Translations under genes and position numbers: made by a program
Virus record (IMG/VR): IMGVR_UViG_3300027896_005002
Coordinates: 62,001-126,000 of that record
Direction: 5' to 3' (one strand)
DNA length: 64,000 nucleotides
Notes under the pieces: model-generated
Told to the model about the DNA's origin: nothing
What the model saw: only the letters and a program-made list of their open reading frames with translations
Databases searched by the model: none
Part shown: positions 1 through 64,000 of the stretch, one piece after another
How the letters are laid out: every line of letters starts with the position of its first letter
How positions within the stretch are numbered: position 1 is the first letter of the stretch

Positions 1-67
1 CCTAGCGGTCTAGGGCAACGGTTTTTGAAGCCGTCATTCGGTGGTTCAAATCCATCCACCCTTGCCA
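1..67 (+). tRNA. tRNA-Gln(TTG), 5' end cut by window edge
   Basis: Anticodon arm ACGGT-TTTTGAA-GCCGT, T-arm GGTGG-TTCAAAT-CCATC, encoded CCA. Confidence 0.85.
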
Positions 68-71
68 TTAT

Positions 72-150
72 CGGAGTGTAGGCTAGACTGGTTTAGGCCA
101 CATGCTTCGGGAGCATGTTCTCAGCAGTTCAAATCTGCTCACTCCGACCA
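72..150 (+). tRNA. tRNA-Pro(CGG)
   Basis: Acceptor CGGAGTG/CACTCCG, loop TTCGGGA, CCA. Confidence 0.93.
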
Positions 151-154
151 AATT

Positions 155-226
155 TGGGGTGTAATTCAGTCGTAGAATGCATGTCTCTGAAACATGATGT
201 CGTAGGTTCAACTCCTACCACCCCAG
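155..226 (+). tRNA. tRNA-Gln(CTG)
   Basis: TGGGGTG/CACCCCA, CATGT-CTCTGAA-ACATG; no encoded CCA. Confidence 0.92.
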
Positions 227-233
227 TAAATTC

Positions 234-310
234 GGGCCTGTAGCTCAGCTGTATAGAGTGCGTGTCTTCGAAACACGATGTCGTCAGTTAAAATCTGACC
301 AGGCCCACCA
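234..310 (+). tRNA. tRNA-Arg(TCG)
   Basis: GGGCCTG/CAGGCCC, CGTGT-CTTCGAA-ACACG, atypical T-loop TTAAAAT, CCA. Confidence 0.88.
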
Positions 311-323
311 ATTAGGAGATTCC

Positions 324-1175
324 ATGGAAAGTATAGACAATTGTCATAATTGTACAAAATGTATTTTACTAGATAGTAAATACTGTTATAAAGATTGTAA
401 GACTTGTAAATCAAAATTCTTATGCTTTACATTTAGTCGAAATAATGAAATTAGTATTTGCTTCGTTGACACAGCTGATAAAAATTATATTGGTACAAGG
501 AATTCAATACAATTGGGTTTATTAGATGAAGCAATTTTTTCAACATCTCAAACTATAGAAAAATATCTGAAATCTATCTTATTATATAATAATAATGACA
601 TCCGTAAAATGGGCGGAAGAAATGGCCATAATATTTTAGATTTGAAAAAAGAAGCACAAAAATGTTTAAATGGATTTGATTTAGATATAACTTATACTGT
701 AGGAAAAACAAAATATTCTTTTTATGAAATAATCGACAAAAATGTTGACCGTTATGGTATAATTTCAGCACCAAACTTTCCTTTTTTATCTTTATTAGAT
801 GATGCAGTTTTTAAAATTCGTCCTTATTGTAGAGACATAGATCTTGAAGCTTTAGTTTATAAAATAGATAAATTAGAAGTTTTGGAAATGATTCCAATTA
901 ATAAATCAATTGGAGGTTATTTAGAAGAAATCATTAAATTTAAACCGACATCGTTTAATAATAAACTTTCATTGCAAAAAAAATGTCTTTATTGGGAAAA
1001 TAAACATACTTTAGCAAGTGGAACGCAAACAATTCCAAACATAAAAAAATTTGGTGAACATTTATATTGGCCAAAATGTTCAAAATGTTTAAATAATTGG
1101 CGAGAAAATCATTATAAAGTAACGCAAATTCAAAAAGAATATTTAAAAACTTTAGACTATAAAATGTGCCTATAG
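324..1175 (+). CDS. HEPN-domain protein with Cys-rich N-terminus
   Basis: Start moved to ATG 324 (SD AGGAGA; the ORF-track start lies inside tRNA-Arg). Pattern ADKNYIGTR..AIFSTSQTIEKYLKS..GHNILDL..RY resembles the HEPN family. Confidence 0.6.
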   Translation: MESIDNCHNCTKCILLDSKYCYKDCKTCKSKFLCFTFSRNNEISICFVDTADKNYIGTRNSIQLGLLDEAIFSTSQTIEKYLKSILLYNNNDIRKMGGRNGHNILDLKKEAQKCLNGFDLDITYTVGKTKYSFYEIIDKNVDRYGIISAPNFPFLSLLDDAVFKIRPYCRDIDLEALVYKIDKLEVLEMIPINKSIGGYLEEIIKFKPTSFNNKLSLQKKCLYWENKHTLASGTQTIPNIKKFGEHLYWPKCSKCLNNWRENHYKVTQIQKEYLKTLDYKMCL

Positions 1176-1242
1176 CTGAGTTGGATACAGCACCAGATTG
1201 CGAATCTGGAGGTCAGTGGTTCGAATCCACTTAGGCACACCA
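1166..1242 (+). tRNA. tRNA-Arg(GCG)
   Basis: GTGCCTA/TAGGCAC, CCAGA-TTGCGAA-TCTGG, canonical T-arm, CCA. Confidence 0.92.
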
Positions 1243-1302
1243 TTAATATAATAAAGCAAAATGAATGCGAATCAACAAATAATTCTCTTAAGGAGGTCTA
1301 CG

Positions 1303-1803
1303 ATGGAATGTGCTACTCTTTTACAAATATGTTCTACTCTTATACAAATATGTGCCACTATTTTTATAGGACTTCTTGCTTTAAAAATTCAGAGAAAAAT
1401 ATTAAAAGCGCATAAAGAAAAATTACACAGTGATTCTTTTGATAGAAAATATAAAATTTTTGATGAAACTATTGAATATATGCGTTCTGTCGTGAATTAT
1501 AATTGGAAAGAAAAAAAATCTAATGAATTTTTTTATGAGAATATTTTATTTAGACAGAGAACAATAACTAAAGCAAAATTTCTTTTTTCAGATGAAGTAA
1601 CAAGTTTTATGGAAAAGATTGCAAACATTGCTAGTGATTTAAACATTCTTCATGATCAAAAAGAACAACTTGGTTCAAATGTACTTGCATTTAACTCTAA
1701 AGAAACTGTAGGCATGGAAATTATAACAAAGACCAAAGAATTTCATAATCAATTTAAAATTTATCAAGAAATTTTTTCTGCTTCTTTAAAAGGCGACAGA
1801 TAA
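1303..1803 (+). CDS. hypothetical protein with N-terminal TM helix
   Basis: SD AGGAGG before ATG 1303; hydrophobic N-terminus. Confidence 0.6.
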   Translation: MECATLLQICSTLIQICATIFIGLLALKIQRKILKAHKEKLHSDSFDRKYKIFDETIEYMRSVVNYNWKEKKSNEFFYENILFRQRTITKAKFLFSDEVTSFMEKIANIASDLNILHDQKEQLGSNVLAFNSKETVGMEIITKTKEFHNQFKIYQEIFSASLKGDR

Positions 1804-1820
1804 TTAGTTCTTTGTTTAAA

Positions 1821-1849
1821 CGTAGGTTCAAATCCTACCTGGGACACCA
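1821..1849 (+). pseudogene. orphan tRNA 3' half (T-arm, acceptor 3' strand, CCA)
   Basis: GTAGG-TTCAAAT-CCTAC-CTGGGAC-A-CCA with no complementary 5' half upstream. Confidence 0.65.
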
Positions 1850-1851
1850 TT

Positions 1852-2757
1852 ATGAAAAACACTGGCTTTTCTGAAATAACTACTGAACGACTTTACTATA
1901 ATAGTCAAGATCCTTGGTACATGGAAGTCGCTATTACTGGTCGTTGCAATTTTTCATGTAAATATTGCAATAGATTCAATAATGATATTGATCTTGCAAA
2001 ACTTACCTCTTTTATTCAAAATAATCAATTCAGACATATTCAAATAACAGGCGGTGAACCTACAGTTCACAATCAATTCTTTGAAATAATGAATTTATGT
2101 AGAAGTAAAACCAAAAAACTTGGTCTTTCTACAAATGGTACTTTTGGTATTGATAATTATTTGAAAAGTCAAGCAGATATGTTTTCAGTGTCATTAGATG
2201 ATTATGACATGGACATTTTGAAGAATAGAGGATATAATAGTCCAGAAAAAATAGTTGATACTATAAAACAACTCGTTAAATATAAATATGTTAATATTGG
2301 TCTTGTAATTGATTCATTAAATATTGATAGAATAGAATCAATAGTAGATTTTATTTTGTCACTCGGTGTTAATGATATAAAATTATCAACATCAACAAAA
2401 GACCAATTAATACCTAAGTTCAAAAAAGATTATATTAAATATCCTATTTTAAATTATCGTGTACAAAACTTTAAAGATGGTAAACAAATGCGAGGAAATG
2501 CTTGCAAAAAATGTTATATTGCAAGCAGTGATGTTACTATAGTTGGTGACAGTCATTATCCTTGTTTGACTTATTTTAGAGAAAAAGGTACAGCAATTGG
2601 TAAAGTAAATAATGATTTGATGAAAGATCGTATTGTTTGGATGAATGAACATGATTGTAGTAAAGATGATATATGTCAAAAATATTGTATGGATTTTAAA
2701 TGTGAATTCAATAGAGCAAGAACGGAGATTGTATGTCAGTCAAACAAGTCATTGTAA
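1852..2757 (+). CDS. radical SAM protein
   Basis: CNFSCKYC (CxxxCxxC), ITGGEPT, C-terminal Cys cluster. Confidence 0.88.
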   Translation: MKNTGFSEITTERLYYNSQDPWYMEVAITGRCNFSCKYCNRFNNDIDLAKLTSFIQNNQFRHIQITGGEPTVHNQFFEIMNLCRSKTKKLGLSTNGTFGIDNYLKSQADMFSVSLDDYDMDILKNRGYNSPEKIVDTIKQLVKYKYVNIGLVIDSLNIDRIESIVDFILSLGVNDIKLSTSTKDQLIPKFKKDYIKYPILNYRVQNFKDGKQMRGNACKKCYIASSDVTIVGDSHYPCLTYFREKGTAIGKVNNDLMKDRIVWMNEHDCSKDDICQKYCMDFKCEFNRARTEIVCQSNKSL

Positions 2758-3122
2758 TTCGTAAAGATTTGAATATGAGAAAAGGTAAATGCATCGTGCA
2801 AGGTGCGCACGCTTCAATGAAAATATTTTTTGATCGGTGGCATAAAGTCGATAATCAAAATACTTTTATAACAGATTTCTTACCTGATACTATGGTTCAA
2901 TGGATTGAGGGATTATTTACCAAAATTTGTGTGAGTGTAAATTCTGAAGCCGAATTACTTGAAATTTATGAAAAAGCAAAAGAAGCTAATATACCAGTAG
3001 CTTTGATTGAAGATGCAGGTTTGACCGAATTTAAGGGAATATTAACTAAGACTTGTATTGCTCTTGGACCCGACGAATCTGAAAAGATTGATAAATTGAC
3101 TGGTCACTTATCTTTGCTATGA
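2733..3122 (+). CDS. pth2: peptidyl-tRNA hydrolase type 2
   Basis: KQVIVIRKDLNMRKGK..QGAHAS, KICVSV, IEDAGLTE, TCIALGP. Confidence 0.92.
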   Translation: MSVKQVIVIRKDLNMRKGKCIVQGAHASMKIFFDRWHKVDNQNTFITDFLPDTMVQWIEGLFTKICVSVNSEAELLEIYEKAKEANIPVALIEDAGLTEFKGILTKTCIALGPDESEKIDKLTGHLSLL

Positions 3123-3258
3123 TAGTTAAATACTTTTAATGAAAGTCACAACAACCCATGCGCAAGCCACAATCAATACACAAAGCACAATTGCAGTTGG
3201 TGTATTAATATGACCATGACAAATATTGGCAACTAAAGAATCAAGATTCATATTTTCC

Positions 3259-3675
3259 TTATTTGGAATATACCAATAAAGCTTTCATTCCGGCAGACAC
3301 TTCATTTTGACGAGTGTATGTAATCCCAAGGACTTTCTGAAACATTTGACGATCTTCAACGGCATTCCACCGTTTCTTTATATCCGGTTCCGCAGCTTTC
3401 ATAGCTATATAATCACTGGCTCGGCGCCCGAGTAATCTGCGCATAAAACCAATGTCATCAATTTTGGTGGCATGTTCTGATAATGTATATCCATTTTTTG
3501 TTGTTATAACTCCGATATTATGTTCGCGCATTTTTCGAATGAGATTGGACACTGAACTAACAGACATTCCAATACTGTCTGCAATTTCCGCAGCATGCAG
3601 ATAACGACTGTCCTCCAATAATGTCTTTACCTTCGGAATCATTTCTTTGATTCTTGCCTTACTCTTCTTTTTCAT
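3259..3675 (-). CDS. winged HTH DNA-binding protein
   Basis: LHAAEIADSIGMSVSSVSNLIRKMR..ITTKNGYTL. Confidence 0.65.
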   Translation of the reverse strand: MKKKSKARIKEMIPKVKTLLEDSRYLHAAEIADSIGMSVSSVSNLIRKMREHNIGVITTKNGYTLSEHATKIDDIGFMRRLLGRRASDYIAMKAAEPDIKKRWNAVEDRQMFQKVLGITYTRQNEVSAGMKALLVYSK

Positions 3676-3784
3676 CGTTTCTCCTTTATTTTAAAATGAT
3701 TAAAAAAATAATTCTATAGATATTTAATCACATAAAATATCGAAGAAACTTAAAAATAATGCTCTATGATGCATCATACACAAA

Positions 3785-4504
3785 CTAAATTTCTATGATA
3801 TCTTCATATAAAATAGTAAAATTATCTATAACAACATTAGCATGGAAATGTCCACAAAAATATTTTTTAAATTGAATTCTATTACAAACTTCATCTAAAA
3901 ATTTTGCAGTAGGATCTAAATATTTACTATAATCATGATCATCCATCTCAATAATGTCAACACCTGAAGCTATCATAAATTTTGCAATCATTCCTTGCGG
4001 TAATGTATGAGCTATTATATAATCTACTTTATTTCCATGTATTTCTAAATTAGTTATTGCATAATCCATTTCTTTATAAGAAGGTATCTCATTCCTCCAA
4101 ATACTTACACCTTCAATTCGACTAGCATCATCAACACTTTTTGCACCGCCCATACAAAAAAATGTTTTACTCTCAATCGTATATATCTCACCACGCTTTA
4201 AATAAAAAATACTATCAGATACTACACCAACTTTACCACCAAATTTTTCAATAATTGGCAACTCTGCTAATCTATCATGATTTTCATGATTACCATCAAT
4301 AAAAAGTATGGTAAATGGTTTTTCATTTAACCATTTTTTCCAATAAATTTCTTCTTTATCTGGTTCGTAAAACCATAACAAACCAAAATCACCGGTAATT
4401 ATCACATAATCATTTTTAGTAAGAGATTTACCTTGAGGAAAATTTGTAGTATTTAATTTCCGAATATCTATCGGAATATGTGTGTCACCAGTTATATAAA
4501 TCAT
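3785..4504 (-). CDS. calcineurin-like metallophosphoesterase
   Basis: GDTH, GDFG, GNHE, AHT, GHFH motifs. Confidence 0.9.
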   Translation of the reverse strand: MIYITGDTHIPIDIRKLNTTNFPQGKSLTKNDYVIITGDFGLLWFYEPDKEEIYWKKWLNEKPFTILFIDGNHENHDRLAELPIIEKFGGKVGVVSDSIFYLKRGEIYTIESKTFFCMGGAKSVDDASRIEGVSIWRNEIPSYKEMDYAITNLEIHGNKVDYIIAHTLPQGMIAKFMIASGVDIIEMDDHDYSKYLDPTAKFLDEVCNRIQFKKYFCGHFHANVVIDNFTILYEDIIEI

Positions 4505-5334
4505 ATCTCTATTTCATATAAATTACTAGGAAAACATGGACAAATATCATAGGGACAAATTATTGCTTTATTACTTAATTGACTCTCGACAGTTAAATTT
4601 TGTACAAATATATTTCCTAAATAACGATGACTACCCCAACATTCTCTAACAGTACCATCATTAAGTACTATCATATACTTATAGCCAGCCACACATACTT
4701 GACCTTTTCTACAAGTTGTTCTATTATATTCTAAAGAAAATTTATTATATCCATGCTCTTTACACAATTCCAAATAATGTTGTATTTTTAATAACTGTTC
4801 ATCAGTATAATTAAACTTATGCCATAAAGAATTTTTTATCAAGAGAGGTATTAAATATATATTCTTACTTAAAAACCATTCAAACAATTCATCATATTGT
4901 AATAATGCATAATCATCACAGACTTGCACTAACATAACATAAAAGCCTGCATCTTTTAATTTATTAATCTGCGTAACAATTTGTTCTCTTTTAAAATGCA
5001 GTCTATCTCTTTCTTTAATATGTAATGCTGCCATAATAAATTTAACTCGATCGACTGATACATTTTTAATAAAATCATCAACAGAAATTGTTAAATTAGT
5101 ATATAACGTAATACAATGCTGTTCAGTCAAAAATTTACAAATTTTAACAAAATCAGTATTTAAAAATAATTCTCCTCCAGACAATGCCCATAAACATTGA
5201 TTTTTAAATCTACTTATAGCTTTTTTTACTTCATCAAATTTAGGCCCTAATGCACTTTTATCTTTCGGATCGTTAATACAATATTCACAATTAAAATTAC
5301 AAATCCTATTAAAATTCCAGTCTATAGTTAACAT
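4501..5334 (-). CDS. radical SAM protein with SPASM/twitch-like tail
   Basis: CNFNCEYC, SGGE, C-terminal C..G...VRECW..LGNI..C...C.C. Confidence 0.87.
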   Translation of the reverse strand: MLTIDWNFNRICNFNCEYCINDPKDKSALGPKFDEVKKAISRFKNQCLWALSGGELFLNTDFVKICKFLTEQHCITLYTNLTISVDDFIKNVSVDRVKFIMAALHIKERDRLHFKREQIVTQINKLKDAGFYVMLVQVCDDYALLQYDELFEWFLSKNIYLIPLLIKNSLWHKFNYTDEQLLKIQHYLELCKEHGYNKFSLEYNRTTCRKGQVCVAGYKYMIVLNDGTVRECWGSHRYLGNIFVQNLTVESQLSNKAIICPYDICPCFPSNLYEIEI

Positions 5335-5477
5335 TTATTTTCCTTCACTTCAACACATTCTGCTTTTAACCTTGCAGCTTTTGGACACTTTCCGCATTCA
5401 CTGCATCTTTCATGCGGTTTTGCTCCACCACATTCGTGTCGCATACTACAATGATCTTTTTTATTACAAATTACCAT
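5328..5477 (-). CDS. small Cys/His-rich protein (49 aa)
   Basis: Hand translation MVICNKKDHCSMRHECGGAKPHERCSECGKCPKAARLKAECVEVKENKC; stop overlaps next ATG. Confidence 0.55.
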   Translation of the reverse strand: MVICNKKDHCSMRHECGGAKPHERCSECGKCPKAARLKAECVEVKENKC

Positions 5478-5637
5478 ATTTTCCCTTATGAATGATTATA
5501 ATGTTTTTTACATTCTTCAGACCCTTCACCACGATTACAATAACCTTTCATATAACAATTTTCACATAAAGGTACTTTCTCTTTTTTCACAGATTGAGAA
5601 ATTTGTCGTTCCAACATTAAAGTATATCTCTTAAATA

Positions 5638-5717
5638 TGCCCGTGATTGGAATCGAACCAACATTTTCAGCTTCCTTTACGATTATCTGTTTAGGAAACA
5701 GACTCGGCTACACGGGC
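5638..5717 (-). tRNA. non-canonical tRNA-Arg(CCT), rearranged D region
   Basis: GCCCGTG/CACGGGC, 8-nt linker, TCTGT-TTCCTAA-ACAGA, 23-nt segment starting TAATCGTAA, T-arm GTTGG-TTCGATT-CCAAT. Confidence 0.75.
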
Positions 5718-5720
5718 GCT

Positions 5721-6629
5721 CTAATGTTCTATGTGTGTAATTTGAATATCTTCTTTATTTATTTCAGCTGAATATTCTATTCCACAATTAATACTATTCA
5801 TAGGAATCGGTCTGTCTGCTAATGGATTATGAATAAAAATAAAATCATTTCCTAATATTTTATCAGTTGAGCTAATATTTGCATATGAGTAAATTACTCC
5901 ACTTATATGAGAATATTGTAAATCAAGAAAATAATCTGTCTTAACAGGTTCATTTGATGATTTTTTAAAAATTTTATTACGATTTTCACATGTTTGTCTA
6001 ACAATTTTAGAACTAACTTTATCAATATGAATGACTACATTACCAACTGCTAAAAGAGCGGCTACACATTGCGGCACACCGCCTTCAATATACAATGGTA
6101 TACCATTTAAACCCTCAAGCCATCCACCACTAATGCAAATTATAGTACTTTGCACATTTTTGATTATACCATTTTCAATATCATGCCGAATTTTTTTTGC
6201 TTTTTCAGTAAAACTATTCGTATATCTTAGAATAATTTGGTTTTGCGGGTAATCCATGATACCATTGTAATTCGTTTTTGGAATAGAATCTGGATTGTCT
6301 TTTTTTCCATCTGACATAGTAACTACTTCTATCCAACAATTTAAATTTTCAACAAATAAATCCGGACCTTTATCTGATGGATGAGAAACATTGAATAACA
6401 ATCGCTTTCTAAAAACTGTAGCAAAATAAAGTTCACTATAGCGAGCAGCAAAATCATGTTTCAACTGTGTTTTAAAAGTTTTGTCAACTAAATCATGTGA
6501 TATCTCATACAATTTCTCTACTCGATCACTAAATAACACACATAAATCAGGCGGAAAACCTCCTTGACCTCCTTGAATTTTATTATATAAAGGATCAGTT
6601 GCAGATGGATCTGGATTTAATAATGTCAT
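5721..6629 (-). CDS. hypothetical protein, possible restriction-endonuclease-like fold
   Basis: 302-aa ORF; KGPDLF..NCWIEVVT resembles a PD-(D/E)xK core (weak). Confidence 0.45.
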   Translation of the reverse strand: MTLLNPDPSATDPLYNKIQGGQGGFPPDLCVLFSDRVEKLYEISHDLVDKTFKTQLKHDFAARYSELYFATVFRKRLLFNVSHPSDKGPDLFVENLNCWIEVVTMSDGKKDNPDSIPKTNYNGIMDYPQNQIILRYTNSFTEKAKKIRHDIENGIIKNVQSTIICISGGWLEGLNGIPLYIEGGVPQCVAALLAVGNVVIHIDKVSSKIVRQTCENRNKIFKKSSNEPVKTDYFLDLQYSHISGVIYSYANISSTDKILGNDFIFIHNPLADRPIPMNSINCGIEYSAEINKEDIQITHIEH

Positions 6630-6656
6630 TTTAATCTTTGTATTCTAAAATAAATA

Positions 6657-6739
6657 TGGCGCCCGTGATTCGATTCGAACGAACATTTTCAGCTCCAATT
6701 ACGATTAACTGCTTAGAAGGCAGTCTCGGCTACACGGGC
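6657..6739 (-). tRNA. non-canonical tRNA-Arg(TCT), rearranged D region
   Basis: GCCCGTG/CACGGGC-G-CCA, 8-nt linker, ACTGC-CTTCTAA-GCAGT, TAATCGTAA segment, T-arm GTTCG-TTCGAAT-CGAAT. Confidence 0.78.
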
Positions 6740-6824
6740 TTAATTTCTTAAAATCAAAAAAACTATTGTTATCCTTTTAATCAACTAATAAAACAAAGTT
6801 TTAAATAACATATAATAAAAAAAT

Positions 6825-7616
6825 ATGGGTACTTCACAAGGTAACTTCAAAAGAAAACTTACTGGATTTTATGATAATGAAGATCGAAAAAAACAATGGA
6901 GTCAAGCTAGAATTAATACAAACAAAAATTCGGTCATTCTTAATCATAAAAAAACAATTCAGCAATTAACAAAATTAAAAATTAATGTTCAATGGTTTGA
7001 ACTACAATTGCAACAACATCGTATTACCACAATTACTAAAAATTTAAAATTACTTGACATTAAACATCCAAAACTAGCACTTAAATATTTAAAATCTTTA
7101 TTAGAGCCAAAACGATTAAAAGAAATTGCAAAAGAAAAACGAACATCTAAAACATCTGTCACACTTAAAAATCGATTGAGAACTGATATCATACTGAAAA
7201 AGAAATATATTAAAAATCTAACAAAGAGAAATCATCATAAATATCGATCAAAAGGTGAATTACGTCTCAAACATTGGTTACAAAAAACTTATCCTTACTA
7301 TAATTGGAAAAGTATACATTTAACTTATAACAATTCAATTTATGAATTCGATATCTATTCAGAACAATATGACGATTTTTTCATTGAATATAACGGCGCT
7401 TGTCATTATAAACAAATTCATAGTTTAGAAAACTTTCAGCGTATTCAATGTCGAGATGAACAAAAAATACAAATAATGAAAGAACTTAATAAAGAATTTC
7501 TAATCATCAAGGACAGCATGTCCTTTGAAGAACAAACAAAAACTGTGACAAAATTCTTTAATTTAAGTAGTAATCTTCAAATTAAAAAATTGGAGGTGCG
7601 GGGACACTTTATCTGA
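6825..7616 (+). CDS. free-standing DUF559/Vsr-like (EDxHD-type) putative homing endonuclease
   Basis: Basic N-terminal half, then SKGE..YEFDIY..FIEYNGACHY..RDEQK. Confidence 0.72.
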   Translation: MGTSQGNFKRKLTGFYDNEDRKKQWSQARINTNKNSVILNHKKTIQQLTKLKINVQWFELQLQQHRITTITKNLKLLDIKHPKLALKYLKSLLEPKRLKEIAKEKRTSKTSVTLKNRLRTDIILKKKYIKNLTKRNHHKYRSKGELRLKHWLQKTYPYYNWKSIHLTYNNSIYEFDIYSEQYDDFFIEYNGACHYKQIHSLENFQRIQCRDEQKIQIMKELNKEFLIIKDSMSFEEQTKTVTKFFNLSSNLQIKKLEVRGHFI

Positions 7617-8231
7617 TGTTTTCACACCAGTGTGGACTATCTCTTCATCCAATTGGATGATGGGCGCTAATAAAGGATTATTGATTGAGTTTCTCACCTT
7701 TTAGTCTCTGCACTTTCCAACCTACAAAACACTCTTTCAGTTGGCTTAGCTCAGGATTGCCATATCATTTTACTGATTTAGGGTTCCCTGAATTCACCCA
7801 TTTTCTTCATCAATTGTTACCAATTGAGTCAACCATTTTGATTGAACCCCGGTCCAGAAAGTTTTCCATGACAATTACTACATGTTTATTCTATTCTATC
7901 TTGAATACTCACTCCGTAAATAGACAAGCGTTCAATGAGTACTTCGTAAGTGTCACTTCGGTCCCCTTCTCTTTTACGCGTTCGGTTGTCCTATCCGTAT
8001 ATAAACAGTTCAAGTTGCTACGGCTCCGCTTAAACTTCGACCGCCTTTATTTAGGCAGCCATTGCTGGTGCCTTTGCGCACATTGCAGCGAACTGCAATG
8101 CGAACTGAGCACCGAAAACTGAACCAATTTTGTTGGCAGTTGTTGTTTCATTGGATGATTTAAGAGGCCAACCAATGAGTCCTCTACATGCAATTATCAC
8201 TTCACCCAATCTGTCGAAACCTGACACCCCC
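7591..8231 (-). ncRNA. ssrA: tmRNA split by a T-loop intron (exon1 7841-8231, exon2 7591-7604)
   Basis: 5' GGGGGTGTCAGGTTTCGACAG; acceptor GGGGGTG/CACCTCC with G3-U70; resume context ACAACT-GCC; tag ANKIGSVFGAQFALQFAAMCAKAPAMAA (8051-8137); T-arm CGGGG-TTCAAT|T-CCCCG. Confidence 0.92.
7605..7840 (-). mobile_element. ORF-less group I intron (IC3-like, 236 nt)
   Basis: P1 TCAAT/GTTGA with U-G splice-site pair; core motifs GGCAATCCTGAGC, TGCAGAGACT, AGATAGTCC; terminal G at 7605. Confidence 0.9.
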
Positions 8232-8249
8232 ATAATTTCAAAGAACATT

Positions 8250-8430
8250 AAATCTGGCTGCCGTGCCGCAGCCACCGTTTCATCGAATAGGTACTTACCA
8301 TGGCTATTCGCTATCCTCTACAATGATGCCGAAGCACTAACCACGACACGTCAAGCCAAAGGTATCATATGGTCTCAGCTTGACCGTCCCTGTGACAAGA
8401 GCAAAGGTCGTTAATCATGTCGCCATATGA
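8250..8430 (-). ncRNA. unassigned structured RNA upstream of tmRNA
   Basis: GC-enriched intergenic segment with helices TCATATGG/CCATATGA, CGACAT/GTGTCG, GTCAAGC/GCTTGAC, CGAATAG/CTATTCG, GGCTGC/GCAGCC. Confidence 0.5.
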
Positions 8431-8440
8431 CTTATCAAAT

Positions 8441-8995
8441 TCACATTTTCTCTTTAACAAATATTTTTGCAATGTTATAAGCGTCATCAACACCTCTGTG
8501 ATGACGACCTTCAAGAGGAATATCTAACATTGTTAAAGCTTTATCCATTCCTATAGGTTTTATTTTATGCCTCTCAGCAAATTCATGTTTAAGACTTCTA
8601 CTAATTTTAAATGGTACTTCAATATCATATCTTTTACAATCTTTAGCTAACTGTCGATGATCATAGAAGCCCCAAGAACAAAATATAAAATTACTTAAAC
8701 TTTTCTCTGTTATTAAATAAACATTTTCTCGCCAAATATCCATTACAGTTCTAAAATCTTTTGCAATATCTATGGTAAATTGTTCAATACCGGTCAGTCG
8801 TCTACAAAAATCTGATAACATCGGATTCAATTGTGGTTTAACAAATAAACCTTGTGATAAAATTATGCGATAATCATCAGTAACAATTGAATAACCAATT
8901 TCAATTATTTCATTTTCATTTCGATTTGCTTTTACTCGACCTTCATTAGTATTTCTATCCCAACAAGTTGCTTCAAAATCTACTATTAAATACAT
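8441..8995 (-). CDS. DEDDh 3'-5' exonuclease (ERI-1/KapD-like)
   Basis: VDFEATC, EIIEIG, WGFYD, HHRGVDDA. Confidence 0.9.
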   Translation of the reverse strand: MYLIVDFEATCWDRNTNEGRVKANRNENEIIEIGYSIVTDDYRIILSQGLFVKPQLNPMLSDFCRRLTGIEQFTIDIAKDFRTVMDIWRENVYLITEKSLSNFIFCSWGFYDHRQLAKDCKRYDIEVPFKISRSLKHEFAERHKIKPIGMDKALTMLDIPLEGRHHRGVDDAYNIAKIFVKEKM

Positions 8996-9040
8996 GTTTC
9001 AATATTCAATTCATTTTTCATAGATTACAAATTAATTTAT

Positions 9041-9171
9041 TGGTGCGCGACTCCGGGTCTCGAACCCTAAATTTATTTTAAGCGTAAGGCCTTACCCTAT
9101 TGGGAACCACGTCTTTGCTCCTTACAACGGGCTACCTAAAATAAATTGCAGCCATCCTGCTAGAGTCACGC
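9041..9171 (-). ncRNA. 131-nt tRNA-like RNA with encoded CCA and no anticodon loop
   Basis: 9-bp acceptor GCGTGACTC/GAGTCGCGC, D-arm GCAG/CTGC, 12-bp helix ATTTATTTTAGG/CTTAAAATAAAT, T-arm GGG-TTCGAGA-CCC, ACCA end. Confidence 0.7.
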
Positions 9172-9438
9172 ATATCTTCCAGTTATCAGTTGATTTGTTA
9201 TTTTTCGAACAACAAATCCAGTCGATTCACCAAAAACCTTTCGACCAGTAGTTGTTGCAATTTCAAAATCATCAACAATTTTTATCTGACCTTTATGAAA
9301 AATAATATATTTACCATGATTTGCAGAATCCTTGATGATTTCAGACCATTTTTCATCCAGTAATTTTGCATTATCTATAACTTGTTGTTGAATCTTACCT
9401 ATTTTCTTTTTAGGGCCACTAACAAAAACATTTTTCAT
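9166..9438 (-). CDS. hypothetical protein
   Basis: 90-aa ORF coupled to upstream gene; stop overlaps the tRNA-like RNA. Confidence 0.55.
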   Translation of the reverse strand: MKNVFVSGPKKKIGKIQQQVIDNAKLLDEKWSEIIKDSANHGKYIIFHKGQIKIVDDFEIATTTGRKVFGESTGFVVRKITNQLITGRYA

Positions 9439-9839
9439 TTTACATCCATAATTGCTAAAGTTGTTAATATAAACATAATTATCAAATGAATTGATTGATC
9501 AATAGCTATTGTTGTATAAAACCAATAATCAGATTGAAATTCTTTTTTCGGATCATGAAACTTTCCATACAATTTCCAAACTACAGTGTCCTGAACAAAA
9601 TGAGTAAAAGTATAAAAAAACGATAAAATCAATGCTGCCCATAAGCAGATCTTAATACTAAACAATATGCCTATACAGCATGCAATAAAAAGAAATGTTC
9701 CTGTGATTGCAGAATGTAATAAGCAAATTAAAGGATTAGACGACTTTGACGTAGCCATTTTTCTTGATTGTAACAGCCAGTCTGATAAAAAATGCGATAA
9801 AATAAGTGTTATAATAAGACTTAACGGCATATTATTCAT
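9435..9839 (-). CDS. DUF3307-like membrane protein
   Basis: LSHFLSDWLLQ..K, H..H..D, DQSIH pattern with TM segments. Confidence 0.7.
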   Translation of the reverse strand: MNNMPLSLIITLILSHFLSDWLLQSRKMATSKSSNPLICLLHSAITGTFLFIACCIGILFSIKICLWAALILSFFYTFTHFVQDTVVWKLYGKFHDPKKEFQSDYWFYTTIAIDQSIHLIIMFILTTLAIMDVK

Positions 9840-9885
9840 AATTTCTCCTAAATTGATATTTTAGTAATTTATAAAGGATGTTAAT

Positions 9886-10176
9886 ATGAAAACAATTCTT
9901 TTTTTAGCATTTCTTTTAACATCTGACTATGAATATCAACTTGATGCTCTTACCAATAGTTGTAATTTGTTATATGGTCATAACTGGCAAATCTGTAAAA
10001 TTTTGACCCTACCTTATGACATCACTGATTCATTAAACTTGCCAAATATTTTTAGTGGCCGAATAATTGACCCAGGATATGTCTGGGAAAACACCACTAG
10101 AGATTCATGTTATCTAGTCGTAAAATATTGGCGTTATGGCATCATAAAATATAAAACTTTTTGGTTCATTAAGTAA
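9886..10176 (+). CDS. hypothetical protein, possible signal peptide
   Basis: SD AAGGA; MKTILFLAFLL start. Confidence 0.5.
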   Translation: MKTILFLAFLLTSDYEYQLDALTNSCNLLYGHNWQICKILTLPYDITDSLNLPNIFSGRIIDPGYVWENTTRDSCYLVVKYWRYGIIKYKTFWFIK

Positions 10177-10351
10177 TTATATAGTACTCGAAAAGTTTAA
10201 TTGGTTGATTGACTTTTTTACATGCTTCTATAGCAATTTTACTTGATATTTTTAGTAAATCTTCAGAGATAGTATGAAGTCCTGCATCCTCAAAATTATT
10301 AGACATTTTTATACATTTGTCTGCTATTTTTAATAAATGTCGTCTTTTCAT
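10169..10351 (-). CDS. hypothetical protein
   Basis: 60-aa ORF with SD-like AAGGA. Confidence 0.45.
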   Translation of the reverse strand: MKRRHLLKIADKCIKMSNNFEDAGLHTISEDLLKISSKIAIEACKKVNQPIKLFEYYIIT

Positions 10352-10371
10352 ACAAATCCTTAAGATTAAAA

Positions 10372-10445
10372 TGGGACTGGTAGGAGTCGAACCTACGACC
10401 TCAACTTTGTAAGAGTTGCATTCTGTACCACTGAAATACAGTCCC
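10372..10445 (-). tRNA. tRNA-Val(TAC)
   Basis: GGGACTG/CAGTCCC, CAACT-CTTACAA-AGTTG. Confidence 0.92.
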
Positions 10446-11436
10446 GATTATTCAAATTTTTAAATTCTCTTACTAAATGTGACATTCTAGTTGTACTAGT
10501 TTGCCACTTATTTGCTAATCTAGAAATTAAACCATATTCATTTATATCTATAACCATAGCTAATTCAACAAAAATTTGTTTTTTCTTATTTAAACGTTGT
10601 GATTCACACGGTGACAATTTTTTAATATTATTAATTTTAAAAAATCGACTTAATTGTCTTTCAGATATAGCAAGCTTACTAGCAATTGTTTTATTATCTA
10701 ATCCTTCATCAACTAATTGAATTATTTCTTTTGCTTTATTAGAAACATCATTAATTACAATTTCTTTTTGTAATTTAATTTCATTTGTAACATTTAAGCT
10801 TTTTGTTTCTAAAAATTGTTTTAATTGATTAATAACTGTGTCAAAATTTTTACAAATAGCTCTAGCATGAATATTTATTACCTTCCAACCTCTTTCAATA
10901 ATATATTTTTCACGATCAACATAATAAGATTTTAGTTCATTATTAAAATAATGAGCATTGCCATTGACTTCTATATCAATTTTTAAATTTATTATTGCAA
11001 AATCCATTCTATAATTTCTGTCAAAATCATCTGGTGTATATTCTTGAATAATTTTTTCATCAACATTACATTCTAACCATTGTCTTAATATTTTCTCAGG
11101 ATATGTTTCTTTTTTCTTTCGCCAAGGATGATTTATTCTAGTTTTTAACCACTTTGATGTACTTTTTGACAATCGTTTTTTAGATTCTTCTGTATGTTGA
11201 ACTGGATATTTCTTTCTAGCTAATATCATTGCTTCACTTAAATTACGTCTATTTTTAATTGCAAGTTTTGTAATAAATCTTGGAAAACGACCTAAATGTC
11301 TTATTTCTCGCAATGATAAACCATTTTTATAATACAATTCTTTTACTTTATCGATGTCATCTTTAGTTACACATTTATGATTTGTAAATGCACCATTATT
11401 TGTAAAAGATCTATTACATTTTTGACATTTTATCAT
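10393..11436 (-). CDS. Zn-finger + DUF559-type putative homing endonuclease + HTH
   Basis: CQKC..H.C N-terminus; TYPE..YRMDF..DIEVNGNAHY..DRE; last codons run into tRNA-Val. Confidence 0.75.
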   Translation of the reverse strand: MIKCQKCNRSFTNNGAFTNHKCVTKDDIDKVKELYYKNGLSLREIRHLGRFPRFITKLAIKNRRNLSEAMILARKKYPVQHTEESKKRLSKSTSKWLKTRINHPWRKKKETYPEKILRQWLECNVDEKIIQEYTPDDFDRNYRMDFAIINLKIDIEVNGNAHYFNNELKSYYVDREKYIIERGWKVINIHARAICKNFDTVINQLKQFLETKSLNVTNEIKLQKEIVINDVSNKAKEIIQLVDEGLDNKTIASKLAISERQLSRFFKINNIKKLSPCESQRLNKKKQIFVELAMVIDINEYGLISRLANKWQTSTTRMSHLVREFKNLNNRDCISVVQNATLTKLRS

Positions 11437-11443
11437 ATTAAAA

Positions 11444-11518
11444 TGGGTGTAGCTAGATTTGAACTAGCGCATACCACCTTATCAGAGTGGTGCCGTAACC
11501 AAGCTTGGCTATACACCC
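11444..11518 (-). tRNA. tRNA-Ile(GAT)
   Basis: GGGTGTA/TACACCC, CCACT-CTGATAA-GGTGG. Confidence 0.92.
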
Positions 11519-11823
11519 GTTAAATTCTTATGTTTAATTATTCCTGATTCATTTTCTTCCCAAAAAGAAATTTCATAATTTGGTAATTCTTCTTTTAATT
11601 TTTTTGCTAATTTCATTCCAATTTCATTCATCTCTTTTGATTTACCTGGCTTAAAAGTTGTAAAATCTTCTTCAAAACAATCATCATAAAATGTAATCCA
11701 GTTTTCAAACTCATTTGCTAATTGTTTTGATATTGGAAGATCTTCATAATCAATCATAACACCAGTTTTATCATTCCATATACCAGAACTTGTAAAATCA
11801 GGCATTACTTTTATTTTTTTCAT
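11509..11823 (-). CDS. hypothetical protein
   Basis: 104-aa ORF; stop lies inside tRNA-Ile 5' end. Confidence 0.55.
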   Translation of the reverse strand: MKKIKVMPDFTSSGIWNDKTGVMIDYEDLPISKQLANEFENWITFYDDCFEEDFTTFKPGKSKEMNEIGMKLAKKLKEELPNYEISFWEENESGIIKHKNLTGV

Positions 11824-12197
11824 TTTAACTCAAATAAATGATATTTTGTTTTACCAGTAAAATATTTTCCATATACTTTAGAATCATCAATATGTAAATC
11901 AATTTTCATTCTTTCGCAATATTCTGCTTTTGTCTTATTCCATAAATCTTCATCAATCCAAGGTCCATTGTCTTCATATCTTATTAGTGTGCCTATAGAT
12001 TTATGATAGTCTATGATAGAAAATAAATGAGTGTATATAATATTGAAATTCTGTATTTTTAATTTAAATTCATTTGTGATTGTCTCGCCAGTTATTATAT
12101 GTACTTCATGATCATTTTTAACAAGAAGATCACTCATTACAGAAAATAATTCTGGTCCTTTATCGATAACGCCATGAAAATCTAATCCTAACTTCAT
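11820..12197 (-). CDS. HAD-superfamily-like protein
   Basis: Start moved to MKLGLDFHGVID (SD AGGAGA); HIITG, K, HIDDS motifs; ORF-track N-terminus is tRNA-Ala. Confidence 0.6.
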   Translation of the reverse strand: MKLGLDFHGVIDKGPELFSVMSDLLVKNDHEVHIITGETITNEFKLKIQNFNIIYTHLFSIIDYHKSIGTLIRYEDNGPWIDEDLWNKTKAEYCERMKIDLHIDDSKVYGKYFTGKTKYHLFELK

Positions 12198-12213
12198 TTT
12201 TCTCCTTTTAATA

Positions 12214-12289
12214 TGGTGGAGCTGACCGGGATCGAACCGGTGACCTCCTGCTTGCAAAACAGGCGCTCTCCCAATTGAGCTACAGCCCC
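12214..12289 (-). tRNA. tRNA-Ala(TGC)
   Basis: GGGGCTG/CAGCTCC with G3-U70, loop TTTGCAA, CCA. Confidence 0.96.
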
Positions 12290-12290
12290 A

Positions 12291-12497
12291 TTAATTAATT
12301 GAACACTGCTTTTTTAATTTTCGTGCAGCACGAGCAGCACTACTAAAATATCCAGGATGTTCTAGCTTATATTTTGCCGAAAGTCCCGGATGTTCTTTCC
12401 TATATGTTCGAGCTGCTTTAATAAATTTTTTATGATATTTATAATGTTCACAATTTTTACAATTCATTTTATACCGTCCTATCTTCTTAATCAACAA
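12291..12497 (-). CDS. small basic hypothetical protein
   Basis: CKNC motif, two (K/L)EHPG repeats. Confidence 0.45.
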   Translation of the reverse strand: MLIKKIGRYKMNCKNCEHYKYHKKFIKAARTYRKEHPGLSAKYKLEHPGYFSSAARAARKLKKQCSIN

Positions 12498-13353
12498 AAG
12501 CTACAAATTTTGCACCGGCTGCCTGACTTTCAGTATTGAGAACAACTCGATGCCAAATATTTCCTAAATCAAGTGTTCGATGTTCTTTATGTGTTATTTT
12601 ACCTTTTACCCAAACAGTTGCATTTCTTTGACGAACTTGCCAACTAATCCTTGGATTTTTTTGATCTTTTGGATCAAGGGCTTTAAATTCTTCTTCAGTC
12701 AATCCAATTGACCGAGATTGTTCATTGAATCGAGAAATATAAACTTTAGTACCACCTGATCGATAAAGATTTTCTGCAAAATGAGAATTTCCACGACCTC
12801 TGCTCATTGGTTCATGTCGATGAATTACTGTCAAAGATCCAGAAGGCACTTGAAAAGTCGGTTCAGCAATGAACATAAATTCACCCTGACGATGAATCTT
12901 TCGTCCTGAATTTAATTTTCGATGCCGTTTATGCATACGATTTGCTTTAAGTCCTTCTTGTTGTTCAACTTCCAAAACTTCTTTTGGTTTCAAATTTTGT
13001 TTTGCTTGAAAAACAGTTGCTGCTTTTTCAGGAACTGCACAAGTAAACCAGTTTCGTTCATCATGTCCGCAAAGAAATCTTGAAATTGATACTCTTCGTG
13101 GATCACTTAATTGAGAAAAAGTCGGATGACCATTCGGGTCTTTAACAAGAAGTAAAAGATGACGATCCTTTTTTTGAATATCAGTGATCATCATTTCAAT
13201 TTCTTTTTTAACTCGAATGTCAAAAAATTCACCTTCCGAATCTTTCCGAATATCAATCGAAAAAGACTGATTGTTATTCCAACGATTGTCAGGTTCTGAA
13301 AATTTCACTCGAGCTCCCATTAAAGAGAACTTTTTTTCAATAATTGTATTCAT
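12487..13353 (-). CDS. hypothetical protein
   Basis: Long ORF; start MNTIIEKK chosen because a 52-aa ORF (13358-13516) occupies the upstream part. Confidence 0.65.
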   Translation of the reverse strand: MNTIIEKKFSLMGARVKFSEPDNRWNNNQSFSIDIRKDSEGEFFDIRVKKEIEMMITDIQKKDRHLLLLVKDPNGHPTFSQLSDPRRVSISRFLCGHDERNWFTCAVPEKAATVFQAKQNLKPKEVLEVEQQEGLKANRMHKRHRKLNSGRKIHRQGEFMFIAEPTFQVPSGSLTVIHRHEPMSRGRGNSHFAENLYRSGGTKVYISRFNEQSRSIGLTEEEFKALDPKDQKNPRISWQVRQRNATVWVKGKITHKEHRTLDLGNIWHRVVLNTESQAAGAKFVAFVD

Positions 13354-13569
13354 TAATTCACCTTGACCTTGATTTGTTTTTGTGTGATCCATCAACTATA
13401 TATCTATAGCGAGGACCATCTTTTGTGTAAATTATTTCATGATCCCGTGCATATTTTTTATCTGCTCTCAATCGTAAAAGTTCGATTTTATAATGACATG
13501 TTAAACAATTTTTCATAATAATGTTGTTCCCATAACCAGGCTTCTGTTTTATCTCTACATTTGTCTAAG

Positions 13570-13724
13570 CCCTCGACCCGTCCGTCATAGCGTTGCTCAC
13601 CCGCTAGGACTGTTTGAGGTTGCACCCTCGGAAGTGTAAACGACCAATTAAGTCTCCTTCCTTAAGCAATAGTGGCCTGAGTTTCCTCACCGATAATCTA
13701 ATATCATCGGCGCGTAGAGTCGGA
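13570..13724 (-). ncRNA. unassigned multi-hairpin structured RNA downstream of tRNA-Thr
   Basis: Closing helix CGACTC/GGGTCG around hairpins CCGATGAT/ATTATCGG, TGAG-GAAA-CTCA, TTAAG/CTTAA, GAGG/CCTC, TAGCG/CGCTA. Confidence 0.6.
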
Positions 13725-13742
13725 ACAACATTTTGAATCAAA

Positions 13743-13826
13743 AGCTGGAGGAGAGATTTGAACTCCCGACGGTGTTTCCACTCCGGATTACAAATCCGGT
13801 GCACTCGACCACTATGCGACTCCAGC
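13743..13826 (-). tRNA. tRNA-Thr(TGT) with long variable arm
   Basis: GCTGGAG/CTCCAGC, CCGGA-TTTGTAA-TCCGG, extra arm GTG-GAAA-CAC. Confidence 0.85.
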
Positions 13827-13834
13827 ATTTAAAG

Positions 13835-13972
13835 TTAGTCATATAAAACAATCGACCGTGATTTTCGAATTGCGCATTGACACTCGTGATCGCCGCGATT
13901 TTCTCAAGACAAGTTTTTCACCTGTTCACCTCACTGACAGTCTGCGCTCAACATACGGTTTTATATGACTAA
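13835..13972 (-). ncRNA. unassigned RNA closed by a perfect 15-bp inverted repeat
   Basis: TTAGTCATATAAAAC (13835-13849) / GTTTTATATGACTAA (13958-13972) around a GC-enriched, internally paired core. Confidence 0.55.
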
Positions 13973-14553
13973 TTTTCCACAACACCTCCTAAGATTTTCT
14001 CGACATAGATTCTATGTGCGAGGTTATTTGGGTTATAAGTAAAATTCATTGTGACATATTGACCTTTATTTGATCTTGGTACATAAGGCTTTGAAATCAA
14101 TTTCAAACCAGCTTCTTCCGGTGTACGACCTCTTTTGATTACAACATTATGCCATCTACAAGCACAAACAGCATTTTCAAAAGAATGAACTGCTCCACCT
14201 CTACTTTTTGGTATTATGTGATCTAAAGTTCGTTCATCCGGTTGACACTTATATTTAAAAGCTTTTCCATCATTCTCAAAATGCCAGTATTGACAAATAT
14301 TTTTATCTCTACGAAATACAGCTTCTTTATTGAAGCCGATTTCTTCTTTCTTGATTTTATATCCGGCAAACTCCAGTAATTGTACAACAAATGGTCTTTT
14401 TAAACGAATTGTGGTGCTGCCAACCTCTTCACGTTCATCAGCAACAAGAACTTTTATTTTTTGTTTTGCCCACCATTTTAATACTTTGTCAAGATTTACT
14501 TCCGCCCAAAACTGATAGTTTCTATTTAATACAACTACTGAAGTCATAGTCAA
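13969..14553 (-). CDS. HNH endonuclease (McrA-like)
   Basis: VVVLNRNYQ, VFRRDKNICQY, TLDHIIPKSRGG..ENAVCACRWHN. Confidence 0.88.
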   Translation of the reverse strand: MTMTSVVVLNRNYQFWAEVNLDKVLKWWAKQKIKVLVADEREEVGSTTIRLKRPFVVQLLEFAGYKIKKEEIGFNKEAVFRRDKNICQYWHFENDGKAFKYKCQPDERTLDHIIPKSRGGAVHSFENAVCACRWHNVVIKRGRTPEEAGLKLISKPYVPRSNKGQYVTMNFTYNPNNLAHRIYVEKILGGVVEN

Positions 14554-14649
14554 TTATTTTCCTTTCTTTTCAAAGATTTTACTTTGTACATCTTGTGTCA
14601 TACATTAAATAGCATTTACAATTCTTCATATTATCCTCCTATAAAAATT

Positions 14650-14726
14650 TGGTGTTGATGAGTGGAGTTGAACCACCGACCTTCTGATTATGATTCAGAT
14701 GCTGCTACCGACTGAGCTACATCAAC
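14650..14726 (-). tRNA. tRNA-Met/Ile2(CAT), elongator type
   Basis: GTTGATG/CATCAAC, TCTGA-ATCATAA-TCAGA, CCA. Confidence 0.88.
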
Positions 14727-14744
14727 ATATTTACAATCTAATCT

Positions 14745-14779
14745 AAAAAAAAGCCCCGTTGTTTGTGGCAACAGGGCTT
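14745..14779 (-). terminator. intrinsic terminator (3:4 hairpin of attenuator 1)
   Basis: AAGCCCTGTTG-CCACAAA-CAACGGGGCTT followed by U-tract. Confidence 0.88.
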
Positions 14780-14809
14780 TTTAAATTCTTATATATAAGC
14801 CCTGTTACA

Positions 14810-14890
14810 CTATGTGGCTCCTCTTGCTGTACTAATCGTAATACGCATAGATTTGACTACCACGAGTAACTTTATAAAATTATAATGCAT
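14810..14890 (-). CDS. leader peptide MHYNFIKLLVVVKSMRITISTARGAT
   Basis: Hand translation; stop TAG 3 nt before region 2. Confidence 0.7.
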   Translation of the reverse strand: MHYNFIKLLVVVKSMRITISTARGAT

Positions 14891-14941
14891 ATTTATCCTT
14901 TTGAGTAATAATCAAGTAAAAAGTCATAGATGGCCATTTTA

Positions 14942-15544
14942 TCAATAAAATATTAATTTTTTATTTTTCATTAAAATATCATTTATATTTTTAATGTCTT
15001 TTAAAATATCAAAAATTATTTTTTTATGTCCTTCTTTTTGTAGATTGATCACAGGTATTGACCAATTATTTTTATCAGATTTAGTAATTAATTCAGCTAA
15101 TTTAATAGCTTGACCTGTTCCTCCCGAAGCTTCACCATCTTTCGTCCAACATATAACTAAATCAGTTGGTTTATCTAAATTAGCTCCTAAAATTTGAAAA
15201 CAATTTCTAGACATCAATGCTTTTGTAAATTCTTTCAATCTATTCCATTCACAAATATCTCTAATACTCCAAACACTTTCTGCGTAATCAATCGCAGTAT
15301 CACTGTCAACATTCGGACCGCCAAAATATAATTCTGATGGATGTCTTTGAAATAACTTTTTTGGTAAATAAATTTCTTTTTTTCCTTTAACTTCATCACA
15401 TCCATATTCAAAAGCAGAATCTGCTCCTTCTGCTGCACCACTTCGCAATGTCCATCCATTCAAAGCAAAAGCTTTAGCAATGTCAATAATTAAAGTTATG
15501 ACATTACTTGGCGTTTCTCTCGATCCAATGCCAGTGTAAATCAA
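14942..15544 (-). CDS. SLOG-fold (DprA/YspA-like) protein
   Basis: YTGIGSRETP, LRSGAAEGADSAFE, CWT..G..SGGTGQAI. Confidence 0.75.
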   Translation of the reverse strand: MIYTGIGSRETPSNVITLIIDIAKAFALNGWTLRSGAAEGADSAFEYGCDEVKGKKEIYLPKKLFQRHPSELYFGGPNVDSDTAIDYAESVWSIRDICEWNRLKEFTKALMSRNCFQILGANLDKPTDLVICWTKDGEASGGTGQAIKLAELITKSDKNNWSIPVINLQKEGHKKIIFDILKDIKNINDILMKNKKLIFY

Positions 15545-15601
15545 TGAACATCACTCATCAAATCTAAAACAATAGTATCATTGTCATCAAATATGTCATT
15601 T

Positions 15602-16080
15602 TCATACAAAACATGAAAAACAATCGCCAAATTCATTTTCAATCGACCAATTTAACTTTGCAAGTGCTTTTGCATCATCCTCCGTTAATTTATCAATAAT
15701 ATCATTTACATCAACTGAAAAAATGACATCATGTTCTGCACCTTCAATAAGCCTTTCAGTATATTTTGACAAAATCTTAAGTCCTTGAAAAGCATTATCA
15801 CCTTCCCAACTGGATTCAGTACTCTTAAAAATTTGTTTTAATTGTTCTCTAGTCATAATCCTCCATTAATGCATTATAAAATTACTAAATCTTTATATTT
15901 ACGAAAATTTCGCAAAACTTTTTTATCACATTGACCAAAAACAAATGTTTTTCCAGGACGTAAGTTAATTGTCCCATCATCTATTTTGATTATATAAGAT
16001 TGTTTTCCTGTATTAATGACTTTAATTTCTTTGTCACAAATCTTAATTACTTTGTCCTGAACCTCAAATACAACTTCCAT
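15602..16080 (-). CDS. two small hypothetical proteins (15602-15856, 15874-16080)
   Basis: Co-oriented ORFs in a tightly packed operon. Confidence 0.5.
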
Positions 16081-16088
16081 TGTTTTTC

Positions 16089-16544
16089 CTATTGTTGCTC
16101 AATTATTTCATCTACCCCTTCATCAAGACTTGGCTCTTCAAACTTTGCAGTCATCTTATCAATTACAGTTTGCCATTGTTCTCTTGATATATTTCTAGAA
16201 TCTAACATTCTATAACCTAAGGGATTTGGCTTTTTACAATATACAAATATTCTTTTATCAAAAGCTTTACAATGCGATAACCAAGCTGCACGATGCTGTT
16301 TATCAATATTAGTTTCATCAATTATCACATTAAATCCATTAACAATAGCCTTTTCAAGACATGTAATCGTCATTTCATGAACAAGAGGTTCTAAATTTTC
16401 AGTGTACAAATAATATCCATTTATCATTTGTCGAAATGAATCTCTATTAACAATTACTATATTTGGCTCTTCTTTAACTTTCATACGAGACCACGTACTC
16501 TTACCTGAGCCTGGAAGCCCAATCATTATATAAACTATTTTCAT
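16089..16544 (-). CDS. P-loop kinase (AAA_33 / T4 PNK kinase-like)
   Basis: GLPGSGKS, VNRDSFR, IIDETN, R..R. Confidence 0.85.
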   Translation of the reverse strand: MKIVYIMIGLPGSGKSTWSRMKVKEEPNIVIVNRDSFRQMINGYYLYTENLEPLVHEMTITCLEKAIVNGFNVIIDETNIDKQHRAAWLSHCKAFDKRIFVYCKKPNPLGYRMLDSRNISREQWQTVIDKMTAKFEEPSLDEGVDEIIEQQ

Positions 16545-17123
16545 TAATTTTTCCTAAAATATTTCATTGTATGCCATATTATATATAAAAAAGTAAAAAC
16601 TATTACTGGCACAATCATTAATTTAAAAGTAAACAGCATCATCCTCAAGCTTGCAACAAACACACTAGACAATATCATTAAAACAAAAGCTGCAAGAAAT
16701 AATGAACATACAAAAAATAACATTTTTAAAAATATATTAGGTTTTTTCATACTATCCATCCTTTTTTTGTAATGAAAAAATATTCATTCTTAAAATATAT
16801 TTTTCATCAGGTAATGAAGGTTTAAAATTCGTATATAAAGCATTAATATCAATCTCGTGGATTGTATAAATAATAGGCCATATTTTCAATATTAATTTTG
16901 GACACCATCGTTTTTTAAAAGCTTGCCACCAATCTCGAGGATATTTTATTACTTTTTTTGTTACATTTTCTCCCCATAAAAAACCTTGTATACGTAATTC
17001 TAATTCTTTAGCAAAAACCTCTGTAATATCAAATTTTTCAAAACAAAAATATCTAGAAAATACTTTTGTAAATGCTATTTGAATTTTTTGAAGTCGAATT
17101 TCTTCAGAACAAAAATTATTCAT
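16544..17123 (-). CDS. small membrane protein (16544-16759) and hypothetical protein (16752-17123)
   Basis: Overlapping start/stop codons; first ORF has two TM segments. Confidence 0.5.
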
Positions 17124-18031
17124 GAAGTAATATTAGACCTTAATGTAATATATGGTGTAGTCAAAGTTAAAGGATCTGGCATTGTCCAAAGTAGTCTACC
17201 AAGCTCATCGACAGATTGATATGCTGCAGTATTAATAAAATGCCACGTTCGCACATCATCTGCTGGATCATTAGCATTTTGTTCTGACATTGATTGATCT
17301 CTATAAGCCAATCCTATACCTGCACCAGTAGCAACGCTTGGTGTTCCTCTAGCTGTTTCTGCACCTCTATATCCATTTATACCTCTCACAGTCGGTGATG
17401 CAGGAGTTGACATAGCCTCATTCATTTTTTTCCAACCACGTTCTTCCAATTTTGCTATTCGATTATGAATTCTGTCTCTTTGATACATTACATTATCATG
17501 TAACACATAAAATATTTTTTGTTTACAATGATCGATAGCATTAATTTGTGATTCTAACAATTTATCAGAAAATAGAGGATTATTTATATAGGCAAGACCA
17601 CAACAAGAGAGATCAACATTAGACATTATACTTATTAACGCAGATACGGCTTCAGAATCATTTTTAAATTTTTTTCTCGGTCTTATTATTTGAACAATTG
17701 CATTGTTTCGTTTAAAAGTCCACGGTTGATTTATAATTTGTAATCCCAAATACATTGCAGCAATATCAAAATCAGGCCCAGGAAGCTGAACGAATCCACA
17801 AGCAATCAATCTATCATATATTCTTCTTGCTGACCGTGGCAATGCCATTATGTCTACGTCGTGTATCTTAAGATCAGCCAAACTATCCCTGACAGCGCCA
17901 CCAAAAATAGCTGCATCAGTGTCAGACAATAAACCATCAATATCACCATCAAGATAATCTGACATAGCTTTCCGTATCTTAATGACATCTAAATCATAAT
18001 CATTTCGAACTTTAACTACGTCATCATTCAT
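17120..18031 (-). CDS. tRNA nucleotidyltransferase/poly(A) polymerase head-domain protein
   Basis: IFGGAVRD..DVDI signature, VDLSCC, RIAKLEERGW; start MNDDVV overlaps upstream stop. Confidence 0.75.
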   Translation of the reverse strand: MNDDVVKVRNDYDLDVIKIRKAMSDYLDGDIDGLLSDTDAAIFGGAVRDSLADLKIHDVDIMALPRSARRIYDRLIACGFVQLPGPDFDIAAMYLGLQIINQPWTFKRNNAIVQIIRPRKKFKNDSEAVSALISIMSNVDLSCCGLAYINNPLFSDKLLESQINAIDHCKQKIFYVLHDNVMYQRDRIHNRIAKLEERGWKKMNEAMSTPASPTVRGINGYRGAETARGTPSVATGAGIGLAYRDQSMSEQNANDPADDVRTWHFINTAAYQSVDELGRLLWTMPDPLTLTTPYITLRSNITS

Positions 18032-18674
18032 ATTTCTTCCAGACATAAATGACATTCTTCGTCGACTCTAAAGACCTACTAAATAACCACGGAAATCTAT
18101 ACTCTTTATGCGACAAATTCAAAATCTTCTTCTTTGCGTGCACTGTCTCATGACCAACCATTATATATCTATCAACATTCTTTATAACCCATTCTTCATC
18201 TATGCCAAACATGTTACCACCATTATCATGTTCAGCTTCATTATATTTATGAGTAATCCAACATCCAATGACGGTCTTAGGTCTATATTTTTTTATAGCT
18301 GCAATACCATCAAGCTTAATAACATCGTCAGGATATTTAGTTGTCGGCTGACGCATCATCGTGTAATAAGCTTTTATCTCTGGAGTCTCCATGTACCTTG
18401 AATCTGTAGCTGGAACTCCAAGACACCTCGCTAATGCACCATGACCTGCACCAATCTCTATCGTAGTCGTAAGATCTATTTCCTGTTTAAACCAATCCAC
18501 TAATTCAATGGTCGGAAAACAATAAAATCCGTTTTTATGTCCAAATAATGCAAGATGTGTTTGAGGAATTTTGGATAATACAGAAACAGGAACTACTTTC
18601 AACAGATCATTGTCTAACAAAACATGATCTAAATAAGAAACATCTTCATTTACAAGAAAAGCTGCCATAATCAA
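18024..18674 (-). CDS. SAM-dependent methyltransferase-like protein
   Basis: TIEIGAGHGALARCL glycine-rich motif I. Confidence 0.5.
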   Translation of the reverse strand: MIMAAFLVNEDVSYLDHVLLDNDLLKVVPVSVLSKIPQTHLALFGHKNGFYCFPTIELVDWFKQEIDLTTTIEIGAGHGALARCLGVPATDSRYMETPEIKAYYTMMRQPTTKYPDDVIKLDGIAAIKKYRPKTVIGCWITHKYNEAEHDNGGNMFGIDEEWVIKNVDRYIMVGHETVHAKKKILNLSHKEYRFPWLFSRSLESTKNVIYVWKKYE

Positions 18675-18685
18675 CCTTAATTTAA

Positions 18686-18769
18686 TGCTCGAGACCGGAA
18701 TCGAACCGGTATGGAATTGCTTCCGAAGGATTTTAAGTCCTTTGCGTCTACCTGCTTCGCCACTCGAGC
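18686..18769 (-). tRNA. tRNA-Leu(TAA)
   Basis: GCTCGAG/CTCGAGC, AAGGA-CTTAAAA-TCCTT, long variable arm. Confidence 0.93.
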
Positions 18770-19237
18770 TTAACCTTCATTTGTAGATCTACCTGTACCT
18801 TCACAAAAAGTACATTTCTTCCCAGGTCGAAATGGTTCAGGTAAAAGCCAACCACGTCCTTCACATTTTTTACAATTAAAATATAGCTTACGTATATTAA
18901 ACCATTTCATAATAAAAAACTGTATAAAAAGATATCTCCATTGACCAAATTGCCATTTAATTCCCCACGGAAACATTTTGTCATAAAATGATTTAGGTTC
19001 AACGGGTCTTCTAAATTGAGGTAATCCAAATGGAGGTAACATTTATGTGTCCTTTGGAAAAATTATCGGAAATAATAAACAACAAATACAAACCAAAATA
19101 AAAACAAAAAAGACAACAGGCCACAATAAAATGATTTCAACACTATCTTTCGTAGTCTGAGCTTGTAAAATCAATTTATTATGATACAAGAAAAATAGAA
19201 TTAAAACGACTATTAACCAAATGTATAAAATAATCAT
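18770..19237 (-). CDS. small Zn-ribbon protein (18770-19042) and membrane protein (19043-19237)
   Basis: CKKCEGRG..CTFCEGTG (DnaJ-like CxxCxGxG pair); hydrophobic second ORF. Confidence 0.5.
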
Positions 19238-19263
19238 TTAAGGCCTATCATCACATTAAAAAA

Positions 19264-19344
19264 TAGGAGAGGAGGGATTTGAACCCTCATCTGCCACATA
19301 CCGTTACGATTATCCGCCTTATAAGAGCGGCTCGGTACTCTCCT
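19264..19344 (-). tRNA. non-canonical tRNA-Ile(TAT), rearranged D region
   Basis: AGGAGAG/CTCTCCT, 7-nt linker TACCGAG, CCGCT-CTTATAA-GGCGG, ATAATCGTAACGGTA.., T-arm GAGGG-TTCAAAT-CCCTC. Confidence 0.75.
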
Positions 19345-19345
19345 G

Positions 19346-19928
19346 TTATTTTATTGATCCTGGTTTATAAATATCGCCATTTCTATTCAGCACATTAAAC
19401 TGTACAATAGTACTTCTATATGTTTTATATGGACCTTCCATCATCATTGTTTCTTCTCGTTCTTTAATTATTCTTTTCTCTATTGTCGTTAACAAATGAA
19501 TTTTAACAACAATACATGGTAACGGACATATATACAATGAATTATCTTTAACACTCCAAAAAAGTCCGACCCAAAAATCATACCATGCAAAAAATAACTT
19601 ACACTTAATTATCGGTCTATCAATAAAAAGATGATATTTAACAATCAACAAAAAAGTCTTCCATTTCAACTTAATTATCGTCAATCTCTTTAACAAATTT
19701 AAGATATCCTTTTAAAAACTTTTTAACTGATCTACCCTTTTCATCAAAAACTTCAACACCATAATTATCTTGCTGCTGATTAAAACGAATCTTTGTCATT
19801 CGACAAAAATATTTATTTCCTTGTTTATCCTCAACTATAGAAGTCTTTTTTGCTGCTGCAGATGCTGCCCCTCTGGTGCATTGTATTGAGGTCACACCAT
19901 CTTTTTCACTAATTATTGCTTCTCCCAT
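19346..19928 (-). CDS. two hypothetical proteins (19346-19696, 19671-19928)
   Basis: Co-oriented overlapping ORFs. Confidence 0.5.
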
Positions 19929-20128
19929 TAAATTTCTACTCCTATTGGTTCTTTGTTTTTCTGCAATCGTTGCATTTTTACAACACTATCTTCAGATAAA
20001 TTTAATTTACTGATTACGTCTTTAGCTTTACGACGAGCATCAACATCATCAGTTTCTGAAAATGGTATTATAATCTTTAATTGATAGTCCATAAGTTTTT
20101 CCAAGAAAAGAGGACAACCTTGTCATTT

Positions 20129-20641
20129 TTAATTTAATGTTTTTCGATCTTCGTAACAATGTTGAATAATACATGCTGACTTATCTAACAATGACTGAAT
20201 CTGCTTAGAAACATCCTTCAATTGCTTATAATAATCCATCACTTCTTTAAATTCAGGATTACTATCTAATTGTAAAACAACTGCAGAATTTAAATCTTTC
20301 TCAGTCAATGCAATTATAGTCTTACTCGGAACATTTTTACAAACAAAAATATTTGCTCCCCATATCATTCCCATCAATCCTTTAAGCAAATTCTCTCTCT
20401 TAGTCTCCGGTTCAATAACATCCCTACCAAACTTTCTAAAATCCGAATAAACTACTGCATTAGTGATCAAACAATCAACTCTTGTATCTTCTTCTCTTTC
20501 AAGCGCAGCAAACAAATCAGCTAGAACATCAGGAACAACATGATCAAAAGCAGTCTTAACATAACCTTTTACATTCACAAATTGTAAAAACTTATCCCAA
20601 GACTCGGTTACTTTTGAATAATAAAAAAATACATCATCCAT
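20129..20641 (-). CDS. stand-alone fragment resembling a large-phage major capsid protein
   Basis: ITNAVVYSDFRKFGRDVIEPETKRENLLKGLMGMIWGANIFVCKNVP recalls the A-domain segment of HK97-fold capsid proteins (from memory). Confidence 0.5.
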   Translation of the reverse strand: MDDVFFYYSKVTESWDKFLQFVNVKGYVKTAFDHVVPDVLADLFAALEREEDTRVDCLITNAVVYSDFRKFGRDVIEPETKRENLLKGLMGMIWGANIFVCKNVPSKTIIALTEKDLNSAVVLQLDSNPEFKEVMDYYKQLKDVSKQIQSLLDKSACIIQHCYEDRKTLN

Positions 20642-20722
20642 AATTATTCTTTCCAGACAAAATTATCCTCCTTTCCTAAAGATAATATATGTCATTAAAA
20701 GAATAAATTTATGGTATGGAAT

Positions 20723-21076
20723 TCAAACTTCTATAATTATGTTATTCCATGCACCCGGACAAATCGTAGCTGTCGGCAGCAAACTTGCCATATTCTGAGC
20801 ACCAACAGAATTAAAACTATGTATTATTATATTCTTAGGCTGTCGTCCTGGGTGCGCCTCAAGCCATTGCGCTACCTCATAACCAGTATCTTTCCCAGAT
20901 TTAACATATGTCTGACCGCCCAAGTCGTGATCAAGAAATAGATATTGCCAAGTGCTCTCAATCAAATGTTGTATTGTACTTTTAACTGTTGAAGTTTGTA
21001 CAACTTCATGCCCAATTAATTTTTGTCGAAAAATCTTTTGTCTATCATCATCATCATCTAAAATTAATATTCTCAT
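20723..21076 (-). CDS. receiver-like protein (cyclic-phosphate-processing REC type)
   Basis: ILILDDD, LFLDHDLG, TGYEVAQWL, IIIHSFNSVGAQNM. Confidence 0.75.
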   Translation of the reverse strand: MRILILDDDDDRQKIFRQKLIGHEVVQTSTVKSTIQHLIESTWQYLFLDHDLGGQTYVKSGKDTGYEVAQWLEAHPGRQPKNIIIHSFNSVGAQNMASLLPTATICPGAWNNIIIEV

Positions 21077-21078
21077 TT

Positions 21079-21930
21079 TTATTTCTCAAATTTATAATAA
21101 AAAAACCAACCATTAGCGGATTTTCGTGTACCTTTTAATACTGTTATAATATTTGATGGATAAGTATTTAATTGCTTAGCTGCTTGTTTTTTGTTCGAAA
21201 ATTCTAATTTTTGACCATTTTTTACAGCAAAAAATATTTTTCTCTTAAGTTGTTCAACAAAATCATCATACATTTTTTTAGTTATATACTTAAAAGAAAA
21301 TATCCAATTATTTTTAGATTTAACTTTTCCATGCAAAATACAACTAATAAACCTTTGACTAACCTTAGTATAAATAGATGCTTCGTATTGTGTTTTAAAT
21401 TTCTTTAATTCATTAACATTTCTTGCATAAAAAGCTTTTCCACCATGACACTTACTATGCTTAATTCTTTCTTCAATTTTATTAAACCTTTTATTCTGAG
21501 ATTTACCCTGTTTTTTTCTGGCTTTATCTGACTTAAAATAATTTATTAAACCCAAACTTAAATTTTTTCGTGCTTCTAAATTAAACTTTCCATTACTTCC
21601 GCCTTCTTTTAAATTATATCCAAAAGTTTTATTAGTACTATTAAACTTTTTAATATATTCTTTTTCTTTTTTATCAAGTTCTAATTGTGTATTGCATTTA
21701 CATAATATGTCCCAAGTAAATTTATCAAAACCATATTTCATTAAAGCATTATGAAAATATGATTGATTTTTTGGCTTTTTTATTAAACTTTTCAAACAAA
21801 CTCGATGATGAGCTTTAATTCTACCTTGTAATGATCGCCATGTTTGACCAATATACACTTTATTTGTTAAAATATTTGTAGCTTTATAAATGATACTTTG
21901 TTCATACAAGTATTCATCTAAAATATTCAT
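21079..21930 (-). CDS. GIY-YIG homing endonuclease with NUMOD-type repeats
   Basis: IIYKATN..NKVYIGQT..R; FHNALMKYG; GYNLKEGG; EASI..V / QAAKQL repeats. Confidence 0.88.
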   Translation of the reverse strand: MNILDEYLYEQSIIYKATNILTNKVYIGQTWRSLQGRIKAHHRVCLKSLIKKPKNQSYFHNALMKYGFDKFTWDILCKCNTQLELDKKEKEYIKKFNSTNKTFGYNLKEGGSNGKFNLEARKNLSLGLINYFKSDKARKKQGKSQNKRFNKIEERIKHSKCHGGKAFYARNVNELKKFKTQYEASIYTKVSQRFISCILHGKVKSKNNWIFSFKYITKKMYDDFVEQLKRKIFFAVKNGQKLEFSNKKQAAKQLNTYPSNIITVLKGTRKSANGWFFYYKFEK

Positions 21931-22982
21931 TTACCTGTCTTATCTAAGTATACTGGATCTCGTTGCTTTAAAAATAACCGGCCAAAACCAACAATATATT
22001 TCTCTATCATCGGCTTTATCACTATGCCCTCTCTCAACCTATCGATTAATACACTCTTTCCATTTGAAGCAACTTGGACTGATCGGCCATCTAACCAATC
22101 TTTAAAGATCACATTACTCGCTATAATTGGTACAAATCTCTCTCTCAAACCAATCTTATCCAAGAGAACATCAATCTCTCCAAAATCAATAGCTTTACTA
22201 TTGACTTCAATATCAAAAATCTTTATCGTATGCTTTTTCAAATTATAATAATTACCCTGTACTTTAGGCCCGATTATCTCACCCCGAATCGTAATCGCAC
22301 AATTCGGAAAATAATTGACCTTCAAATTACTCACTGCGTCTATCAAACCATCATTACGAGCGACCTGCCAAAAAGTATGCTCCTCATGATCAGGCAAATT
22401 TATGATAGCATGACCGTGCGTGCACACGCTCATCTTATCATCTACATCAATGAAGACAGCAGCATTAGTGCCTTCTATTTTCTCAGATATGAACACCCTC
22501 TCATTCATCAATTGCTCAACGATATCAGGATGTCTATCGCAGCCTTCAATATCATAATTATAAACCATCTCCGGTCGCTGTACCAAATTACCAGTGCTCG
22601 TCATAACTTCTGGTGCTTCATACTTTGTCACACTCAAAGCAGCTGTTAGATCTACCGGTAAAACGTCCACCTTAAGATAAGCCTTAACACTAGACGCAGA
22701 TGTGACATATCCTTGAGAAATTTCATTTCTTAATTTACAAGTTTTAATTCTATTTTTATCTTTACCTGATAAAAAATTCTGAATATTTTGTTGTAATATA
22801 AATTCCTGAGGCAGTATAGAATCTATTGGAAAATAAACTACACTATCTCCAACTTTATATAAATCTTTTTGGACAACAAATTGATATGTCATCCCTTCAA
22901 CTTGACCAAGTTCCAATTTATCAGCATTTGGATGCGGATAAATTTTAGATATTTTTTTTACTTCCACAGCAAAAGTACTCAT
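21927..22982 (-). CDS. RNA ligase, DRB0094/Rnl2-type with N-terminal OB-like domain
   Basis: HPNADKLEL, YFPIDSILP, EKIEGTN (KxxG), GEIIG..QGN, FDI, REGIV. Confidence 0.9.
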   Translation of the reverse strand: MSTFAVEVKKISKIYPHPNADKLELGQVEGMTYQFVVQKDLYKVGDSVVYFPIDSILPQEFILQQNIQNFLSGKDKNRIKTCKLRNEISQGYVTSASSVKAYLKVDVLPVDLTAALSVTKYEAPEVMTSTGNLVQRPEMVYNYDIEGCDRHPDIVEQLMNERVFISEKIEGTNAAVFIDVDDKMSVCTHGHAIINLPDHEEHTFWQVARNDGLIDAVSNLKVNYFPNCAITIRGEIIGPKVQGNYYNLKKHTIKIFDIEVNSKAIDFGEIDVLLDKIGLRERFVPIIASNVIFKDWLDGRSVQVASNGKSVLIDRLREGIVIKPMIEKYIVGFGRLFLKQRDPVYLDKTGK

Positions 22983-23012
22983 TTTAATCCCTTCCCTAAT
23001 GTCATTAACTAA

Positions 23013-24518
23013 TCATAGTTGTGTAACAAGTTGTTTAGAAATAATTTTTTTAATCATACGTCTAGTAATTTTATATTTTTTAATTAATACTCCAATCTTA
23101 AAACCATTTTGATAATCATTAATTATATCATTGATTCTGAATGAAACATTTCTATCACACCATCTCTTTTTAATAAAATATCCACTATTTTTTATACTAA
23201 TATTATTATCTAAAAACAATTGTTTAACCTTTTTATTCAACACATTATATTTTCTACAAATTTTACTTAATGAATTATTATTTTTATAATCATCAATTAT
23301 TTGTTTTGCAAGATCACTTGTTATTATAGTTTTTATTTTGTAAAATCGTTTTATAGTATACTTTGTATTGTACTTAATAAATCTTTTTACTTGTGTTTGT
23401 GATACATTCCATAATTTTGCAAGTATAGCAAATGTTCCACGTTTATTAATATCAACTTTTTCAAGATCATTTAATCTATTTTGACGTAATTCATTTCTTA
23501 TTTTTATAATTTTACTTATTTTTTCATTTTTTCTTTTAGTAATCTCTGCTAGATTATTAAGCGCTACCAACTGTTTATCAGTATATTGTGAAATTAAAAC
23601 ATCTCTTTTTTCAGATGATTTAAGAATAGATTTTATTTCTTGAAACTTATCTTTTGAATTATAACAAATTGCTCGCCAACAAATTCTAAATACCGTAATA
23701 TTATTTAATTTAAGCAATGCATCTTTCTTTTTATCAATTTCCTGACGTCGCTTATATCTATAATGTTGTTGACCGTCAATTTCAATAGCTAATGATAATT
23801 TAGGAAAGAAAAAATCTACTCTATAAACAGAAAAAGGAAATTCAGTATAAAAATCATCATTAAGTTTATATCCTTCATTAATTAAAAATTTAAAAAAAGT
23901 TTTCTCAGCATATGACTGATTGTCTTGTTTATACCAAGAATTAGCTCTATTTTCAGCATGCATTATTTTACATTTTTCAGACCACTTTTTTCTTGATTCA
24001 TCTGACCACTTAAAAGTATATTTTTTATGAGCTAATTTCGATGCATCTGCGACAGATCGTCTATAACATTTTAATGCAAAATGTATGAGACCTGTATCAA
24101 AACCTTGATTATGTAATTCACGCGATGATAATCCAGAATCATATAGATTACGAATTTTTATAACATCATTATCTTCATAACATTTATGTCGTTTATAATT
24201 ACCACTATTAAATGATCTATTACATTTTTTACAAATAATTTTTTTATCACTAAAACTATTTATTGCTTTTTTCCTATATATTTTAGTATGTGCAATTTTT
24301 AATGTATCACTAGCAGTTCTTTTCAAATCTTTTATACATCTATTTATTTGATTTCGTGTATAACCTATTTGAATTATATCTTTTATTAATAATCCAGAAT
24401 TATACAAATCTCTAATTTTCTGTCTATCGTTCTCAGATATCTTACAATATTTCTTATGTGAAAAAAAACTTCCAGGATTCGTAAAAAAATTACCGCAATT
24501 CTCGCAACATAATTTCAT
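23013..24518 (-). CDS. double Zn-finger + DUF559-type putative homing endonuclease + HTHs
   Basis: Two CxxC..H..C/LY.SG repeats; SYAE..YRVDF..AIEIDGQQHY..D; paralog of 10393-11436. Confidence 0.78.
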   Translation of the reverse strand: MKLCCENCGNFFTNPGSFFSHKKYCKISENDRQKIRDLYNSGLLIKDIIQIGYTRNQINRCIKDLKRTASDTLKIAHTKIYRKKAINSFSDKKIICKKCNRSFNSGNYKRHKCYEDNDVIKIRNLYDSGLSSRELHNQGFDTGLIHFALKCYRRSVADASKLAHKKYTFKWSDESRKKWSEKCKIMHAENRANSWYKQDNQSYAEKTFFKFLINEGYKLNDDFYTEFPFSVYRVDFFFPKLSLAIEIDGQQHYRYKRRQEIDKKKDALLKLNNITVFRICWRAICYNSKDKFQEIKSILKSSEKRDVLISQYTDKQLVALNNLAEITKRKNEKISKIIKIRNELRQNRLNDLEKVDINKRGTFAILAKLWNVSQTQVKRFIKYNTKYTIKRFYKIKTIITSDLAKQIIDDYKNNNSLSKICRKYNVLNKKVKQLFLDNNISIKNSGYFIKKRWCDRNVSFRINDIINDYQNGFKIGVLIKKYKITRRMIKKIISKQLVTQL

Positions 24519-24701
24519 TATATTCTCCTTTTAGAATATAATAAATTATAAACAAAGAATTAATTCCAATTACATTACAACCGCTATTCAAATGTAATAA
24601 GCAGACGGACAATATTAACAATTAAATAGTGATGTAAAAAAGTAATTAACCATAGGTCAAAAATTACTAATATATTTAGTTAAATCTTCAAAACTATAAA
24701 A

Positions 24702-24789
24702 TGGGCCGGGAAGGATTTGAACCTCCAGTGTTTAGCACATATGGCACTTGATCTACAGTCAAGCGGTTTCACCATTCACCCACCGACCC
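24702..24789 (-). tRNA. tRNA-Tyr(GTA)
   Basis: GGGTCGG/CCGGCCC, CTTGA-CTGTAGA-TCAAG, long variable region. Confidence 0.9.
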
Positions 24790-24794
24790 TTAAT

Positions 24795-25055
24795 TCATTT
24801 TCTTATTACTTTCCATACCGGTGTTGGCTCATAACTTACCAGCTCACCATTACGCCAATAATATCGTGGATGAGGATCATAGAGAAATTTAAAATCGCAA
24901 ATGTTATAAGGATCATTGAATTTTCGATAAGCATTCCCATTCGGGACATCTTCAATTCTCCGAATAACTTTCGAATAATTTTTCTTCCAAAATTTTCTTT
25001 TACCAGCATTCTTATAACCATCTGTGAACCACGGCGCGCGATACGATCTGGACAT
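24795..25055 (-). CDS. small basic hypothetical protein
   Basis: MSRSYR..YRKFNDPYNICDFKF; SD AGGAG. Confidence 0.55.
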   Translation of the reverse strand: MSRSYRAPWFTDGYKNAGKRKFWKKNYSKVIRRIEDVPNGNAYRKFNDPYNICDFKFLYDPHPRYYWRNGELVSYEPTPVWKVIRK

Positions 25056-25117
25056 ACATTGCTCCTTGTAAAGGTGTTACAACATATGTTCCTCCTTTGT
25101 TAATTATTTAATGTCTT

Positions 25118-25194
25118 TGGTGTGGGTGGTCGGACTTGAACCGGCAGCGTCTGACTTGGAAGGACAGCATTCTAGCCAATTGAATTACACCCAC
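25118..25194 (-). tRNA. tRNA-Gly(TCC)
   Basis: GTGGGTG/CACCCAC, loop CTTCCAA, CCA; A73 rather than the usual bacterial U73. Confidence 0.85.
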
Positions 25195-25215
25195 GAATTT
25201 ATCATCAATTTATAT

Positions 25216-25290
25216 TGGTAGCCCATAGCGGAATCGGACCGCTGAATCCTCATAGAAAGTGAGGTGTCTTAACCACTTGACGAATGGGCC
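25216..25290 (-). tRNA. tRNA-Glu(TTC)
   Basis: GGCCCAT/ATGGGCT, CCTCA-CTTTCTA-TGAGG, T-loop TCCGATT, CCA. Confidence 0.88.
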
Positions 25291-25298
25291 GTGATAAT

Positions 25299-25377
25299 CA
25301 GGAGCGAAGAGACTCGAACTCTCATTTTCAACCAAATTACAAGTATATGGTTTTGGAGACCACACTGTTACGCTCCT
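25299..25377 (-). tRNA. non-canonical tRNA-Trp(CCA), rearranged D region
   Basis: AGGAGCG/CGCTCCT-G, 7-nt linker, GTGGT-CTCCAAA-ACCAT, ATACTTGTAATTTGGTTGAAAAT, T-arm GAGAG-TTCGAGT-CTCTT. Confidence 0.72.
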
Positions 25378-25385
25378 ACAAAATT

Positions 25386-25459
25386 TAGCGGGCAAGAGAA
25401 TCGAACTCTCATTCGTGTGGTTATGAGCCACATCGAGGCACCACGCCTCGCCACCCGCG
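25386..25459 (-). tRNA. initiator-like tRNA-Met(CAT) with 6-bp D-stem
   Basis: CGCGGG start with unpaired 1-72, CGAGGC-GTGGT-GCCTCG, TGTGG-CTCATAA-CCACA. Confidence 0.8.
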
Positions 25460-25465
25460 ATAAAT

Positions 25466-25675
25466 TTATATAGTAGATCCATATGCTAAAACATCCATAA
25501 ATTTCTGTCTGACTGCAATTTCAAAATCAGTCATTAACTGCTTATTTTCGTAAAAACATATTCGCAAACATGTTTTGATATTTTCTGGACAATCTGAAAA
25601 ATATTCATGCACAAATTCATCAACTGTCAACGGTTCTGATATTTTATCAATTATTGTTTCAACAAATTTGTCCAT
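25466..25675 (-). CDS. hypothetical protein
   Basis: 69-aa ORF with SD AGGAG. Confidence 0.5.
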   Translation of the reverse strand: MDKFVETIIDKISEPLTVDEFVHEYFSDCPENIKTCLRICFYENKQLMTDFEIAVRQKFMDVLAYGSTI

Positions 25676-25762
25676 TTAAAACAACTCCTAACTTCCTGAA
25701 AATAAACTTGAATCATAATACTCTTAACTCTTCTACAATAATCTAATTGACTATTTAACTAT

Positions 25763-26188
25763 ATGAAACATTCTCCTCATCATTTACTACAAGAAAGACT
25801 TTACAAAAGACCTTGGCGTCTACTAATCGGCTGCATCATGCTAAACCTCACCACAAGATCTCAAGTTGATAAAGTAATCTACAAGTTCTTCAAATTATGT
25901 CCTAAACCACAAGATGCCATCAAAATTCCTAAAAGACGATTAATAAGACTATTAAAACCTCTCGGCCTCGTCAATAGACGAGTTAACACCATTAAAAACT
26001 TCTCAAAAGACTTTATCGAAAAAAGTTGGACATATCCAATAGAACTTTACGGTATTGGAAAATATGCCAATGATAGTTATTTGCTTTTCTGTGCAGATGT
26101 GTGGAAGAATGTCCGACCGACAGATAAAGCATTAAAACTTTATATTAAATGGCGGAGGAGACAGGAGTTGAACCTGCATGTCTGTTAA
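25763..26188 (+). CDS. HhH-GPD DNA glycosylase, MBD4-like
   Basis: PWRLLIGCIMLNLT, LKPLGL..RVNTIKNFS, YPIELYGIGKYANDSYLLFC..WKNVRPTDKAL. Confidence 0.88.
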   Translation: MKHSPHHLLQERLYKRPWRLLIGCIMLNLTTRSQVDKVIYKFFKLCPKPQDAIKIPKRRLIRLLKPLGLVNRRVNTIKNFSKDFIEKSWTYPIELYGIGKYANDSYLLFCADVWKNVRPTDKALKLYIKWRRRQELNLHVC

Positions 26189-26235
26189 GACGATGGTTTT
26201 CGAAACCATTGCTCTAGCCATTAAGCGACTCCTCC
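26150..26235 (-). tRNA. tRNA-Ser(CGA)
   Basis: GGAGGAG/CTCCTCC-G-CCA, loop TTCGAAA, long variable arm. Confidence 0.92.
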
Positions 26236-26242
26236 GAAAAAA

Positions 26243-26318
26243 TGGCGGAGCGTACGGGAATTGAACCCGTTTCCACGGTTTGACAAACCGTAATTCTAAG
26301 CCATTAAACTAACGCTCC
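26243..26318 (-). tRNA. tRNA-Asp(GTC)
   Basis: GGAGCGT/ACGCTCC-G-CCA, ACGGT-TTGTCAA-ACCGT. Confidence 0.92.
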
Positions 26319-26324
26319 ATATAA

Positions 26325-26411
26325 TGGCGGAGGGTGAGGGACTTGAACCCCCAGGTCCTTTCGGATCCGCTTTTCAAGAGCGACACGCTACCAATTACGC
26401 TCTAACCCTCC
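26325..26411 (-). tRNA. tRNA-Ser(TGA)
   Basis: GGAGGGT/ACCCTCC-G-CCA, loop CTTGAAA, variable arm TCC-GAAA-GGA. Confidence 0.9.
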
Positions 26412-26416
26412 ATAAT

Positions 26417-27436
26417 TTAATTATATTCTCTTATAAAACAATTCTCATTATAAAAATTCAACATATACTTTTTCATCCATTTACTTACTTTTTGATGTTT
26501 TATTCCTATCAATTCTGCTACTTTAGAAACCCAACCGAATTTAGAAAAACTAATTTTAGATTGTAAAATAGCATTAATTTTACTTTCAATATTTATTTGT
26601 TTTATTAATTTTTTATTTTCTCGTTTTAATTTTCTTTGATTGATTCGTTGATTTTGTTTTTTTACTTTCTGATTCATAATATTTTTAATGCCAACAGTAT
26701 ATTCATATTCAAACACTTTTCCATTTTTATTAAATTCCTTTATTTTAGTCAATAAAGATTTTATATCAAATCCTCGTCTATTTAAATATTTTTTAATTTC
26801 TTTTATTGTTGTTCTAGTAACTAATCTAATTATATAACCATTTGATCTAAATGCTTGTAATTGATTATTACACTCGTCTGTCAATTGTCCTTTTACTTCA
26901 TAAATTTTTCCATTTATTTCAAAATCATTTCTATATGTACGATCATTATATTGAACGGTTATATTCTCATAATTAAAATTAATATTCTTCTTTGCTAAAA
27001 ATAATGCAAAAATAAACTCGTATGAACTTCTTAAAAAAAACTTTTTATTATTATAATAAAAATAGCATCTTTTAAATTTATTTGATATTGGCGGCTGTCT
27101 TTTACCTTCTTTATATAATCTTTTTAATGTTTCAGAAAGCTTTAAATTCGCTGCTTTATTTTTCTTATCATCTTGTCGCCAATTTAATAATGGATTATCT
27201 GTATTAGAATTGTACGAGTTCCATCTATCCTTCATTCTTATTTTCATAGTTTCAGCCATCTTCATAATTGAAGGATGTGTTTCTTTTGTTAACCCTTTTA
27301 ACCACGGTTTACTATGATCAAATCTATCACCGGGTCTAACATCTATGCCCTGTTGTTTTAATCTACAATAATAAACATGACCACCAACTTGTGATCCTTT
27401 TTCAAATTGTCTTCCACAAATTTCACAACTGAACAT
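26417..27436 (-). CDS. Zn-finger + PD-(D/E)xK putative homing endonuclease
   Basis: Start moved to MFSCEICG (SD AGGAGG); LRSSYE..YE..YRNDF..YEVKG. Confidence 0.72.
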   Translation of the reverse strand: MFSCEICGRQFEKGSQVGGHVYYCRLKQQGIDVRPGDRFDHSKPWLKGLTKETHPSIMKMAETMKIRMKDRWNSYNSNTDNPLLNWRQDDKKNKAANLKLSETLKRLYKEGKRQPPISNKFKRCYFYYNNKKFFLRSSYEFIFALFLAKKNINFNYENITVQYNDRTYRNDFEINGKIYEVKGQLTDECNNQLQAFRSNGYIIRLVTRTTIKEIKKYLNRRGFDIKSLLTKIKEFNKNGKVFEYEYTVGIKNIMNQKVKKQNQRINQRKLKRENKKLIKQINIESKINAILQSKISFSKFGWVSKVAELIGIKHQKVSKWMKKYMLNFYNENCFIREYN

Positions 27437-27507
27437 AAAATCCTCCTTTTTAATAGGAAGATTTATAAACAGAATAGAAATTCGCATGTCTACCAAATAT
27501 AATAAAT

Positions 27508-27581
27508 TGCGCGCGATGAGATTCGAACTCATACCTGCTGATTTCTAAGACCAGTGCATCTACCAATTGTGCAACGCGCGC
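27508..27581 (-). tRNA. tRNA-Leu(TAG) with short variable loop
   Basis: GCGCGCG/CGCGCGC, CTGGT-CTTAGAA-ATCAG, 5-nt variable loop. Confidence 0.85.
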
Positions 27582-27592
27582 ATAAAATTAAA

Positions 27593-27667
27593 TGGGAATG
27601 ATAGGATTCGAACCTACAAACATCTAAATTTTGAATTTAGCGACTCTACCAATTGGTCTACATTCCC
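27593..27667 (-). tRNA. tRNA-Leu(CAA) with short variable loop
   Basis: GGGAATG/CATTCCC, CTAAA-TTCAAAA-TTTAG, 6-nt variable loop. Confidence 0.85.
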
Positions 27668-27702
27668 AAAAATTGTCTTTATTGAATGTTCTTAATAACT
27701 TC

Positions 27703-27769
27703 ATGTCGTAATTGGATTTTAACCAATGTCTTTAGACAAAATGTGCTGACTTATTGCACCATACGACAT
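27703..27769 (-). pseudogene. tRNA-like remnant with collapsed anticodon arm
   Basis: ATGTCGTA/TACGACAT, D-arm GTGC/GCAC, T-arm ATTGG-TTAAAAT-CCAAT, only ~15 nt between D and T arms. Confidence 0.55.
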
Positions 27770-27802
27770 TGCCGATAATTTCAAAGAACAACTTACTTAA
27801 TT

Positions 27803-27882
27803 TGGGGTGACGGAAGGGATTTGAACCCTCGATCTTCAGAGTCACGATCTGACGCCTTAGACCAGACTGGGCTACCGCCACC
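27803..27882 (-). tRNA. tRNA-His(GTG)
   Basis: G-1 pairing C73, GTGGCGG/CCGTCAC, loop TCGTGAC (C33), CCA. Confidence 0.9.
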
Positions 27883-27888
27883 ATAACT

Positions 27889-28254
27889 TTATGCTATTAC
27901 AAGTTTTCTTTCGGGCCATAATACTTTTTGTGTTTGTTTTTTCTGTTGGCCCCATTTAATTCTTAACTCAGATTCTATGTCAATAACATCGACTATTTTT
28001 CCGTCTTTTAGATATTTTCGAAGACCTCCAGTTCTTGGAGGAAGTTTTTGGATGTTTTCTATTAGTGTTAAGTCAACTTTTATTCTACTAATATCAGTTT
28101 TGATATCCAAACTGTCAATTATTTCACCATTTTTCAATTCAATAATTTCATCGTTTGGTTGCCAGAAATCCGTTTCCTCATTAGGATCATCTCTTCGTAA
28201 ATAAAACCCATTTGGCATCAATTTCAATTCATCGTATGAATATTGTTTGAACAT
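27889..28254 (-). CDS. hypothetical protein
   Basis: SD AAGGAGG; 121 aa between tRNAs. Confidence 0.6.
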   Translation of the reverse strand: MFKQYSYDELKLMPNGFYLRRDDPNEETDFWQPNDEIIELKNGEIIDSLDIKTDISRIKVDLTLIENIQKLPPRTGGLRKYLKDGKIVDVIDIESELRIKWGQQKKQTQKVLWPERKLVIA

Positions 28255-28273
28255 GATGTCCTCCTTATTTATA

Positions 28274-28346
28274 TGGGCTCGACTGGATTTGAACCAGTAA
28301 TCTTCCGCTTAAGAGGCGGTAGCTTTAACCATTAAGCTACGAACCC
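28274..28346 (-). tRNA. tRNA-Lys(CTT)
   Basis: GGGTTCG/CGAGCCC, CCGC-CTCTTAA-GCGG. Confidence 0.92.
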
Positions 28347-28362
28347 TTGTTTTTAAAATTTA

Positions 28363-28435
28363 TGGGTCCGACCGGATTCGGACCGATACAGATAGATTAA
28401 AAATCTACTATGCTACCAGTTAACATCACGGACCC
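28363..28435 (-). tRNA. tRNA-Lys(TTT)
   Basis: GGGTCCG/CGGACCC, GTAGA-TTTTTAA-TCTAT, T-loop TCCGAAT. Confidence 0.88.
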
Positions 28436-28512
28436 TAATTTGTCTCGTTTGCCAGATTTGTCACTGTCCATTAGGACCCGCCTTTGTTAAGTTTTCGTTA
28501 AGTATCTAAAAT

Positions 28513-28546
28513 AAAAAAAGCCCCGTAAGTTTCCTCCGGGGCTTTT
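28513..28546 (-). terminator. intrinsic terminator (3:4 hairpin of attenuator 2)
   Basis: AAAAGCCCCG-gaggaaactta-CGGGGCTTTTTTT. Confidence 0.88.
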
Positions 28547-28569
28547 AAAATTCGTATTTTTCTGTACGC

Positions 28570-28710
28570 TTATTTAAAAACCCCGTTGTGTCCTGTTTTA
28601 TCATAGCCTTCTTTTCCTTCGAGCAGCCATGATGATAAGGACAACCCTAGCACAGCATGCTTTATCGTATGCTTCAATGATATGCTTATGTAGAGTTGTG
28701 AGGTTTGCAT
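28570..28710 (-). CDS. leader peptide MQTSQLYISISLKHTIKHAVLGLSLSSWLLEGKEGYDKTGHNGVFK
   Basis: Hand translation; region 2 lies in the last codons, followed by TAA-GCGTACAG as in the E. coli thrL layout. Confidence 0.7.
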   Translation of the reverse strand: MQTSQLYISISLKHTIKHAVLGLSLSSWLLEGKEGYDKTGHNGVFK

Positions 28711-28792
28711 TACTTTCTCCGTTTTAATTAATATAATAAAAAATTATCTAAATGTACAATAATTCTTTATTATAAATAGATTAATCAGTCAA

Positions 28793-29116
28793 TTATCGTA
28801 GATTGGCCAATTTTGTTTTTTCTTCTTCCGAAAATGGACAGACACACTTTGACCATGATCTCAATGAACCTATTTTGTGTGAATCTCCAGAAAAAACCTT
28901 TTTATGTTCTCCACAAGTATGCCATGTATGACCGTTCTTGCAATGCTTCTCGCCAAGACGGCATCTACATGTCATATTAGTATGGATACCACAAATTGGG
29001 CAATTACTATGATCTTTTAGATAATTAGGATGAATAGATAATACTTCACCGTTACTAGCAATATCTTGATTTGCAAATTTTAAAAATTCAGATTGAATAG
29101 TAGCTAAATGTTTCAT
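28793..29116 (-). CDS. MKHL-tag family protein with Cys/His-rich domain
   Basis: MKHLATIQSEFLKFA; CPIC..CRC..C..GHTWHTC. Confidence 0.65.
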   Translation of the reverse strand: MKHLATIQSEFLKFANQDIASNGEVLSIHPNYLKDHSNCPICGIHTNMTCRCRLGEKHCKNGHTWHTCGEHKKVFSGDSHKIGSLRSWSKCVCPFSEEEKTKLANLR

Positions 29117-29355
29117 TAATTTTGTCCTTCAGTATATGTAAGACATAATTTGCCACGTTTTAAATCTTTAATGTCTGTTTGGAATAGATAGCATTTATCT
29201 TGATTTTGACTTAGATGTTTGCAATCAAGACCGCAGTCATTGTATCCTGGTAATTTCTCATCACCAACTATGACGTCTTCAACAGGAAAAAATCTACCTT
29301 GAGGTTTTAAAGCTATTTTTGAAAATTCAGTTTGAATAGTTGTTATGTGTTTCAT
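29116..29355 (-). CDS. MKHL-tag family protein, small Cys-rich
   Basis: MKHITTIQTEFSKIA. Confidence 0.6.
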   Translation of the reverse strand: MKHITTIQTEFSKIALKPQGRFFPVEDVIVGDEKLPGYNDCGLDCKHLSQNQDKCYLFQTDIKDLKRGKLCLTYTEGQN

Positions 29356-29363
29356 AATTGTAC

Positions 29364-30503
29364 TCATTTCTTATTTGGATCTTTATTTTTTAAATGAGAG
29401 TAGTTATTATATCCAATAGTATCGTTTAAAAATAAATCTGCAATTTCATCAAAATCTGATAATTTAAATCTATTATTAAGTACTTTTTCTACTATTTCAG
29501 ACCGTTTAAATGGATATTTATCTAAAAATGTTTGAAGTCTATCAACTTTTTCCTGTTCTTTATTTAATTCTTCAGGTGAACGCTGACCTTGTTCAATATA
29601 ATGTTTTAAATTATTTTTTCTCCAAGAACTCCAATCAGAAATTGTACTTTTAATATCTTGAAATAATGTCGCAATATTTTTAGCAAATTTAATTTTTTGT
29701 TTTTCCAAATGTTCTTTTAACCGTTGTTCTTTCCTTTGTTGTTTTTCTAATTTTTCTTGTTCATTTATTTTTTGCCTAACAACATTTCTGGGTACTTCAG
29801 GCGATGATAAATTAATAATATAACGGTAATGCCAAACTTGAATGTTATATCCACCGGCTGTAATTGCTTTAGTATTAAAATTCCATTGTCTGTCTTGGTC
29901 ATCAATTAAATTTGCTGATATTTCAAAACCATTTGAACCTTTGCTTATATTAATATTTTTAATATCAACAAATTCATCAGTAATATATTTTTGAAGAGCT
30001 CTTGATAATTTGCTTATATTATATTCATGTATCATTTCCTTTAAATTTGTATAAAAACGATTTTTAGATTCATTACTTAATTGTTTATCATTAAGTGATG
30101 GTCTAAACTTATAAGTATCTTTATTAACATATACTCTGCTTAAAAAATTAATAAGATCAGGATTATTTCTAGAATATTGTCTTACAAATTCATCAAATGA
30201 TATATTGTTTGTTTGTTTATTTTTAGCATCTTCAAATTGTTCGAGTTTATTATTGTAATAATTTACAGCTTGTTCTTGTAAATCATTAATTAATGGTTCA
30301 CATATAGAAAATACTTTCTTTTGAATATTTGTTAAATGATTTGTTTCGTTCTTTAATTCAGGAGTATTTTCAGATTTTGTTGTAATCTTTCTTTTCGATT
30401 TTGGGTGACGTAATAAATAACCTTTTTGATTTTCTAAAGACAAGTCTTCCCATTTGATTGCTTTTTTTAAAAATTCAGTTTGTATAATTGCTAAATGTTT
30501 CAT
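29364..30503 (-). CDS. MKHL-tag family protein
   Basis: MKHLAIIQTEFLKKA-IKWEDLSLENQKGYLLRHPKSK; internal AITAGGYNIQVWHYRY motif. Confidence 0.7.
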   Translation of the reverse strand: MKHLAIIQTEFLKKAIKWEDLSLENQKGYLLRHPKSKRKITTKSENTPELKNETNHLTNIQKKVFSICEPLINDLQEQAVNYYNNKLEQFEDAKNKQTNNISFDEFVRQYSRNNPDLINFLSRVYVNKDTYKFRPSLNDKQLSNESKNRFYTNLKEMIHEYNISKLSRALQKYITDEFVDIKNINISKGSNGFEISANLIDDQDRQWNFNTKAITAGGYNIQVWHYRYIINLSSPEVPRNVVRQKINEQEKLEKQQRKEQRLKEHLEKQKIKFAKNIATLFQDIKSTISDWSSWRKNNLKHYIEQGQRSPEELNKEQEKVDRLQTFLDKYPFKRSEIVEKVLNNRFKLSDFDEIADLFLNDTIGYNNYSHLKNKDPNKK

Positions 30504-31018
30504 TATTTAAAATTTTCCCATGATTCTTTTAATCCATGAAGTATTGGATGAAAATGATTTTTTAGCATTTCAGAGTAAGCTGAGTCTTTTGTCCATTTGT
30601 CATGAATTACTCGATATCGACCTATAATTAGACCTGTTCGGTCTTGGCCATGAGTACAATGGACAAGGATTCCTACACCAGATTCTATAATTTGTTCAGC
30701 TGTGTCTAACTTTTTTGTATCTGGACGGACAAAAGATTTTGCTATATTATCAAATAGATTTTTGTCGCCTTCAGGTTGAATGCTTAATGTATGTATTTTC
30801 ATGCCGATAGATGAAGCAATACTGTCACTACCTTCAGTTGTAAAGTTGAGTTTTACAATTTGTGTTATTCCAAGACTTTTTAGGTATTGCCATTGATCAA
30901 TTGCAGTTGGTTGACCTGATCTCCAAACATTAGTATCAACTTTGACAAGATTGGGAATTCCATGCGTATATACTGTTGGCGAACAAGAAAATAGTAATAG
31001 TAGTATTAGATATTTCAT
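30503..31018 (-). CDS. lipoprotein tyrosine/dual-specificity phosphatase
   Basis: Lipobox-like LLLFSC; NVWRSGQP; HCTHGQDRTG (CX5R). Confidence 0.85.
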   Translation of the reverse strand: MKYLILLLLFSCSPTVYTHGIPNLVKVDTNVWRSGQPTAIDQWQYLKSLGITQIVKLNFTTEGSDSIASSIGMKIHTLSIQPEGDKNLFDNIAKSFVRPDTKKLDTAEQIIESGVGILVHCTHGQDRTGLIIGRYRVIHDKWTKDSAYSEMLKNHFHPILHGLKESWENFK

Positions 31019-31821
31019 AATTGTCCTTGCCATTTTGCAGCTTTGTCTAAAAGATCGCCAATTGTTTTAGCTATGAGTCTTGGTGATTTATTATTTTTGT
31101 ATTCAGTCCAAGCTTCGGCTACAGTTTCAGTTTTGCTTTCTGTAGCATATTCACTTAAGTTTTTAAGAACATCATTATGTTGTAAAGTAGTTAGATATTG
31201 ATCAATTTGTTTTTTGAATGGATTTTTGCCGTAAAGATTTTCATATAGTCCATGAGCAATTTCATGATCTATTATAGCTTTTACTGACTCGCAGCCAACA
31301 GGACTATAACCTTCAGCAACATCTTGTTTTATATCATCTAGCATTTGGTTATAATTCTTTTTGCTGAACCAATCAGAGTTAAGTACTATTTTTCTTTTAT
31401 AGGGTGCATAGTCAGCAAATGTATCTTCATCAAATTTTTCCCCGATAAGATCTGTTTGAACACCTTTGACCATTGTTTGGCCGTATTTACCGTAGGGTAA
31501 TAGAGAGTCATTAATAGAATCATAAACTTGTTTGATTGCTTCATCTGGAACATTTGCTAAAGATCGAGCATCCTTTTGATTGGGACTGATTTGTTTTATT
31601 ATTTTATCTCTATTAAAAGTTTCTCGTTTAGTCTCTAATTGATCTTTTAATATTTCAGTTTTTTCAGGAGTTGTTTCTGTTTTAATCTCTGACTGAGCTG
31701 TTAATTTTCTTTTTGATTTTGGATGTCGTTGAAGATAACCTTTTTGTTCATCTAAAGATAGCTCTTCCCATTTACGAGCTTCTTTTAAGAATTCAATCTG
31801 TATAGTAGCTAAATGTTTCAT
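31015..31821 (-). CDS. MKHL-tag family protein with zincin-like HExxH domain
   Basis: MKHLATIQIEFLKEA-RKWEEL..HPKSK; IDHEIAHG..SEYA..ETVAEA. Confidence 0.75.
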   Translation of the reverse strand: MKHLATIQIEFLKEARKWEELSLDEQKGYLQRHPKSKRKLTAQSEIKTETTPEKTEILKDQLETKRETFNRDKIIKQISPNQKDARSLANVPDEAIKQVYDSINDSLLPYGKYGQTMVKGVQTDLIGEKFDEDTFADYAPYKRKIVLNSDWFSKKNYNQMLDDIKQDVAEGYSPVGCESVKAIIDHEIAHGLYENLYGKNPFKKQIDQYLTTLQHNDVLKNLSEYATESKTETVAEAWTEYKNNKSPRLIAKTIGDLLDKAAKWQGQL

Positions 31822-32930
31822 GATACTTTACTAACAATTGCTGTTGCTGGTATAAATCTATAGTGTGTTGTAACATTACCTGGTAAGAAACCATAACCAC
31901 CAAAAGTTGGACGTTGTCTTCTATGTCTTTGTTGATTTATGCGAACGCCACCTTTACGATGATCAACTTCTATAACAGTTGCATTCCAATTGTAGTGAGG
32001 TCCTTTAATTGATATTACACTTCCGGGTTGAATATTTAATTCATCAATTTTGCTTCGACCTTGAACTTTACGTTTCCAATCTTCATTTTGTATTGTATTA
32101 TCAAAATCTCGTCTATTTTTAACAAATTTCTCTTTATCTTTTTGTGATACTTTTCCTAAAAATTTCAAATTACTACTACTATATGATGAACTGCCTCTTT
32201 GTTTTGAATGCCAATGTTGACCTTCATCAGTATCACCATTTACTGTTACATATTTATGACCATGTTTAACATTAGTAACAGTCATTTCAATACCATTACT
32301 TAATCTTACTCTATCACCTACACCAATATATTCTGGTACTTTTACTTTTTTTACTTTTGTTTTAATTTCTTTCTTTAAATCTTCAAGTCTTTTTGGTTCT
32401 TTAATTTTGCGTTCAACTAAATAATGTCTCTTAATATATTTTAAAATACCTTCTCGTAATTCTTTTTTAATTTGTCTATTAGCTGATGCTTCTAAAACAT
32501 CATCTGTACTACTTGTTATTTTAAAAATTAATTTATTCAATTTTTTCGTTATTAAATTACTGTCTTCTCGTTTCCAATCATAATTACCAGGATTTAAATT
32601 ATAAGGATCATTACCTTTTGGCATCTCTCCTTCTATTATTGCTTTTTCTAATTTCCAATATACTTTGTGACGATTTAAATCAACATGTTTTTTCTCTGCT
32701 CTAGTCGACAAAGCATCTAATTTTCTAACTCGTCTTAAAATCCTTTTGACACCTCTCACTGCTTCTAATTTCTGTGATTTTTCAGGTTTAGTAGCACCTG
32801 GTTTTGCGGTCAATCGACGTTTACTACCTGGATGTTTTCTTAAATAACGTTTTTGTTCATCTTGAGTTAGATCTTTCCATTTTCGAGCTTTTTTAACAAA
32901 TTCTGAATGAATTACTGCTAAATGTTTCAT
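31818..32930 (-). CDS. MKHL-tag family protein with SH3-like C-terminal barrels
   Basis: MKHLAVIHSEFVKKA-RKWKDL..HPGSK; IGVGDRVRL and IQPGSVISI segments. Confidence 0.65.
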   Translation of the reverse strand: MKHLAVIHSEFVKKARKWKDLTQDEQKRYLRKHPGSKRRLTAKPGATKPEKSQKLEAVRGVKRILRRVRKLDALSTRAEKKHVDLNRHKVYWKLEKAIIEGEMPKGNDPYNLNPGNYDWKREDSNLITKKLNKLIFKITSSTDDVLEASANRQIKKELREGILKYIKRHYLVERKIKEPKRLEDLKKEIKTKVKKVKVPEYIGVGDRVRLSNGIEMTVTNVKHGHKYVTVNGDTDEGQHWHSKQRGSSSYSSSNLKFLGKVSQKDKEKFVKNRRDFDNTIQNEDWKRKVQGRSKIDELNIQPGSVISIKGPHYNWNATVIEVDHRKGGVRINQQRHRRQRPTFGGYGFLPGNVTTHYRFIPATAIVSKVS

Positions 32931-32940
32931 ATTTTGACCC

Positions 32941-33525
32941 TTATTTAATAGTTATTGAATTATCAGATTCAATAGACTTTTGCGCAATCATGCCTCTAAA
33001 AAATTTACTAAAGTTTGAATTAGATTTTTTAATTGTAATTGTATTTGAAGTTTTTTGCAATTCAACTTTTTTCGGTATATTATCTACAAATATAGTAATT
33101 GAATCTTGATATTTCATTTTTATTTTATTTGAGTCATTGACAACAAATACTGTGTCATTTGTTTTGATTTTAACATTATTAAATTGAGACAAAACTAAAA
33201 CATTAACTGTATCAATTGTCGGTGTTTGTGCATATGCATTCATCGGTGCAAACAATAAACTAACAGCTTGAGCTCCAGCAGATCCAATTTTTACGATTCC
33301 GCCTAGTAATTGTGGAGCAGATACTCCGCTAACAAAAGCAGTTCTGACATCTTTTGCTCCAGTCATAAAATATCCTACAATGCCAATGATTCCTGCAATT
33401 AATAAACCACCAAAGAAAAAAATGTCTGGACTTTCTTTTTGTTTAAACATGTTAGTTAATTCAATTAAAGAAAGAACAATACCACCAATAAAAGCGGATA
33501 ATATTAACTGATAATTTAATTTCAT
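32941..33525 (-). CDS. membrane protein
   Basis: Three to four hydrophobic segments, then a soluble beta-rich tail. Confidence 0.6.
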   Translation of the reverse strand: MKLNYQLILSAFIGGIVLSLIELTNMFKQKESPDIFFFGGLLIAGIIGIVGYFMTGAKDVRTAFVSGVSAPQLLGGIVKIGSAGAQAVSLLFAPMNAYAQTPTIDTVNVLVLSQFNNVKIKTNDTVFVVNDSNKIKMKYQDSITIFVDNIPKKVELQKTSNTITIKKSNSNFSKFFRGMIAQKSIESDNSITIK

Positions 33526-33536
33526 AATTGTTGCTC

Positions 33537-34148
33537 CTATAAATGATATTCACTTTTTGGATGTTGTCCTAAATAATCTTCTTGTCTTTGATGACTCATA
33601 GCTTCCCACCATTCATCAGTAATGCCTAATTGTCGAACTGCATGTCCTTTTGAAACTTGTGCCAACATTCCAGATAATCCACTATCATCAACTTTAAATC
33701 CTGCATGTTCAAATATTGGCTTAAAATCATATCCTTTAAATTTCCATCTACGTCTCTCTACTAATTGTTTTAATATCTCATACATCGAAAATTTCTTATC
33801 ACTATCTCCAATAACATCCAAAACATCATTAATAAACATCTTTTCAAATTTTGGATGTTTAAATTTAATTTCTTTAATTTCTTGTTTAGCAGTAGTATCA
33901 TCATAATCACTAACATATGTTAAAGAGCTTTTTATAAACTTTTTCTTACCGAATGTCAATGATTTTTTATGTTTTTTCTCAGGAAACCAAACTTCAACTG
34001 GACTTGTAGGCGGTAAATAATCAAAAGAAGTTTTAGGCATTTCAATATAGCCTTTTTCACCATTTTGAAGTGTTACAACACCTCGAAAATTTAACGATCT
34101 GCCTGCAATTTTTAAATATTCAGCTTGAATTCTAGCTAAATGTTTCAT
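33537..34148 (-). CDS. MKHL-tag family protein with the W..Q..YL..HPKS module at its C-terminus
   Basis: MKHLARIQAEYLKIA; ends EWWEAMSHQRQEDYLGQHPKSEYHL. Confidence 0.68.
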   Translation of the reverse strand: MKHLARIQAEYLKIAGRSLNFRGVVTLQNGEKGYIEMPKTSFDYLPPTSPVEVWFPEKKHKKSLTFGKKKFIKSSLTYVSDYDDTTAKQEIKEIKFKHPKFEKMFINDVLDVIGDSDKKFSMYEILKQLVERRRWKFKGYDFKPIFEHAGFKVDDSGLSGMLAQVSKGHAVRQLGITDEWWEAMSHQRQEDYLGQHPKSEYHL

Positions 34149-34225
34149 ATCAATCCTTTTGTAATTTATCCATAGGATATTCTTGATATATCACATTAAC
34201 CTTCTTTTCCATCTTTCAATTTTGA

Positions 34226-34900
34226 TTACCAAAATGTAACGTAACCACTATCAGTCCAAATATCAAAACTTGAATCATCTGGTTTTTGTAAGTCTTTTAT
34301 ATTAACTTTTTGTTTTTCACCATCTTTATTCAAAACTGTAGCTTCATCACCCGCGACATTAATAATTTTAACATGTTTATCTCCTAATTTAGCAATTTGG
34401 TTTGATTTTACACCATTTTTTGGATCATATATAGTTATTTTATCACTTAAAAGCTCTGCTTTATAACCTGAATGTTTCTTTTTTTGAACAGATTTTGGTT
34501 GTTCACCTTTTGAAAACAAATCTATCTCATCTTCATTCGGTTTTACAAAATCTTCATGTATAGCATCAACATCTTGTTTACCATTAGTTACAACATATGT
34601 ATCTTTTAACACGCTTTTAATTGTGCCGATAAAATTCAAATCTCCAACCTTTACTAATTGACCTTCCTTAGGCAAATCATTACTAACTTCTGGATCATAA
34701 ACATCATATTTCTTATTTAATTGATGTCGTTTATCTTCTAATTTATTCTTTAATTCATCCTTTGGCTTTGCTGTTATCTTTCTTTTACTTTTTGGATGTC
34801 GCCTTAAATAATCTCTCTGTTGCTCAATACTCAAATTATTCCATTCATTCTCTACTGCTATCTTCAAAAACTCTGATTGTACTACTGCTAAATGTTTCAT
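34226..34900 (-). CDS. MKHL-tag family protein
   Basis: MKHLAVVQSEFLKIA-VENEWNNL..HPKSK; SH3-like segments. Confidence 0.68.
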   Translation of the reverse strand: MKHLAVVQSEFLKIAVENEWNNLSIEQQRDYLRRHPKSKRKITAKPKDELKNKLEDKRHQLNKKYDVYDPEVSNDLPKEGQLVKVGDLNFIGTIKSVLKDTYVVTNGKQDVDAIHEDFVKPNEDEIDLFSKGEQPKSVQKKKHSGYKAELLSDKITIYDPKNGVKSNQIAKLGDKHVKIINVAGDEATVLNKDGEKQKVNIKDLQKPDDSSFDIWTDSGYVTFW

Positions 34901-34901
34901 A

Positions 34902-36104
34902 TTAAGCATTTACCTCTTGCTTATGTAATACATCATCTCTTATTTTTTGTATAATTTCAACTATATTTAATTTTTGTGGACTTTGTAATTCATTTATTAG
35001 TTTCCTTATTTCATCATTTTTAAAACCAATATCATCAAAATCATCAAGTATGTCTTGCTTTATTTTTTCAGCCTGCATTCCACTTTCTTCATTTTTAAGA
35101 CTATATAAATCATGTGATATATCATCAATCTTTTCTCTGTTAATTTCATTATACACCTCAGAAAATCTGTCCTTTATTTTTTTCATACTATTAAGAAATT
35201 CTTTAGATTCTCCTCTACGATCTTTCATACTTCTCAAAGGATCACTTCTGTAAGATTGATATTTTATCTCATAAGGCAGATCATATCGAATTGACTGTAT
35301 TTTACTAACATTGTCTTTAATACTTTGCATTGCCTTACTCATGTTTTCAGTAGCAAATCTATCTGCCATTACATCTTCCATTGATGGGACTGAAGCATTT
35401 CTTAACGTTTCAAGCGCATCTTCAATTTTTGCTTTATAAAAATCATACACTGGCTTTATAGTTTCGTTTAGCATTTTCTTTTTTGCAAGATCCTCAGCAA
35501 CACCAGACTGACTCTCTGATCTTTGTTGTTTCAACTTTGATCGCTCTTCATCATGCTTGACCATTAAAACATCACCAACTGATAAAAAGTTAATTTTGTC
35601 CAATAATGGTCTTAATCTAAAATCATATTTTCTTGAATCATATGAATGTCCACGTCTCCATTTTCTTTCTGTCTCAAAAATATCACCACTACTATCATCA
35701 CGTTTATCAACTGATGACTTTAAAATAGAAGGATCTATAATACTTAAACGATATTTTCCTGGCGTAAAACCGTCTTGTCTTATCATAAAAGCGACTTTAC
35801 CACCTGATTTGCCAATAACAGCTATAGCATTGTCATCAAAAGCTTGTCTAATCGTTTTTTCAGCAACCCCTATACTTTCAACCGGAGAATTAGCTCCTAA
35901 TCCATTATACATTATTGTCTCTTTCCATCTCTTCGGCAACTGACCTAACAATCTTTGAGCTGAAGTTGCAGGTCCTGGACGTAGCTTAGTTTTGCGATGC
36001 TGCTGTAAATATAATTTCTGTTGATCGGGTTTTAATTTTTTCCACCAATCAGACTCAATAGCTATTTTACTAAATTCACTAAAAATGGTCGATAAATGTT
36101 TCAT
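34902..36104 (-). CDS. MKHL-tag family protein, coiled-coil C-terminus
   Basis: MKHLSTIFSEFSKIA-IESDWWKKLKPDQQKLYLQQHRKTK. Confidence 0.68.
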   Translation of the reverse strand: MKHLSTIFSEFSKIAIESDWWKKLKPDQQKLYLQQHRKTKLRPGPATSAQRLLGQLPKRWKETIMYNGLGANSPVESIGVAEKTIRQAFDDNAIAVIGKSGGKVAFMIRQDGFTPGKYRLSIIDPSILKSSVDKRDDSSGDIFETERKWRRGHSYDSRKYDFRLRPLLDKINFLSVGDVLMVKHDEERSKLKQQRSESQSGVAEDLAKKKMLNETIKPVYDFYKAKIEDALETLRNASVPSMEDVMADRFATENMSKAMQSIKDNVSKIQSIRYDLPYEIKYQSYRSDPLRSMKDRRGESKEFLNSMKKIKDRFSEVYNEINREKIDDISHDLYSLKNEESGMQAEKIKQDILDDFDDIGFKNDEIRKLINELQSPQKLNIVEIIQKIRDDVLHKQEVNA

Positions 36105-36307
36105 AAAGTCTCCTTTTGGCTAAATAATACTTTTTTTATAAATGGAAAATCATTGTAAGAATCGCAAGTAAATAAACCCTTATTAATAACATAAAAAAAA
36201 TCATGCTCAAAAAACTGTTGCGATTTTTATTCTACAGTTTTTTTGCAATATCTATTATTGGAATAATTTTAGAATTAACAATTTAACTCTACTAAAACTA
36301 ACTAATA

Positions 36308-37963
36308 ATGCGATCACGAGATGAAATTTCTCCCGCAAGAGGTGGAGAATCATCAGCTTTAGCAATCGATAGAAGTAGTAAACTTTGGCATCTATTTTCA
36401 TTCATAAATCATTCCTACAATAATAATTTAACAGAATTATTAACTAGTGTCAATAGTTTTTTAGTGTTTGACTTTCTGCTAAAATATACAAAAAATAAAA
36501 ATCTAAAATTTGCAATCAATACTATTAAATGGGGAATACCAGCTTTTTTACATGGTTCAAAATTCTATTTATCGTTTAGAAGTTATTTAAGAGAAGTTCA
36601 AGACGAAAAATCTCCAACATTTCAAAAACATATCGCAAAAATTTGTAAAGTATTAGAAGTTAAAGAATCTAGTCCATATTACTTAAATCTAAATCATATT
36701 GATTGTATCCTCGCACCAGAAATAATTCTGTGGTTATTAAACAAGCCTAACACCAAAAATATTAAAATATTATCTTTACACAATTTTGAAAACACATCTG
36801 AAATTGATAGTATTAATCTATCTGGTAATGGTCAATTTGATATCGGCATTCTCTTCAAATATAATGATATTAAATATGTTTTAGATCTAACATTACTTGT
36901 AAGAGATTCTTTTTCTTTTGTTAAAGGTGCAATATTTCAAACAGCATCCATAACAAATGATAATTTTTCATTAAAGTTAAGAGAAGCGTTTCTATATGAA
37001 TTTGTTAGTACATTAAACATTGAAAAAAATATTTTATATTTTGATCATCTTGAATCAATTAAAAGTGAACAAAGAATAAAAGTTGATGAAGTCATAAATC
37101 AATTTGATGTACCAGAATTCGCAAAAGAACTTAAACAAATTCTAAATTGTGGTCGAAAAAGAGCCTATGCATTTGTTAGTAGACCTGGCACTGGTAAATC
37201 TACTATTATACGAAAATTAGAAGAAATAATGACAGATTACGTATTTTTTAAATTAACACCAAATGATCTTAGTACAGCAGCAACAATTAAAGATAGATTT
37301 AATATCATTAAAAATATAAATAAAAGTATTGTTGTTATTGAAGACTTAGACTCTTGCGACTTACATGAAAAAAATTCAAAAGCTGGTGTTTTCTTAGATG
37401 AAATAGATGATGTCAACAATGATCTTAACATCATCATCATTGTCACTATAAATGACACAAGTCGAGTACATTTCTCTATTATTAATCGTCCAGGTAGATT
37501 TGATCGAGTAATAGAAATAAAACCACCATTTACAATTGAAGAAATATTACAAGTAATGATATCTAAAGCTAATAAATTAAAACAAAAATATTGTCCCAAA
37601 TCAACATTTTCAATACCCAAATTAACTGATATTAAAGAACTATTAGAAGAATGTTTAAAATACGAATTCACACAAGCTGAAATAACAAATGCTGTAGTTG
37701 AACAAATCTTTATTTATATCTCAATGGGTGTATTAGACAAAAAACTTAATTGGAATAAAATTACTAAAAAACAATTTAATGATTTTTTCAAACAAGCAAT
37801 TGAATCTCATAAGAAAACATTACAAGCTATTAAAAATTGTAATTTCAATAATGCACAACCAAAACCATCATATGATGATAATGATAAACAATGTCAAAGT
37901 TCACCAGCTAGTTTAGTTTATCCTTGGCATGATGTAAATGTTCCCACTGGCAGTACAAGATGA
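36308..37963 (+). CDS. AAA+ ATPase
   Basis: Walker A PGTGKST, Walker B VIEDLD, SRH NRPGRFDRVIEI. Confidence 0.9.
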   Translation: MRSRDEISPARGGESSALAIDRSSKLWHLFSFINHSYNNNLTELLTSVNSFLVFDFLLKYTKNKNLKFAINTIKWGIPAFLHGSKFYLSFRSYLREVQDEKSPTFQKHIAKICKVLEVKESSPYYLNLNHIDCILAPEIILWLLNKPNTKNIKILSLHNFENTSEIDSINLSGNGQFDIGILFKYNDIKYVLDLTLLVRDSFSFVKGAIFQTASITNDNFSLKLREAFLYEFVSTLNIEKNILYFDHLESIKSEQRIKVDEVINQFDVPEFAKELKQILNCGRKRAYAFVSRPGTGKSTIIRKLEEIMTDYVFFKLTPNDLSTAATIKDRFNIIKNINKSIVVIEDLDSCDLHEKNSKAGVFLDEIDDVNNDLNIIIIVTINDTSRVHFSIINRPGRFDRVIEIKPPFTIEEILQVMISKANKLKQKYCPKSTFSIPKLTDIKELLEECLKYEFTQAEITNAVVEQIFIYISMGVLDKKLNWNKITKKQFNDFFKQAIESHKKTLQAIKNCNFNNAQPKPSYDDNDKQCQSSPASLVYPWHDVNVPTGSTR

Positions 37964-38277
37964 CAGTTTACATTGATAAATTATTTTATTTTCCACCTAA
38001 AGACAAACACACAGAACAAGTCGGCAAAAGATGGAATAATCAATGGTGTCATCTTTGGGCTGATGACATTGATGAATTAATAAATTTTGCAACATCAATT
38101 GGCCTTAAAAAAGAATGGTTACAAAAAGCAAAAACATTAACACATTTTGATTTAACTCCGTCACGTAGAATTAAAGCAATAGCCAAAGGCGCTGTCGAGA
38201 TGAATCTTAGAGATTGGTTCAAAAAAGAAAAATGTAAACTTTTTAACAACAATAGTAAAAAATCTATTAATTATTAA
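37960..38277 (+). CDS. DUF4031-like protein
   Basis: MTVYID..WCHLWAD..EL..FA..IGL...W.Q..HFDLT..R..A...GA. Confidence 0.8.
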   Translation: MTVYIDKLFYFPPKDKHTEQVGKRWNNQWCHLWADDIDELINFATSIGLKKEWLQKAKTLTHFDLTPSRRIKAIAKGAVEMNLRDWFKKEKCKLFNNNSKKSINY

Positions 38278-38563
38278 TGATAACCAAATTAATAATTGTT
38301 TTATTGTTCTTTTAAACAAGGTAGGAATTACCTGAAGAGCTCCTGGAGATGTTCTGCTAGAGAGAAATCGATGAAAGGAGAAGTTACATCCTGTAACATT
38401 TCATGTCTATACTTGATTTACTTTTTTCACCAGAAAGGAGAAAATATTTAGAAAGATTAAGATTGACAATCGACTGAATTAAAGGTCTAAAAAAATCGTT
38501 ATACCAAGTAAGAACGGTATAACACAACCGAACCGAAATAAAAGGTTCACAAAGGAGAATCAA

Positions 38564-39472
38564 ATGTCTACATTAGAAACCCGCATTAAAGAAGCTGCAG
38601 TCGTCTTAAACTCATATTTCAAAGATTCTAAAAAATCAGCTGAAGAAACTATCGCATTAGTATTAAATTACATGGGAATTACTAATGATGATTTTGGTTT
38701 AAAAATTTTAGAAGCGTCATCAACTGTTTTTGACGACTTTCAAAAATCAGATTGGACTGGCGTTGTAGCTATTCCTATACCTCGACTCAAAATTGCCTGG
38801 TCTATTTTAAAGGGTCAAGATCCTTTCAAAATGCCCGAGCAAAACACTGAAACATTTTCTAGTAATTCAGATATAACAGCAGTTGTTAAACAATTAAAGC
38901 CTATTGGTCAATGGTCAGACGCTGAACTTGTTGAACAATATGGTAAAAATTGTCCGATGCAAGTTGAAGATGAATTATCAAAAAGATCAAAAGATCGTCC
39001 ATGTATGATTTTCAACGAAGATAATGCCTCTATAAATAAAGAAATCTCCCTAATATTACTCAGAGAAGCGAGACATTGTCCTACGCCAAGTACTTACTTG
39101 GTAGATAAAAAACTATACCAAGTATACAAAATTGGTGAATTCCCAATGAATGTCATGTATGAATGTCCCATCCATTCAAATGTTCTTCTTGTAAATGGAT
39201 ATTGTGAGGATTGTGGACAAAAGTGGTCAACAGATGATAGTGAATTACACAAAAATGTGTTTTTACGGATGATATCTGAAACCACAAGGATTGAGCCTAT
39301 TACTCTCAAAATGTACATGCAACAATCATTTGAGGATTTAATTGGAATGTTTCCGAAGATCTTATTGAAATTCAATGCACTTAAGGAAGAAGGCAAATTG
39401 CCTACATTAAAACGCAGAATTTCAAAAGCTCGCGAAGGTGATCCTTTCAGAGTAGTTCACAAAGAATATTAA
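38564..39472 (+). CDS. hypothetical protein with Zn-ribbon
   Basis: SD AAGGAG; CPIH..CEDCG. Confidence 0.65.
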   Translation: MSTLETRIKEAAVVLNSYFKDSKKSAEETIALVLNYMGITNDDFGLKILEASSTVFDDFQKSDWTGVVAIPIPRLKIAWSILKGQDPFKMPEQNTETFSSNSDITAVVKQLKPIGQWSDAELVEQYGKNCPMQVEDELSKRSKDRPCMIFNEDNASINKEISLILLREARHCPTPSTYLVDKKLYQVYKIGEFPMNVMYECPIHSNVLLVNGYCEDCGQKWSTDDSELHKNVFLRMISETTRIEPITLKMYMQQSFEDLIGMFPKILLKFNALKEEGKLPTLKRRISKAREGDPFRVVHKEY

Positions 39473-39481
39473 TTTTTAAAT

Positions 39482-39506
39482 AGGGGAGATGAAAGTCTCC
39501 CCTTTC
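39482..39506 (+). terminator. terminator-like hairpin
   Basis: AGGGGAGA-TGAAAG-TCTCCCCT-TT. Confidence 0.6.
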
Positions 39507-39521
39507 ATTTAGGGAGGAAAT

Positions 39522-40829
39522 ATGATTAGTTCGCGCGACATTTTAGGATTTTCTGTTGCTCAGAATATGGGAAGAGTGATGGAAATAAATGGATATTATG
39601 CATCCATAATGAGAGCAGAAAAAAAAGAAAAAGATCATGATGGTTTGCCATTGGGTATGCCTATTCCTGTTATGGCTGTAGATTATTTAAAAAATAAACC
39701 AAATTTCTGGGTCGGTGGTCCAGGATCTTATGTTTGCCCAGTAGAATCTGATTGGGCACTATGGTTCAACTGGACTATGAATAACAGAAATATATCTATT
39801 TTGACATCAGTAAAAGGCATGAATCCAATCACGGGCGCAAGAATCAATGATCAAAAACTTGAACAATATAAAAACAAATGTCCCATTCATGATATTGAAT
39901 TCAAACATGGTAAATTTTGCACAGAATGTAATTTCAAATGGCCTGATCAAAACTACATAACTGATCCTGATCCTTTTTATCTTGATGGATTCAGAACTGC
40001 TGATGGCTCGGTCAGACAATTTTATTTTACAGAAGATATGGCCAAGTCAATACCAGAATTAGTTATAGGAAAAGAAGATACTGTTCCGGCATTTGGATTT
40101 TGTTTCTATACTCTTAAGAATACACCAAAGATTGAATATGAGAATGGAAATAGAATCAAAAATGTTTTTCCAAAAAATATGATTAGCAGTCGAGGATCAT
40201 TAAGAATGGATAGTTTTAGTCTTCCTCCTGCAAGAAGTGATGTTTTATATCGAAAAAGTTATGACACCGGAGTTCGTGGTTTTTCAGGACCATCAGGAAC
40301 AAAAGGATTAAGTGGTTCATTTGGATCTCTTAAATCATATAGATCAAAAGGCATCGGTGGTGCTAGAGGAATGAGTATAGGTGACTTTTCAGAATGTTCA
40401 GAATCAGATGTTTCCAAATCTGCTACTAAATCTGCCTCTATTAATTTTTTTAACGCAGATCTAAGTTCAGATACTACAGACACATTACTTTGTGACACGG
40501 GATCCAGTGTTCCATTTGATTCTGAAGCTCCAGTGGCTTGCGCTGCTTGTGCAGCAGAACCAATTACTATTGGAGCAAAAGTTGAGGAAAAAGTTCGTAG
40601 AATTCGAACTTCAAATGATGTTGGCATCGGTGCTGGCAATAAAATTCGTCAGACATTTACACAAGATAAACGACATATTGATGAATGGAGTGACAAACCA
40701 TCAGGAATTGTTCGTATTTATTTTGTATTTAGAGAAGAATTTGAAAGATATGTACAAGATGGATTAAATAATTTAACAGGCAGTCGTGAAGGATATATGA
40801 GTGAATTACCAGTAGGAGGCAAAAAATGA
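39522..40829 (+). CDS. hypothetical protein
   Basis: 435-aa ORF, CPIH..CTEC Zn motif, Gly/Ser-rich linker. Confidence 0.7.
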   Translation: MISSRDILGFSVAQNMGRVMEINGYYASIMRAEKKEKDHDGLPLGMPIPVMAVDYLKNKPNFWVGGPGSYVCPVESDWALWFNWTMNNRNISILTSVKGMNPITGARINDQKLEQYKNKCPIHDIEFKHGKFCTECNFKWPDQNYITDPDPFYLDGFRTADGSVRQFYFTEDMAKSIPELVIGKEDTVPAFGFCFYTLKNTPKIEYENGNRIKNVFPKNMISSRGSLRMDSFSLPPARSDVLYRKSYDTGVRGFSGPSGTKGLSGSFGSLKSYRSKGIGGARGMSIGDFSECSESDVSKSATKSASINFFNADLSSDTTDTLLCDTGSSVPFDSEAPVACAACAAEPITIGAKVEEKVRRIRTSNDVGIGAGNKIRQTFTQDKRHIDEWSDKPSGIVRIYFVFREEFERYVQDGLNNLTGSREGYMSELPVGGKK

Positions 40830-41542
40830 ATAAAGTAGATCTTTTATTTGTATTAGATATTACAGGATCCATGGGCAGTCTTATTTATCAAGCTCAGAAA
40901 AAAATGAAGTCTATTCTTGAATCATTGACTAAAGATTTTCAAATGGATTTAAAAGTCGGACTTAGCTTATATCGAGATCATCCATCACAAGGCGATGAAT
41001 TTGTGACAGTAACATTTAATTTGATGGATGTTAAAGATATTCAAGAGAAAATTGATCAAATAAATGTCGGTGGCGGCGGTGATGATGCAGAAGCTGTTTT
41101 AGATGGAATAATTGATGGAGTCAATGATATGTCATGGAGAGATGGCAGTCGCAGAATAGCTTTTTTAATAGGTGACGCACCTGCTCATGGCCTAATTGAT
41201 GGCGAAGTATGTTGCACATGCGGTCAAACTTGGGGAAAGGCAGTAACTATAACTCAAGAAAAGAAAGTAGCAATATATGCTATTGTTTTAGGCCGTTCAG
41301 AAGAAGCTAAGAAATCATTTAAAGTTTTAGCAAATTTCACTGGTGGTTTATTAATAGAATCCGATAATGCTATGGAAGCTATTATGGAGACTTTAAAGAC
41401 AGAGTTTGACAATATGAATTTAGATTCTAAAATTCTAGAGTTATTGTCGAAAAATATTGATCATAAAGAAATTTGCAAAATGTTAAATATTGATCGTGAT
41501 GAATTATCATCTTCAAAATCTAGAATAGCACAATATGCTTAA
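40826..41542 (+). CDS. von Willebrand factor A domain protein with C-terminal HTH
   Basis: MIDAS DITGS, YRDH, GGGDDAE, IGDAPAHG. Confidence 0.88.
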   Translation: MNKVDLLFVLDITGSMGSLIYQAQKKMKSILESLTKDFQMDLKVGLSLYRDHPSQGDEFVTVTFNLMDVKDIQEKIDQINVGGGGDDAEAVLDGIIDGVNDMSWRDGSRRIAFLIGDAPAHGLIDGEVCCTCGQTWGKAVTITQEKKVAIYAIVLGRSEEAKKSFKVLANFTGGLLIESDNAMEAIMETLKTEFDNMNLDSKILELLSKNIDHKEICKMLNIDRDELSSSKSRIAQYA

Positions 41543-41996
41543 TTGGGGCAAAATGGGTAGGATATCAACTGTCCTACCCCCTATTAATTCATTTAGAAAT
41601 GAATATAGATTTCTCTCAAATTTCTATTTGCATACAATTGTGTATGAAGACATCACTTATCCTTCTTCGGAACATGCATATCAAGCTGCAAAAACACTTG
41701 ATATAAAAATACGACAGCAAATAGCAACAATGAAAGTTGGTGAATCCAAAAAATTTGGTCAATCAATTAAATTACGATCAAATTGGGATAAGATTAAAAT
41801 CAATATTATGCATGATTTATTAGAACTCAAATTTGCTGACAAAACATTACGTGAACAGCTTTTAGCTACAAAAGATGCTTATTTAGAAGAGGGTAATACT
41901 TGGAACGACCACTTTTGGGGCGTTTGCAATGGTATTGGTAGAAATGAATTAGGCAAAGCATTAATGAGAATTAGATATAAAATAATTTCTTTATGA
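41535..41996 (+). CDS. NADAR (YbiA-like) protein
   Basis: FLSNFY, YPSSEHAYQAAK, KF..L..T..LEEGN.W.D.FWG, N.LGK.LM..R. Confidence 0.9.
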   Translation: MLNWGKMGRISTVLPPINSFRNEYRFLSNFYLHTIVYEDITYPSSEHAYQAAKTLDIKIRQQIATMKVGESKKFGQSIKLRSNWDKIKINIMHDLLELKFADKTLREQLLATKDAYLEEGNTWNDHFWGVCNGIGRNELGKALMRIRYKIISL

Positions 41997-42162
41997 AAAA
42001 AATAATAAGTATTATTGTCCTATTAATAAATTGCACACCATATAAAACAGTTGTCATATCGCCAGATGAATCTATAACACTTATTGTGCCAAAAACAAAA
42101 TTTGAAATTAAAATATTAGTTGTAAATGATACAACTATTGAGGTTAAATTGAAGAAATGAAA

Positions 42163-42912
42163 TTATTTTCCTATATCTCTTTGAATCATAACAATTTTTT
42201 GCCAAATTTTCTGCGAAAATCCTACAGTTAAAGCTTCTAAATCATTAACTGCCTGATTGGCAATTGGATCATCAAAATCCTGTACATAAAGGAAAGCAAT
42301 TTTATTAGTCACAGATAACATTTCCGAACAATAATCCAAATATCTTCCTAACTCATAAGCCGACAATTCTCTTTCAGGTGAACTTTGAGTTGTTTTTTCA
42401 GCCATGCTTTGAGGATCTTTTGTCAGTTGATGCGCATCAATTATATGTGCAATACATTTTAATTTGTTAACAGCAGTTATTACTCTTTTTCTTTTTCGTC
42501 GTATTTCAAATGTGGCAAGAAATATTCCGGCAGCACCTAGAAGAACAATAATATTAAATCCTGCATCAATCATTTGACAATAATCAGCAGCATTCATTCC
42601 TGTTAAAGTTATTTTTAAAGCAATCCAAGATTTTATTAAAAGGCCTATCAAAATGATAATAATAATCCATGCCGAAATTCTTATAAAATAATTTGGTCTT
42701 TTAATCCAAGAAATTGTATGGTCAGATTCTTTAGCAATTAAAATAAGTTTGTCACAAGTTATTGCAAGAGCAGCTTGAGGAAATCGTTCATGAATGCGAT
42801 TATATAAACGACTACAAGTTTTAAACAATTCAGATGACAATAAATACGGCATTATTTTGTCTTCGCTTTTTTTACAGGTTCTATAATATATTTCTGATAC
42901 GCCTCTATCCAA
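42163..42912 (-). CDS. two-TM membrane protein
   Basis: Two hydrophobic helices; HIIDAHQLTKDP..RYLDYCSEML conserved-looking tail. Confidence 0.6.
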   Translation of the reverse strand: MDRGVSEIYYRTCKKSEDKIMPYLLSSELFKTCSRLYNRIHERFPQAALAITCDKLILIAKESDHTISWIKRPNYFIRISAWIIIIILIGLLIKSWIALKITLTGMNAADYCQMIDAGFNIIVLLGAAGIFLATFEIRRKRKRVITAVNKLKCIAHIIDAHQLTKDPQSMAEKTTQSSPERELSAYELGRYLDYCSEMLSVTNKIAFLYVQDFDDPIANQAVNDLEALTVGFSQKIWQKIVMIQRDIGK

Positions 42913-43319
42913 TTATGAGAAATTTCATATTGAGCTTGTTGAAGCGTTAATTTTCCAATGCAAACTAATCGTCGCAATCGATTTTCTAATCGATCTTTTT
43001 TATGAGCATTCCAAGGTTGTGTTTTATATGATTGAGGCCACAAATTTTTTATATTGTTACTGCCACCTAATTCTAAAGAAATTAAATGATCAACTTCATA
43101 ATCACTCGGACTATAATCCAAAATTCCATAACGTTCAAATATTCGCTTTTTTAATGATCTTGACACTTTTCTCATACTTACAGTATAATGTGATTTGCAA
43201 ATATTTTGTAATGCACCTTGAATTGTATCACCAGGAGTTAATATACTATCAGGCAAAATCGGTAAAGTTTGCGCAAATAAAAAACTAATAAAAAATAAAA
43301 TGTTCAAATAAATTTTCAT
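42852..43319 (-). CDS. secreted HNH-like nuclease
   Basis: Signal peptide; YEVDHLISLELGGSN...NLWPQ. Confidence 0.7.
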   Translation of the reverse strand: MKIYLNILFFISFLFAQTLPILPDSILTPGDTIQGALQNICKSHYTVSMRKVSRSLKKRIFERYGILDYSPSDYEVDHLISLELGGSNNIKNLWPQSYKTQPWNAHKKDRLENRLRRLVCIGKLTLQQAQYEISHNWIEAYQKYIIEPVKKAKTK

Positions 43320-44309
43320 TATTTCCATCCACAATTTTCATATCGTGGTTTTATATTCAATCCTTTACAAATAATCTCATCAATGTCGGGATAAACGGTA
43401 CAAATTTTATCACCGTCGTTGTCATATACGAGTCTTGCTTTGTTTATCTCTCTACGCCGTAAATAAAAAATTAATGTGCGAACACATGATATTCCTCGAC
43501 CTTCGTTCTTTGTAGCTTGTAATTTCTCTAACAAATCAGCAAGATACAAATATTTTACAATCCAACTAGATATCATCAAAGAATTTTGAGTCATTTTAGA
43601 TTCTTCTTTTCGAAAATCAGGCGCCAATTTCAAATGAATAAATTCACCATCAATTCTGCAAGTTAAATCTTGTGTAAAAGGACTTCGACTACTTACAATA
43701 ATATCATGCGCTCGAATTTCATGGCCCATTGAATCTTTCATTGTACTTTCTCTTTAAAAGGTGACAGAACTATTCTTTCTGATGTCCACAAAATAGTTCG
43801 ATCATCATGATCATATTTACCAATGATTTTTGAAACAAGTTCACAATCATCATCAGTCATTCTGATTTTCTTATACCAAAAACTGTCTTTAATCACAGAC
43901 ATACGATATTCGTATGCTCGAATTATTGTTGCTATTTCTGAACGCCAACAAGAATCATGGTAGCAGGCCACAAGCCAACCGGTATCACCTTCATTATAAT
44001 CTTTTCCGGGTTTTAAACCTTCACCATTCTCATTAATGTCACTTTCATGAATAATAGTCCAGTCCTCTTTTACAAGAACCGCAACATAATTACCAGGCGC
44101 ATAAAGTCGAATATGCAAATTTCTATAACCATCCTCGCCATGATCATAATAGGACTAATTGCAATGACTATCTCCATTGCATATTTTTCTTTTATTACAC
44201 CTGATTTTTGGACTTGACCTTTTCCCACATTTTGTTCAAATTCACTACTTATGATATTTTCAAGAACTGATGAAATCATTTTTCTCCTCCCATAGTTATA
44301 ATCAGTCAA
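43319..44309 (-). CDS. three hypothetical proteins (43319-43741, 43738-44118, 44070-44309)
   Basis: Overlapping start/stop chain. Confidence 0.5.
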
Positions 44310-44320
44310 AATGTGGTAGA

Positions 44321-45508
44321 TTATTTCACTATCAATATTTTTTTATTAGACATTAAAAACATTTTATTGGTTGACATTTTATTTATTTTGCGACCAGATA
44401 GATCAAAAACCATGTTAGTTAACTTTGTAACTTTGATCATTTTAAAGGAATGATTTAGGATCGAAGTTTTTGGTTTTGAAACTGTCAACACATTGCTTTG
44501 ATTTGTAAGTCCAATAGAATTTTTTGTTTTTACCTGAAGATACGTCAATTCAGATTTTAAAATTGTATCACAGAAATTAATGGATGCTTCAGATAAATTG
44601 ATTGAAATTGGCAACATTGACAAAGAATCACATCCAATATACAATTGTGCAACAACTCCATCACTTGTGTCATTTTGAATCAATTTCCATGAAACTGTTA
44701 TATTGGAATTATTGAATTGAACTTTAAATGAATCAATAGAATCAAATGGAATTGCTGAAATATTTACATTTAATAAAATATTTCCATTTGCTCTATTGTT
44801 TGCTAAAATTGTACCATCATCTTTTATTACAATTGAATCAATTGATGAAATATCTTTCAATGAAAAATTCAATTTTCCTATTTGACTTTTTGTTTTTTGT
44901 TGTGCATCTAAATTGTATAATTGTAAACCTTGAAGTACGCTAACATCTATAACAGCACCAATTAATATGTTATGATTGTATTTATTTACCAAAAGATCAC
45001 CGCCGCTGCCACCAATTCCTGTACTTGGAATGCAACAATTTTTAATATGTGTCGTAAACACATATGTGCCTGTCCAAGTTGTATTTTGATTAGGAACAAC
45101 AAATTTTGAAGATTGAATTTGAATGATGTCTTTTTTAACAACCAGCATTTGATAATTAAGAGTGTCGTTTATTCGATATGATTTTGTGTCAATCGATCCA
45201 GCAGTTGTCCATGTTGATTCTGACCAAAATGTTCCTGATTCATCCAAATATAAAGGACAACATAAATGTCCGCCCATTGTCAAATTTTCATAAAATGTAA
45301 TTTCGCCATACCCTGTTAATGAGTCTTTTGCATATTTATTCATTTTTGAAAAATATGCAAAAGTTGGTGACAAATTTTTCTCTGATGACAACACTCCTTC
45401 ACAAAGCTTATACTCGCCTGTGAAAAATGTATCAACAATTGTGGTAGAAGAAAATGACACCGAAACCGACACCATCAAAACATACATTGAAAATATGAAA
45501 TTTTTCAT
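44321..45508 (-). CDS. secreted beta-rich protein with T9SS-type C-terminal domain-like tail
   Basis: SD AAGGAGG; signal peptide MKNFIFSMYVLMVSVSVSFS; C-terminus ..VFDLSGRKI..KKILIVK. Confidence 0.6.
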   Translation of the reverse strand: MKNFIFSMYVLMVSVSVSFSSTTIVDTFFTGEYKLCEGVLSSEKNLSPTFAYFSKMNKYAKDSLTGYGEITFYENLTMGGHLCCPLYLDESGTFWSESTWTTAGSIDTKSYRINDTLNYQMLVVKKDIIQIQSSKFVVPNQNTTWTGTYVFTTHIKNCCIPSTGIGGSGGDLLVNKYNHNILIGAVIDVSVLQGLQLYNLDAQQKTKSQIGKLNFSLKDISSIDSIVIKDDGTILANNRANGNILLNVNISAIPFDSIDSFKVQFNNSNITVSWKLIQNDTSDGVVAQLYIGCDSLSMLPISINLSEASINFCDTILKSELTYLQVKTKNSIGLTNQSNVLTVSKPKTSILNHSFKMIKVTKLTNMVFDLSGRKINKMSTNKMFLMSNKKILIVK

Positions 45509-45741
45509 ATTTTCCTCCTTTTGGTTAAGTTTGAAACACATAAGCATAAACCCATTCTATGCTTATTGTATATAATCAATCAAACAAACCAAAATTGCGT
45601 CCAAATATGGCCGTCTACTTAGATTTAAATATTCGCGTTTTATGATAAGTTGGATAACCAGCAACTGATTTTCGAGATAGCGGACAGCGTAAAGTATTTA
45701 CAAGATGGTCACCTTTTGGCCTTTTACAATACTTGCAAATT

Positions 45742-48425
45742 TCATTGTTTTTTCTTCGTTTCATAAGATTTTTTTAATTGAGGTCTCTTATATTCTTTAA
45801 GGATTAATTGTTTTTGCTTAAACATTTCCTCATCCTTGCCATTTACAAAAGCTCTCAAATAATTACTATAACAATCAACATCATCATTTGTTAAATTTTT
45901 TGCAAATTCTTCCAATATAGGATATAACTGTTTTTCACCATCTATAAAACGATGAACAATTGATTTTACATCCTGATTGCGCTTCATTTATTAACCTTTA
46001 CATTTTTAATAGTTTTATCAAGATACACTGTTCCGCAATTTGAGCAAGTTCCGCGAAATTTAATACGAAAGACTTCATCCTTTTTTCGAAAACTAGCTTG
46101 ATCTAAAGCTCGAATTGTATTATACTTTCTATCAGATTCACTAAATATAATTGGCAAAAAACAAATTGGACACAAATTAGGTTTTATTTCTTGAGTTTGA
46201 GCTACCATAACTACACTACCTCTTGGGTCCCGATGGAGGTTTCACCGGTGATCGAAAAGATTTTTTATTTTTCACATTTCCTCTCATTAGTCCTTCAGTC
46301 AATTTACTACCTCGTACTTTCTTAAGTTGGTTATCATCGTCATTGTTCCTAAATGCTATTCCATGAAGTTTTGCACAATTCAAACAATAAGTAATATGCA
46401 GTCCTAATACAATGCAAGATCCTTCGCCCGTTTTTGGGTTAAATATATCTTCCTCTTTAAATGGTCCTGCAGAGCACGCACAATATGTATATTTTTTTGT
46501 TGTTCCATCTGCTGCTACATAAAAATTTTGTCTTGGTCCACTCATATTAAACCTTTCTAAAAATTTATTCTTTATTTTTCTTCACTAATTGGTACATATC
46601 GAGGATCATATTCACATTTACCACTTATCGGTACTACTTTGCAAGATTCATTAATACATACCTTACACTTTGACGGCTCAACTTCACATTTTAATAATTT
46701 TAGCAATACTTTAATTAAAAATCTTCGTAACATTTATTCTCCTTTTTAATATCTTCCAATAATCCATGTAAATCTTCAGGTAATGACAAATCCTCAAAAA
46801 TTCCAACCCAAGTATCTCCATAAGCACCACATTGAATACAGTGATAAAAAGCGTCAGGTTCTCCCACTTTTCCATGAAGATCAGCAGAACCATTACATAT
46901 TGAACATTCAATAGCATTCTTTTTTGTTACAGACACTGCTGCAAATCGAGCTTGTTGAAAGAGATAAAAATAAACAAGACCTCTTCTAATATCTTCCATA
47001 ATTATTATTCCTGAACAAGTATGCAACCACAATTCGATATCAATCCATTAATAAGAATTGTAATATCAACATTATCTATTTGAATATATTCAGGCCATTC
47101 TCTTACATGACAAACTTTCGGTCGTTGATCAAATATATCTTTCAAAATAATAGCAATTTCTGATTTTGAATCTGACATCAAGCAAGAATAAACCATTTCA
47201 AAATCTTGTCGTAAAAAGAAGTCTTTTGCATCATCAGTAAATTGCATATATATATAATCATACTTTCTTGCACAGTATGACAATTTTTTTTAAAAATACT
47301 CTACGACTTTTAACATGATTTATTACTCTATGACAATTGATTGGTCTTATAATAAAAATTTAGATACTTATCTATTTGGTGAACAATCGCGAGGCGGTGG
47401 TGTCTTCAAAGACAATAATTCTTGGTATGGAAATTCTGTAGTATTTGATGACATCATTATGTTTGGACCATATCCTACAATAGAAGAAGCTAAAAAAGCT
47501 GTAGAAAATGATTTTACTACAAGAATTGCACGATTAACTTAAAAACATTTCAAATTTCTTTAAATCCTCATCCTTAATAAATATTGCTATATTCCCGTCT
47601 GGAATATAATTTGCAAATCTAACTCTTGGCATCTTTTTCTTACTCTCACAATTAATAATTGGTTGTAATTCACTCAATTGATATTTATCTACTAACATAA
47701 TATCATGATCATAATTACAACCAAATTCCAAAAAGGCATCTCGTATAAAAGCATCATACTGATCGTTTAAATGAGTCAATTTTATAAATAAATCATTCAT
47801 AAATTATTCCCATCATTTCTCCTTTACACAAGCAGCGTCTTTTTCTACTTTTAAATTGTTGCATTCACCTATTACTAAGTTTCGTAAATCAATATCATTC
47901 ATGGGACATAACTTAACTCTTAATCTTTTCCATATTGCATTTACATCTCGCCAAACTTCTCCAGGTACTTCAAAAGCCAAACATTTCACGCATTCATCCA
48001 TGTCAACAATTTCTTTTAACATTAGTTACTCCTTCTAATTATATAGTTAACCTTTCTAATATTCTTTTTATTATCTTTTTTCGGTCATCAATAAGTTTAT
48101 CATATTCAGACCCCGTAACTAAAACTTTTATTCTTTCATTCAATTTAAATAATATATTATTATATTTTGTATTTATCTCATCAACAACTTTCATTAAAGC
48201 CATTTTTCTTCTACATATTTCATCCGTATATATGCCTGATAAATAAATATCTCCAGCTAACTTGTCCAAAACCCATCCCATCCCACAAGTATCCCAAAAC
48301 ATCATATATCGTTTAACATCAAAAGCATGTTTTATGCATATTCTTTCTATCTCTTTACAAATTTCTTTCTCAACCATCATAAATATTTCTTCGTCACAAC
48401 TAATACTTAACATTAAATCTTGCAT
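45742..48425 (-). CDS. run of small hypothetical proteins, several with Zn-binding Cys pairs (one, 47315-47542, on +)
   Basis: ORFs 45742-45987, 45984-46208, 46216-46545, 46715-47032, 47005-47283, 47534-47800, 47813-48022, 48039-48425. Confidence 0.5.
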
Positions 48426-48778
48426 TAATTACCTCAACTACTGTCGCATGATCAATATGCTTTTGCGGCTTTTCATGCCAATCAAATAATATTCTCAATA
48501 TTAAACCTAAAAGTAATTTCGTTTTTTATACAACTTGATTAATCCAAAAATCCACATGAAGTTTCCAAGAATCATACCAATAATTGATATTATTGATGTC
48601 TTGACAAAGAAAACTGTCACATACATTATAATTATACCCAAAATTGTAATTAATAAATTCATAATGATTTAATCATTTTTAATATCAATGACGCCTAGTA
48701 ATTTAATCATTTCTAATATCAATGATACCTACCTCAAATTCATTATCAACGTGTTTATTATTGTGTGCGCTTTCTTAC

Positions 48779-48810
48779 AAAAAAGGGGAGCTACATTAAG
48801 TAGCTCCCCT
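48779..48810 (-). terminator. intrinsic terminator
   Basis: AGGGGAGCTAC-TTAAT-GTAGCTCCCCT followed by U-tract, downstream of 48871-49563. Confidence 0.85.
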
Positions 48811-48870
48811 ACCGTCAAAGGAGTATTCTAAGATTTCATGGCGTAAATCATTAGATTAGAGATTGACGGT

Positions 48871-49563
48871 TTAATGTGGAAATAAATGATGTAATCCTTG
48901 ATAAATTATATAAGCATATATTGGAACATTAGGAACTTGATGTTTAATAGCATCAACTACACTATCAGTAATTGCTTTTTTGGCAGTTTTACCTGATGCT
49001 CTACCAATTTGTTTTAATAATTTTATTGCTTCACCTTCTTTAACATACTTAAGTCTACGACCTATACTAGGATTAATTCGTTTTCCAAATTGTTCTAAAA
49101 TGCGCGTTGCTTCATCTACAGTAAAAGTATCTTCAAATCCTCCAATTGCTTTTTGAAACTCATCTTTTATTTCCAATTTTCGTTCATTATTTGTACCATG
49201 TTGATTATATTCAAACATTAAATTACGTAAATTATATTTATTTACTATATCTAACCATCTTTTGGCAAATGGTTCATATTGATTTTCGTAAATCAAAAAA
49301 CCATAAGTATTATTTGGTAACAAATTTTCTTTAGTAAAATCTTTAGGTATATTATAAACTTCGGCTAAAGCATTAGTTGACCTTGGAATTTCTATATCCA
49401 TTAATGATTTACCATCATCATCCCGATGACGAGTTATATGTCGTTTTGATTTAGGATGATCATGTAAATACTGTCGTTGAGCGCTATATGACATATCATC
49501 CCATAAATAATCTCTTTTAGTATTTTGTAAAAATTCTGTTTGTATTAATGCTAAATGTTTCAT
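48871..49563 (-). CDS. MKHL-tag family protein
   Basis: MKHLALIQTEFLQNT..WDDMSYSAQRQYLHDHPKSK. Confidence 0.68.
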   Translation of the reverse strand: MKHLALIQTEFLQNTKRDYLWDDMSYSAQRQYLHDHPKSKRHITRHRDDDGKSLMDIEIPRSTNALAEVYNIPKDFTKENLLPNNTYGFLIYENQYEPFAKRWLDIVNKYNLRNLMFEYNQHGTNNERKLEIKDEFQKAIGGFEDTFTVDEATRILEQFGKRINPSIGRRLKYVKEGEAIKLLKQIGRASGKTAKKAITDSVVDAIKHQVPNVPIYAYIIYQGLHHLFPH

Positions 49564-49627
49564 ATAATATACTAAATTATCAAAATAATTGAAATAAATC
49601 TACAACTTCTACTGTGATTATATCTAC

Positions 49628-50182
49628 ATGAATCAAACAAAGCAAGACCTATTCTCTATAGCTATTAATATATGTACATCATTTCTACATCTTAATAATA
49701 TTTCTATTCCTAGATATATGAATCGTAATATATCTTCTCATGGCTTTTTCAATCCACCAAATATTATCATAGTAAATCTCAAAAATGCCAGAACGCCAAC
49801 AAAAACTCCCGGCTTTTGTTGGTCTTATCCAGGCTATAAAGCTGATCTCACTCCAATTGGAATTACTGCACATGAAATTGGTCACTACTTACAATATATT
49901 TTCAACATTACTAACAGACAAATCACATCATTAACTATTGACGAACCATCCGTCTCTTCATATGAACCCAATGCTGGTGAAATACTATCAGAATCTACTA
50001 AACTTTTCATCAATAATCCTAATTTACTTAAGCTCGGCAGACCAAAACGATATTCATTATTATGCGATGCACTACATCTAAGACCATTACATGATAAACC
50101 TTGGCAAACAATATTATCTAATGCACATCCAAAATTTATTATTGCTGCAACAAAATGGATTAAACATGGCCAATCCTCATAA
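49628..50182 (+). CDS. HExxH zincin-like protein
   Basis: TAHEIGHY..SSYE...GEILSE. Confidence 0.6.
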   Translation: MNQTKQDLFSIAINICTSFLHLNNISIPRYMNRNISSHGFFNPPNIIIVNLKNARTPTKTPGFCWSYPGYKADLTPIGITAHEIGHYLQYIFNITNRQITSLTIDEPSVSSYEPNAGEILSESTKLFINNPNLLKLGRPKRYSLLCDALHLRPLHDKPWQTILSNAHPKFIIAATKWIKHGQSS

Positions 50183-50690
50183 TAAAAATCGTTATGGTGA
50201 AACATGGGATTGCCATCTCATCGGTCTTTACCAAGAGGAACTAGAACCCTTCAAAAAACTTGTCATTTTTTCTGGTGGTTGGGCTTGGCATTTTATGTCA
50301 CCACCTCATATTGAATATAAACATGCTCATGATCACAAGGATGTTGATATATTTGTTTTACCTGAAAATGTCGTTACTGTCATCAATTTACTTACAAAAT
50401 TCAATTTCAAAAAAATTCATACAAGATTTGACGGTCTTGAAAATGACTTTAGACGCTACGAAAAATATTTTCTCAATTGCAAAAAATTAATCATTGATTT
50501 CTTTGTCAAAAAAGACCTTCAAATTGAAGTCATTGATGGTTGGCAAGTTGTTCACCCAAAACAATTATTAACTTTCTACAAAAATTTTCACTCAAGTGAT
50601 AATTGTTTTGCAGTTGTGGCTGCTGCTAAATTAATTGAAAAAAATATTAATCCCATTGGCCGTCTAGAATTATTATCACCTTATGAATAA
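50166..50690 (+). CDS. nucleotidyltransferase-fold protein
   Basis: FSGGWAW..HKDVDIFV..IIDFF; start moved to MANPHN. Confidence 0.65.
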   Translation: MANPHNKNRYGETWDCHLIGLYQEELEPFKKLVIFSGGWAWHFMSPPHIEYKHAHDHKDVDIFVLPENVVTVINLLTKFNFKKIHTRFDGLENDFRRYEKYFLNCKKLIIDFFVKKDLQIEVIDGWQVVHPKQLLTFYKNFHSSDNCFAVVAAAKLIEKNINPIGRLELLSPYE

Positions 50691-50696
50691 AAAACA

Positions 50697-50978
50697 ATGA
50701 TTTGTTTACGATGCAGTTATTGTTGTTTAAAATATCTGGTAGTTGTCATTAAAGATCCAGAAAAAGGACTTATTGAAGGAAATGCTTTAGTTTTAAATGG
50801 AACAATAAAATGTCCTCATTTAGATGGAATACCAGGAAAAAGTTCTTGTAAAATTCATCATTATGAATGGTTTAAAGAAACACCATGCGGTCAACATACT
50901 CAATTTGAAACTGAAAATTCTAATTGTCGAATAGGTGAATATATCATCAAAAACCATTTAGAAAGGACTCTAATATGA
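50697..50978 (+). CDS. CxxCxxCC (YkgJ-like) metal-binding protein
   Basis: CLRCSYCC..CPHL..CKIH..PC. Confidence 0.65.
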   Translation: MICLRCSYCCLKYLVVVIKDPEKGLIEGNALVLNGTIKCPHLDGIPGKSSCKIHHYEWFKETPCGQHTQFETENSNCRIGEYIIKNHLERTLI

Positions 50979-51934
50979 TAAATAATTTCTCTATCATCAC
51001 GGGCCAAGAAAAATATCCTCTCTTTGACAGACTAACAAAACATACAATACAACCCATAGGCACTACGCCCGTTGTCATTCCGGCTGAAATAGTAAAATTC
51101 AAAAATGATAATATCAAAGTTAAAATAAACAATTGTGTCAGAGGTTCTGAAGTCTTTGTTATACAGCCTTGTTATCCACACTTACATGATAGACTGTTTG
51201 AAGTACTTATCCTTATTGATGCTCTTAAAAATGCTAGTGCTAGCAAAGTTACTGCTATTTTGCCTTATTTCCCTTATGTTAGATCCGACAAAAAAGAACA
51301 TGATAGAATTTCTATCACAGCAAAAATGATTGCCAAACTTCTTCAATCAGTCGGAACTGATCATGTTATTACCGTCTGCCTTCATTCACCCCAAACACAA
51401 GGCTTTTTTGATATTCCAATGGATCATTTACTACCAAGTAAAACAATCTGTGAATACTTTATAACAAATAAAGTCATTAAAGAAAACACAATGATAATAG
51501 CTCCCGATGCAGGTAGTGTAAAAATGGCCAGTCATTATGCACGAAAACTTAACCTTCCACTTTCAATTGTCGACAAAAAACGAATTGATGACACAGAATC
51601 TGCGATCTCTGGCTCTATTATTGGTGATGTTTCAAACAAATCCTGCCTCATCATTGATGATGAAATTGCTACAGGCAATTCAATTTTCAAGGCAACACTC
51701 AATCTTTTAAAAAATGGAGCTGTTGATGTATCGGCTTTTGCTGTTCATGGTGTTCTTGTCGGAGATGCTCTTAAAATGCTCAATGAATCACCTTTAAAAC
51801 AACTATACATTACTGACACTATTTGGCGCCCAGAAGTAGATAATAACCCAAAAATCACTACAATATCTATTTCAAAAATGATCTTTGACGCTATCATCTG
51901 TATCAATTCAAATCTATCTATGGCTAATATATAA
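50975..51934 (+). CDS. prs: ribose-phosphate pyrophosphokinase
   Basis: LPYFPYVRSDKK, LHSPQTQGFFDIP, APDAGS, IIDDEIATGNS, HGVL. Confidence 0.92.
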   Translation: MINNFSIITGQEKYPLFDRLTKHTIQPIGTTPVVIPAEIVKFKNDNIKVKINNCVRGSEVFVIQPCYPHLHDRLFEVLILIDALKNASASKVTAILPYFPYVRSDKKEHDRISITAKMIAKLLQSVGTDHVITVCLHSPQTQGFFDIPMDHLLPSKTICEYFITNKVIKENTMIIAPDAGSVKMASHYARKLNLPLSIVDKKRIDDTESAISGSIIGDVSNKSCLIIDDEIATGNSIFKATLNLLKNGAVDVSAFAVHGVLVGDALKMLNESPLKQLYITDTIWRPEVDNNPKITTISISKMIFDAIICINSNLSMANI

Positions 51935-52183
51935 ATGTTTTCAATTTATTCTGAAATAGATTCATTGCGTGCAATTCTATCCATTCCAAATGGATATAAT
52001 AAAGGCAACAAAATCATTGACGAATGTCTTCATCATTTAGATAAAGTTCAAACAAGCCTCAATTCTTTATCTAGTTGTTTAAGAATTGGCAGTTATGGTG
52101 AAGGCACAAAAAGTATTAGAATGTGTTTTAAAGAATTAAATTTGCGTAAACAACATCCTAAAAGACTTAATGTGATTAATTAA
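51935..52183 (+). CDS. hypothetical protein
   Basis: 82-aa ORF directly after prs. Confidence 0.5.
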   Translation: MFSIYSEIDSLRAILSIPNGYNKGNKIIDECLHHLDKVQTSLNSLSSCLRIGSYGEGTKSIRMCFKELNLRKQHPKRLNVIN

Positions 52184-52391
52184 ATCAATCCATAGTCGTG
52201 TAACACACATTGTTATATGTAAAGGCAAACATCCATTTTATGGTGATGGAGTTTTTACAATGTGTGGTAAACATCTACGATGCGAGACTTTTACACCACA
52301 AAAAATCGGACAAAAATGTAAAGTCTGCTTTTACAAACCAGACTACCCAAAATGATTACTTCGCATTCAATATCTCATCAAAGGACCTTAA

Positions 52392-53312
52392 ATGACTATT
52401 GTTTATGTCATCTCTGGCATTCTCTTACTTTATATCGGTGCTGAATTACTTGTTAGAGGTGGCAGCAACTTTGCCCTTAGACTTGGCATACCTCAAATCA
52501 TCATTGGTCTCACAATTGTAGCATTTGGAACAAGTGTTCCAGAACTTGTTGTAAGCATTGTAAGTGGATTAAAAGGTTTAGGAGATGTAGCTGTCGGAAA
52601 TGTTGTTGGTTCTAATATTTTTAATGTTGGCATGATTTTAGGCTTTACAGCATTAATCTATCCAATAAAAGTAAGTAAAAGTGTTCTTAAATTTGATATT
52701 CCTTTCCTTACTTTAATATCACTTCTACTTTGGTTCTTTATGAAAGACAATTACATTTCAAGATTTGAAGGCATAATAATGACCATTCTATTCCTATTTT
52801 ATATTTTTTACACACTTCGATCTATCAAACATCACAAAAAAGAAAAAATACCACCTAAAATCAAAGGCAATATGACCTTTGATATTATCTTCATCATAAT
52901 CGGTCTCGCATTACTTGTCTTTGGATCAGAAATACTAGTCAAAGGCGTTGTTAATCTTGCCAGACTACTTCATATTAGTGAAGCAATCATTGCTTTAACT
53001 ATAGTAGCTGCCGGCACAAGCTTTCCTGAACTTGCTACATCTATAATAGCAGCAATCAAAAAACAAGATGATATTGTAACAGGAAATATTATCGGCTCCG
53101 GCATTTTCAACATTATAGCTATTCTCGGAATTAGCAGTTTAATAACACCACTCAAAATCGTCAATATAAGACTAATTGATATCTTATTTATGGTAGGAAC
53201 AACTTTAATGATCATACCAGTTATGATCACAGGTATGAAAATAACAAGAATAGAAGGTCTCTTACTCTTCATCTCTTATATAGCTTACATTGCTATATTA
53301 TGGCCTCATTAA
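52392..53312 (+). CDS. Ca2+/Na+ antiporter (CaCA, YrbG-like)
   Basis: Two alpha repeats: VAFGTSVPE..GNVVGSNIFN and VAAGTSFPE..GNIIGSGIFN; about 10 TM. Confidence 0.93.
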   Translation: MTIVYVISGILLLYIGAELLVRGGSNFALRLGIPQIIIGLTIVAFGTSVPELVVSIVSGLKGLGDVAVGNVVGSNIFNVGMILGFTALIYPIKVSKSVLKFDIPFLTLISLLLWFFMKDNYISRFEGIIMTILFLFYIFYTLRSIKHHKKEKIPPKIKGNMTFDIIFIIIGLALLVFGSEILVKGVVNLARLLHISEAIIALTIVAAGTSFPELATSIIAAIKKQDDIVTGNIIGSGIFNIIAILGISSLITPLKIVNIRLIDILFMVGTTLMIIPVMITGMKITRIEGLLLFISYIAYIAILWPH

Positions 53313-53358
53313 CGACGGTCTATGGCGGATACATCATAATCACATGATTGTAAACAAT

Positions 53359-54132
53359 TTATTTTCTTTTATCATACAACCTCCTTAATCCTTTTCTACA
53401 AAAAGACAACAATTTTTGCATACAAAAACCTAAATTTCTAAATATTAATTTATGTTGATACAAAAGTTTAAGAGGTTTATTAATACCAACCTGCATTCTA
53501 CTGCCCGAACTTTTATTATATATATAAAAATTAGTGCAAGTATAATCCACAATATTATAAGCTATTGTAACATTTACTCCCAAATCAATAAATTTAGAAT
53601 GAAATGCATCTGTTTTCCTAATATCCTCAAGAGGTGAAATAGGACTCAAAGGCTTACAAGTTATTGTACTACAAAAAGACTTATTAAGATGTATTATAAA
53701 TTTATCTCTTAACTCTTGATCAGGAATCATTGCCAAAAGAGACAAAAGATATTTATCATCACGAAGAAACTTAACAGATGAAGGACAAACATTGCCCTTC
53801 TTACAATTACATTGCGCGCACATAGTCTGCAAATTTTCAAGAACATTAGCACCATTCTTTGATATCGGCACAATATGATCTTTTGTAAACAATACATCCT
53901 TACCATTACGATGACCATACAAATTAAGATGATAGCAAATATCTTTATTTGTTTTTTCTTTTGCAAAAAAAGTACCTTGTAAACCACAATGAACACAAGT
54001 AATACCGTGATATTTGAAATTACGAAGTCTCAATGATGACAAATTAACTTTATCACCATCAAGAATAATAGTTGGCTGGGTATCAATAAGTGATAAAATA
54101 TCTTCTAATGAATAAATTGATTTGCGAATCAT
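53359..54132 (-). CDS. HNH endonuclease-domain protein
   Basis: CVHCG..TKDHIVPISKNGAN..ENLQTMCAQCNCKKG. Confidence 0.85.
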   Translation of the reverse strand: MIRKSIYSLEDILSLIDTQPTIILDGDKVNLSSLRLRNFKYHGITCVHCGLQGTFFAKEKTNKDICYHLNLYGHRNGKDVLFTKDHIVPISKNGANVLENLQTMCAQCNCKKGNVCPSSVKFLRDDKYLLSLLAMIPDQELRDKFIIHLNKSFCSTITCKPLSPISPLEDIRKTDAFHSKFIDLGVNVTIAYNIVDYTCTNFYIYNKSSGSRMQVGINKPLKLLYQHKLIFRNLGFCMQKLLSFCRKGLRRLYDKRK

Positions 54133-54399
54133 CTATTTTGTTGCCCAATTTGGTTTCTGACTAAATTCACCAAGTATTTCATCTATTGTCCAATTTGGCT
54201 TCCGTTTACATATAGTTTTTTCCATTGATTCTCCATGAAAAAAGAGTCTCTATAATTCTCTGTTAAAGGTAAGATTACTACCATATCCTACGATACCAGT
54301 CCCTGCATGCAGATGCACAATCCTCAGATAGCGGGTACTCTGTATTTTGTATCGACAAATGTCGAAGCATTGCTTTTTTGGGACTCATTACATACACAA

Positions 54400-54666
54400 C
54401 TATAGAGACTCATTTTTGCGAGAAAATTTGAAATAAAGTAATAAATCAACACCTACCATAAGTAAATTAACTATGTAAAGTACTATCACCCAATTATAAG
54501 ATAAAAACAGTTTATTCACAATGCCGCTTAAATATCCTAACATCACAATCATCATAAAAACTGGACTTTTTCCTGCCACTACATGCGTACGTAAAGCTTT
54601 TGTTATAGAAATAGGCCAACTAACTCCAAAACAAAAAAGCATCAATACTTCAAAATTCATTGACAT
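54400..54666 (-). CDS. small PQ-loop/SemiSWEET-like membrane protein
   Basis: MLFCFGVSWP.SI.K..R....GKS..F pattern, three TM. Confidence 0.65.
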   Translation of the reverse strand: MSMNFEVLMLFCFGVSWPISITKALRTHVVAGKSPVFMMIVMLGYLSGIVNKLFLSYNWVIVLYIVNLLMVGVDLLLYFKFSRKNESL

Positions 54667-54719
54667 ATCCTTATTCTATAGTATTATAATCAAACTAAAA
54701 ATCGTAGATTTAAGAAATA

Positions 54720-55148
54720 TTAGTGTTCAAGTGAGGTAGAATTTGATCTTGCTTTAGTTCTTTGTTTACATCGTTTGTCAAGTTTTAAACGAAGTAATTT
54801 ATTGCGTTTAATGGCTTTTGCTAAAAGTTCAGACCCTATAAGTTTTCCAAAAGCTTTATTATCGTCGTCCTTCTTATTATCGATAATAGAAGCACCAAAA
54901 ATATTAAACCTATTTGGCCTAATCGGTACATAACCAAGTTCTGTCAATTTTGTACAAACAAACTCAATCCAACCATGAGCACTTATCCAAGATTTTTCTT
55001 GCTTAATATATTGATTACCATACTTCCTTAAAAAACACTTAATATCTCTTTCAAACTGTCTCAACGTCTTTTTCTCATGATAAAAAAGATAAGGACAATA
55101 CTCTTCATACCATGACCAAGAAAACTCAAATATTTGATTTACCATCAT
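54720..55148 (-). CDS. hypothetical protein
   Basis: 142-aa ORF in the operon. Confidence 0.55.
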   Translation of the reverse strand: MMVNQIFEFSWSWYEEYCPYLFYHEKKTLRQFERDIKCFLRKYGNQYIKQEKSWISAHGWIEFVCTKLTELGYVPIRPNRFNIFGASIIDNKKDDDNKAFGKLIGSELLAKAIKRNKLLRLKLDKRCKQRTKARSNSTSLEH

Positions 55149-55870
55149 TCTTTCCCCTTCATTCTCTTGTGTTTATATTTGTTCTGAAAAATTAATCCAA
55201 CACCTCTCTCTATCACATGAGCCTCAGTCATTTCAAATCCATTATTCAAAAAACTCATAAGTTTCTTCCAAAAACTTTTAGGATAAAATAAGGCTCGTTC
55301 TCTTTCAATTATATACTGTGATCCTGGACAAAACGTTATCCATTCAAGATGTTCATAATTTTCAAAAATAGACTGCATAAAATCATCAAATGATTTGAAT
55401 ATACATGGGCTTCTACTCCTTTTCAAACTCTGATGCCACTCAATATAGAAATTATTATTTTTTTCAGTATACAATCCATCTGAATTCTTATAATGAATTC
55501 TATTATTATGTTCTATATAGAATCCTTCAGAATTAACTCGACCGGATACTACATTATTTTTGTAACTTTCCAATGAAGTAAATTTTTCACTTTTTATTAA
55601 TAAATTAAAATCTTTTCTTGAGCAATGTGCAAAAGGATTACCTTGTAAAAAAGCTATCAAATCTGGCAAATTCTCATAATTCCTATAAATAAACTCAAAA
55701 ATATCCTTCTGATTATGTCCATCATTTGAAAGAAGAACTTCATTGTAACCTTCTCCTAAAGATTCTCCCTTATTATAAATAACATAATTGTCAGTATAAT
55801 TTTTAATCCAAGAAACATCTTCTTTAAATCTCGTAACAACAAAAACAGCTTTAAGTCCAGTCATTGCCAT
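55145..55870 (-). CDS. DUF3431-like putative glycosyltransferase
   Basis: VVTRFKEDVSW, YNKG, YENLPD..AFLQGNPFAH, PGSQY, AHVIER. Confidence 0.75.
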   Translation of the reverse strand: MAMTGLKAVFVVTRFKEDVSWIKNYTDNYVIYNKGESLGEGYNEVLLSNDGHNQKDIFEFIYRNYENLPDLIAFLQGNPFAHCSRKDFNLLIKSEKFTSLESYKNNVVSGRVNSEGFYIEHNNRIHYKNSDGLYTEKNNNFYIEWHQSLKRSRSPCIFKSFDDFMQSIFENYEHLEWITFCPGSQYIIERERALFYPKSFWKKLMSFLNNGFEMTEAHVIERGVGLIFQNKYKHKRMKGKE

Positions 55871-56751
55871 AAATTTTTATTTTTATCTTCATATTCTGTT
55901 TTAAGATGTAAACATTCATCATAATTTCTAACTTTATTATACCTATCCAAGTAAAGCCATTCTCTTGTTAAAATATCTTCACTCGACCAAAAACCATCTG
56001 AAAAATTATATGCAGTCCAATACATAGGAGCTATTATAATTTTTGCAATCTTATTCGTCCAAGCTGCCCACCAACTAAAGGACGAATTTGGTATGATTAG
56101 GTATTTAGCAGAATTTATTATAGCATAATCAATTCCTATATCACCAACTTTACTATTATTACGGACAAAACATATACCATTGCTTGCTCGTCCTATTATC
56201 TTGTAATCTTTAAAATATTGCCTGGCTTTTATTGGATCATCAGTGACTATACAAAAATTAAGACGAGAATACAAAGACTTCATATAATTAATTGCATTCG
56301 TATAATAATCCTTATTTAAAAAACGAGGTAGTTTCATAAAATCTCCACCTCTAAAATTAACTATACATGTATTATCTACATCAAAATTTGAAGGATATGC
56401 TTTTATTTTAAGCCAATTACATATTTTATCCTTTTGCTGATAAATATAATCTTCACTCTGCATAATCCCTGAAATTTTCGTATGATCGCAAATATTCAAT
56501 AAAAGTTTATCAATTTTGGAAATATTACAATGTGTATAAGAAGGATGTGAAACAAATTTTTCTTTATAGTGTTGCAAAATATTGATTGGTTTCTTACCAA
56601 AGTCTAAATTCATGAAATGTTGTCCACAAAATAAATCAACATTTCCTATTCCAAATTCAAATCCTAAATTAAACGCTAAGGTCCTTAAAACAGTATAATA
56701 CCATAATTGATTTCCCAAGCCTTGATATTTTACAAATTCTGTAACTATCAT
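55861..56751 (-). CDS. GT11 alpha-1,2-fucosyltransferase-like protein
   Basis: GLGNQL, RGGDF, YY..A, TDD, IPNSSFSWWAAW. Confidence 0.87.
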   Translation of the reverse strand: MIVTEFVKYQGLGNQLWYYTVLRTLAFNLGFEFGIGNVDLFCGQHFMNLDFGKKPINILQHYKEKFVSHPSYTHCNISKIDKLLLNICDHTKISGIMQSEDYIYQQKDKICNWLKIKAYPSNFDVDNTCIVNFRGGDFMKLPRFLNKDYYTNAINYMKSLYSRLNFCIVTDDPIKARQYFKDYKIIGRASNGICFVRNNSKVGDIGIDYAIINSAKYLIIPNSSFSWWAAWTNKIAKIIIAPMYWTAYNFSDGFWSSEDILTREWLYLDRYNKVRNYDECLHLKTEYEDKNKNLWQ

Positions 56752-57344
56752 ACTTTAAATTTTACATCATGCGACCATGACATATTCCAATGATGTACTG
56801 CATAAGCCTGTGGAAATAATTTTGCATCTTTATAAGCCTCTCTCCACAAATAAGGATAAAAATACTCAGTCGGTAAAATCGTCACATCATTAAAATTTTC
56901 CATTGACTGTGTAGCTAAAAGTGCTCCCCATGGCGGTCTTCTATAAACATAATTCTTCTCTATCAAATTATAAGCAAATAATACCCAATCGTTTCCCTTT
57001 TCTGCACCAAAAATTGCAGTATTATACTTTTCAGGTGTTTGTTTGCAAATAATAGCTTTATTAATTAAAAACTCATCTATATTTTTATTCCAATCAAAAT
57101 CAACATCTGAATATACACCACCATGTTGTAATATAATATAAAATCGAAGCACATTAGATTTACATGATAATGTCATAACTTTACTCATCAAACTCAAGGT
57201 TTTATCATCTTTAACATCTTCTTCTGTCCACAATCGATATTCCCAATCAACATGAAGCTTCCGCCAATTCTCTCTCCAAACTAAAAATTGATCTGGAATT
57301 TTATTTTTCCCTAACCATATTTGATGCATTATTTTAGGTATCAA
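56748..57344 (-). CDS. GT32 (Och1-like) DxD glycosyltransferase
   Basis: MIPKIMHQIW, W..LH..WEYRLW, SNVLR..GGVYSDVD, AVHHW..SW. Confidence 0.88.
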   Translation of the reverse strand: MIPKIMHQIWLGKNKIPDQFLVWRENWRKLHVDWEYRLWTEEDVKDDKTLSLMSKVMTLSCKSNVLRFYIILQHGGVYSDVDFDWNKNIDEFLINKAIICKQTPEKYNTAIFGAEKGNDWVLFAYNLIEKNYVYRRPPWGALLATQSMENFNDVTILPTEYFYPYLWREAYKDAKLFPQAYAVHHWNMSWSHDVKFKV

Positions 57345-57391
57345 AATTCACTTCACCTCATACCATAAATATGACAACAAGATGATGTGAT

Positions 57392-57658
57392 TTACGACGG
57401 CTTATCTGCAGATTCTATTGAAGGTCCCATAGACTTTTGCATTGTCATTGCGTAAGCATTTTCAGTAAAATTCTGTACTGTTTTACCAGCAAATACTAAA
57501 CCCAATGCTGCAATCTCTTGAACACCAAAAGACACTAAACCAGCATGATGATACATTGACACTATATTCTGTGCAACATAAACAGCCAACACAACAGTCA
57601 CAATCAAAAACATGCAAACTCTCATCATTGATACTGCGCCAGTACTATCTTTAAACAT
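57392..57658 (-). CDS. small two-TM protein (holin-like)
   Basis: S.MR start, two TM helices, charged tail. Confidence 0.45.
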   Translation of the reverse strand: MFKDSTGAVSMMRVCMFLIVTVVLAVYVAQNIVSMYHHAGLVSFGVQEIAALGLVFAGKTVQNFTENAYAMTMQKSMGPSIESADKPS

Positions 57659-57843
57659 ATTACCTCCTTGCTAAAATTGAATCTACATCAATTTTTTGCA
57701 ACTCATCAAGACACTCTCTTGCTATCTTCTCATTCCTAAAATCAATATCCATCTCATCTCCCGTCTCGTAACACTCAAACTTAACATCAGCGTCGTCTCT
57801 TAACTCTGTTCCCATCACTACTTCTTCATCCATAATATCCTCC

Positions 57844-58578
57844 TTATAAACTTGCTAAACTCTTTACTCTTTTCCAACTCAACATATCCATCATCTCTGC
57901 CCATTTACTACTATACTTCTTGTCCCATCCATCATAAAACTTAAATCCTATCGGTATCCCGCTTATCACATCTATCTCATAATCATCTTTCGGCACATGC
58001 AAATTAAAACCTATCGGCCAACCCTGCACTTTATAGTGCACTCTATCCGCCATATCAACTCTACCTATATTACCTATCACTATATCGTGCATTCTATCCA
58101 TTTCAACTACATTATCTAACGGTACATCTCTTATGTCTCCACATGGAGCTCCATACATAATACCATCTCTATAATATCCAACTACAGTCAATCCCTTCCT
58201 TACTTCACCAACTACTCTCTTTACATCTTCATCACCAAACTTATCTATCCATAATTGTAATATACACATTGTATACCAAAAATAATAATAACCCTCTGCC
58301 CATACTCTCATACCACTAGCATTGTCACCGTACGATAATATCTCTAATATCCTTAATATACCATCTTTATGACTACTATCGTTACTAAATATATCTATCA
58401 AAGCCCATTGTCGAATCACTATATTACACGGTGCCAATTTAGCTGCTAAACTAACCCACAAACAATTTTTCAATTGACTCATCTCACTTGATGTTATACT
58501 CTGTCCATTCCTATACTTCTGTTCACAGCTCTCTTGAAACTGAACTAATGCTATTGTATCAAAACCAAAACTAAACAT
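57844..58578 (-). CDS. hypothetical protein
   Basis: 244-aa ORF; WAEGYYYFWYT recalls heparinase II/III-like helices (weak). Confidence 0.55.
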   Translation of the reverse strand: MFSFGFDTIALVQFQESCEQKYRNGQSITSSEMSQLKNCLWVSLAAKLAPCNIVIRQWALIDIFSNDSSHKDGILRILEILSYGDNASGMRVWAEGYYYFWYTMCILQLWIDKFGDEDVKRVVGEVRKGLTVVGYYRDGIMYGAPCGDIRDVPLDNVVEMDRMHDIVIGNIGRVDMADRVHYKVQGWPIGFNLHVPKDDYEIDVISGIPIGFKFYDGWDKKYSSKWAEMMDMLSWKRVKSLASL

Positions 58579-58579
58579 T

Positions 58580-59056
58580 TCATCCCTCCTTGTTTATTAC
58601 GTGATATACACTCTCATCATCTACCTCTGGATCATACTTGTCCATAAATTCAACATAATCACTCAAAGATCCCTTAGCAAAATCATATATATCTCCATTC
58701 ATCTCTATCCAATGATGTGTCACCTTATTCTGCTCTTCGCCATCATCATCTATATAAGGCTCATCTACATCAATTTCGCCAAATACTCTCTTCAATCCAA
58801 ACCTTCTAGCTATATCATGAGCTATACCTTGACAGTCACCCATCTCCTGACTATCAACAAATTCTTTCCAATTATTATAATCGCTAGATAAATATTTCTT
58901 TACATCATCTACTTTTACTTTCTTTCGCTTCATAACTATCCTTCTCTTACTTTTTGGATGCTTCTTCAAATATTCTCTTTGCTCTTTCTCATTCAACTCC
59001 TCCCACTTACGAGCCTCTTTTACAAACTCATACTGTATTACGTTCAAATATTTCAT
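58580..59056 (-). CDS. MKHL-tag family protein with papain/transglutaminase-like C-H-D core
   Basis: MKYLNVIQYEFVKEA-RKWEEL..HPKSK; GDCQGIA..HHWIE..IYDF. Confidence 0.7.
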   Translation of the reverse strand: MKYLNVIQYEFVKEARKWEELNEKEQREYLKKHPKSKRRIVMKRKKVKVDDVKKYLSSDYNNWKEFVDSQEMGDCQGIAHDIARRFGLKRVFGEIDVDEPYIDDDGEEQNKVTHHWIEMNGDIYDFAKGSLSDYVEFMDKYDPEVDDESVYHVINKEG

Positions 59057-59209
59057 ATTTCCCTTTCTACATATACACTATTAATCAATTCATTATAAGT
59101 CCTCAAAAATAGTACCTACATTACGTCTTAAACTCACCTATATAAATACCCTGCGCGTTCTTGACGTTTCTTCGAATCTTAATTTGATTATAACACTACG
59201 GAGGATTTT

Positions 59210-59524
59210 ATGACTAATCATAGAGATCGAGTATTAAATTTTTTACAAAGACACGCTGCATTAGCACCACTTTCCGAATGTCTAAATTTAGCAGATGAAG
59301 TACAACGACTAAATGATAATGAATATTATCTTAAATGTATCCTCACCATATTATCATCTATCTTACTCACAAAAGACGGTGCAGCAAAAACACAAGCTAC
59401 ATTTGATAATCGACGTTCTTTACAAATAGCATTAAAAGAACTACAACAATGCCACGCGTGGGTTGTTTGTGGTCCTGTAACTGATGGCTTGGAAAAATTA
59501 TTATGTGAATTTGATAAAAAATGA
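59210..59524 (+). CDS. hypothetical protein
   Basis: SD GGAGG. Confidence 0.55.
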   Translation: MTNHRDRVLNFLQRHAALAPLSECLNLADEVQRLNDNEYYLKCILTILSSILLTKDGAAKTQATFDNRRSLQIALKELQQCHAWVVCGPVTDGLEKLLCEFDKK

Positions 59525-59607
59525 ATTAATTCTCGACGACGAAGTCTACACGCGCAGGCGGAGTCACAACACAAAGAATCATCTCATCAATAAGAATCAC
59601 CTTCAAT

Positions 59608-59640
59608 AAAAAGGAGTCCCTGTTGACGCAGGAACTCCTT
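59608..59640. terminator. terminator-like hairpin
   Basis: AAAAAGGAGT-CCCTG-TTGACG-CAGG-AACTCCTT. Confidence 0.55.
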
Positions 59641-59651
59641 GCCCTTCTCCA

Positions 59652-60334
59652 TTGCTGCCCTTGGAGGTCTCTATATACACACTCACCCTCACCTATACTA
59701 TATTTATCAACACATTATCAATCTTCGATTTCTCTATTGACTATATATCTATGATTCTAAAATGCATTCTTTATACCCTCTCCTCTTTCCTCATCATCAT
59801 TCCAACACTTCTATTTGCACAACATTTTGATCACATTCCAAACTCTATAGAAATATTCATAATTATGCCAATCATCTTCGCTATGCTCTCTATATTCGTA
59901 TTCCAACTACTCAATACTAAACTCAATAACACCAAACAATCTATTACTATCATTACAATCTCAGTATTCTTCGTCGACTCCTTCTTATCTCTTATTGACT
60001 CTAACAATATTATCTACGCCATCACTTTCGGCTGGGTAGAAGCTGCTACATTTTTTCTCATCATCAATATATCAGAAAGTTCATTCTTACTTATAAAAAA
60101 TTATATATTTAATAAACCCTCTTCAGGGGACACTCCATGATCAAAATTATTATAGGTCCTACTATAGGAGACACAGAAGTGAAATTAGACCTATTAAATA
60201 CTGATGCAGAAAATTTACGAAATTTAACAACAGGCGATCGCATTTATCTAGATTCTTTAAGACATTTATTAGTACTATACAAAGCATATTCCTTACAAAA
60301 TCATACACTATATATTTTTACTAAAGAATACTAA
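59652..60334 (+). CDS. multi-TM membrane protein (59652-60140) and small hypothetical protein (60137-60334)
   Basis: Hydrophobic profile; coupled start/stop. Confidence 0.5.
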
Positions 60335-60340
60335 TTCTTC

Positions 60341-60940
60341 ATGCTAATCTGCACTAAATGTAATCAACCCAAATCACCATCAGAATTCTATATTTGCTCT
60401 GGCATACGCCGACCAGACTGTAAAGCTTGCTTCAAAAAGACTGTTAGAAAATACCAGCTTTCTCACATTGACAAAAAACGAAAATCATTATCTATATGGC
60501 GTTCAAAACACAAAACCATTACTAAACTTTATCCTACACTGCGCTACTATAAATCTGCTATAATATTACTCGGAGGATTACCAAATTTACCCAAAATCAA
60601 TTATGGTCATTATACTATTAATGTTCTCAAAAAAAATATTAAATTACTTAAATGTCAAAAACATCAATTATCTATCGTTACTAAAATAAATAAACAACTA
60701 ACTATATCAAATACTATAAATACAATCATCAAAACTATAGAAAATCACTTTAACATCAAACTAAATTTCAATACTATAAACAGAAAAACTACCTTTTACA
60801 AATACCTCACTATCTACATAATTAAACAAATCACAAACTACTCATACGTCACTATAGCAAAACACCTCAATATCAGCAGACTAACCATAGCTACAGCAAT
60901 CAAGAAAATCAACGCTCTCAATTTAAAACCTCCCAAATGA
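60341..60940 (+). CDS. Zn-finger protein with DnaA domain IV-like HTH
   Basis: CTKC..F..CKAC; C-terminal IYIIKQITNYSYVTIAKHLN.SRLTI..AIKKI. Confidence 0.6.
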   Translation: MLICTKCNQPKSPSEFYICSGIRRPDCKACFKKTVRKYQLSHIDKKRKSLSIWRSKHKTITKLYPTLRYYKSAIILLGGLPNLPKINYGHYTINVLKKNIKLLKCQKHQLSIVTKINKQLTISNTINTIIKTIENHFNIKLNFNTINRKTTFYKYLTIYIIKQITNYSYVTIAKHLNISRLTIATAIKKINALNLKPPK

Positions 60941-61243
60941 CTTAACTATGCAAACGGTCGACGAAACAGATCCAATCTTTGCACATACTATCAAAACTGT
61001 CATTGAAAACAACATTAAATATCACCAACACAAAAGTGAATTTTACATATCTATAAATGACACTAACATCTCCCTAATCTTTCGATCGGGCTCTCGCAAA
61101 GAAATCAAAGGTCCTGAAAGAAATGACCTTTGCTTCTGCGGCAGCGGCAAAAAATTCAAAAAATGCTGTATAAACGTCTCTCTAATATAACAAAACCACA
61201 ATCATAGCAATCAAAAAAATCAACGCTCTCAATCTAAAACCTC
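60895..61243 (+). repeat. 38-bp direct repeat pair (60895-60932, 61206-61243)
   Basis: AGCAATCAA(G/A)AAAATCAACGCTCTCAAT(T/C)TAAAACCTC, 2 mismatches. Confidence 0.85.
60948..61190 (+). CDS. SEC-C motif protein
   Basis: RNDLCFCGSGKKFKKCC. Confidence 0.85.
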   Translation: MQTVDETDPIFAHTIKTVIENNIKYHQHKSEFYISINDTNISLIFRSGSRKEIKGPERNDLCFCGSGKKFKKCCINVSLI

Positions 61244-61287
61244 ATTGATTATTCATTGTCTACGACTCCTGACCTGACTATATCTAT

Positions 61288-61482
61288 ATGAGAAAATACT
61301 CACTTAAACGGCATGGCGTCTTTAATAGACAACAATGTCCTAATTGTGGATCTTTAATATCTATGCAAAAAGGTAATCGACACCGTCAACATCAGTGGAC
61401 TTGTGGATCATGTAATTGGACGGGTAAATATACTGAAGTGATGTATAACCCTCCACCAATACGGAGATACTACTATGGATAA
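61288..61482 (+). CDS. small Zn-ribbon protein
   Basis: CPNCG..WTCGSC. Confidence 0.55.
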   Translation: MRKYSLKRHGVFNRQQCPNCGSLISMQKGNRHRQHQWTCGSCNWTGKYTEVMYNPPPIRRYYYG

Positions 61483-62164
61483 ACGACTCAAAGAACAAAG
61501 ATACAAAATAGAACGCAAAATTCTCCTCAAAATGTTTCCATCCCATAACACCCTACAGAGCATCGCCACACAACTCAAAATGAGCAGACAAGCCATGAGC
61601 TTCAAAATAAAATACTTAGGCCTAACAAACAAATGGAACGATCGTAAACAAGAAATTATAGATGCTAGACCTCCTAAATCACAATTACTCTCAGTATTGT
61701 TTTGTATATACTTTGTTCAAAACACAAATAAGAAATACTATGTCACTGCACATAATTTTTTACGTTGGAGAGAATATCATAGCCGCTTATTAAAAAAAAT
61801 ATTTCCAAACAAAAACTTACAAAAAGACTTCAACAAATATGGACCTGAATCTCTTAGAGTAAAAATCATAAAAGAATCTGCAGATCTTAAACAACTAAAA
61901 CTACTAAAGAAAACATTAATTAGAAACAATCTAAATTGCTATAACATAAGCATTCCTTTCCGGACTACAAAAGAACGATACATAGACACGATGTTATTAT
62001 CACCACTAAGAAAAAGCAAACATGCATACATCACGTGGAATAGAATAATCAAAAAATGGAAAGCACAACCAGTCAAAAATGGCAAACAATTCTATTTAGG
62101 CCATTTTAGCAAAGAGTTAGAAGCTAAAAAAATTGTCGATAAATTCTTTAAAGGATCCAAATGA
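61475..62164 (+). CDS. HTH + degenerate GIY-YIG-like + AP2-domain protein
   Basis: IYFVQN..KYYV..N.NLQKDFNKYG; C-terminal ITWNR..KKWKAQ..GKQFYLGHF..E.EA. Confidence 0.65.
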   Translation: MDKRLKEQRYKIERKILLKMFPSHNTLQSIATQLKMSRQAMSFKIKYLGLTNKWNDRKQEIIDARPPKSQLLSVLFCIYFVQNTNKKYYVTAHNFLRWREYHSRLLKKIFPNKNLQKDFNKYGPESLRVKIIKESADLKQLKLLKKTLIRNNLNCYNISIPFRTTKERYIDTMLLSPLRKSKHAYITWNRIIKKWKAQPVKNGKQFYLGHFSKELEAKKIVDKFFKGSK

Positions 62165-63056
62165 GTAAACTTTATTTTAATGTCGGCGATACAGTCCATG
62201 TCAATGTCAGCACAATAATTAATAAACCAGAATTTGATGTTGTTATAACTAAAATAATTGTCCGTTATGGTAAATTTAATGGAGAAAGAGATAACCTAAT
62301 CAAAGGCAAATTAATAATTCCATATAAATGTGAATGGACTCATAAATCTAAATATCCATGTTTTAACTGCAATAACACTGGAATGGTAACTGAAAAATCA
62401 TTCTCCGAACACTACATAACTAACATCATCAAAAGATGTAATAAATCAATCAACACTATCAATAATATCTACACTGAACACGAACATCGCAATACGGTTT
62501 ACTTAATGCATAAAATAGACACCGAACAAAAATCTGTATGGTGTGGTACATTATTTGATCTTATATCGAATGTATTGTCCAAATTACATAAGAATATCGA
62601 TAGAGATATTGATTTATCTAAAGCACAAAATCTCTATATGAAAAATCATATTGGATTGATAAAATCTAATGATCATATTTTTTATGTTAATAAGAAAAGA
62701 TTTTCAATGTGGGTAATTAAAAATATCGATAAATTACTTTATACAGTCAAACAAATGGATGATATGGCACTAGAAGAAGACAAACAAATAGAAGAAATAT
62801 ACAATAACGACTTTGAATATGCAGAAAACTAATATTCTAGAAAGGCAAATAAATGAGCACACTCAAAATAGGCATCAAAGTCAAAAAACTAAAATTCTGG
62901 GTCTGGTTCGACAAAACCAACACTAAAGAAGATGATACAAAATTCGAAGGTACTAACGGCTGGGGTGGTGAAACTAGCAACATCACTATTGCTAAATTAA
63001 ACGTACATCCTCGAGACATCGAAGGAAGAATCGAAGCTGACGGATACCTCTGCTAA
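62161..63056 (+). CDS. two hypothetical proteins (62161-62832, 62853-63056)
   Basis: Co-oriented ORFs. Confidence 0.55.
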
Positions 63057-63574
63057 TGAATTTTCACGACATTATCCAAACTATCGATGATTGGGTCGGC
63101 GGCGGACTCCAAGGCCAACATGATGACGGTGATCCCACTCCAGATGACAAACTCCTCTTCTACAACACAATCAACAACATACCAATTAAATACAAACATG
63201 GCGGAATTCTATATAGAGGAATTTCTCTACCAAAATCTACTAACCTCAATAACCTCAAAATCTCTGAACTAATCTCATCTTGGTCCAAATCGCTACAAAT
63301 CGCACAAGAACACGCACTAAAAAATCCATACACCACTCTCCACATCATCTTCAAAAAATCTATCCACTCAAATCATATTCTCATCAACATCGAAGACTTC
63401 TACAAAGACTTACCATCTCTCACTAACATCATCCCTCCCAACATCAAACTAAGAATCAACCACTCTACTCGAGAACAAGAAATCATCTGCAAAAACATAT
63501 CCCTCTCTATCAATAACATCTACCTCATACATCACCACAACCAATGGCTATCACTACCCCAATTAAATGGATAA
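63056..63574 (+). CDS. ADP-ribosyltransferase-like protein (R-S-E type)
   Basis: LYRG, ISSWSKSLQIAQEHA, REQEII. Confidence 0.65.
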   Translation: MNFHDIIQTIDDWVGGGLQGQHDDGDPTPDDKLLFYNTINNIPIKYKHGGILYRGISLPKSTNLNNLKISELISSWSKSLQIAQEHALKNPYTTLHIIFKKSIHSNHILINIEDFYKDLPSLTNIIPPNIKLRINHSTREQEIICKNISLSINNIYLIHHHNQWLSLPQLNG

Positions 63575-63804
63575 AATTGCAGAAAATATTAAAAGGTTCG
63601 AGGTTCAACTGGCCTCACTCAAAAATCATTTGCTAAAAAAATTGGCATAAGCGCTACTCATTTAACCTCATTGAAAAGAAAAAGAAAAGACCATCTTTAA
63701 AACTTATTTGCAAAATATCTAACAAATTCAATATTGATCCAGCTTTTATTGTTACACATACAGATAACTTGCAACTTCTTAGGAATTTATTAAAAAATCG
63801 TTAA
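63567..63804 (+). pseudogene. XRE-family HTH gene with two frameshifts
   Basis: Adding one C (TTC[C]GA) and one A (TTA[A]AC) gives MDKIAENIKRFRGSTGLTQKSFAKKIGISATHLNLIEKKKKRPSLKLICKISNKFNIDPAF.. Confidence 0.7.
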
Positions 63805-64000
63805 TACCTACATCAAGTCCTAATTCTTCATAAATAAATCTACTGCGGGCTCTTGCTGACATCAACTCTTTTCTATTTCTTTCTATAAATACAACCTACC
63901 TGTTTCTTATTTTTAAAGCTCAGTATACCACATGCGCGGGCCCGTGAACGAATCTTCACAACGACGTTAACTAGGCCCTCGCTGGCACCTAACAGTACCC

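Follow-up and report, generated by a model that had tools for sequence, protein, structure and literature searches.

A candidate reduced RNase P RNA embedded in the tRNA arrays of large phages

Introduction

RNase P RNA, the ribozyme that trims tRNAs at their 5' ends, is regarded as a housekeeping component of cells, and its specificity domain (S-domain) normally docks the tRNA elbow. One reduced variant is the type T RNA of Pyrobaculum and other Thermoproteaceae (RF02357), a naturally occurring P RNA with a length of about 200 nt, in which the catalytic domain is kept and the S-domain nearly lost; it is encoded in archaeal chromosomes and acts together with several archaeal proteins. Huge phages are known to carry translation functions that include tRNAs, tmRNA and synthetases. 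Reduced P RNAs are also found in CPR bacteria and in Mycoplasma fermentans; they lack P12, P13, P14 and P18 and can be detected only at scores under the Rfam cut-offs (PMC8172020). The loss of P12 from Thermoproteaceae P RNA is cited in the same paper. RNase P RNA also serves as a marker of genome completeness (PMC8172020). Among viruses, camelpox virus encodes an RNase P-like RNA that does not cleave pre-tRNA in vitro (PMC3001073). The pairing of P RNA with the 3' RCCA of tRNA has been described (PMC11143913), and the same paper cites its refs 83 and 84 for the ability of isolated catalytic domains of bacterial P RNA to cleave pre-tRNA without the S-domain. In the openly searchable full-text literature, including the huge-phage survey, no RNase P RNA encoded by a phage is mentioned.

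An RNA found in a huge-phage genome fragment is compared here with these systems. It is 209 nt long, i.e. about 55% of the length of E. coli RNase P RNA (377 nt). This RNA can be assigned to RNase P as a reduced form, and we consider it probable that it is active in the phage as a catalytic core by which phage pre-tRNAs are matured, most likely together with the RnpA protein of the host. Its nearest precedents are the inactive camelpox RNA, the archaeal type T RNA and the reduced bacterial P RNAs just mentioned.

Identification of an RNase P-like RNA next to a phage tRNA gene

The source record, IMGVR_UViG_3300027896_005002, measures 416,029 bp. We analysed one stretch of 64 kb of it (hereafter, the window), which contained 22 tRNAs called by ARAGORN, several tRNAs found only with Rfam, a tmRNA, a group I intron, a T4-type RNA ligase and HNH/homing endonucleases, a gene content typical of a huge phage.

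The initial annotation had described an unassigned structured RNA at 13570-13724, lying downstream of a tRNA-Thr, in a GC-enriched island with no credible ORF. This description of the surroundings proved accurate: the G+C content was 0.44-0.51 at the locus vs about 0.32 in the flanks, the interval contained only short, overlapping ORFs, none of them credible, and the RNA was separated from the tRNA-Thr gene by 12 nt. The six ORFs flanking the RNA gave weak HNH and DprA-like Pfam matches and nothing else. Folding was strand-specific, as only the minus strand was more stable than its shuffled versions (z of -2.47 for 13570-13724 and -3.13 for the full 209 nt, vs 0.04 for the plus strand).

In gathering mode, Rfam gave no match at all at this locus. 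A lenient Rfam scan of 13400-14100 yielded a single strong match, the archaeal RNase P RNA model RF00373 (clan CL00002), which aligned end to end (model positions 1-288) with 13522-13730 on the minus strand. The score was 61.3 bits (E = 1.4e-16), below the curated gathering cut-off of 84 bits. Since their scores lie under the Rfam cut-off, such RNA genes escape standard annotation. The initial annotation had named cmscan against Rfam and covariation among its checks, and these were indeed the ones that decided the matter. It follows from the match that the RNA reaches 48 nt further at the 3' end (13522) and 6 nt further at the 5' end (13730) than had been proposed; the shorter interval left out the 3' strands of P1 and P2.

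The RF00373 alignment retained CR-I (GAGGAAAC), the J5/15-P15 region and CR-V (AACAGAAG..GGUUA), and CR-I, CR-IV and CR-V were aligned. In the specificity domain, 117 model positions were reduced to 39 nt, with no counterpart of CR-II/CR-III (P10/11-P12). That the archaeal model scored best is probably due to the fact that it does not comprise P13, P14 and P18, so that fewer deletions are charged. The RNA thus resembles archaeal RNase P RNA in its full-length alignment and its matching core conserved regions, but it scores below the cut-off and lies in a bacterial context (tmRNA, T4-type RNA ligase). The tmRNA and the bacterial-type features of the RNA argue against an archaeal origin.

Anatomy of the RNA

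The elements assigned to the RNA are listed below. Nucleotide n of the RNA lies at 13731-n in the window; all elements are on the minus strand.

13743-13826 (-): tRNA-Thr(UGU), 84 nt, 12 nt upstream of the RNA and probably in the same transcript
13522-13730 (-): whole putative reduced RNase P RNA, 209 nt (RF00373 match; 189 bits with the covariance model R1; fold z of -3.13)
13722-13730 / 13522-13530 (-): P1, 9 bp, RNA 1-9 / 201-209, read from the sequence and also present in the MFE fold
13714-13719 / 13553-13558 (-): P2, 6 bp, RNA 12-17 / 173-178, from the family alignment
13688-13712 (-): P3 hairpin, 10 bp with a 5-nt loop, RNA 19-28 / 34-43, found by folding
13675-13688 (-): CR-I/J3-4 GAGGAAA, RNA 43-49, with the 5' strand of P4; aligned to E. 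coli M1 57-80
13680 (-): bulged U51 in the 5' strand of P4 (RNA 48-50 and 52-56), equivalent to E. coli U69
13534-13541 (-): 3' strand of P4, RNA 190-197, pairing with RNA 48-50 and 52-56 to form the P4 pseudoknot
13542-13547 (-): CR-V ACAGAA, RNA 184-189, from the RF00373 and M1 alignments; present in 57/57 relatives but part of a search pattern
13671-13674 / 13623-13626 (-): P5, RNA 57-60 / 105-108, from the family alignment
13665-13669 / 13593-13597 (-): P6 pseudoknot, UUGCU (RNA 62-66) with AGCAA (RNA 134-138) in the P17 loop
13630-13661 (-): mini S-stem, RNA 70-101, in place of P7-P14
13620-13622 (-): J5/15, C109 A110 A111 (RNA 109-111); A110 equivalent to E. coli A248 by comparison with rnpB
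13571-13619 (-): P15-P16-P17 arm, RNA 112-160, read from the sequence
RNA 112-115 / 157-160 (-): P15
RNA 121-124 / 148-151 (-): P16
RNA 125-143 (-): P17 hairpin, stem 125-129 / 139-143, with the loop that forms P6
13576-13578 (-): GGU of the P15/16 internal loop, RNA 153-155, equivalent to E. coli G292 G293 U294
13558-13568 (-): J18/2-like strand UUAGACAAAUG, RNA 163-173, counterpart of E. coli J18/2 CUAGAUGAAUG

The RNA retains a catalytic domain of the kind found in type A RNase P RNAs of bacteria, with P1-P5, P15-P17 and the P4 and P6 pseudoknots. P4 was found with its bulged U between CR-I and CR-V; the type A helix P6 was found between J5/7 and the loop of P17; and the GGU of the P15/16 loop occurred together with the J5/15 adenosine. 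The specificity domain consists of a single 32-nt stem, and P18 is gone: P15 runs straight into the J18/2-like strand, and P13 and P14 are absent as well.

The 32-nt stem (mini S-stem) comprised a 5-bp outer helix, a GA bulge, an inner hairpin of 3-4 bp and a conserved 7-nt 3' internal loop, GUUnnnA. By-eye comparison of this loop with the kink-turn and T-loop consensus sequences showed that neither fits.

Comparison with E. coli RNase P RNA

We compared the RNA with E. coli rnpB by direct sequence alignment. The stretch made up of CR-I and P4 aligned with M1 57-80 and a 3' stretch with M1 311-365, where CUAGAUGAAUG..ACAGAACCCGGCUUAUCGG in E. coli faces UUAGACAAAUG..ACAGAAGCCUGGUUAUGGG in the phage. 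U51, A110 and G153-U155 of the phage RNA occupied the places of U69, A248 and G292-U294 of M1. In RNase P, the first of these forms the bulge of P4 at the metal site, the second touches position -1 of the substrate and the third pairs with the 3' RCCA of the tRNA. The J3/4 adenosines, the bulged U, A248, the ACAGAA of CR-V and the CCA-pairing GGU, all active-site or substrate-binding nucleotides of M1, are retained.

Like E. coli M1 (type A, RF00010), the phage RNA has P1-P5 and P15-P17 in the same order, a P4 with a bulged U, a P6 joining J5/7 to the P17 loop, the J5/15 adenosine, the GGU of the P15/16 loop, J18/2 and CR-V. Unlike M1, it is phage-borne, has only 209 nt vs 377 nt, does not contain P18, and has a single 32-nt stem instead of P7-P14, i.e. 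the S-domain with CR-II and CR-III. When run on E. coli rnpB, the covariance model R1 described below did not detect M1 RNA, which we ascribe to the large S-domain of the latter.

Relatives of the RNA in large phages

A blastn search of GenBank phages returned one homologue, in an uncultured phage of 642,428 bp (LR756502.1), and this RNA too gave an end-to-end match with RF00373. Further relatives were gathered by pattern scans of IMG/VR and then with R1, which was built on five sequences. At least 57 distinct full-length relatives of 185-267 nt were found with R1 in IMG/VR contigs and LR756502.1. Among the 57 listed, 56 measured 185-229 nt, 20 were on contigs of more than 100 kb and 9 on contigs of more than 300 kb. 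As the search patterns contained the motifs GAGGAA, AGAYRAAUG and ACAGAA, the invariance of these motifs is partly a matter of ascertainment; the J18/2-like motif UUAGACAAAUG had also served as a search pattern.

Some candidates were rejected. Matches to the pattern GGTGCAACNNNAAACAG were nearly all due to chance, the only real one being on the contig of the window itself. Two contigs from metagenome-assembled genomes (L300 and L301), retrieved with the TAGACAAATG subtype alone in a strict-pattern scan of genome contigs, were taken as chance matches because neither R1 nor any RNase P model recognized them.

Three loci (L067, with identical copies in L061 and L006) contained a longer relative, at about 850-1170 (-) of L067, with a larger P5-P15 region and a length of about 290 nt as estimated by eye. 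For this type, Rfam was silent at E<=0.01 and R1 matched the 3' part only. It may represent an intermediate in a reduction series. The relatives in L042 and L064 contained additional hairpins.

Covariation and conserved bases

MAFFT alignments of the relatives (A1-A3) placed P1, P3, P15 and P16 out of register, and we therefore used a model-based alignment of 57 sequences (A4). A4 misregisters P3, P15 and P16 of the window RNA itself, and these were read directly from its sequence. When the RNase P structure was placed on A4, 94.1% of the cells were paired, as compared with 62% for shuffled partners and 34-43% for slid partners, and changes on both sides were observed in 44/53 pairs. The initial annotation had made its proposal dependent on the existence of homologs with compensatory changes, and these are present. 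Its more general idea, that a large phage carries here a structured, conserved non-coding RNA next to a tRNA, was also correct.

The strongest test was provided by P4 and P6, because neither helix was part of the model from which A4 was made. Together they were 96.4% paired, with compensatory changes in 11 of their 13 pairs. For P4 alone, 96.7% of the cells were paired and 6/8 pairs showed changes on both sides. P6 comprised a run of four pairs (97.4% paired) and a separate fifth pair (89.5%), all five of them with compensatory changes; its strands occurred family-wide in nine versions (UUGCU/AGCAA, CUUCU/AGAAG, CCGCU/AGCGG, CAGCU/AGCUG, UAGCU/AGCUA, UUGUU/AACAA, UAACC/GGUUA, GAACC/GGUUC and CAACA/UGUUG).

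The core helices P1, P2, P3, P5 and P15 came in the canonical order, each 85-99.6% paired and with compensatory changes. These were found in all four inner pairs of P1 and all four pairs of P5 (99.6% paired), and P2 (99.4% of cells paired) had both-side changes in 5/6 pairs. The base of the P3 helix was 99% paired, and the values for P15, P16 and P17 were 93.5%, 79% (some rows being out of register) and 88%. The outer and inner helices of the mini S-stem were 96.0% and 96.7% paired, with compensatory changes in both. Two elements that lay outside all search patterns, the bulged U of P4 and the J5/15 AA (A110, A111), were each present in 57/57 of the listed relatives. RGGU was found at the GGU site in 51/57.

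The fold proposed in the initial annotation, in which one closing helix enclosed five hairpins, was judged by mapping the matching MFE fold of the interval on A4. The closing helix was only 51% paired. Three of the hairpins persisted, as P3, the mini S-stem and P17, while two others, a GGCC hairpin (52-55% paired) and a GAGG..CCUC hairpin (32-58%), were not supported. The stem of the GAAA tetraloop was 94% paired, without a single both-side change, and its bases are those of CR-I and of the covarying 5' strand of P4; the fourth base of the loop, which is G or C in most relatives, pairs in P4. Of the two loops that had been considered related (GGGTG..GCAAC), one is the 3' strand of P5 with J5/15 and the other is the P17 loop that forms P6. 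An RNA that had been left unmatched can thus be assigned to RNase P on the basis of RF00373, the core nucleotides and the covarying pseudoknots.

Linkage to tRNA genes and protein partner

A tRNA on the same strand was found within 100 nt in 31/57 of the listed loci, on either side and often at a distance of 0-12 nt. At least one tRNA was present within 2.5 kb in 38/57, and up to 28 in some. This proximity indicates that the RNA is part of polycistronic tRNA arrays. About half of the tRNA genes in the window encode the CCA, which is consistent with the retention of GGU.

No conserved protein neighbour of the RNA was found, the neighbouring ORFs being homing endonucleases and spurious ORFs over tRNAs. 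We also looked for a phage RnpA. The 64-kb window of the 416-kb contig contained no RnpA-like ORF (RNR motif), and a tblastn search of phage records with E. coli RnpA retrieved only records that appeared to be contaminated with host DNA. As neither the window nor the neighbours of the RNA nor the phage records yielded a phage copy, we assume that the protein partner would be the RnpA of the host.

Proposed role and alternatives

The RNA would be transcribed together with tRNA-Thr, and processing of the 3' end of this tRNA would release its 5' end. In arrays where a tRNA lies 3-8 nt downstream, cleavage by RNase P at the 5' end of that tRNA would nearly set the 3' end of the ribozyme. After assembly with host RnpA, the ribozyme is expected to remove the 5' leaders from the densely packed pre-tRNAs of the phage, at least 22 in the window, and the phage would thereby gain a tRNA-maturing capacity that is independent of the host RNase P RNA. 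Because the specificity domain is reduced, substrates would be chosen mainly through the acceptor stem and CCA. We are cautiously inclined to extend this scheme to large tRNA-rich phages in general. These would own an RNase P ribozyme from a family of bacterial-type P RNAs that, at 185-229 nt, would be the smallest in nature. Its S-domain would be vestigial, and it would lie within tRNA arrays and be cut out of them as a tRNA is, which would allow tRNA maturation without host rnpB, perhaps while host RNase P is shut off.

A decoy-like role was reportedly once proposed for the camelpox RNase P-like RNA. The phage RNA could similarly be an inactive look-alike that soaks up host RnpA or pre-tRNAs and stops tRNA maturation in the host. 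The protein-binding side (P2, P3, P15, J18/2) is retained while the S-domain is lost, as such a role would predict, and an inactive viral RNase P-like RNA has a precedent (PMC3001073). A decoy, however, needs no bulged U, J5/15 adenosines, GGU or P6, all of which are kept in 51-57 of 57 divergent sequences, and the RNA resides in phage tRNA arrays that themselves require RNase P. This conservation of substrate-binding and catalytic bases makes a decoy unlikely. The RNA could also be an active ribozyme whose main substrates are not ordinary tRNAs but, for instance, the tmRNA precursor, unusual phage tRNAs, tRNA-like structures in transcripts, or host RNAs. An altered substrate range is conceivable because the S-domain is vestigial, its reduction to one stem being liable to relax substrate choice, and candidate substrates occur in the window (the intron-abutting tmRNA, the 84-nt long-arm tRNA-Thr and tRNA-like matches missed by ARAGORN). 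Against this, the RNA is closely linked to ordinary tRNA arrays across many unrelated contigs, and the conserved GGU points to acceptor stems bearing CCA; we regard this possibility as improbable, to about the same degree as a decoy.

The sub-cut-off Rfam score and the absence of whole domains would also be found in a functionless, decaying fragment of a host rnpB acquired by the phage. Yet every helix shows compensatory changes among the 57 listed relatives, whose core bases are invariant and whose size is consistent (185-229 nt in all but one), so that decay is very improbable. Still harder to uphold is a novel ornate RNA of the GOLLD/ROOL type, unrelated to known ribozymes, to which the initial annotation had drawn attention. 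The RNA is adjacent to a tRNA in a large phage, and a true GOLLD RNA lies about 1.4 kb from one of its relatives (L063), but RNase P elements account for its entire length, and no GOLLD or ROOL match was found in the window at gathering scores or in 13400-14100 at E<=10. Our preferred reading thus remains that of an active, reduced RNase P RNA serving phage tRNAs.

So understood, the RNA can be set beside its nearest precedents. It resembles type T, as the latter is described, in its size of about 200 nt, the conservation of the catalytic domain and the near disappearance of the specificity domain, but it differs by its bacterial type A traits (P6, M1-like J18/2) and by being phage-borne. The RNAs of CPR bacteria and M. 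fermentans, in contrast to the phage RNA, are the sole and essential copy of the cell and mostly retain more of the S-domain; the CCA-binding motif, which is absent in about two thirds of CPR P RNAs, is kept in the phage. With the camelpox RNA it shares a viral origin and a resemblance to RNase P RNA. The camelpox RNA comes, however, from a eukaryotic virus, has no link with viral tRNA genes, and no broad covarying family has been reported for it in the literature that we searched.

If the phage family acts as proposed, 5' maturation of tRNAs would join the functions in translation that are already known from huge phages. The RNA would then be the first catalytically competent RNase P RNA known from a virus and a natural experiment in minimal bacterial RNase P, in which P4, P6, J5/15, GGU and a short stem survive and P7-P14 and P18 are dispensable. 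Compact ribozymes of about 190-210 nt would also be of use for structural and engineering work.

Other RNAs and RNA-processing genes at these loci

The tRNA-Thr(UGU) at 13743-13826 (-) contains an 11-nt insertion in its variable region; in bacteria, it is normally only the tRNAs for Leu, Ser and Tyr that have a long variable arm. Directly upstream of this tRNA, a 146-nt element at 13830-13975 (-), given as 13835-13972 in the initial annotation, is closed by a perfect 13-bp helix (MFE of -39.5 kcal/mol, z of -2.63, G+C 0.43-0.45). Rfam gave no match to it at E<=10, and homologues were found neither in loci L001-L186 nor in GenBank phages.

The tmRNA of the window (7839-8224 (-), 80 bits) overlaps by 16 nt with the group I intron (7613-7854 (-), 91 bits). 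The intron either borders on the tRNA-like 3' end of the tmRNA gene or interrupts it. Matches to the tRNA model of 31-40 bits without an ARAGORN call were found at 5638-5717, 19264-19344 and 25299-25377 (-) and at 1-64 (+). These may be unusual or intron-bearing tRNAs, the match at 1-64 being cut by the edge of the window. A 351-aa ORF inside the tRNA island (21927-22982 (-)) matched PHROG 968 (RNA ligase) with an E-value of 1e-43, as for a tRNA-repair-type enzyme.

At the loci of relatives, the candidate RNA of L063 (8509-8730) lies 1-1.4 kb from a group I intron (9718-9963 (-)) and from the GOLLD RNA mentioned above (10127-10585 (-); 155 bits, above the cut-off), which contains a tRNA at 10447-10518. 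In L068, a phage tRNA array comprises a sub-threshold match to the Y RNA-like YrlA model at 3688-3790 (+) (40.7 bits vs a threshold of 69, E = 1e-5). Two ORFs near relatives of the RNA, L020:1309-1965 (+) and L220:12512-13285 (+), resembled by eye RNA 2'-phosphotransferase (Tpt1/KptA) and tRNA-His guanylyltransferase (Thg1-like).

What the first reader, a model, noticed from the sequence alone, without database searches (positions are those of the whole stretch)
14745..14900. Attenuator 1: leader-peptide attenuation of a tRNA array, with control codons matching the downstream tRNAs
Seen: SD, 26-codon leader, 1:2 helix over the L-L-V-V codons, a perfect 10-bp 2:3 antiterminator and a 3:4 terminator, 18 nt upstream of tRNA-Met. 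Downstream on the same strand lie tRNAs for Met, Thr, Ala, Ile(GAT), Val and Arg(TCT/CCT). In leader codons 10-26 (VVVKSMRITISTARGAT), 13 of 17 encode exactly those six amino acids, including GTA, ATT, ACA, GCA and AGA. Known: this is the thr/ilv attenuation mechanism, which normally controls biosynthetic or synthetase operons. Inference: the phage senses a shortage of charged tRNAs by ribosome stalling and then transcribes its own copies of those tRNAs. I am not aware of this being described.
Basis: partly seen in the sequence, partly recalled or inferred. Interest (0 to 1): 0.88.

Follow-up and report, generated by a model that had tools for sequence, protein, structure and literature searches.

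The report
Leader-peptide attenuators gating phage tRNA arrays
A 416-kb phage places a small translated leader and a switchable terminator in front of each block of its tRNA genes, and each leader is written in the codons that its own block decodes, so the phage probably makes its tRNAs only when ribosomes run short of them, a control circuit I could not find described.

Summary
On the minus strand, 14900-14745 carries a Shine-Dalgarno site and a 26-codon ORF. Its stop lies 3 nt before a perfect 10-bp antiterminator arm. A 14-bp/U8 terminator that competes with it ends 18 nt before tRNA-Met.

It is not a one-off. A second unit sits before the Lys-His-Leu-Ser... array at 28720-28510.

- **Codon match:** each leader is enriched for codons read by its own downstream tRNAs (P=0.007, 0.005, 5e-7), not by the other arrays (P>0.4), and only in frame.
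- **Relatives:** related phages keep all three units with compensatory changes in the antiterminator, and leader codons track the tRNA set. AGG appears only where Arg-CCU is present, CGG only with Arg-CCG or Arg-UCG, and Val codons move with tRNA-Val.
- **Specificity:** only 2 of 7 strong terminators in the window have this form; simulated sequence gave none.

Best reading: classical ribosome-mediated attenuation rewired into feedback control of tRNA supply. Six literature searches found no description. Nothing has been tested experimentally; the host and promoters are unknown.

The parts
14896..14900 (-). Shine-Dalgarno AAGGA of the Att1 leader, 5 nt before the ATG
   Evidence: Read from the sequence. 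The same AAAAGGAT block is conserved in the relative's Att1 homologue.
14810..14890 (-). Att1 leader ORF, 26 codons plus TAG. Control codons GTG GTA ATG ATT ACG ATT ACA GCA AGA ACA cluster in the second half.
   Evidence: In-frame cognate codons are 10/25 against 4 and 3 in the other frames. P=0.0067 against the phage's codon usage.
14859..14870 (-). Region 1 (over the Leu-Leu-Val-Val codons). It pairs with 14818-14804 in the free-RNA fold and overlaps only 3 nt of region 2.
   Evidence: MFE fold; weak support.
14797..14808 (-). Region 2, the 5' arm of the antiterminator (core AACAGGGCTT 14806-14797), starting 3 nt after the leader stop codon
   Evidence: The 2:3 hairpin folds at -17.2 kcal/mol.
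14768..14779 (-). Region 3, shared by the antiterminator (with region 2) and the terminator (with region 4)
   Evidence: Exact reverse complement of region 2.
14745..14782 (-). Intrinsic terminator 3:4 (14-bp stem, 6 G-C pairs, 7-nt loop) plus T8; it also reads as a terminator on the + strand
   Evidence: -19.2 kcal/mol.
14650..14726 (-). tRNA-Met(CAU), first gene of unit 1, 18 nt after the T-run
5638..13826 (-). Rest of unit 1: tRNA-Thr(UGU) 13826-13743, Ala(UGC) 12289-12214, Ile(GAU) 11518-11444, Val(UAC) 10445-10372, tmRNA with group I intron 8224-7613, and D-armless tRNA-like Arg(UCU) about 6739-6657 and Arg(CCU) 5717-5638. HNH/DUF559 endonuclease genes and other ORFs are interspersed.
   Evidence: No strong minus-strand terminator lies in between.
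28510..28720 (-). Att2, a second attenuator of the same design. SD GGAG 28720-28717; 46-codon leader 28710-28570; region 2 at 28585-28573 (inside the end of the ORF); region 3 at 28549-28537; terminator 28546-28516 plus T-run.
   Evidence: (z=-6.25). Cognate codons are 30/45, P=0.003. A homologue exists in the relative.
18686..28435 (-). Unit 2. tRNAs: Lys(UUU), Lys(CUU), His, Leu(CAA), Leu(UAG), Ser(UGA), Asp, Ser(CGA), Met, Trp-like(CCA), Glu, Gly(UCC), Tyr, Ile-like(UAU), Leu(UAA). It also holds an RNA ligase at 22982-21927.
14942..18055 (-). Tail of unit 2, leading into Att1: CCA-adding-like gene 18055-17120, polynucleotide kinase 16544-16089, and the DprA-like / deoxyribosyltransferase-like gene 15544-14942
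   Evidence: The relative keeps the DprA-like gene directly upstream of its Att1 homologue.
1..1242 (+). Distal part of unit 3: tRNA-Gln(UUG, cut by the window edge), Pro(CGG), Gln(CUG), Arg(UCG), Arg(GCG). Its attenuator Att3 lies about 1.5 kb before window position 1, at L006 1339-1463.
   Evidence: and (z=-6.30). Leader cognate codons are 10/20 against a background of 0.076, P=5.5e-7.

Best explanation
Att1 is one of at least three ribosome-mediated (leader-peptide) transcription attenuators in this huge phage. Each sits in front of a block of tRNA genes, and each leader is written largely in the codons that the downstream tRNAs decode.

Mechanism. Steps 2 to 4 are inferred from anatomy.
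1. Transcription enters the leader and a ribosome loads at the SD/ATG.
2. If all leader codons are decoded promptly, the ribosome reaches the stop codon. The stop lies 3 nt before region 2 in Att1, and inside or abutting region 2 in the other units. The ribosome physically covers region 2, so region 3 pairs with region 4 and RNA polymerase terminates at the U-run just before the first tRNA.
3. If any tRNA species served by the array is scarce, the ribosome stalls upstream. The cause could be a codon the host decodes poorly, or host tRNAs depleted or cleaved during infection. Region 2 stays free and pairs with region 3 (10-13 bp). The terminator cannot form and the tRNA block is transcribed.
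4. As the phage's own tRNAs accumulate and are charged, stalling stops and termination resumes.

The result is closed-loop control of decoding capacity, read at the level of individual isoacceptors.

Shown here: the sequence anatomy, its non-randomness, its recurrence, its conservation with compensatory changes, and the covariation between codons and tRNAs.

Inferred: translation of the leaders, conditional termination, the direction of the response, and feedback by the phage's own tRNAs.
For: - Anatomy: SD, ORF, mutually exclusive 2:3 and 3:4 hairpins and a U-run.
- Recurrence: the same design occurs three times in one genome without sequence similarity between the copies.
- Codon match: diagonal-only enrichment, P=0.0067, 0.0047 and 5.5e-7, with all off-diagonal P>0.4. 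This is replicated in a relative: 0.0093, 0.034 and 1.3e-8, off-diagonal at least 0.38.
- Frame: in-frame against out-of-frame matches are 10 against 4/3, 30 against 21/12, and 10 against 1/1.
- Specificity: 2 of 7 strong terminators have this form, both before tRNA arrays, and 0 in 15 simulations. Ordinary terminators at 59640 and 48810 lack it.
- Conservation: in Att3 homologues from four other contigs the 10-bp antiterminator is paired in 5/5 sequences, with 3 pairs changed on both sides. Terminator changes are absorbed by G-U pairs.
- Homologues of Att1 and Att2 keep the ORF, the position of the stop relative to region 2, and perfect 2:3 complementarity despite different sequences.
- Isoacceptor covariation: 17/17 Arg codons in Gln/Pro/Arg leaders are cognate to that phage's own Arg tRNAs. 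AGA, which makes up 53% of the phage's Arg codons, is never used there. It appears instead in both Att1-type leaders, whose units carry Arg(UCU).
- CCU appears together with Pro(GGG) and CGG with Arg(CCG) in L087.
- Val codons sit in whichever leader has tRNA-Val downstream.
- Ribosome-masking folds: an A-site at Att1 codons 1-25 gives the antiterminator; codon 26 or the stop gives the terminator.
- Closest Rfam model: the best sub-threshold match is the threonine operon leader (28 bits, E=0.0014).
Against: - There are no expression data of any kind. The host, the promoters and the transcript ends are unknown.
- Att1 alone is statistically modest (P about 0.007). Its match at the level of synonymous codons is not significant by itself (9/13 against 6.9 expected, P=0.18). 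Its CGT codon and several N-terminal codons have no cognate downstream tRNA.
- The Att1 1:2 helix barely touches region 2. Untranslated RNA is therefore predicted to read through, unlike trp.
- The fold simulations are equilibrium calculations on truncated RNA. For two relatives (the L087 Gln/Pro/Arg unit and L017) they mostly predict the terminator.
- The L017 leader is not discriminating (21/38 in frame against 19 and 24 out of frame).
- The relatives are few and phylogenetically nested, so the covariation rests on perhaps 3-5 independent events.
- Protein genes share the units, so tRNAs need not be the only regulated cargo.
- Amino-acid starvation would also open the attenuator, although more tRNA would not help in that case.
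Confidence: 0.78

Rival explanations
1. A classical amino-acid-starvation attenuator. The leaders sense charging of a few amino acids, as thr/ilv leaders do, to regulate the operon as a whole, including the endonuclease and RNA-repair genes. The match to the tRNA genes is at amino-acid level only and has no link to tRNA supply.
For: The architecture is the thr/ilv type. Protein genes lie in the units. For Att1 alone the synonymous-codon match is not significant.
Against: Pooled synonymous-level matching is 113/139 against 91.7 expected. Arg codons match isoacceptors 17/17, with AGG, CGG and CCU appearing only where the corresponding anticodon is present. Val codons move with the tRNA-Val gene between units. 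The leaders sample up to about 12 amino acids, which makes no sense for a biosynthetic signal.
Confidence: 0.08
2. A general sensor of translation-transcription coupling, or a timer. Any delay of the ribosome, from low ribosome availability or early infection, opens the terminator. Codon identity is secondary. The units act as a temporal switch for early versus late expression rather than a codon-specific homeostat.
For: For Att1 and Att2, free or slowly translated RNA is predicted to form the antiterminator by default. The units are arranged in series: Att2, then unit 2, then Att1.
Against: This does not explain diagonal-only, in-frame codon enrichment or its covariation with the tRNA content.
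Confidence: 0.08
3. A conditional terminator controlled by a protein or RNA factor (PyrR/TRAP/LicT-like, T-box-like, or a phage antiterminator). The small ORFs are not translated.
For: The 2:3/3:4 switch would serve any such sensor. There is a weak PyrR sub-threshold hit (21 bits).
Against: No Rfam family reaches its threshold, and there is no T-box. Every one of 9 instances has an SD+ATG ORF whose stop lies between -16 and +3 nt of region 2. The ORFs are kept through indels that sum to multiples of 3. The codon match is frame-specific. No conserved aptamer-like structure lies upstream.
Confidence: 0.04
4. Chance: an ordinary bidirectional terminator after the DprA-like gene, with a fortuitous nearby repeat and a fortuitous short ORF.
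For: The terminator also works on the + strand. AT-rich DNA is full of short ORFs.
Against: 0 of 15 simulated windows gave such a unit. There are three instances in this genome, and homologues in relatives carry compensatory changes. All genes in this region are on the minus strand.
Confidence: 0.02

Closest known systems
Multi-amino-acid leader-peptide attenuators of enterobacterial biosynthetic operons (thrL of thrABC; ilvL of ilvGMEDA; ivbL of ilvBN); the thr leader is Rfam RF00506
   Same: Short SD-led ORF enriched for several control amino acids (Thr/Ile; Leu/Val/Ile). Alternative 2:3 antiterminator and 3:4 terminator. The stop codon is placed so that a terminating ribosome masks region 2. 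Thr_leader is the best sub-threshold Rfam hit for Att1.
   Different: The regulated genes are tRNAs (plus tmRNA, homing endonucleases and RNA-repair enzymes), not biosynthetic enzymes. The leaders match anticodons at the level of synonymous codons and sample up to about 12 amino acids. The product of the operon directly relieves the stall. The score is 28 bits against a gathering threshold of 55, so this is not a family member. The setting is a phage genome.
pheST attenuator (pheM leader) of E. coli
   Same: Leader-peptide attenuation controlling a component of the translation apparatus rather than a biosynthetic pathway (from my own knowledge; not tested here).
   Different: It controls an aminoacyl-tRNA synthetase through one amino acid (Phe). 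It does not control tRNA genes and has no multi-isoacceptor leader.
T-box riboswitches
   Same: A terminator/antiterminator switch that reads tRNA status to regulate translation-related genes.
   Different: A T-box binds uncharged tRNA directly through a specifier codon and the T-box sequence, without translation, and controls synthetase or amino-acid genes. No T-box model matches here, and the leaders here are ORFs.
Phage tRNA clusters as described in T4- and T5-like phages
   Same: tRNA genes interspersed with small ORFs and HNH homing endonucleases.
   Different: In the T5 record the region is annotated with many promoters and plain terminators. My scan of 30 kb found no terminator with an antiterminator and leader.

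Membership tests
Ribosome-mediated (leader-peptide) transcription attenuators | Short ORF with a ribosome-binding site and start codon in the 5' leader | tested here: met
   SD AAGGA plus ATG and 26 codons. The same holds in Att2, Att3 and 6 homologues. An ENA gene caller called the 31- and 41-aa leaders on its own.
Ribosome-mediated (leader-peptide) transcription attenuators | Intrinsic terminator (3:4) and a mutually exclusive antiterminator (2:3) sharing region 3 | tested here: met
   In the Att3 family the antiterminator is paired in 5/5 sequences, with 3 compensatory pairs.
Ribosome-mediated (leader-peptide) transcription attenuators | Leader stop codon placed so that a terminating ribosome occludes region 2 | tested here: met
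   The distance from the stop to region 2 is +3 (Att1), -16 (Att2), -7 (Att3), and +3, -7 and 0 in relatives. Masking folds switch to the terminator at the last codons.
Ribosome-mediated (leader-peptide) transcription attenuators | Region 1 that sequesters region 2 when the leader is not translated | tested here: inconclusive
   Clear for Att3: an 8-bp helix UUCGACAG/CUGUCGAA, and the free RNA folds into the terminator. Weak for Att1: the overlap is 3 nt and the free RNA folds into the antiterminator.
Ribosome-mediated (leader-peptide) transcription attenuators | Enrichment of control codons that report the regulated function | tested here: met
   Diagonal-only enrichment in two phages, specific to the reading frame.
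Ribosome-mediated (leader-peptide) transcription attenuators | Read-through depends on leader translation and on the supply of charged tRNA | not testable with these tools
   This needs reporter, Term-seq, Ribo-seq or in-vitro assays.
Threonine operon leader, Rfam RF00506 | Score at or above the curated gathering threshold (55 bits) | tested here: not met
   28 bits, E=0.0014, full-length alignment to the model at 14745-14854 (-). This is a resemblance in architecture, not membership.
T-box riboswitch | Stem I with specifier loop and conserved T-box sequence (Rfam T-box model) | tested here: not met
   No hit at the gathering threshold over the whole window, nor at E up to 10 over 14730-14960.

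The most novel reading that the evidence does not exclude
Huge phages run their tRNA genes under closed-loop control resolved to individual isoacceptors. Each array is gated by a 'codon sampler' peptide that tests, codon by codon, whether the cell can currently decode what the array supplies.

Unit 2 also carries an RNA ligase, a polynucleotide kinase and a CCA-adding-like enzyme, and its leader is rich in Lys, Leu, Ser and His codons. The same switch may therefore act as an alarm that fires when host anticodon nucleases or phage-induced shutoff deplete tRNAs, co-inducing replacement tRNAs and tRNA repair. On this reading, leaders and arrays co-evolve, so that a leader sequence predicts the content of its array.
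Probability: 0.45. Interest if true: 0.93.

Novelty: new variant of a known kind. Interest (0 to 1): 0.9.

Why it matters
**Gap it fills.** Why phages carry tRNAs is debated: codon-usage compensation, host tRNA decay, or escape from tRNA-targeting defences. How their expression is controlled is barely studied.

**What it would be.** A leader peptide that reads the very codons the downstream tRNAs decode would be direct product feedback on decoding capacity. As far as I know this is the first case of leader-peptide attenuation governing tRNA genes. It extends a textbook mechanism to a new class of target, and the sensing is by isoacceptor rather than by amino acid.

**What it makes testable.**
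- What limits translation during infection. The leader spells out which codons the phage 'worries about'.
- A sequence-only predictor linking a leader to the content of its array.

**Practical use.** It offers compact, modular sensors of tRNA availability for synthetic biology.

**Breadth.** The design recurs in several uncultured freshwater or sediment huge phages, so it is a lineage trait and not a curiosity of one genome.

Tried and rejected
- **DprA-like gene as an anchor for relatives.** Homologues at 50-77% identity exist, but their contigs have no tRNAs and no synteny.
- **GenBank phage collection.** No DNA relatives of any of the three units; the only hits are to tRNAs. The one non-tRNA hit, LR756502.1, has no tRNAs within 40 kb.
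- **RNA ligase as an anchor.** It found only a paralogue elsewhere in the same contig, with no tRNAs nearby.
- **Mis-specified pattern.** One Att1 DNA pattern was wrong and wasted a scan. The corrected pattern found only this phage and one relative.
- **Two scans of genome contigs** found nothing.
- **More distant DUF488-bearing phages with tRNA arrays** (L029, L031, L036, L038, L045, L072, L075). No attenuator was seen. In most of them the start of the array lies outside the fetched locus, so this is uninformative.
- **Colinearity.** My impression that the codon order in the Att2 leader follows the tRNA gene order is rejected: Spearman -0.28 to +0.09, all non-significant.
- **A sigma-70 promoter inside the Att1 leader** (TATAAT at 14884-14879). 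There is no usable -35 element, and the hexamer is not conserved in the homologue.
- **TTGATTATT as a general promoter motif.** It recurs upstream of several leaders but is not enriched in the window: 7 matches against 5.4 expected.
- **T-box or another known riboswitch:** no match.
- **T5 as a cultured example:** none found.

Full report
**Source.** The window is contig positions 62001-126000 of IMGVR_UViG_3300027896_005002, a 416-kb uncultured huge phage with 31% G+C. Genes in it use strong Shine-Dalgarno sites. The finding lies on the minus strand.

**1. The observation**

Read 5' to 3' on the minus strand, the region runs as follows.
- The DprA-like / deoxyribosyltransferase-like gene ends at 14942.
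- AAGGA lies at 14900-14896 and the ATG at 14890.
- A 26-codon ORF, MHYNFIKLLVVVKSMRITISTARGAT, stops at TAG 14812-14810.
- Three nt later comes AACAGGGCTT (14806-14797). Its exact reverse complement is at 14779-14770, and a one-mismatch third copy is at 14760-14751.
- The terminator scan returns a 14-bp, 6-G-C stem at 14782-14748 followed by T8.
- tRNA-Met begins 18 nt after the T-run.

So the SD, the 26-codon leader, the perfect 10-bp 2:3 helix, the 3:4 terminator and the 18-nt distance are all as described.

The downstream tRNAs are also as listed. Met, Thr(UGU), Ala(UGC), Ile(GAU) and Val(UAC) are found by ARAGORN. The two Arg genes (UCU, about 6739-6657; CCU, 5717-5638) are unusual tRNA-like genes that ARAGORN misses.

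Two qualifications apply.
- The '1:2' helix seen in the free-RNA fold overlaps region 2 by only 3 nt.
- The 'array' is interspersed with HNH and DUF559 homing-endonuclease genes and other ORFs.

**2. It is not chance and not unique**

My terminator scan of both strands found few strong terminators. Of 7 with at least 4 G-C pairs, only two have an upstream segment of at least 9 nt complementary to the 5' arm. Both of these have an SD+ATG ORF ending at that segment, and both sit directly upstream of a tRNA block. Fifteen first-order Markov simulations of the window gave no such unit. The ordinary terminators at 59640 and 48810 have no antiterminator.

The second unit, Att2, lies at 28720-28510 (z=-6.25).
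- SD GGAG, then a 46-codon leader at 28710-28570.
- A 13-bp antiterminator whose 5' arm lies inside the end of the ORF.
- A terminator at 28546-28516.
- Then the tRNAs Lys, Lys, His, Leu, Leu, Ser, Asp, Ser, Met, Trp-like, Glu, Gly, Tyr.

**3.

I fetched the contig upstream of the window (L006; window position 1 = L006 2971).

At L006 1339-1404 there is an SD-led 21-codon ORF, MLTLRQTQPQQPRQPRSNMLM. Its TGA lies inside a 10-bp antiterminator arm, CATGTGAGAC, which pairs with GTCTCACATG. A terminator with T7 follows (z=-6.30). Here a textbook 1:2 helix (UUCGACAG with CUGUCGAA) is predicted in the free RNA.

Downstream are a DUF488 gene and then tRNA-Pro(UGG), Gln(UUG), Pro(CGG), Gln(CUG), Arg(UCG) and Arg(GCG). 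The leader uses CGA, CAG, CAA, CCG, CGU, CCA and CGG, so each of the six tRNAs has at least one cognate codon. These codons are rare in this AT-rich genome.

**4. Statistics of the codon match**

I used strict wobble rules and codon usage from 40 long ORFs of the window.

| Leader | Own array | Background | P | Other arrays |
|---|---|---|---|---|
| Att1 | 10/25 | 0.175 | 0.0067 | P>0.4 |
| Att2 | 26/45, or 30/45 with the two distal tRNAs of the unit | 0.376 or 0.454 | 0.0047 or 0.0033 | P>0.4 |
| Att3 | 10/20 | 0.076 | 5.5e-7 | P>0.4 |

The match is specific to the reading frame: 10 against 4 and 3 (Att1), 30 against 21 and 12 (Att2), and 10 against 1 and 1 (Att3). This argues that the signal is read by translation.

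For Att1 taken alone the evidence is modest. The strength comes from the pattern across units.

**5. Relatives**

The DprA-like gene was a poor anchor. The DUF488 gene has many relatives at 60-83% identity. Loci fetched through its alignment, a conserved DNA pattern and contig walking gave homologues of all three units.

*Att3 family.* There are five members (alignment A5).
- The 10-bp antiterminator is paired in all five, and three pairs changed on both sides. With the 3' partners slid by 1-3 columns, only 16-42% of cells pair.
- The same changes in region 3 are tolerated in the terminator as G-U pairs.

*Att1 homologue* (L087 1661-1815 = L097 11197-11351).
- It keeps the SD block, the MH start and an ORF of 31 codons, despite indels that sum to a multiple of three.
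- The stop, 3 nt, then region 2 arrangement is preserved.
- A different but perfectly complementary 2:3 pair is present (GCGAGGCTT with AAGCCTCGC).

*Att2 homologue* (L098 5356-5549). It is 79% identical in the alignment and again has its own perfect 10-bp 2:3 pair.

A more distant phage (L017) has an analogous unit before 17 tRNAs. Its tRNA set is so broad that the codon test cannot discriminate.

**6. Covariation of leader and array**

In the relative that carries all three units in tandem, the leader-against-array matrix is again enriched on the diagonal only. P=0.0093, 0.034 and 1.3e-8, with off-diagonal values of at least 0.38.

At isoacceptor level:
- In the four distinct Gln/Pro/Arg leaders, all 17 Arg codons are cognate to that phage's own Arg tRNAs.
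- AGG occurs only in the three arrays that carry Arg(CCU).
- CGG occurs only where Arg(UCG) or Arg(CCG) is present.
- CCU and Pro(GGG) appear together in L087.
- AGA makes up 53% of the phage's Arg codons but is never used in these leaders. It is used in both Att1-type leaders, whose units carry Arg(UCU).

tRNA-Val(UAC) lies in unit 1 of the window phage, and the Att1 leader has Val-Val-Val. In the relative, tRNA-Val lies in unit 2. Its Att1-type leader has no Val codon, while its Att2-type leader has four, three of them cognate.

Pooled over leaders, synonymous-level matching is 113/139 against 91.7 expected. The homologues are not independent, so I treat this as perhaps 3-5 independent events.

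**7. Mechanism**

I folded each leader with a 28-nt ribosome footprint masked at successive A-site codons.

| Unit | Free RNA | Antiterminator when A-site at | Terminator when A-site at |
|---|---|---|---|
| Att1 | antiterminator | codons 1-25 | codon 26 or stop |
| Att2 | antiterminator | codons 1-38 | later codons |
| Att3 | terminator (through 1:2) | codons 2-13 | later codons |

The Att3 antiterminator zone (codons 2-13) holds most of its control codons (5-16). The hairpin energies are balanced: 2:3 at -16 to -21 kcal/mol and 3:4 at -17 to -20 kcal/mol.

These are equilibrium folds of truncated RNA, and they were less clear for two relatives.

The simplest reading is classical attenuation. 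A ribosome that finishes the leader covers region 2 and the terminator forms. A ribosome delayed at any control codon leaves the antiterminator in place.

Because the cargo is the tRNAs that read those codons, the circuit is negative feedback on decoding capacity. Unit 2 also carries an RNA ligase, a polynucleotide kinase and a CCA-adding-like gene. This fits a response to tRNA damage or depletion, but that link is inference.

**8. Comparison with what is known**

- The closest known systems are the multi-amino-acid leaders thrL and ilvL. The Rfam threonine leader is the top sub-threshold match (28 bits against a gathering score of 55, E=0.0014). That is a resemblance in design, not membership.
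- No T-box or other Rfam cis-regulator matches.
- The tRNA region of T5, scanned in the same way, has none.
- Six full-text searches found no paper that describes leader-peptide attenuation of tRNA genes, in phages or in cells. The library lacks most subscription journals, so absence there is not proof of absence.

**9. Verdict**

- It is a new variant of a known mechanism, with a new class of target and a new regulatory logic.
- It remains untested experimentally. The host, the promoters and the transcripts are unknown.

Noticed in passing
window 19344-19264(-), 25377-25299(-), 5717-5638(-), about 6739-6657(-): Four tRNA-like genes in which the D-arm is replaced by about 4-8 nt and the variable region is about 20 nt long. 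Their anticodons are UAU (Ile-AUA), CCA (Trp), CCU and UCU (Arg). Rfam scores them at 31-40 bits and ARAGORN misses them. The two Arg copies share their first 15 nt. The Att2 leader uses ATA three times and TGG once, which suggests these genes are functional decoders.
   Followed up: partly
window 7613-8224(-); L084 1453-2076(-); L087 11270-11684(+): The phage tmRNA gene abuts or overlaps a group I intron (Rfam 91 and 80 bits, with a 16-nt overlap). One relative has the same arrangement, while another has an intact tmRNA at 125 bits. The tmRNA lies inside attenuator-controlled unit 1.
   Followed up: no
window 21927-22982(-), 16089-16544(-), 17120-18055(-); L012: A tRNA-repair-like module (RNA ligase with a PHA02142 OB domain, polynucleotide kinase, CCA-adding-like protein) lies inside unit 2, between Att2 and Att1. 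A paralogue of the RNA ligase at 68% identity sits about 45-55 kb further along the contig, with no tRNAs nearby.
   Followed up: partly
window 27464-27438(-): A 10-bp hairpin pairs AAATCTTCCT with AGGAGGATTT, the SD region of a start codon in the frame of the 371-aa ORF listed as 27532-26417. That frame's first ATG overlaps tRNA-Leu(UAG). The hairpin may occlude translation initiation of a gene lying between tRNA genes.
   Followed up: no
window 14915-14907(-); L006 about 1304; L084, L088, L098 upstream of their leaders: The block TTGATTATT (or TGATTATTA) recurs 16-62 nt upstream of the leader ATG in most of the attenuators, across all three families and several phages. It is not enriched in the window as a whole (7 matches against 5.4 expected). 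It may be a promoter or regulator site specific to these units.
   Followed up: partly
window 10393-11436(-), 13969-14553(-), 23013-24518(-); L006 1978-2955(+): Homing-endonuclease genes (HNH; DUF559 with HTH) sit between the tRNA genes, as in T5. They explain why the tRNA order and unit membership differ between relatives, for example the move of tRNA-Val.
   Followed up: partly
window about 1760-1851(+): A T-arm plus acceptor 3' strand and ACCA (GTAGG TTCAAAT CCTAC CTGGGAC ACCA) lies in the gap between two ORFs on the + strand. No matching 5' half is visible within 75 nt. It may be a tRNA fragment or a split tRNA.
   Followed up: no
L016 3936-4085(+): In a related phage contig ARAGORN reports two adjacent tRNAs with 4-base anticodons (cttg, cttt), that is, 8-nt anticodon loops.
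   Followed up: no

What the first reader, a model, noticed from the sequence alone, without database searches (positions are those of the whole stretch)
19264..19344. Rearranged tRNA-Ile(UAU): the clearest nested helix
Seen: the linker TACCG pairs perfectly with CGGTA after the TAATCGTAA motif, enclosing the anticodon hairpin. The UAU anticodon is itself rare in bacteria. All three Ile codons in leader 2 are ATA, the codon this tRNA would read.
Basis: partly seen in the sequence, partly recalled or inferred. Interest (0 to 1): 0.7.

Follow-up and report, generated by a model that had tools for sequence, protein, structure and literature searches.

The report
Phage tRNA with relocated D-arm
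The flagged gene is a real tRNA-Ile(UAU)-like gene of a huge freshwater phage, and it belongs to a large, phage-only class of tRNAs (Arg, Ile, Trp) whose D-arm parts lie after the anticodon arm instead of before it; annotation tools miss this class and I found no paper describing it.

Summary
Window 19264-19344 (- strand) is a tRNA-like gene: Rfam tRNA 39.6 bits, not called by ARAGORN. It has a normal acceptor stem, anticodon arm (UAU) and T arm. Only 4 nt stand where the D-arm should be, and 22 extra nt follow the anticodon arm. Three more genes in the window share this layout (Arg-UCU, Arg-CCU, Trp-CCA).

A matching scan of 185,579 cellular genomes gave 9 loci, all on MAG contigs.

The conserved pairing joins C11-G12-A13 to the UCG inside UAAUCGUAA.

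The segment after this helix reads like a D-loop (U-A-R, then GG). Its R covaries with the last base before the T stem like the 15-48 Levitt pair: A/U 112, G/C 9, 1 exception. Identity signals fit the anticodons.

Best reading: a working tRNA-Ile for AUA with a non-circularly permuted D region. Expression and charging are untested. I found no published description.

The parts
19338..19344 (-). Acceptor stem, 5' strand (RNA 1-7, AGGAGAG)
   Evidence: Pairs 7/7 with 19265-19271. The acceptor helix is 99% paired, and all 7 pairs show two-sided changes in relatives.
19335..19337 (-). U8 A9 C10 connector. U8 and A9 are invariant in the class.
   Evidence: Alignments A3 and A4. In relatives U8 and A9 can pair with the UG that precedes the AAAAU tail (8-54 U.G in 24/24; 9-53 A-U in 23/24). 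The one exception is this gene, which has G there.
19332..19334 (-). Helix II, 5' strand (C11 G12 A13): the D-stem-like helix that encloses the anticodon arm
   Evidence: Covaries with 19307-19309. Pair 13-39 is GC 9 / AU 8 / CG 7; pair 14-37 is AU 8 / GC 8 / CG 5 / UA 1 in A4. The same helix appears in the Arg type and the short Ile type.
19314..19330 (-). Anticodon arm: 5-bp stem CCGCU/GGCGG, loop CUUAUAA, anticodon UAU at 19321-19323
   Evidence: Rfam alignment. The stem is 100% paired, and all five pairs covary in A4.
19310..19313 (-). Linker AUAA between the anticodon stem and the helix II 3' strand
   Evidence: Position in alignment A4. Its length varies by subtype (UAA, AUAA, AGAAA).
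19307..19309 (-). Helix II, 3' strand (U36 C37 G38, inside the UAAUCGUAA motif)
   Evidence: Compensatory sets across the class: CGA/UCG, CAG/CUG, CCC/GGG, CUC/GAG, CGG/CCG, CAC/GUG, CGU/ACG, ACC/GGU.
19300..19306 (-). D-loop-like segment U A A C G G U (candidates for A14, A15, G18, G19, U20)
   Evidence: UAR...GG is present in 122 of 133 hits of a scan that did not require it. R covaries with the last linker base. The base after GG is isotype-specific: U in 113/120 Ile, A in 105/106 Arg.
19289..19299 (-). Tail AUGUGGCAGAU leading into the T stem. The last U (19289) is the candidate nt 48.
   Evidence: nt15/nt48 counts: A/U 112, G/C 9, G/G 1. The tail is longer in this subtype than the YRCAU or UGAAAAU tails of others.
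19272..19288 (-). T arm: stem GAGGG/CCCUC, loop UUCAAAU
   Evidence: Rfam alignment; 97% paired in A4.
19264..19271 (-). Acceptor stem 3' strand CUCUCCU plus discriminator A (19264). CCA is not encoded (UUU follows).
   Evidence: The discriminator is A in 120/120 Ile-type members.
19299..19303 (-). It overlaps helix II and the GG.
   Evidence: Perfect complement, and the energy optimum in this gene, but not conserved.
5638..5717 (-). Second gene of the same class, anticodon CCU (Arg)
   Evidence: Rfam 38.5 bits with the same D-arm deletion and insertion; member of A3.
6660..6739 (-). Third gene of the same class, anticodon UCU (Arg), CCA encoded
   Evidence: Found by pattern and acceptor pairing; member of A3.
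25299..25377 (-). Fourth gene of the same class, anticodon CCA (Trp), discriminator G
   Evidence: Rfam 31.2 bits. Its helix II is CAG/UUG, compensatory relative to CGA/UCG.

Best explanation
The gene encodes an elongator tRNA-Ile with anticodon UAU whose D region is permuted in sequence order. After the acceptor stem and U8 A9 C10, a 3-nt strand (CGA) leads straight into a normal anticodon arm. After that arm come the complementary strand (UCG), then a D-loop-like stretch (U-A-A-C-G-G-U), then a tail ending in U, then a normal T arm. The anticodon arm is therefore nested inside the D-stem-like helix, and the D-loop bases lie 3' of it. This is a non-circular permutation of the cloverleaf. Inferred: the RNA still folds into a tRNA-like L. 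The GG would contact the T loop, the A after U-A would pair with the U before the T stem (a 15-48-like pair), and U8 would keep its usual role. It would then be charged by the host IleRS and read AUA, a common codon in this AT-rich phage. It is one of four such genes in the window and one of hundreds in phages. Shown: the sequence layout, the conserved nested helix, the 15-48-like covariation, isotype-consistent identity bases, restriction to phages, and the fact that these four genes supply anticodons absent from the phage's canonical tRNA set. Not shown: transcription, processing, CCA addition, charging, decoding, the 3D fold, and why phages keep this topology. The confidence given is for the whole statement; membership of a conserved permuted class is near certain, actual decoding less so.
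For: Rfam tRNA hit of 39.6 bits (gathering score 29) spanning model 1-71, with 4 nt in place of the 15-nt D-arm and a 22-nt insertion after the anticodon arm. ARAGORN does not call it. Three more genes in the window share the layout. Helix II covaries: A4 pairs 13-39 GC9/AU8/CG7 and 14-37 AU8/GC8/CG5/UA1; A3 pairs 13-37 GC35/AU4/CG3/GU1. Arg-type members add helix I: 10-48 GC26/AU14/CG3/UA1 and 11-47 CG28/UA7/AU5/UG2. 15-48-like covariation in a scan that fixed neither base: A/U 112, G/C 9, G/G 1. Identity signals: discriminator A in 120/120 Ile-type and G in the Trp-type; A after GG in 105/106 Arg-type (the A20 position that established work names as an ArgRS identity element); U after GG in 113/120 Ile-type. 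Moving the segment 'helix II 3' strand + UAR..GGN' in silico to just after A9 makes ARAGORN/229 with the expected anticodon, against 0/229 native. Repertoire: 28 canonical tRNAs in the 416-kb record lack Trp, Arg-UCU, Arg-CCU and Ile-UAU, exactly what the four permuted genes provide. AUA is 30.8 per thousand codons (35% of Ile) and AGA is 54% of Arg codons. The genes sit within tRNA arrays, here and in Kehishuvirus tikkala, Pseudomonas phage Bitten and Vibrio phage D419.
Against: There is no expression or charging evidence. No RNA run was listed, and the protein-RNA complex job was not folded. This gene deviates from its relatives in the tail: G instead of U opposite A9, and CAGAU instead of AAAAU. 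The ARAGORN test is lenient, since 160/229 controls with the moved segment shuffled were also called. How the 4-bp helix I of the Arg type fits into an L shape is unresolved. An unmodified U34 could misread AUG.
Confidence: 0.7

Rival explanations
1. One reading: UACCG pairs with CGGUA as a 5-bp helix stacked on the anticodon stem, and the UAAUCGUAA motif is a single-stranded internal loop.
For: It is a perfect 5-bp complement and the constrained minimum-energy structure, -26.3 against -23.2 kcal/mol. In the 13 closest relatives positions 10, 11 and 12 can always pair with G, G and the base before GG.
Against: All variation in those pairs is one-sided against invariant partners. The outer pairs U8 and A9 hold in only 7/13 and 11/13 of the closest relatives. 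The helix collapses in the wider family: position 12 pairs in 7/85 short Ile-type, position 9 in 10/88 Arg-rich set. It is mutually exclusive with helix II, which shows true compensatory changes. It would also sequester the invariant GG.
Confidence: 0.12
2. It is a D-armless tRNA of the mitochondrial type with a class II-like variable-arm hairpin (AUCG-UAA-CGGU) formed by the insertion.
For: This gene can draw a 4-bp hairpin inside the insertion, and D-armless tRNAs do function in mitochondria (PMC7609411).
Against: The hairpin is only 72% paired in relatives, with 7-9 of 24 sequences unpaired at three of its four pairs and almost no two-sided change. The window's CCU gene has no such hairpin. 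The conserved GG, intact T loop and 15-48-like covariation differ from mitochondrial D-armless tRNAs (PMC7609411).
Confidence: 0.04
3. The RNA is made but is not a decoder. It could be a tRNA-like decoy or sponge for host tRNA-targeting nucleases or modification enzymes, or another tRNA mimic.
For: Phage tRNAs are known to counter tRNA-cleaving defences (PMC11555353). The class is phage-restricted, and no charging data exist.
Against: Acceptor stems, discriminators and D-loop identity bases track the anticodon's amino acid. Anticodon loops keep U33 and R37. The anticodons match the phage's frequent A-ending codons and fill gaps in an otherwise near-complete tRNA set. A decoy would not need all of this.
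Confidence: 0.12
4. It is a decaying tRNA pseudogene, or the canonical order is restored at the RNA level by cutting and rejoining.
For: ARAGORN rejects it, the Rfam score is low, and GenBank records leave its relatives unannotated.
Against: Hundreds of diverged copies keep every helix through compensatory change, so selection acts on the permuted order itself. The ends are in normal order, and Rfam found no intron or known splice motif in it. Restoring the order would take two cut-and-join events.
Confidence: 0.03

Closest known systems
Canonical bacterial and phage elongator tRNA (Rfam RF00005)
   Same: 7-bp acceptor stem, discriminator, 5-bp/7-nt anticodon arm with U33 and R37, 5-bp T stem with a UUCRANY loop, U8, a GG pair of bases, a 15-48-like covarying pair, and isotype-specific identity bases.
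   Different: The D-stem partner strand and the D-loop-like bases lie 3' of the anticodon arm. This gives a three-way junction in place of the four-way cloverleaf, with the anticodon arm nested in the D-stem-like helix.
D-arm-lacking mitochondrial tRNAs (mammalian mt-tRNA-Ser(AGY), nematode mt-tRNAs; PMC7609411)
   Same: No D hairpin between the acceptor and anticodon stems; only a short connector there.
   Different: Those have lost the D-loop, the G18G19/T-loop contacts and often the T arm, and they are organellar. Here the parts are kept and relocated, the T loop is canonical, and the genes are in phages.
Non-circularly permuted hammerhead ribozymes (Eckert et al. 2023, PMC10085705)
   Same: A natural RNA whose conserved parts occur in a different 5'-3' order that a circular shift cannot produce, presumably with the 3D arrangement kept.
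   Different: A different RNA class. That paper states that no non-circular permutations were known in natural RNAs before it, and it does not report tRNAs.
TYMV tRNA-like structure (non-circular permutation relative to tRNA; PMC11472068)
   Same: A tRNA-shaped RNA whose backbone connectivity differs from that of tRNA.
   Different: It is a 3'-UTR element of a plant RNA virus with a pseudoknotted acceptor arm, not a free-standing tRNA gene with a normal acceptor stem and anticodon.
Circularly permuted tRNA genes of Cyanidioschyzon merolae (cited in PMC10085705)
   Same: The tRNA gene order is rearranged.
   Different: There the 3' half precedes the 5' half, and processing restores a standard tRNA. 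Here the ends are in normal order and an internal segment is displaced.
tRNA-Ile(UAU) of Mycoplasma mobile (PMC3575796)
   Same: A UAU anticodon is used for AUA in place of a lysidine-modified CAU tRNA.
   Different: That tRNA is a canonical cloverleaf in a bacterium with an adapted IleRS. This one is permuted and phage-encoded.

Membership tests
tRNA (Rfam RF00005, canonical cloverleaf) | Score at or above the curated gathering threshold over the full model | tested here: met
   39.6 bits against 29, model 1-71
tRNA (Rfam RF00005, canonical cloverleaf) | 7-bp acceptor stem, 5-bp T stem with a 7-nt UUCRANY loop, 5-bp anticodon stem with a 7-nt loop (U33, R37) | tested here: met
   covariation
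tRNA (Rfam RF00005, canonical cloverleaf) | D hairpin (stem 10-13/22-25 closing the D-loop) between nt 9 and nt 26 | tested here: not met
   The Rfam alignment has 4 nt in place of 15 model positions. ARAGORN makes no call.
tRNA (Rfam RF00005, canonical cloverleaf) | Variable region of 4-5 nt, or a class II hairpin | tested here: not met
   The insertion is 22 nt, and its possible hairpin is not conserved.
tRNA (functional definition) | Transcribed, CCA-tailed, aminoacylated, and used by the ribosome | not testable with these tools
   No RNA run was listed, and the complex job was not folded.
Phage D-region-permuted tRNA class (defined in this report) | 7-8-nt connector starting UA, whose inner 3 nt pair with the 3 nt that precede a U-A-R motif 3' of the anticodon arm | tested here: met
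   C11 G12 A13 pair with U36 C37 G38. The class shows covariation.
Phage D-region-permuted tRNA class (defined in this report) | U-A-R followed within 0-3 nt by GG, with R covarying with the base before the T stem | tested here: met
   This gene has UAA-C-GG and ends its tail in U. Class counts are A/U 112, G/C 9, other 1.
Phage D-region-permuted tRNA class (defined in this report) | UG opposite U8 A9 before an AAAAU-like tail (helix I) | tested here: inconclusive
   This gene has GG-CAGAU, giving an A9.G mismatch. It is the only exception among 24 sequences.
D-armless mitochondrial-type tRNA | Loss of the D-stem together with loss of the conserved G18G19 and T-loop contacts | tested here: not met
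   A D-stem-like helix, the GG and a canonical T loop are all conserved.
Circularly permuted tRNA gene | The 3' half is encoded upstream of the 5' half, so the acceptor strands are internal | tested here: not met
   The acceptor strands are at the two ends and pair 7/7.
Intron-containing tRNA | The insertion is a removable intron (group I, or a bulge-helix-bulge site), and removal leaves a cloverleaf | tested here: not met
   No intron family matches it. Removing the insertion would leave no D-arm. The insertion carries the conserved helix strand and the GG.
tRNA-Ile decoding AUA through a UAU anticodon | Anticodon UAU with Ile identity (A73) and charging by IleRS | tested here: inconclusive
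   The anticodon is UAU and the discriminator is A. A is found in 120/120 Ile-type members. Charging is not testable here.

The most novel reading that the evidence does not exclude
These genes are the first natural non-circularly permuted tRNAs. They form a phage-restricted superfamily (Arg, Ile and Trp isotypes, all charged by class I synthetases) that is aminoacylated and decodes while keeping a tRNA-like L shape through a relocated D-loop. Phages may maintain it because the altered topology escapes host enzymes that recognise or cut canonical tRNAs.
Probability: 0.45. Interest if true: 0.9.

Novelty: new variant of a known kind. Interest (0 to 1): 0.8.

Why it matters
The cloverleaf order of tRNA is among the most conserved layouts in biology. 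The known exceptions either lose arms (mitochondria) or are restored by processing (circularly permuted genes). A widespread class that keeps all the parts in a different order would show that the tRNA fold tolerates a change of backbone topology. It would be a second natural case of non-circular RNA permutation, after the hammerhead ribozyme. There is also a practical side. ARAGORN misses these genes, and they are unannotated in nearly all the GenBank phage records listed here (Vibrio, Pseudomonas, Streptomyces and crAss-like phages; one Streptomyces record calls its copy tRNA-Leu). Phage tRNA repertoires for Arg-AGA/AGG, Ile-AUA/AUC and Trp are therefore undercounted. Because several carriers are cultured, charging, decoding and resistance to host tRNA nucleases can be tested directly. 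The scaffold may also interest people who design orthogonal tRNAs.

Tried and rejected
- **Single-sequence folding** of the four window genes gave non-significant or misleading MFE structures. For this gene the z-score was -1.76 and the anticodon stem was not even recovered. I used it only for relative energies.
- **A UAU-specific exact pattern** returned 21 loci, but only L006 and its duplicate L030 were real homologues. The rest were chance AT-rich matches.
- **The blastn hit of this gene in LR756502** turned out to be a GAU-type member, not UAU.
- **Pairing the linker CC with the invariant GG in the Arg type** was tested and rejected.
- **The variable-arm hairpin** was tested and rejected.
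- **Complex prediction with S. aureus IleRS** was accepted but not folded, so it is no evidence either way.
- **No RNA run was listed** for the locus. Laying the source DNA run only confirmed the assembly: one 22-kb contig with 0 differences.
- **The ARAGORN 'un-permutation' test** has a weak control, since 70% of shuffled-segment controls were also called. I count it as minor support.
- **Ten literature searches** found no description of this class. Subscription-only papers were not searched.

Full report
**What is at the coordinates.** The window is bases 62,001-126,000 of a 416-kb IMG/VR virus record. The record is about 31% GC, estimated 77% complete, and comes from a freshwater metagenome. 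On the - strand, 19344->19264 matches the Rfam tRNA model end to end at 39.6 bits against a gathering score of 29. The alignment has only 4 nt where the 15-position D-arm belongs, and a 22-nt insertion between the anticodon arm and the T arm. ARAGORN finds 22 tRNAs in the window but not this one. The RNA reads:
- acceptor AGGAGAG
- UAC
- CGA
- G
- anticodon arm CCGCU-CUUAUAA-GGCGG
- AUAA
- UCG
- UAACGGU
- AUGUGGCAGAU
- T arm
- acceptor 3' strand
- discriminator A

The source run assembles the locus identically: a 22-kb contig with no differences.

**It is not alone.** Three other genes in the window have the same layout: 5638-5717 (anticodon CCU), 6660-6739 (UCU) and 25299-25377 (CCA), all on the - strand. 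A regular-expression scan of the whole record finds just these four.

**The class is large and phage-specific.**
- An exact-pattern scan of IMG/VR for the motif plus a T arm gave 33 loci, nearly all with the same architecture.
- After parsing and removing duplicates I held 229-231 distinct members.
- Anticodons are UCU, UCG, ACG, CCU and GCG (Arg); GAU, UAU and two CAU with Ile-like features (Ile); and CCA (Trp, this window only).
- A specific Arg-type pattern scanned over one genome for each of 185,579 bacterial and archaeal species gave 9 loci. All are on contigs of metagenome-assembled genomes, and none is in an isolate genome.
- In GenBank phages, members occur in 286 Vibrio phage records (for example D419), in Pseudomonas phages vB_PaeM_Ty and Bitten, in 77 Streptomyces phage records (for example Jay2Jay), in the crAss-like Kehishuvirus tikkala, and in the 642-kb huge phage LR756502.
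- Almost none is annotated. One Streptomyces record calls it tRNA-Leu.
- In D419 and Bitten the tRNA locus-tag numbering skips one number exactly at these sites.

**Secondary structure from covariation.**
- In an ungapped alignment of 44 Arg-type genes (A3), two nested helices enclose the anticodon arm.
  - Helix I pairs U8 A9 N10 N11 with the NNUG that precedes AAAAU. Pair 10-48 is GC 26, AU 14, CG 3, UA 1. Pair 11-47 is CG 28, UA 7, AU 5, UG 2, other 2.
  - Helix II pairs the next three bases with the three bases before a U-A-A motif. Pair 13-37 is GC 35, AU 4, CG 3, GU 1, other 1. Pair 14-36 is AU 21, GC 6, CG 3, UA 2, other 12.
  - Pairing the same 5' bases with the invariant GG instead gives almost no two-sided change, and 22 of 44 sequences are unpaired at one pair.
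- In 24 long Ile-type genes including this one (A4), helix II is 97% paired: 13-39 is GC 9, AU 8, CG 7 and 14-37 is AU 8, GC 8, CG 5, UA 1.
  - A variable-arm hairpin is 72% paired, with 7-9 of 24 unpaired at three of its four pairs.
- In the 85 short (77-78-nt) Ile-type genes, helix II runs through CUC/GAG, CCC/GGG, CGG/CCG, CCG/CGG, CAC/GUG and CGC/GCG.
It may form in a naked transcript. It cannot coexist with helix II, because both use C11 and G12.

**Signals of a tRNA-like core and of identity.** I scanned all held DNA (3.9 Mb) for acceptor, T arm and an anticodon arm placed 5-9 nt after the acceptor stem, with no constraint on the rest. Of 133 hits, 122 had the U-A-R...GG motif.
- The R covaries with the base just before the T stem: A with U 112 times, G with C 9 times, and one exception. 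This is the pattern of the 15-48 Levitt pair of canonical tRNAs (established knowledge).
- It places the strand before U-A-R in the role of D-stem positions 10-13. U-A-R..GG then takes the role of D-loop positions 13-19.
- The base after GG is A in 105/106 Arg-type genes, the position of A20, which established work names as a main ArgRS identity element. It is U in 113/120 Ile-type genes.
- The discriminator is A in 120/120 Ile-type genes and G in the Trp-type gene. CCA is encoded in 58/106 Arg-type genes.

**Interpretation.** Relative to the cloverleaf, the block 'D-stem strand + D-loop' lies after the anticodon arm instead of before it. The strand that remains after U8 A9 runs directly into the anticodon stem, so it takes the geometric place of positions 22-26. 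A circular shift cannot produce this order, so it is a non-circular permutation. A tandem duplication of the D-to-anticodon region followed by two deletions could produce it (my inference).

Moving that block in silico to just after A9 turns 227 of 229 members into sequences that ARAGORN calls with the expected anticodon, against 0 of 229 in native order. The control with the moved block shuffled is still called in 160 of 229, so this is minor support. How the extra 4-bp helix I of the Arg type is accommodated in three dimensions is open.

**Function.**
- ARAGORN finds 28 canonical tRNAs in the record. They cover most amino acids but lack Trp, Arg-UCU, Arg-CCU, Ile-UAU and Asn. The four permuted genes supply the first four of these.
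- In ORFs of at least 200 aa, AUA is 30.8 per thousand codons (35% of Ile) and AGA is 20.8 per thousand (54% of Arg).
- The most likely role is therefore an ordinary decoding tRNA for AUA, charged by the host IleRS.
- Nothing here shows transcription, processing, charging or decoding. No RNA run was listed, and the protein-RNA prediction was not run by the tool.
- Why phages keep this topology is unknown. Escape from host tRNA-targeting nucleases is a reasonable hypothesis, given that phage tRNAs are known to counter such systems (PMC11555353). I have no evidence for it.
- All three isotypes are substrates of class I synthetases. By my calculation this has about a 10% probability by chance.

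**Comparison with the literature.**
- The 2020 review of non-canonical tRNAs (PMC7609411) covers Sec, Pyl, allo- and mitochondrial armless tRNAs. It does not mention phages or this layout.
- Eckert et al. 2023 (PMC10085705) state that no non-circular permutations were known in natural RNAs before their hammerhead variants, and they do not report tRNAs.
- The ARTEMIS paper (PMC11472068) lists the TYMV tRNA-like structure as a non-circularly permuted tRNA mimic.
- A 2023 survey of structured RNAs in IMG/VR mentions unspecified tRNA-like candidates (PMC10690425).
- Ten full-text searches found no description of this class. The library lacks most subscription journals, so prior description cannot be excluded.

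**Verdict.** The gene belongs to a large, phage-restricted, apparently undescribed class of tRNAs with a permuted D region.

Noticed in passing
window 27703-27768 (- strand): A 66-nt tRNA-like sequence (Rfam tRNA 45.2 bits) with normal acceptor, D and T arms. The anticodon arm is reduced to about 6 nt where the model has 13 positions. ARAGORN does not call it.
   Followed up: partly
window 7613-8224 (- strand): A tmRNA match (7839-8224, 80 bits) directly abuts and overlaps by 16 nt a full-length group I intron match (7613-7854, 91 bits). The tmRNA gene may be interrupted or followed by an intron.
   Followed up: no
window 25385-25460 (- strand): ARAGORN calls this tRNA-Met(CAU), but in the local Rfam search it scores best against the tRNA-Sec model (31.5 bits, below that family's gathering score of 47). 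Its D-stem looks unusually long.
   Followed up: no
L388:3891-3972 (+) and L344:1730-1807 (-): Two permuted-class genes with anticodon CAU but Ile-like features (discriminator A, GGU). L388 has almost the same scaffold as the window's UAU gene. They may be lysidine-dependent tRNA-Ile2 versions, and a possible origin of the UAU type.
   Followed up: no
Alignment A3 columns 49 and 53 (e.g. L010:196-275, L023:5524-5603); window 19291-19294: In the tail NNUG-AAAAU, a change of the U opposite A9 to G goes together with a change of the third A to G (GG-AGGAU, GG-AAGAU, and GG-CAGAU in the window's gene). This linked change is unexplained.
   Followed up: no
GenBank OZ195672 (Vibrio phage D419) and PV037721 (Pseudomonas phage Bitten); loci L034 and L035: tRNA locus-tag numbers skip exactly where the permuted genes lie (TRNA_0010 in D419, tRNA0007 in Bitten). 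An annotation pipeline may have predicted something there that was later dropped.
   Followed up: partly
whole record G000 (416 kb): Total length of ORFs of at least 150 aa rises from 333 kb (standard code) to 428 kb if TGA is read as sense, and to 359 kb if TAG is. Some rise is expected by chance, and I did not test for recoding.
   Followed up: no
G000:C1:312712-316228 (outside the window): A second small tRNA cluster (Cys x2, Ser-GCU, Phe) with low Rfam scores (35.6-47.9 bits) and odd lengths (68-94 nt).
   Followed up: no

Follow-up and report, generated by a model that had tools for sequence, protein, structure and literature searches.

The DNA analysed here (the window) is a stretch of 64,000 nucleotides, positions 62,001 to 126,000 of the IMG/VR virus record IMGVR_UViG_3300027896_005002, a 416,029-bp record with 31% G+C from a freshwater metagenome, which is estimated to be 77% complete. 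On the minus strand, positions 25299-25377 of the window carry a 79-nt gene for a tRNA-like RNA with the anticodon CCA, in which the anticodon arm sits inside the D-arm instead of after it. The acceptor stem is formed by the 5' strand AGGAGCG (25371-25377) and CGCUCCU (25300-25306) with 7 Watson-Crick pairs, and is followed by the discriminator G73 (25299). The anticodon arm (25347-25363) consists of the stem GUGGU/ACCAU and the loop CUCCAAA, with the anticodon at 25354-25356, U33 and A37, whereas the T arm (25307-25323) has the stem GAGAG/CUCUU and the canonical loop UUCGAGU. Between the acceptor and the anticodon stem there are only U A and ACAGU, so that about 5 nt are found where the D-arm belongs, and a 23-nt segment, AUACUUGUAAUUUGGUUGAAAAU, occupies the place of the variable loop. 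No CCA end is encoded; the 3' trailer is AUUAUCAC, and tRNA-Glu follows. The gene lies on the same strand as its neighbors, 7 nt after tRNA-Met and 8 nt before tRNA-Glu, in a run that continues with Gly and Tyr.

The elements listed in the preliminary description of this locus that could be checked were all found in the sequence, namely TAAC after the acceptor stem (25370-25367), GTTG (25332-25329), TACTTGTAA (25345-25337), GAAAAT directly before the T stem (25329-25324), the anticodon and the discriminator. The Rfam tRNA model (RF00005) matched exactly these coordinates with 31.2 bits, marginally above the gathering score of 29, while the canonical tRNAs of the window scored 53-73 bits. The alignment to this model placed 4 nt where 15 are expected for the D-arm and a 20-nt insertion in the variable region. 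ARAGORN did not report the gene, and no Rfam 15 family other than tRNA matched it. It is the only Trp tRNA in the window and in the whole 416-kb record, although a canonical Trp tRNA could lie in the missing part of the genome.

Three other genes of the window, also on the minus strand, share this layout: Arg(CCU) at 5638-5717 (Rfam tRNA 38.5 bits), Arg(UCU) at 6660-6739, which was reported neither by ARAGORN nor by Rfam at the gathering threshold, and a gene with the anticodon UAU (Ile, reading AUA) at 19264-19344 (Rfam tRNA 39.6 bits). Pattern scans of IMG/VR, followed by a parser that required only the three standard stems and a GUA motif, returned over 120 distinct sequences with the same layout, mostly in phage contigs. 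Their anticodons were UCU (62), ACG (20), UCG (13), CCU (5) and GCG (2), all of them Arg, GAU (14) and UAU (9) for Ile, and CCA. A covariance model (R1) built from 124 of these sequences found exactly four strong hits in the 416-kb record, Arg(UCU) with 91.6, Arg(CCU) with 86.2, the Trp gene with 64.4 and the UAU gene with 59.6 bits, while the canonical tRNAs scored 29 or less. Run over 100 other phage loci, R1 revealed 123 distinct members, among which rare ones carry CUU, CAU and UCA anticodons. A second model (R2), built only from 134 hits in other phages and containing no window sequence and no CCA anticodon, scored the Trp gene with 65.2 bits (E 8e-13) at the same coordinates, and Arg(CCU), Arg(UCU) and the UAU gene with 84.5, 89.8 and 62.3 bits, respectively, against 27 or less for the canonical tRNAs of the window. 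This is far beyond chance, and membership is therefore independent of how the model was built.

Members of the family were also found in two cultured phages, an Arg(ACG) member in Vibrio phage D419 (OZ195672.1, 65929-66008) and an Arg(UCU) member in Pseudomonas phage Bitten (PV037721.1, 69066-69142). Both have an encoded CCA and both lie in unannotated gaps inside tRNA clusters, exactly where the tRNA locus-tag numbering of the records skips one number. In bacterial assemblies the members were always located inside multi-isotype tRNA arrays. A first Trp-specific pattern scan of IMG/VR returned chance hits, except for a class-II-like Trp tRNA in a locus designated L166, blastn of the Trp gene against 50,697 phage records gave no match, and the nine-base motif TAATCGTAA on its own was not enriched in the window (29 matches against 30 expected).

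The MAFFT alignment of the 124 sequences, which was not fitted to any structure and whose sequences had not been selected for these pairings, revealed compensatory changes in two short helices in addition to the acceptor stem (99.3% paired), the anticodon stem and the T stem, which covary across the family as well. In helix a, nucleotides after the acceptor stem (8-11) pair with the bases just 5' of AAAAU; the pair at alignment columns 10-54 reads G-C in 45 sequences, A-U in 26, U-A in 2 and C-G in 1, with 4 unpaired, and the pair at columns 11-51 reads C-G in 48, U-A in 15, A-U in 14 and U.G in 4, most of its unpaired cells coming from a shorter subtype that is misaligned by MAFFT. In helix b, nucleotides 12-14 pair with the three bases just 5' of a conserved UAA, with C-G in 122 and U-A in 2 sequences at columns 12-41, G-C 69, C-G 29, A-U 18 and U-A 4 at columns 13-40, and G-C 29, A-U 24, C-G 19 and U-A 5 with 43 unpaired at columns 14-39. 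Helices a and b are paired in 91.6% and 87.6% of cells, against at most 75% and 66% in 2000 shuffles, and for the whole structure 95.7% of cells are paired, against 61% when shuffled and about 40% when the partners are slid. Energy-based folding, by RNAfold on five genes and by RNAalifold on the 124 sequences, recovered only the three standard stems or gave unstable alternatives, so that helices a and b rest on covariation alone.

In the Trp gene, helix a is formed by U8, A9 and A10 (25368-25370) with UUG (25329-25331), where the U8.G and A9-U pairs never vary in the family and remain unproven. Helix b is formed by CAG (25365-25367) with UUG (25340-25342), giving C-G, A-U and G.U pairs. The connector A-UAC (25343-25346) links the anticodon stem to the 3' strand of helix b; its A may pair with U at 25364 and extend the anticodon stem, and the Arg genes have UAN in the same place. 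Between the two 3' strands lies the D-loop-like bulge UAAUUUGG (25332-25339), which carries the near-invariant GG, the presumed equivalent of G18 G19; UAA and GG are at least 90% conserved in the 124 sequences. The 5-nt connector AAAAU (25324-25328), which resembles the variable loop (positions 44-48), occurs in 87 of 101 Arg, 10 of 21 Ile and 2 of 2 Trp members.

These data support the main claims of the preliminary description, which proposed a fourth rearranged tRNA of Trp type, probably functional, with a linker that covaries with that of the Arg genes. Of its four TAAC/GTTG pairs, however, only three fit the family structure (U8.G, A9-U, A10-U), while the C aligns with the near-invariant C that pairs with the G just 5' of UAA and belongs to helix b, which had been missed (CAG/UUG here, CGA/UCG in the Arg genes). 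Its further argument, a TGG codon in a "leader 2", could not be evaluated, as this leader could not be identified, and TGG is in any case an ordinary codon here. Two alternative readings of the sequence were rejected. CCAAA in the anticodon loop can pair with UUUGG in the bulge, as can UUUCCU with AGGAAG in the Arg(CCU) gene, but UAAUUGG is the commonest bulge in Arg(UCU) genes too, so this match follows from the generic GG and does not indicate regulatory anticodon masking. No flanking stem exists that would make UAAUCGUAA a second anticodon loop (CGU).

Trp members of the family are rare, with three found. One of the two others (L346, positions 127-205 of this locus, on a 72-kb contig) has the identical acceptor stem, G73 and an encoded CCA, with helix b CAG/CUG, and scored 69.9 bits with R2. 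The other (L480, positions 2068-2145), which lies in a complete 289-kb phage and was in neither model seed, scored 54.9 and 57.5 bits. The third pair of helix a reads A-U in the window gene, U.G in L346 and C-G in L480. ARAGORN found 20 tRNAs and none for Trp in the 289-kb phage; however, the L480 copy has an A.G mismatch at the base of the acceptor stem and C73, and overlaps the 5' end of the next gene, tRNA-His, by about 5 nt. It may be decaying, and we regard it as weak support.

Several features of the family are those of working tRNAs. U33 is present in 124 of 124 sequences, position 37 is a purine and the T loop is canonical, while 58 of 126 members have CCA encoded directly after the discriminator, where 1 in 64 is expected by chance. 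Other features track the anticodon, as expected if synthetases read them. The base after GG is A in 101 of 101 Arg members, A20 in the D loop being in all likelihood a classical ArgRS determinant, whereas it is U in 19 of 21 Ile members and U in the Trp gene. The discriminator is A in 21 of 21 Ile members and G in the 2 of 2 aligned Trp members. The A1-U72, G2-C71 and G3-C70 pairs of the Trp gene, together with G73 and CCA, appear to correspond to the identity set of E. coli TrpRS. The 28 canonical tRNAs of the record cover most amino acids but lack Trp, Arg-UCU, Arg-CCU and Ile-UAU, which are exactly the four rearranged genes. The standard code fits, with long frames covering 80% of the genome, and the relevant codons are well used by the phage (AGA 20.9, AUA 31.1 and UGG 10.9 per 1000). 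No TrpRS, ArgRS or IleRS was found in the phage, whereas a CCA-adding-enzyme head domain is encoded at 211850-212236 of the record, which suits genes that lack an encoded CCA.

Hence, the gene is most probably that of a working elongator tRNA-Trp of a giant freshwater phage, although this function is inferred from comparative evidence alone, as only DNA runs hold the sequence. The acceptor-T half, which is read by RNase P, the CCA-adding enzyme and EF-Tu, is entirely canonical, and so is the anticodon arm, but the connectivity of the core is changed. The strand after U8 A9 (positions 10-14) does not form its own hairpin and runs straight into the anticodon stem, after which the chain returns through about three connector bases, the 3' strand of helix b, the bulge UAA-N(1-3)-GG-N, the 3' strand of helix a, U G and AAAAU to the T arm. 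A three-way junction is inferred to replace the four-way junction, with the acceptor and T arms stacked as usual and helix a, helix b and the anticodon stem forming one long arm of about 4 + 3 + 5 pairs plus a small internal loop, comparable to the D-stem, the 26-44 pair and the anticodon stem of a normal tRNA. As the bulge has the composition of a D loop (A A N N G G N) and the T loop is standard, the GG presumably docks on the T loop to form the elbow, with AAAAU playing the part of the variable loop. The RNA would be transcribed as part of a tRNA operon, cut out by RNase P and 3' nucleases, probably supplied with CCA by the phage's own enzyme, charged by host TrpRS and used to read the UGG codons of the phage. 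A tRNA with no D-arm at all was accepted by E. coli HisRS, EF-Tu and the ribosome without adaptation, the barrier in that case being degradation by PNPase (PMC11551756), and a rewired core is therefore plausible in bacterial translation.

Other explanations appear considerably less likely. Phage tRNAs have been proposed to counter tRNA-targeting defenses (PMC10264068), and the RNA might act as a decoy that soaks up or evades host tRNA-directed nucleases or other tRNA-binding defense proteins without being used in translation. In one bacterial array, a rearranged Arg(GCG) indeed sits beside a canonical Arg(GCG), which suggests that the fold itself brings something extra and that gap filling is not the whole story. 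A decoy, however, would not need features that track the anticodon or an encoded CCA in 46% of members, nor would it be expected to fill exactly the missing anticodons of a near-complete tRNA set, so that this reading is unlikely. Charging with another amino acid, for example Arg, with ambiguous decoding of UGG, could be considered since CCA is one base away from the Arg anticodon CCU and the family is mostly Arg; this is very unlikely, as the gene lacks the A after GG kept by all 101 Arg members, has an acceptor end that appears to be like that of bacterial tRNA-Trp, and long ORFs read well under the standard code.

An equally improbable alternative is a precursor that is cut and rejoined to give an ordinary cloverleaf, although disrupted and permuted tRNA genes exist in archaea and algae (PMC3978253) and a group I intron lies elsewhere in the window. 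The D-loop-like segment is located 3' of the anticodon arm, and removal of any single segment cannot restore the canonical order; no intron family matched the gene, the insert is only about 23 nt, and helices a and b covary in the unspliced arrangement, which would be pointless if that arrangement were transient. Least likely is a pseudogene that lost its D-arm through local damage. The failure of ARAGORN, the marginal Rfam score and the signs of damage in L480 would agree with it, but the same architecture recurs in more than 120 distinct sequences with compensatory changes in five helices, L346 shares the acceptor stem and carries G73 and CCA, and the gene holds a well-spaced slot in a tRNA operon.

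Compared with canonical bacterial and phage elongator tRNAs, including bacterial tRNA-Trp, the RNA retains the standard acceptor, anticodon and T arms, U8 A9, a GG dinucleotide and a 5-nt variable-like connector, but has no D hairpin between position 9 and the anticodon stem; the partners of the D-stem 5' strand lie 3' of the anticodon arm and are split by the bulge. The D-arm-lacking tRNAs, such as mitochondrial tRNA-Ser(AGY), nematode and mite mt-tRNAs and the synthetic mini HisT used in E. coli (PMC11551756), also have intact acceptor, T and anticodon arms, yet they are shortened and have lost the D-loop/T-loop contact, whereas this family, found in phages of bacteria and not in organelles, is full length (76-82 nt), keeps a GG-containing loop and a canonical T loop, and replaces the D hairpin with two covarying helices. 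The allo-tRNAs and other tRNAs with novel cloverleaves (8/4 and 9/3 acceptor/T branches; PMC5389517), likewise found by mining metagenomes and phages and carrying standard anticodon loops, change helix lengths within a normal cloverleaf order, while here the order of the elements along the chain is changed. Circularly permuted, split or intron-bearing tRNA genes (PMC3978253) are also missed by standard tRNA finders, but they are rearranged only at the gene level and mature into normal cloverleaves. Class II tRNAs with a long variable arm (Leu, Ser, bacterial Tyr) keep a normal D-arm, and the 20-23 nt placed by Rfam in the variable region of our gene do not form their own hairpin but pair back to positions 8-14. 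No description of this fold was found in the body of full-text literature that we searched, and we consider the family a new structural variant of tRNA, of which this gene is a rare Trp member.

Why the fold exists can only be hypothesized. The anticodons of the minor isotypes are one change from Arg anticodons (CCU to CCA, UCU to UAU), which suggests that the family began as Arg and spread by anticodon shifts. More speculatively, and on present evidence rather doubtfully, phages might have evolved and widely spread a second way to build a tRNA, still used by host synthetases, EF-Tu and ribosomes, whose rewired core escapes host factors that attack or degrade canonical tRNAs through the D-arm and core, such as defense nucleases or tRNA quality control, or equally the phage's own shut-off of host tRNAs; the Trp, Ile and other rare isotypes would then have arisen from Arg members by single anticodon changes followed by re-tuning of identity elements.

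All known bacterial tRNAs were stated in 2024 to be cloverleaves (PMC11551756), and this family would be a natural, widespread exception in bacterial viruses, with a fold that keeps the parts but changes their order. Since standard annotation silently misses these genes, as in the two cultured phages, phage tRNA repertoires, codon-supply analyses and "missing" isotypes such as Trp here are being misread. The family also gives a natural test of which features of the tRNA core are really needed by synthetases, EF-Tu and the ribosome, represents a possible new scaffold for orthogonal tRNAs, and offers a concrete hypothesis for the phage-host conflict over tRNAs.

In addition to the more common anticodons, rare members of the rearranged family were found in phage loci to carry other ones. 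These members (L319:440-527, L285:11003-11080, L263:6052-6128 and L332:2352-2431) carry the anticodons UCA, which reads UGA and keeps the Arg-type A after GG, CUU (Lys) and CAU (Met or Ile2), and an odd loop CCUGUAA. Interestingly, in the GenBank records of both Vibrio phage D419 (locus L474, 2494-2573) and Pseudomonas phage Bitten (locus L475, 2486-2562), the rearranged Arg tRNA lies in an unannotated gap, and the tRNA locus-tag numbers skip one value exactly there (0009 to 0011, and 0006 to 0008); a prediction may have been made and then dropped.

Unusual tRNAs of other kinds were also revealed. A 66-nt tRNA-like gene at window 27703-27768 (-), scored at 45.2 bits by Rfam but missed by ARAGORN, has acceptor, D and T arms, but only about 6 nt are present where the 13 central positions of the anticodon arm should be. 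This is a different kind of odd tRNA in the same cluster. Furthermore, a phage tRNA-Trp(CCA) at about 708-790 (+) of locus L166 combines a normal D-arm with a long variable arm capped by a GUAA loop, and a class-II-like Trp tRNA is itself unusual. In the 289-kb phage (G006), ARAGORN reported two tRNAs with abnormal anticodon loops (L518:17713-17788 and L526:3436-3511), a four-base 'tcta' and a two-base 'tt', which may represent frameshift-type or defective tRNAs.

Other RNA elements were also detected in the window. A 209-nt RNase P RNA-like element at window 13522-13730 (-) lies next to tRNA-Thr and scored 61.3 bits against the archaeal RNase P model (E 9e-17 locally), which is below the gathering score of 84; it could be a miniaturised phage RNase P RNA. 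At window 7613-8224 (-), a tmRNA gene (7839-8224, 80 bits) overlaps a group I intron (7613-7854, 91 bits) by 16 nt on the same strand, which may indicate a phage tmRNA interrupted or followed by a self-splicing intron. Outside the window, the phage encodes a 503-aa ORF with a CCA-adding-enzyme / poly(A) polymerase head domain at 211850-212236 (-) of the virus record (G000:C1; PF01743, 94.7 bits).

The rearranged tRNAs were also represented in a bacterial chromosomal array. In an Armatimonadota MAG (locus L511, on a 1.36-Mb contig), a canonical tRNA-Arg(GCG) and a rearranged Arg(GCG) (7303-7379 and 7398-7476) lie 18 nt apart, and both sit in an array that holds four rearranged members and 15 canonical tRNAs.
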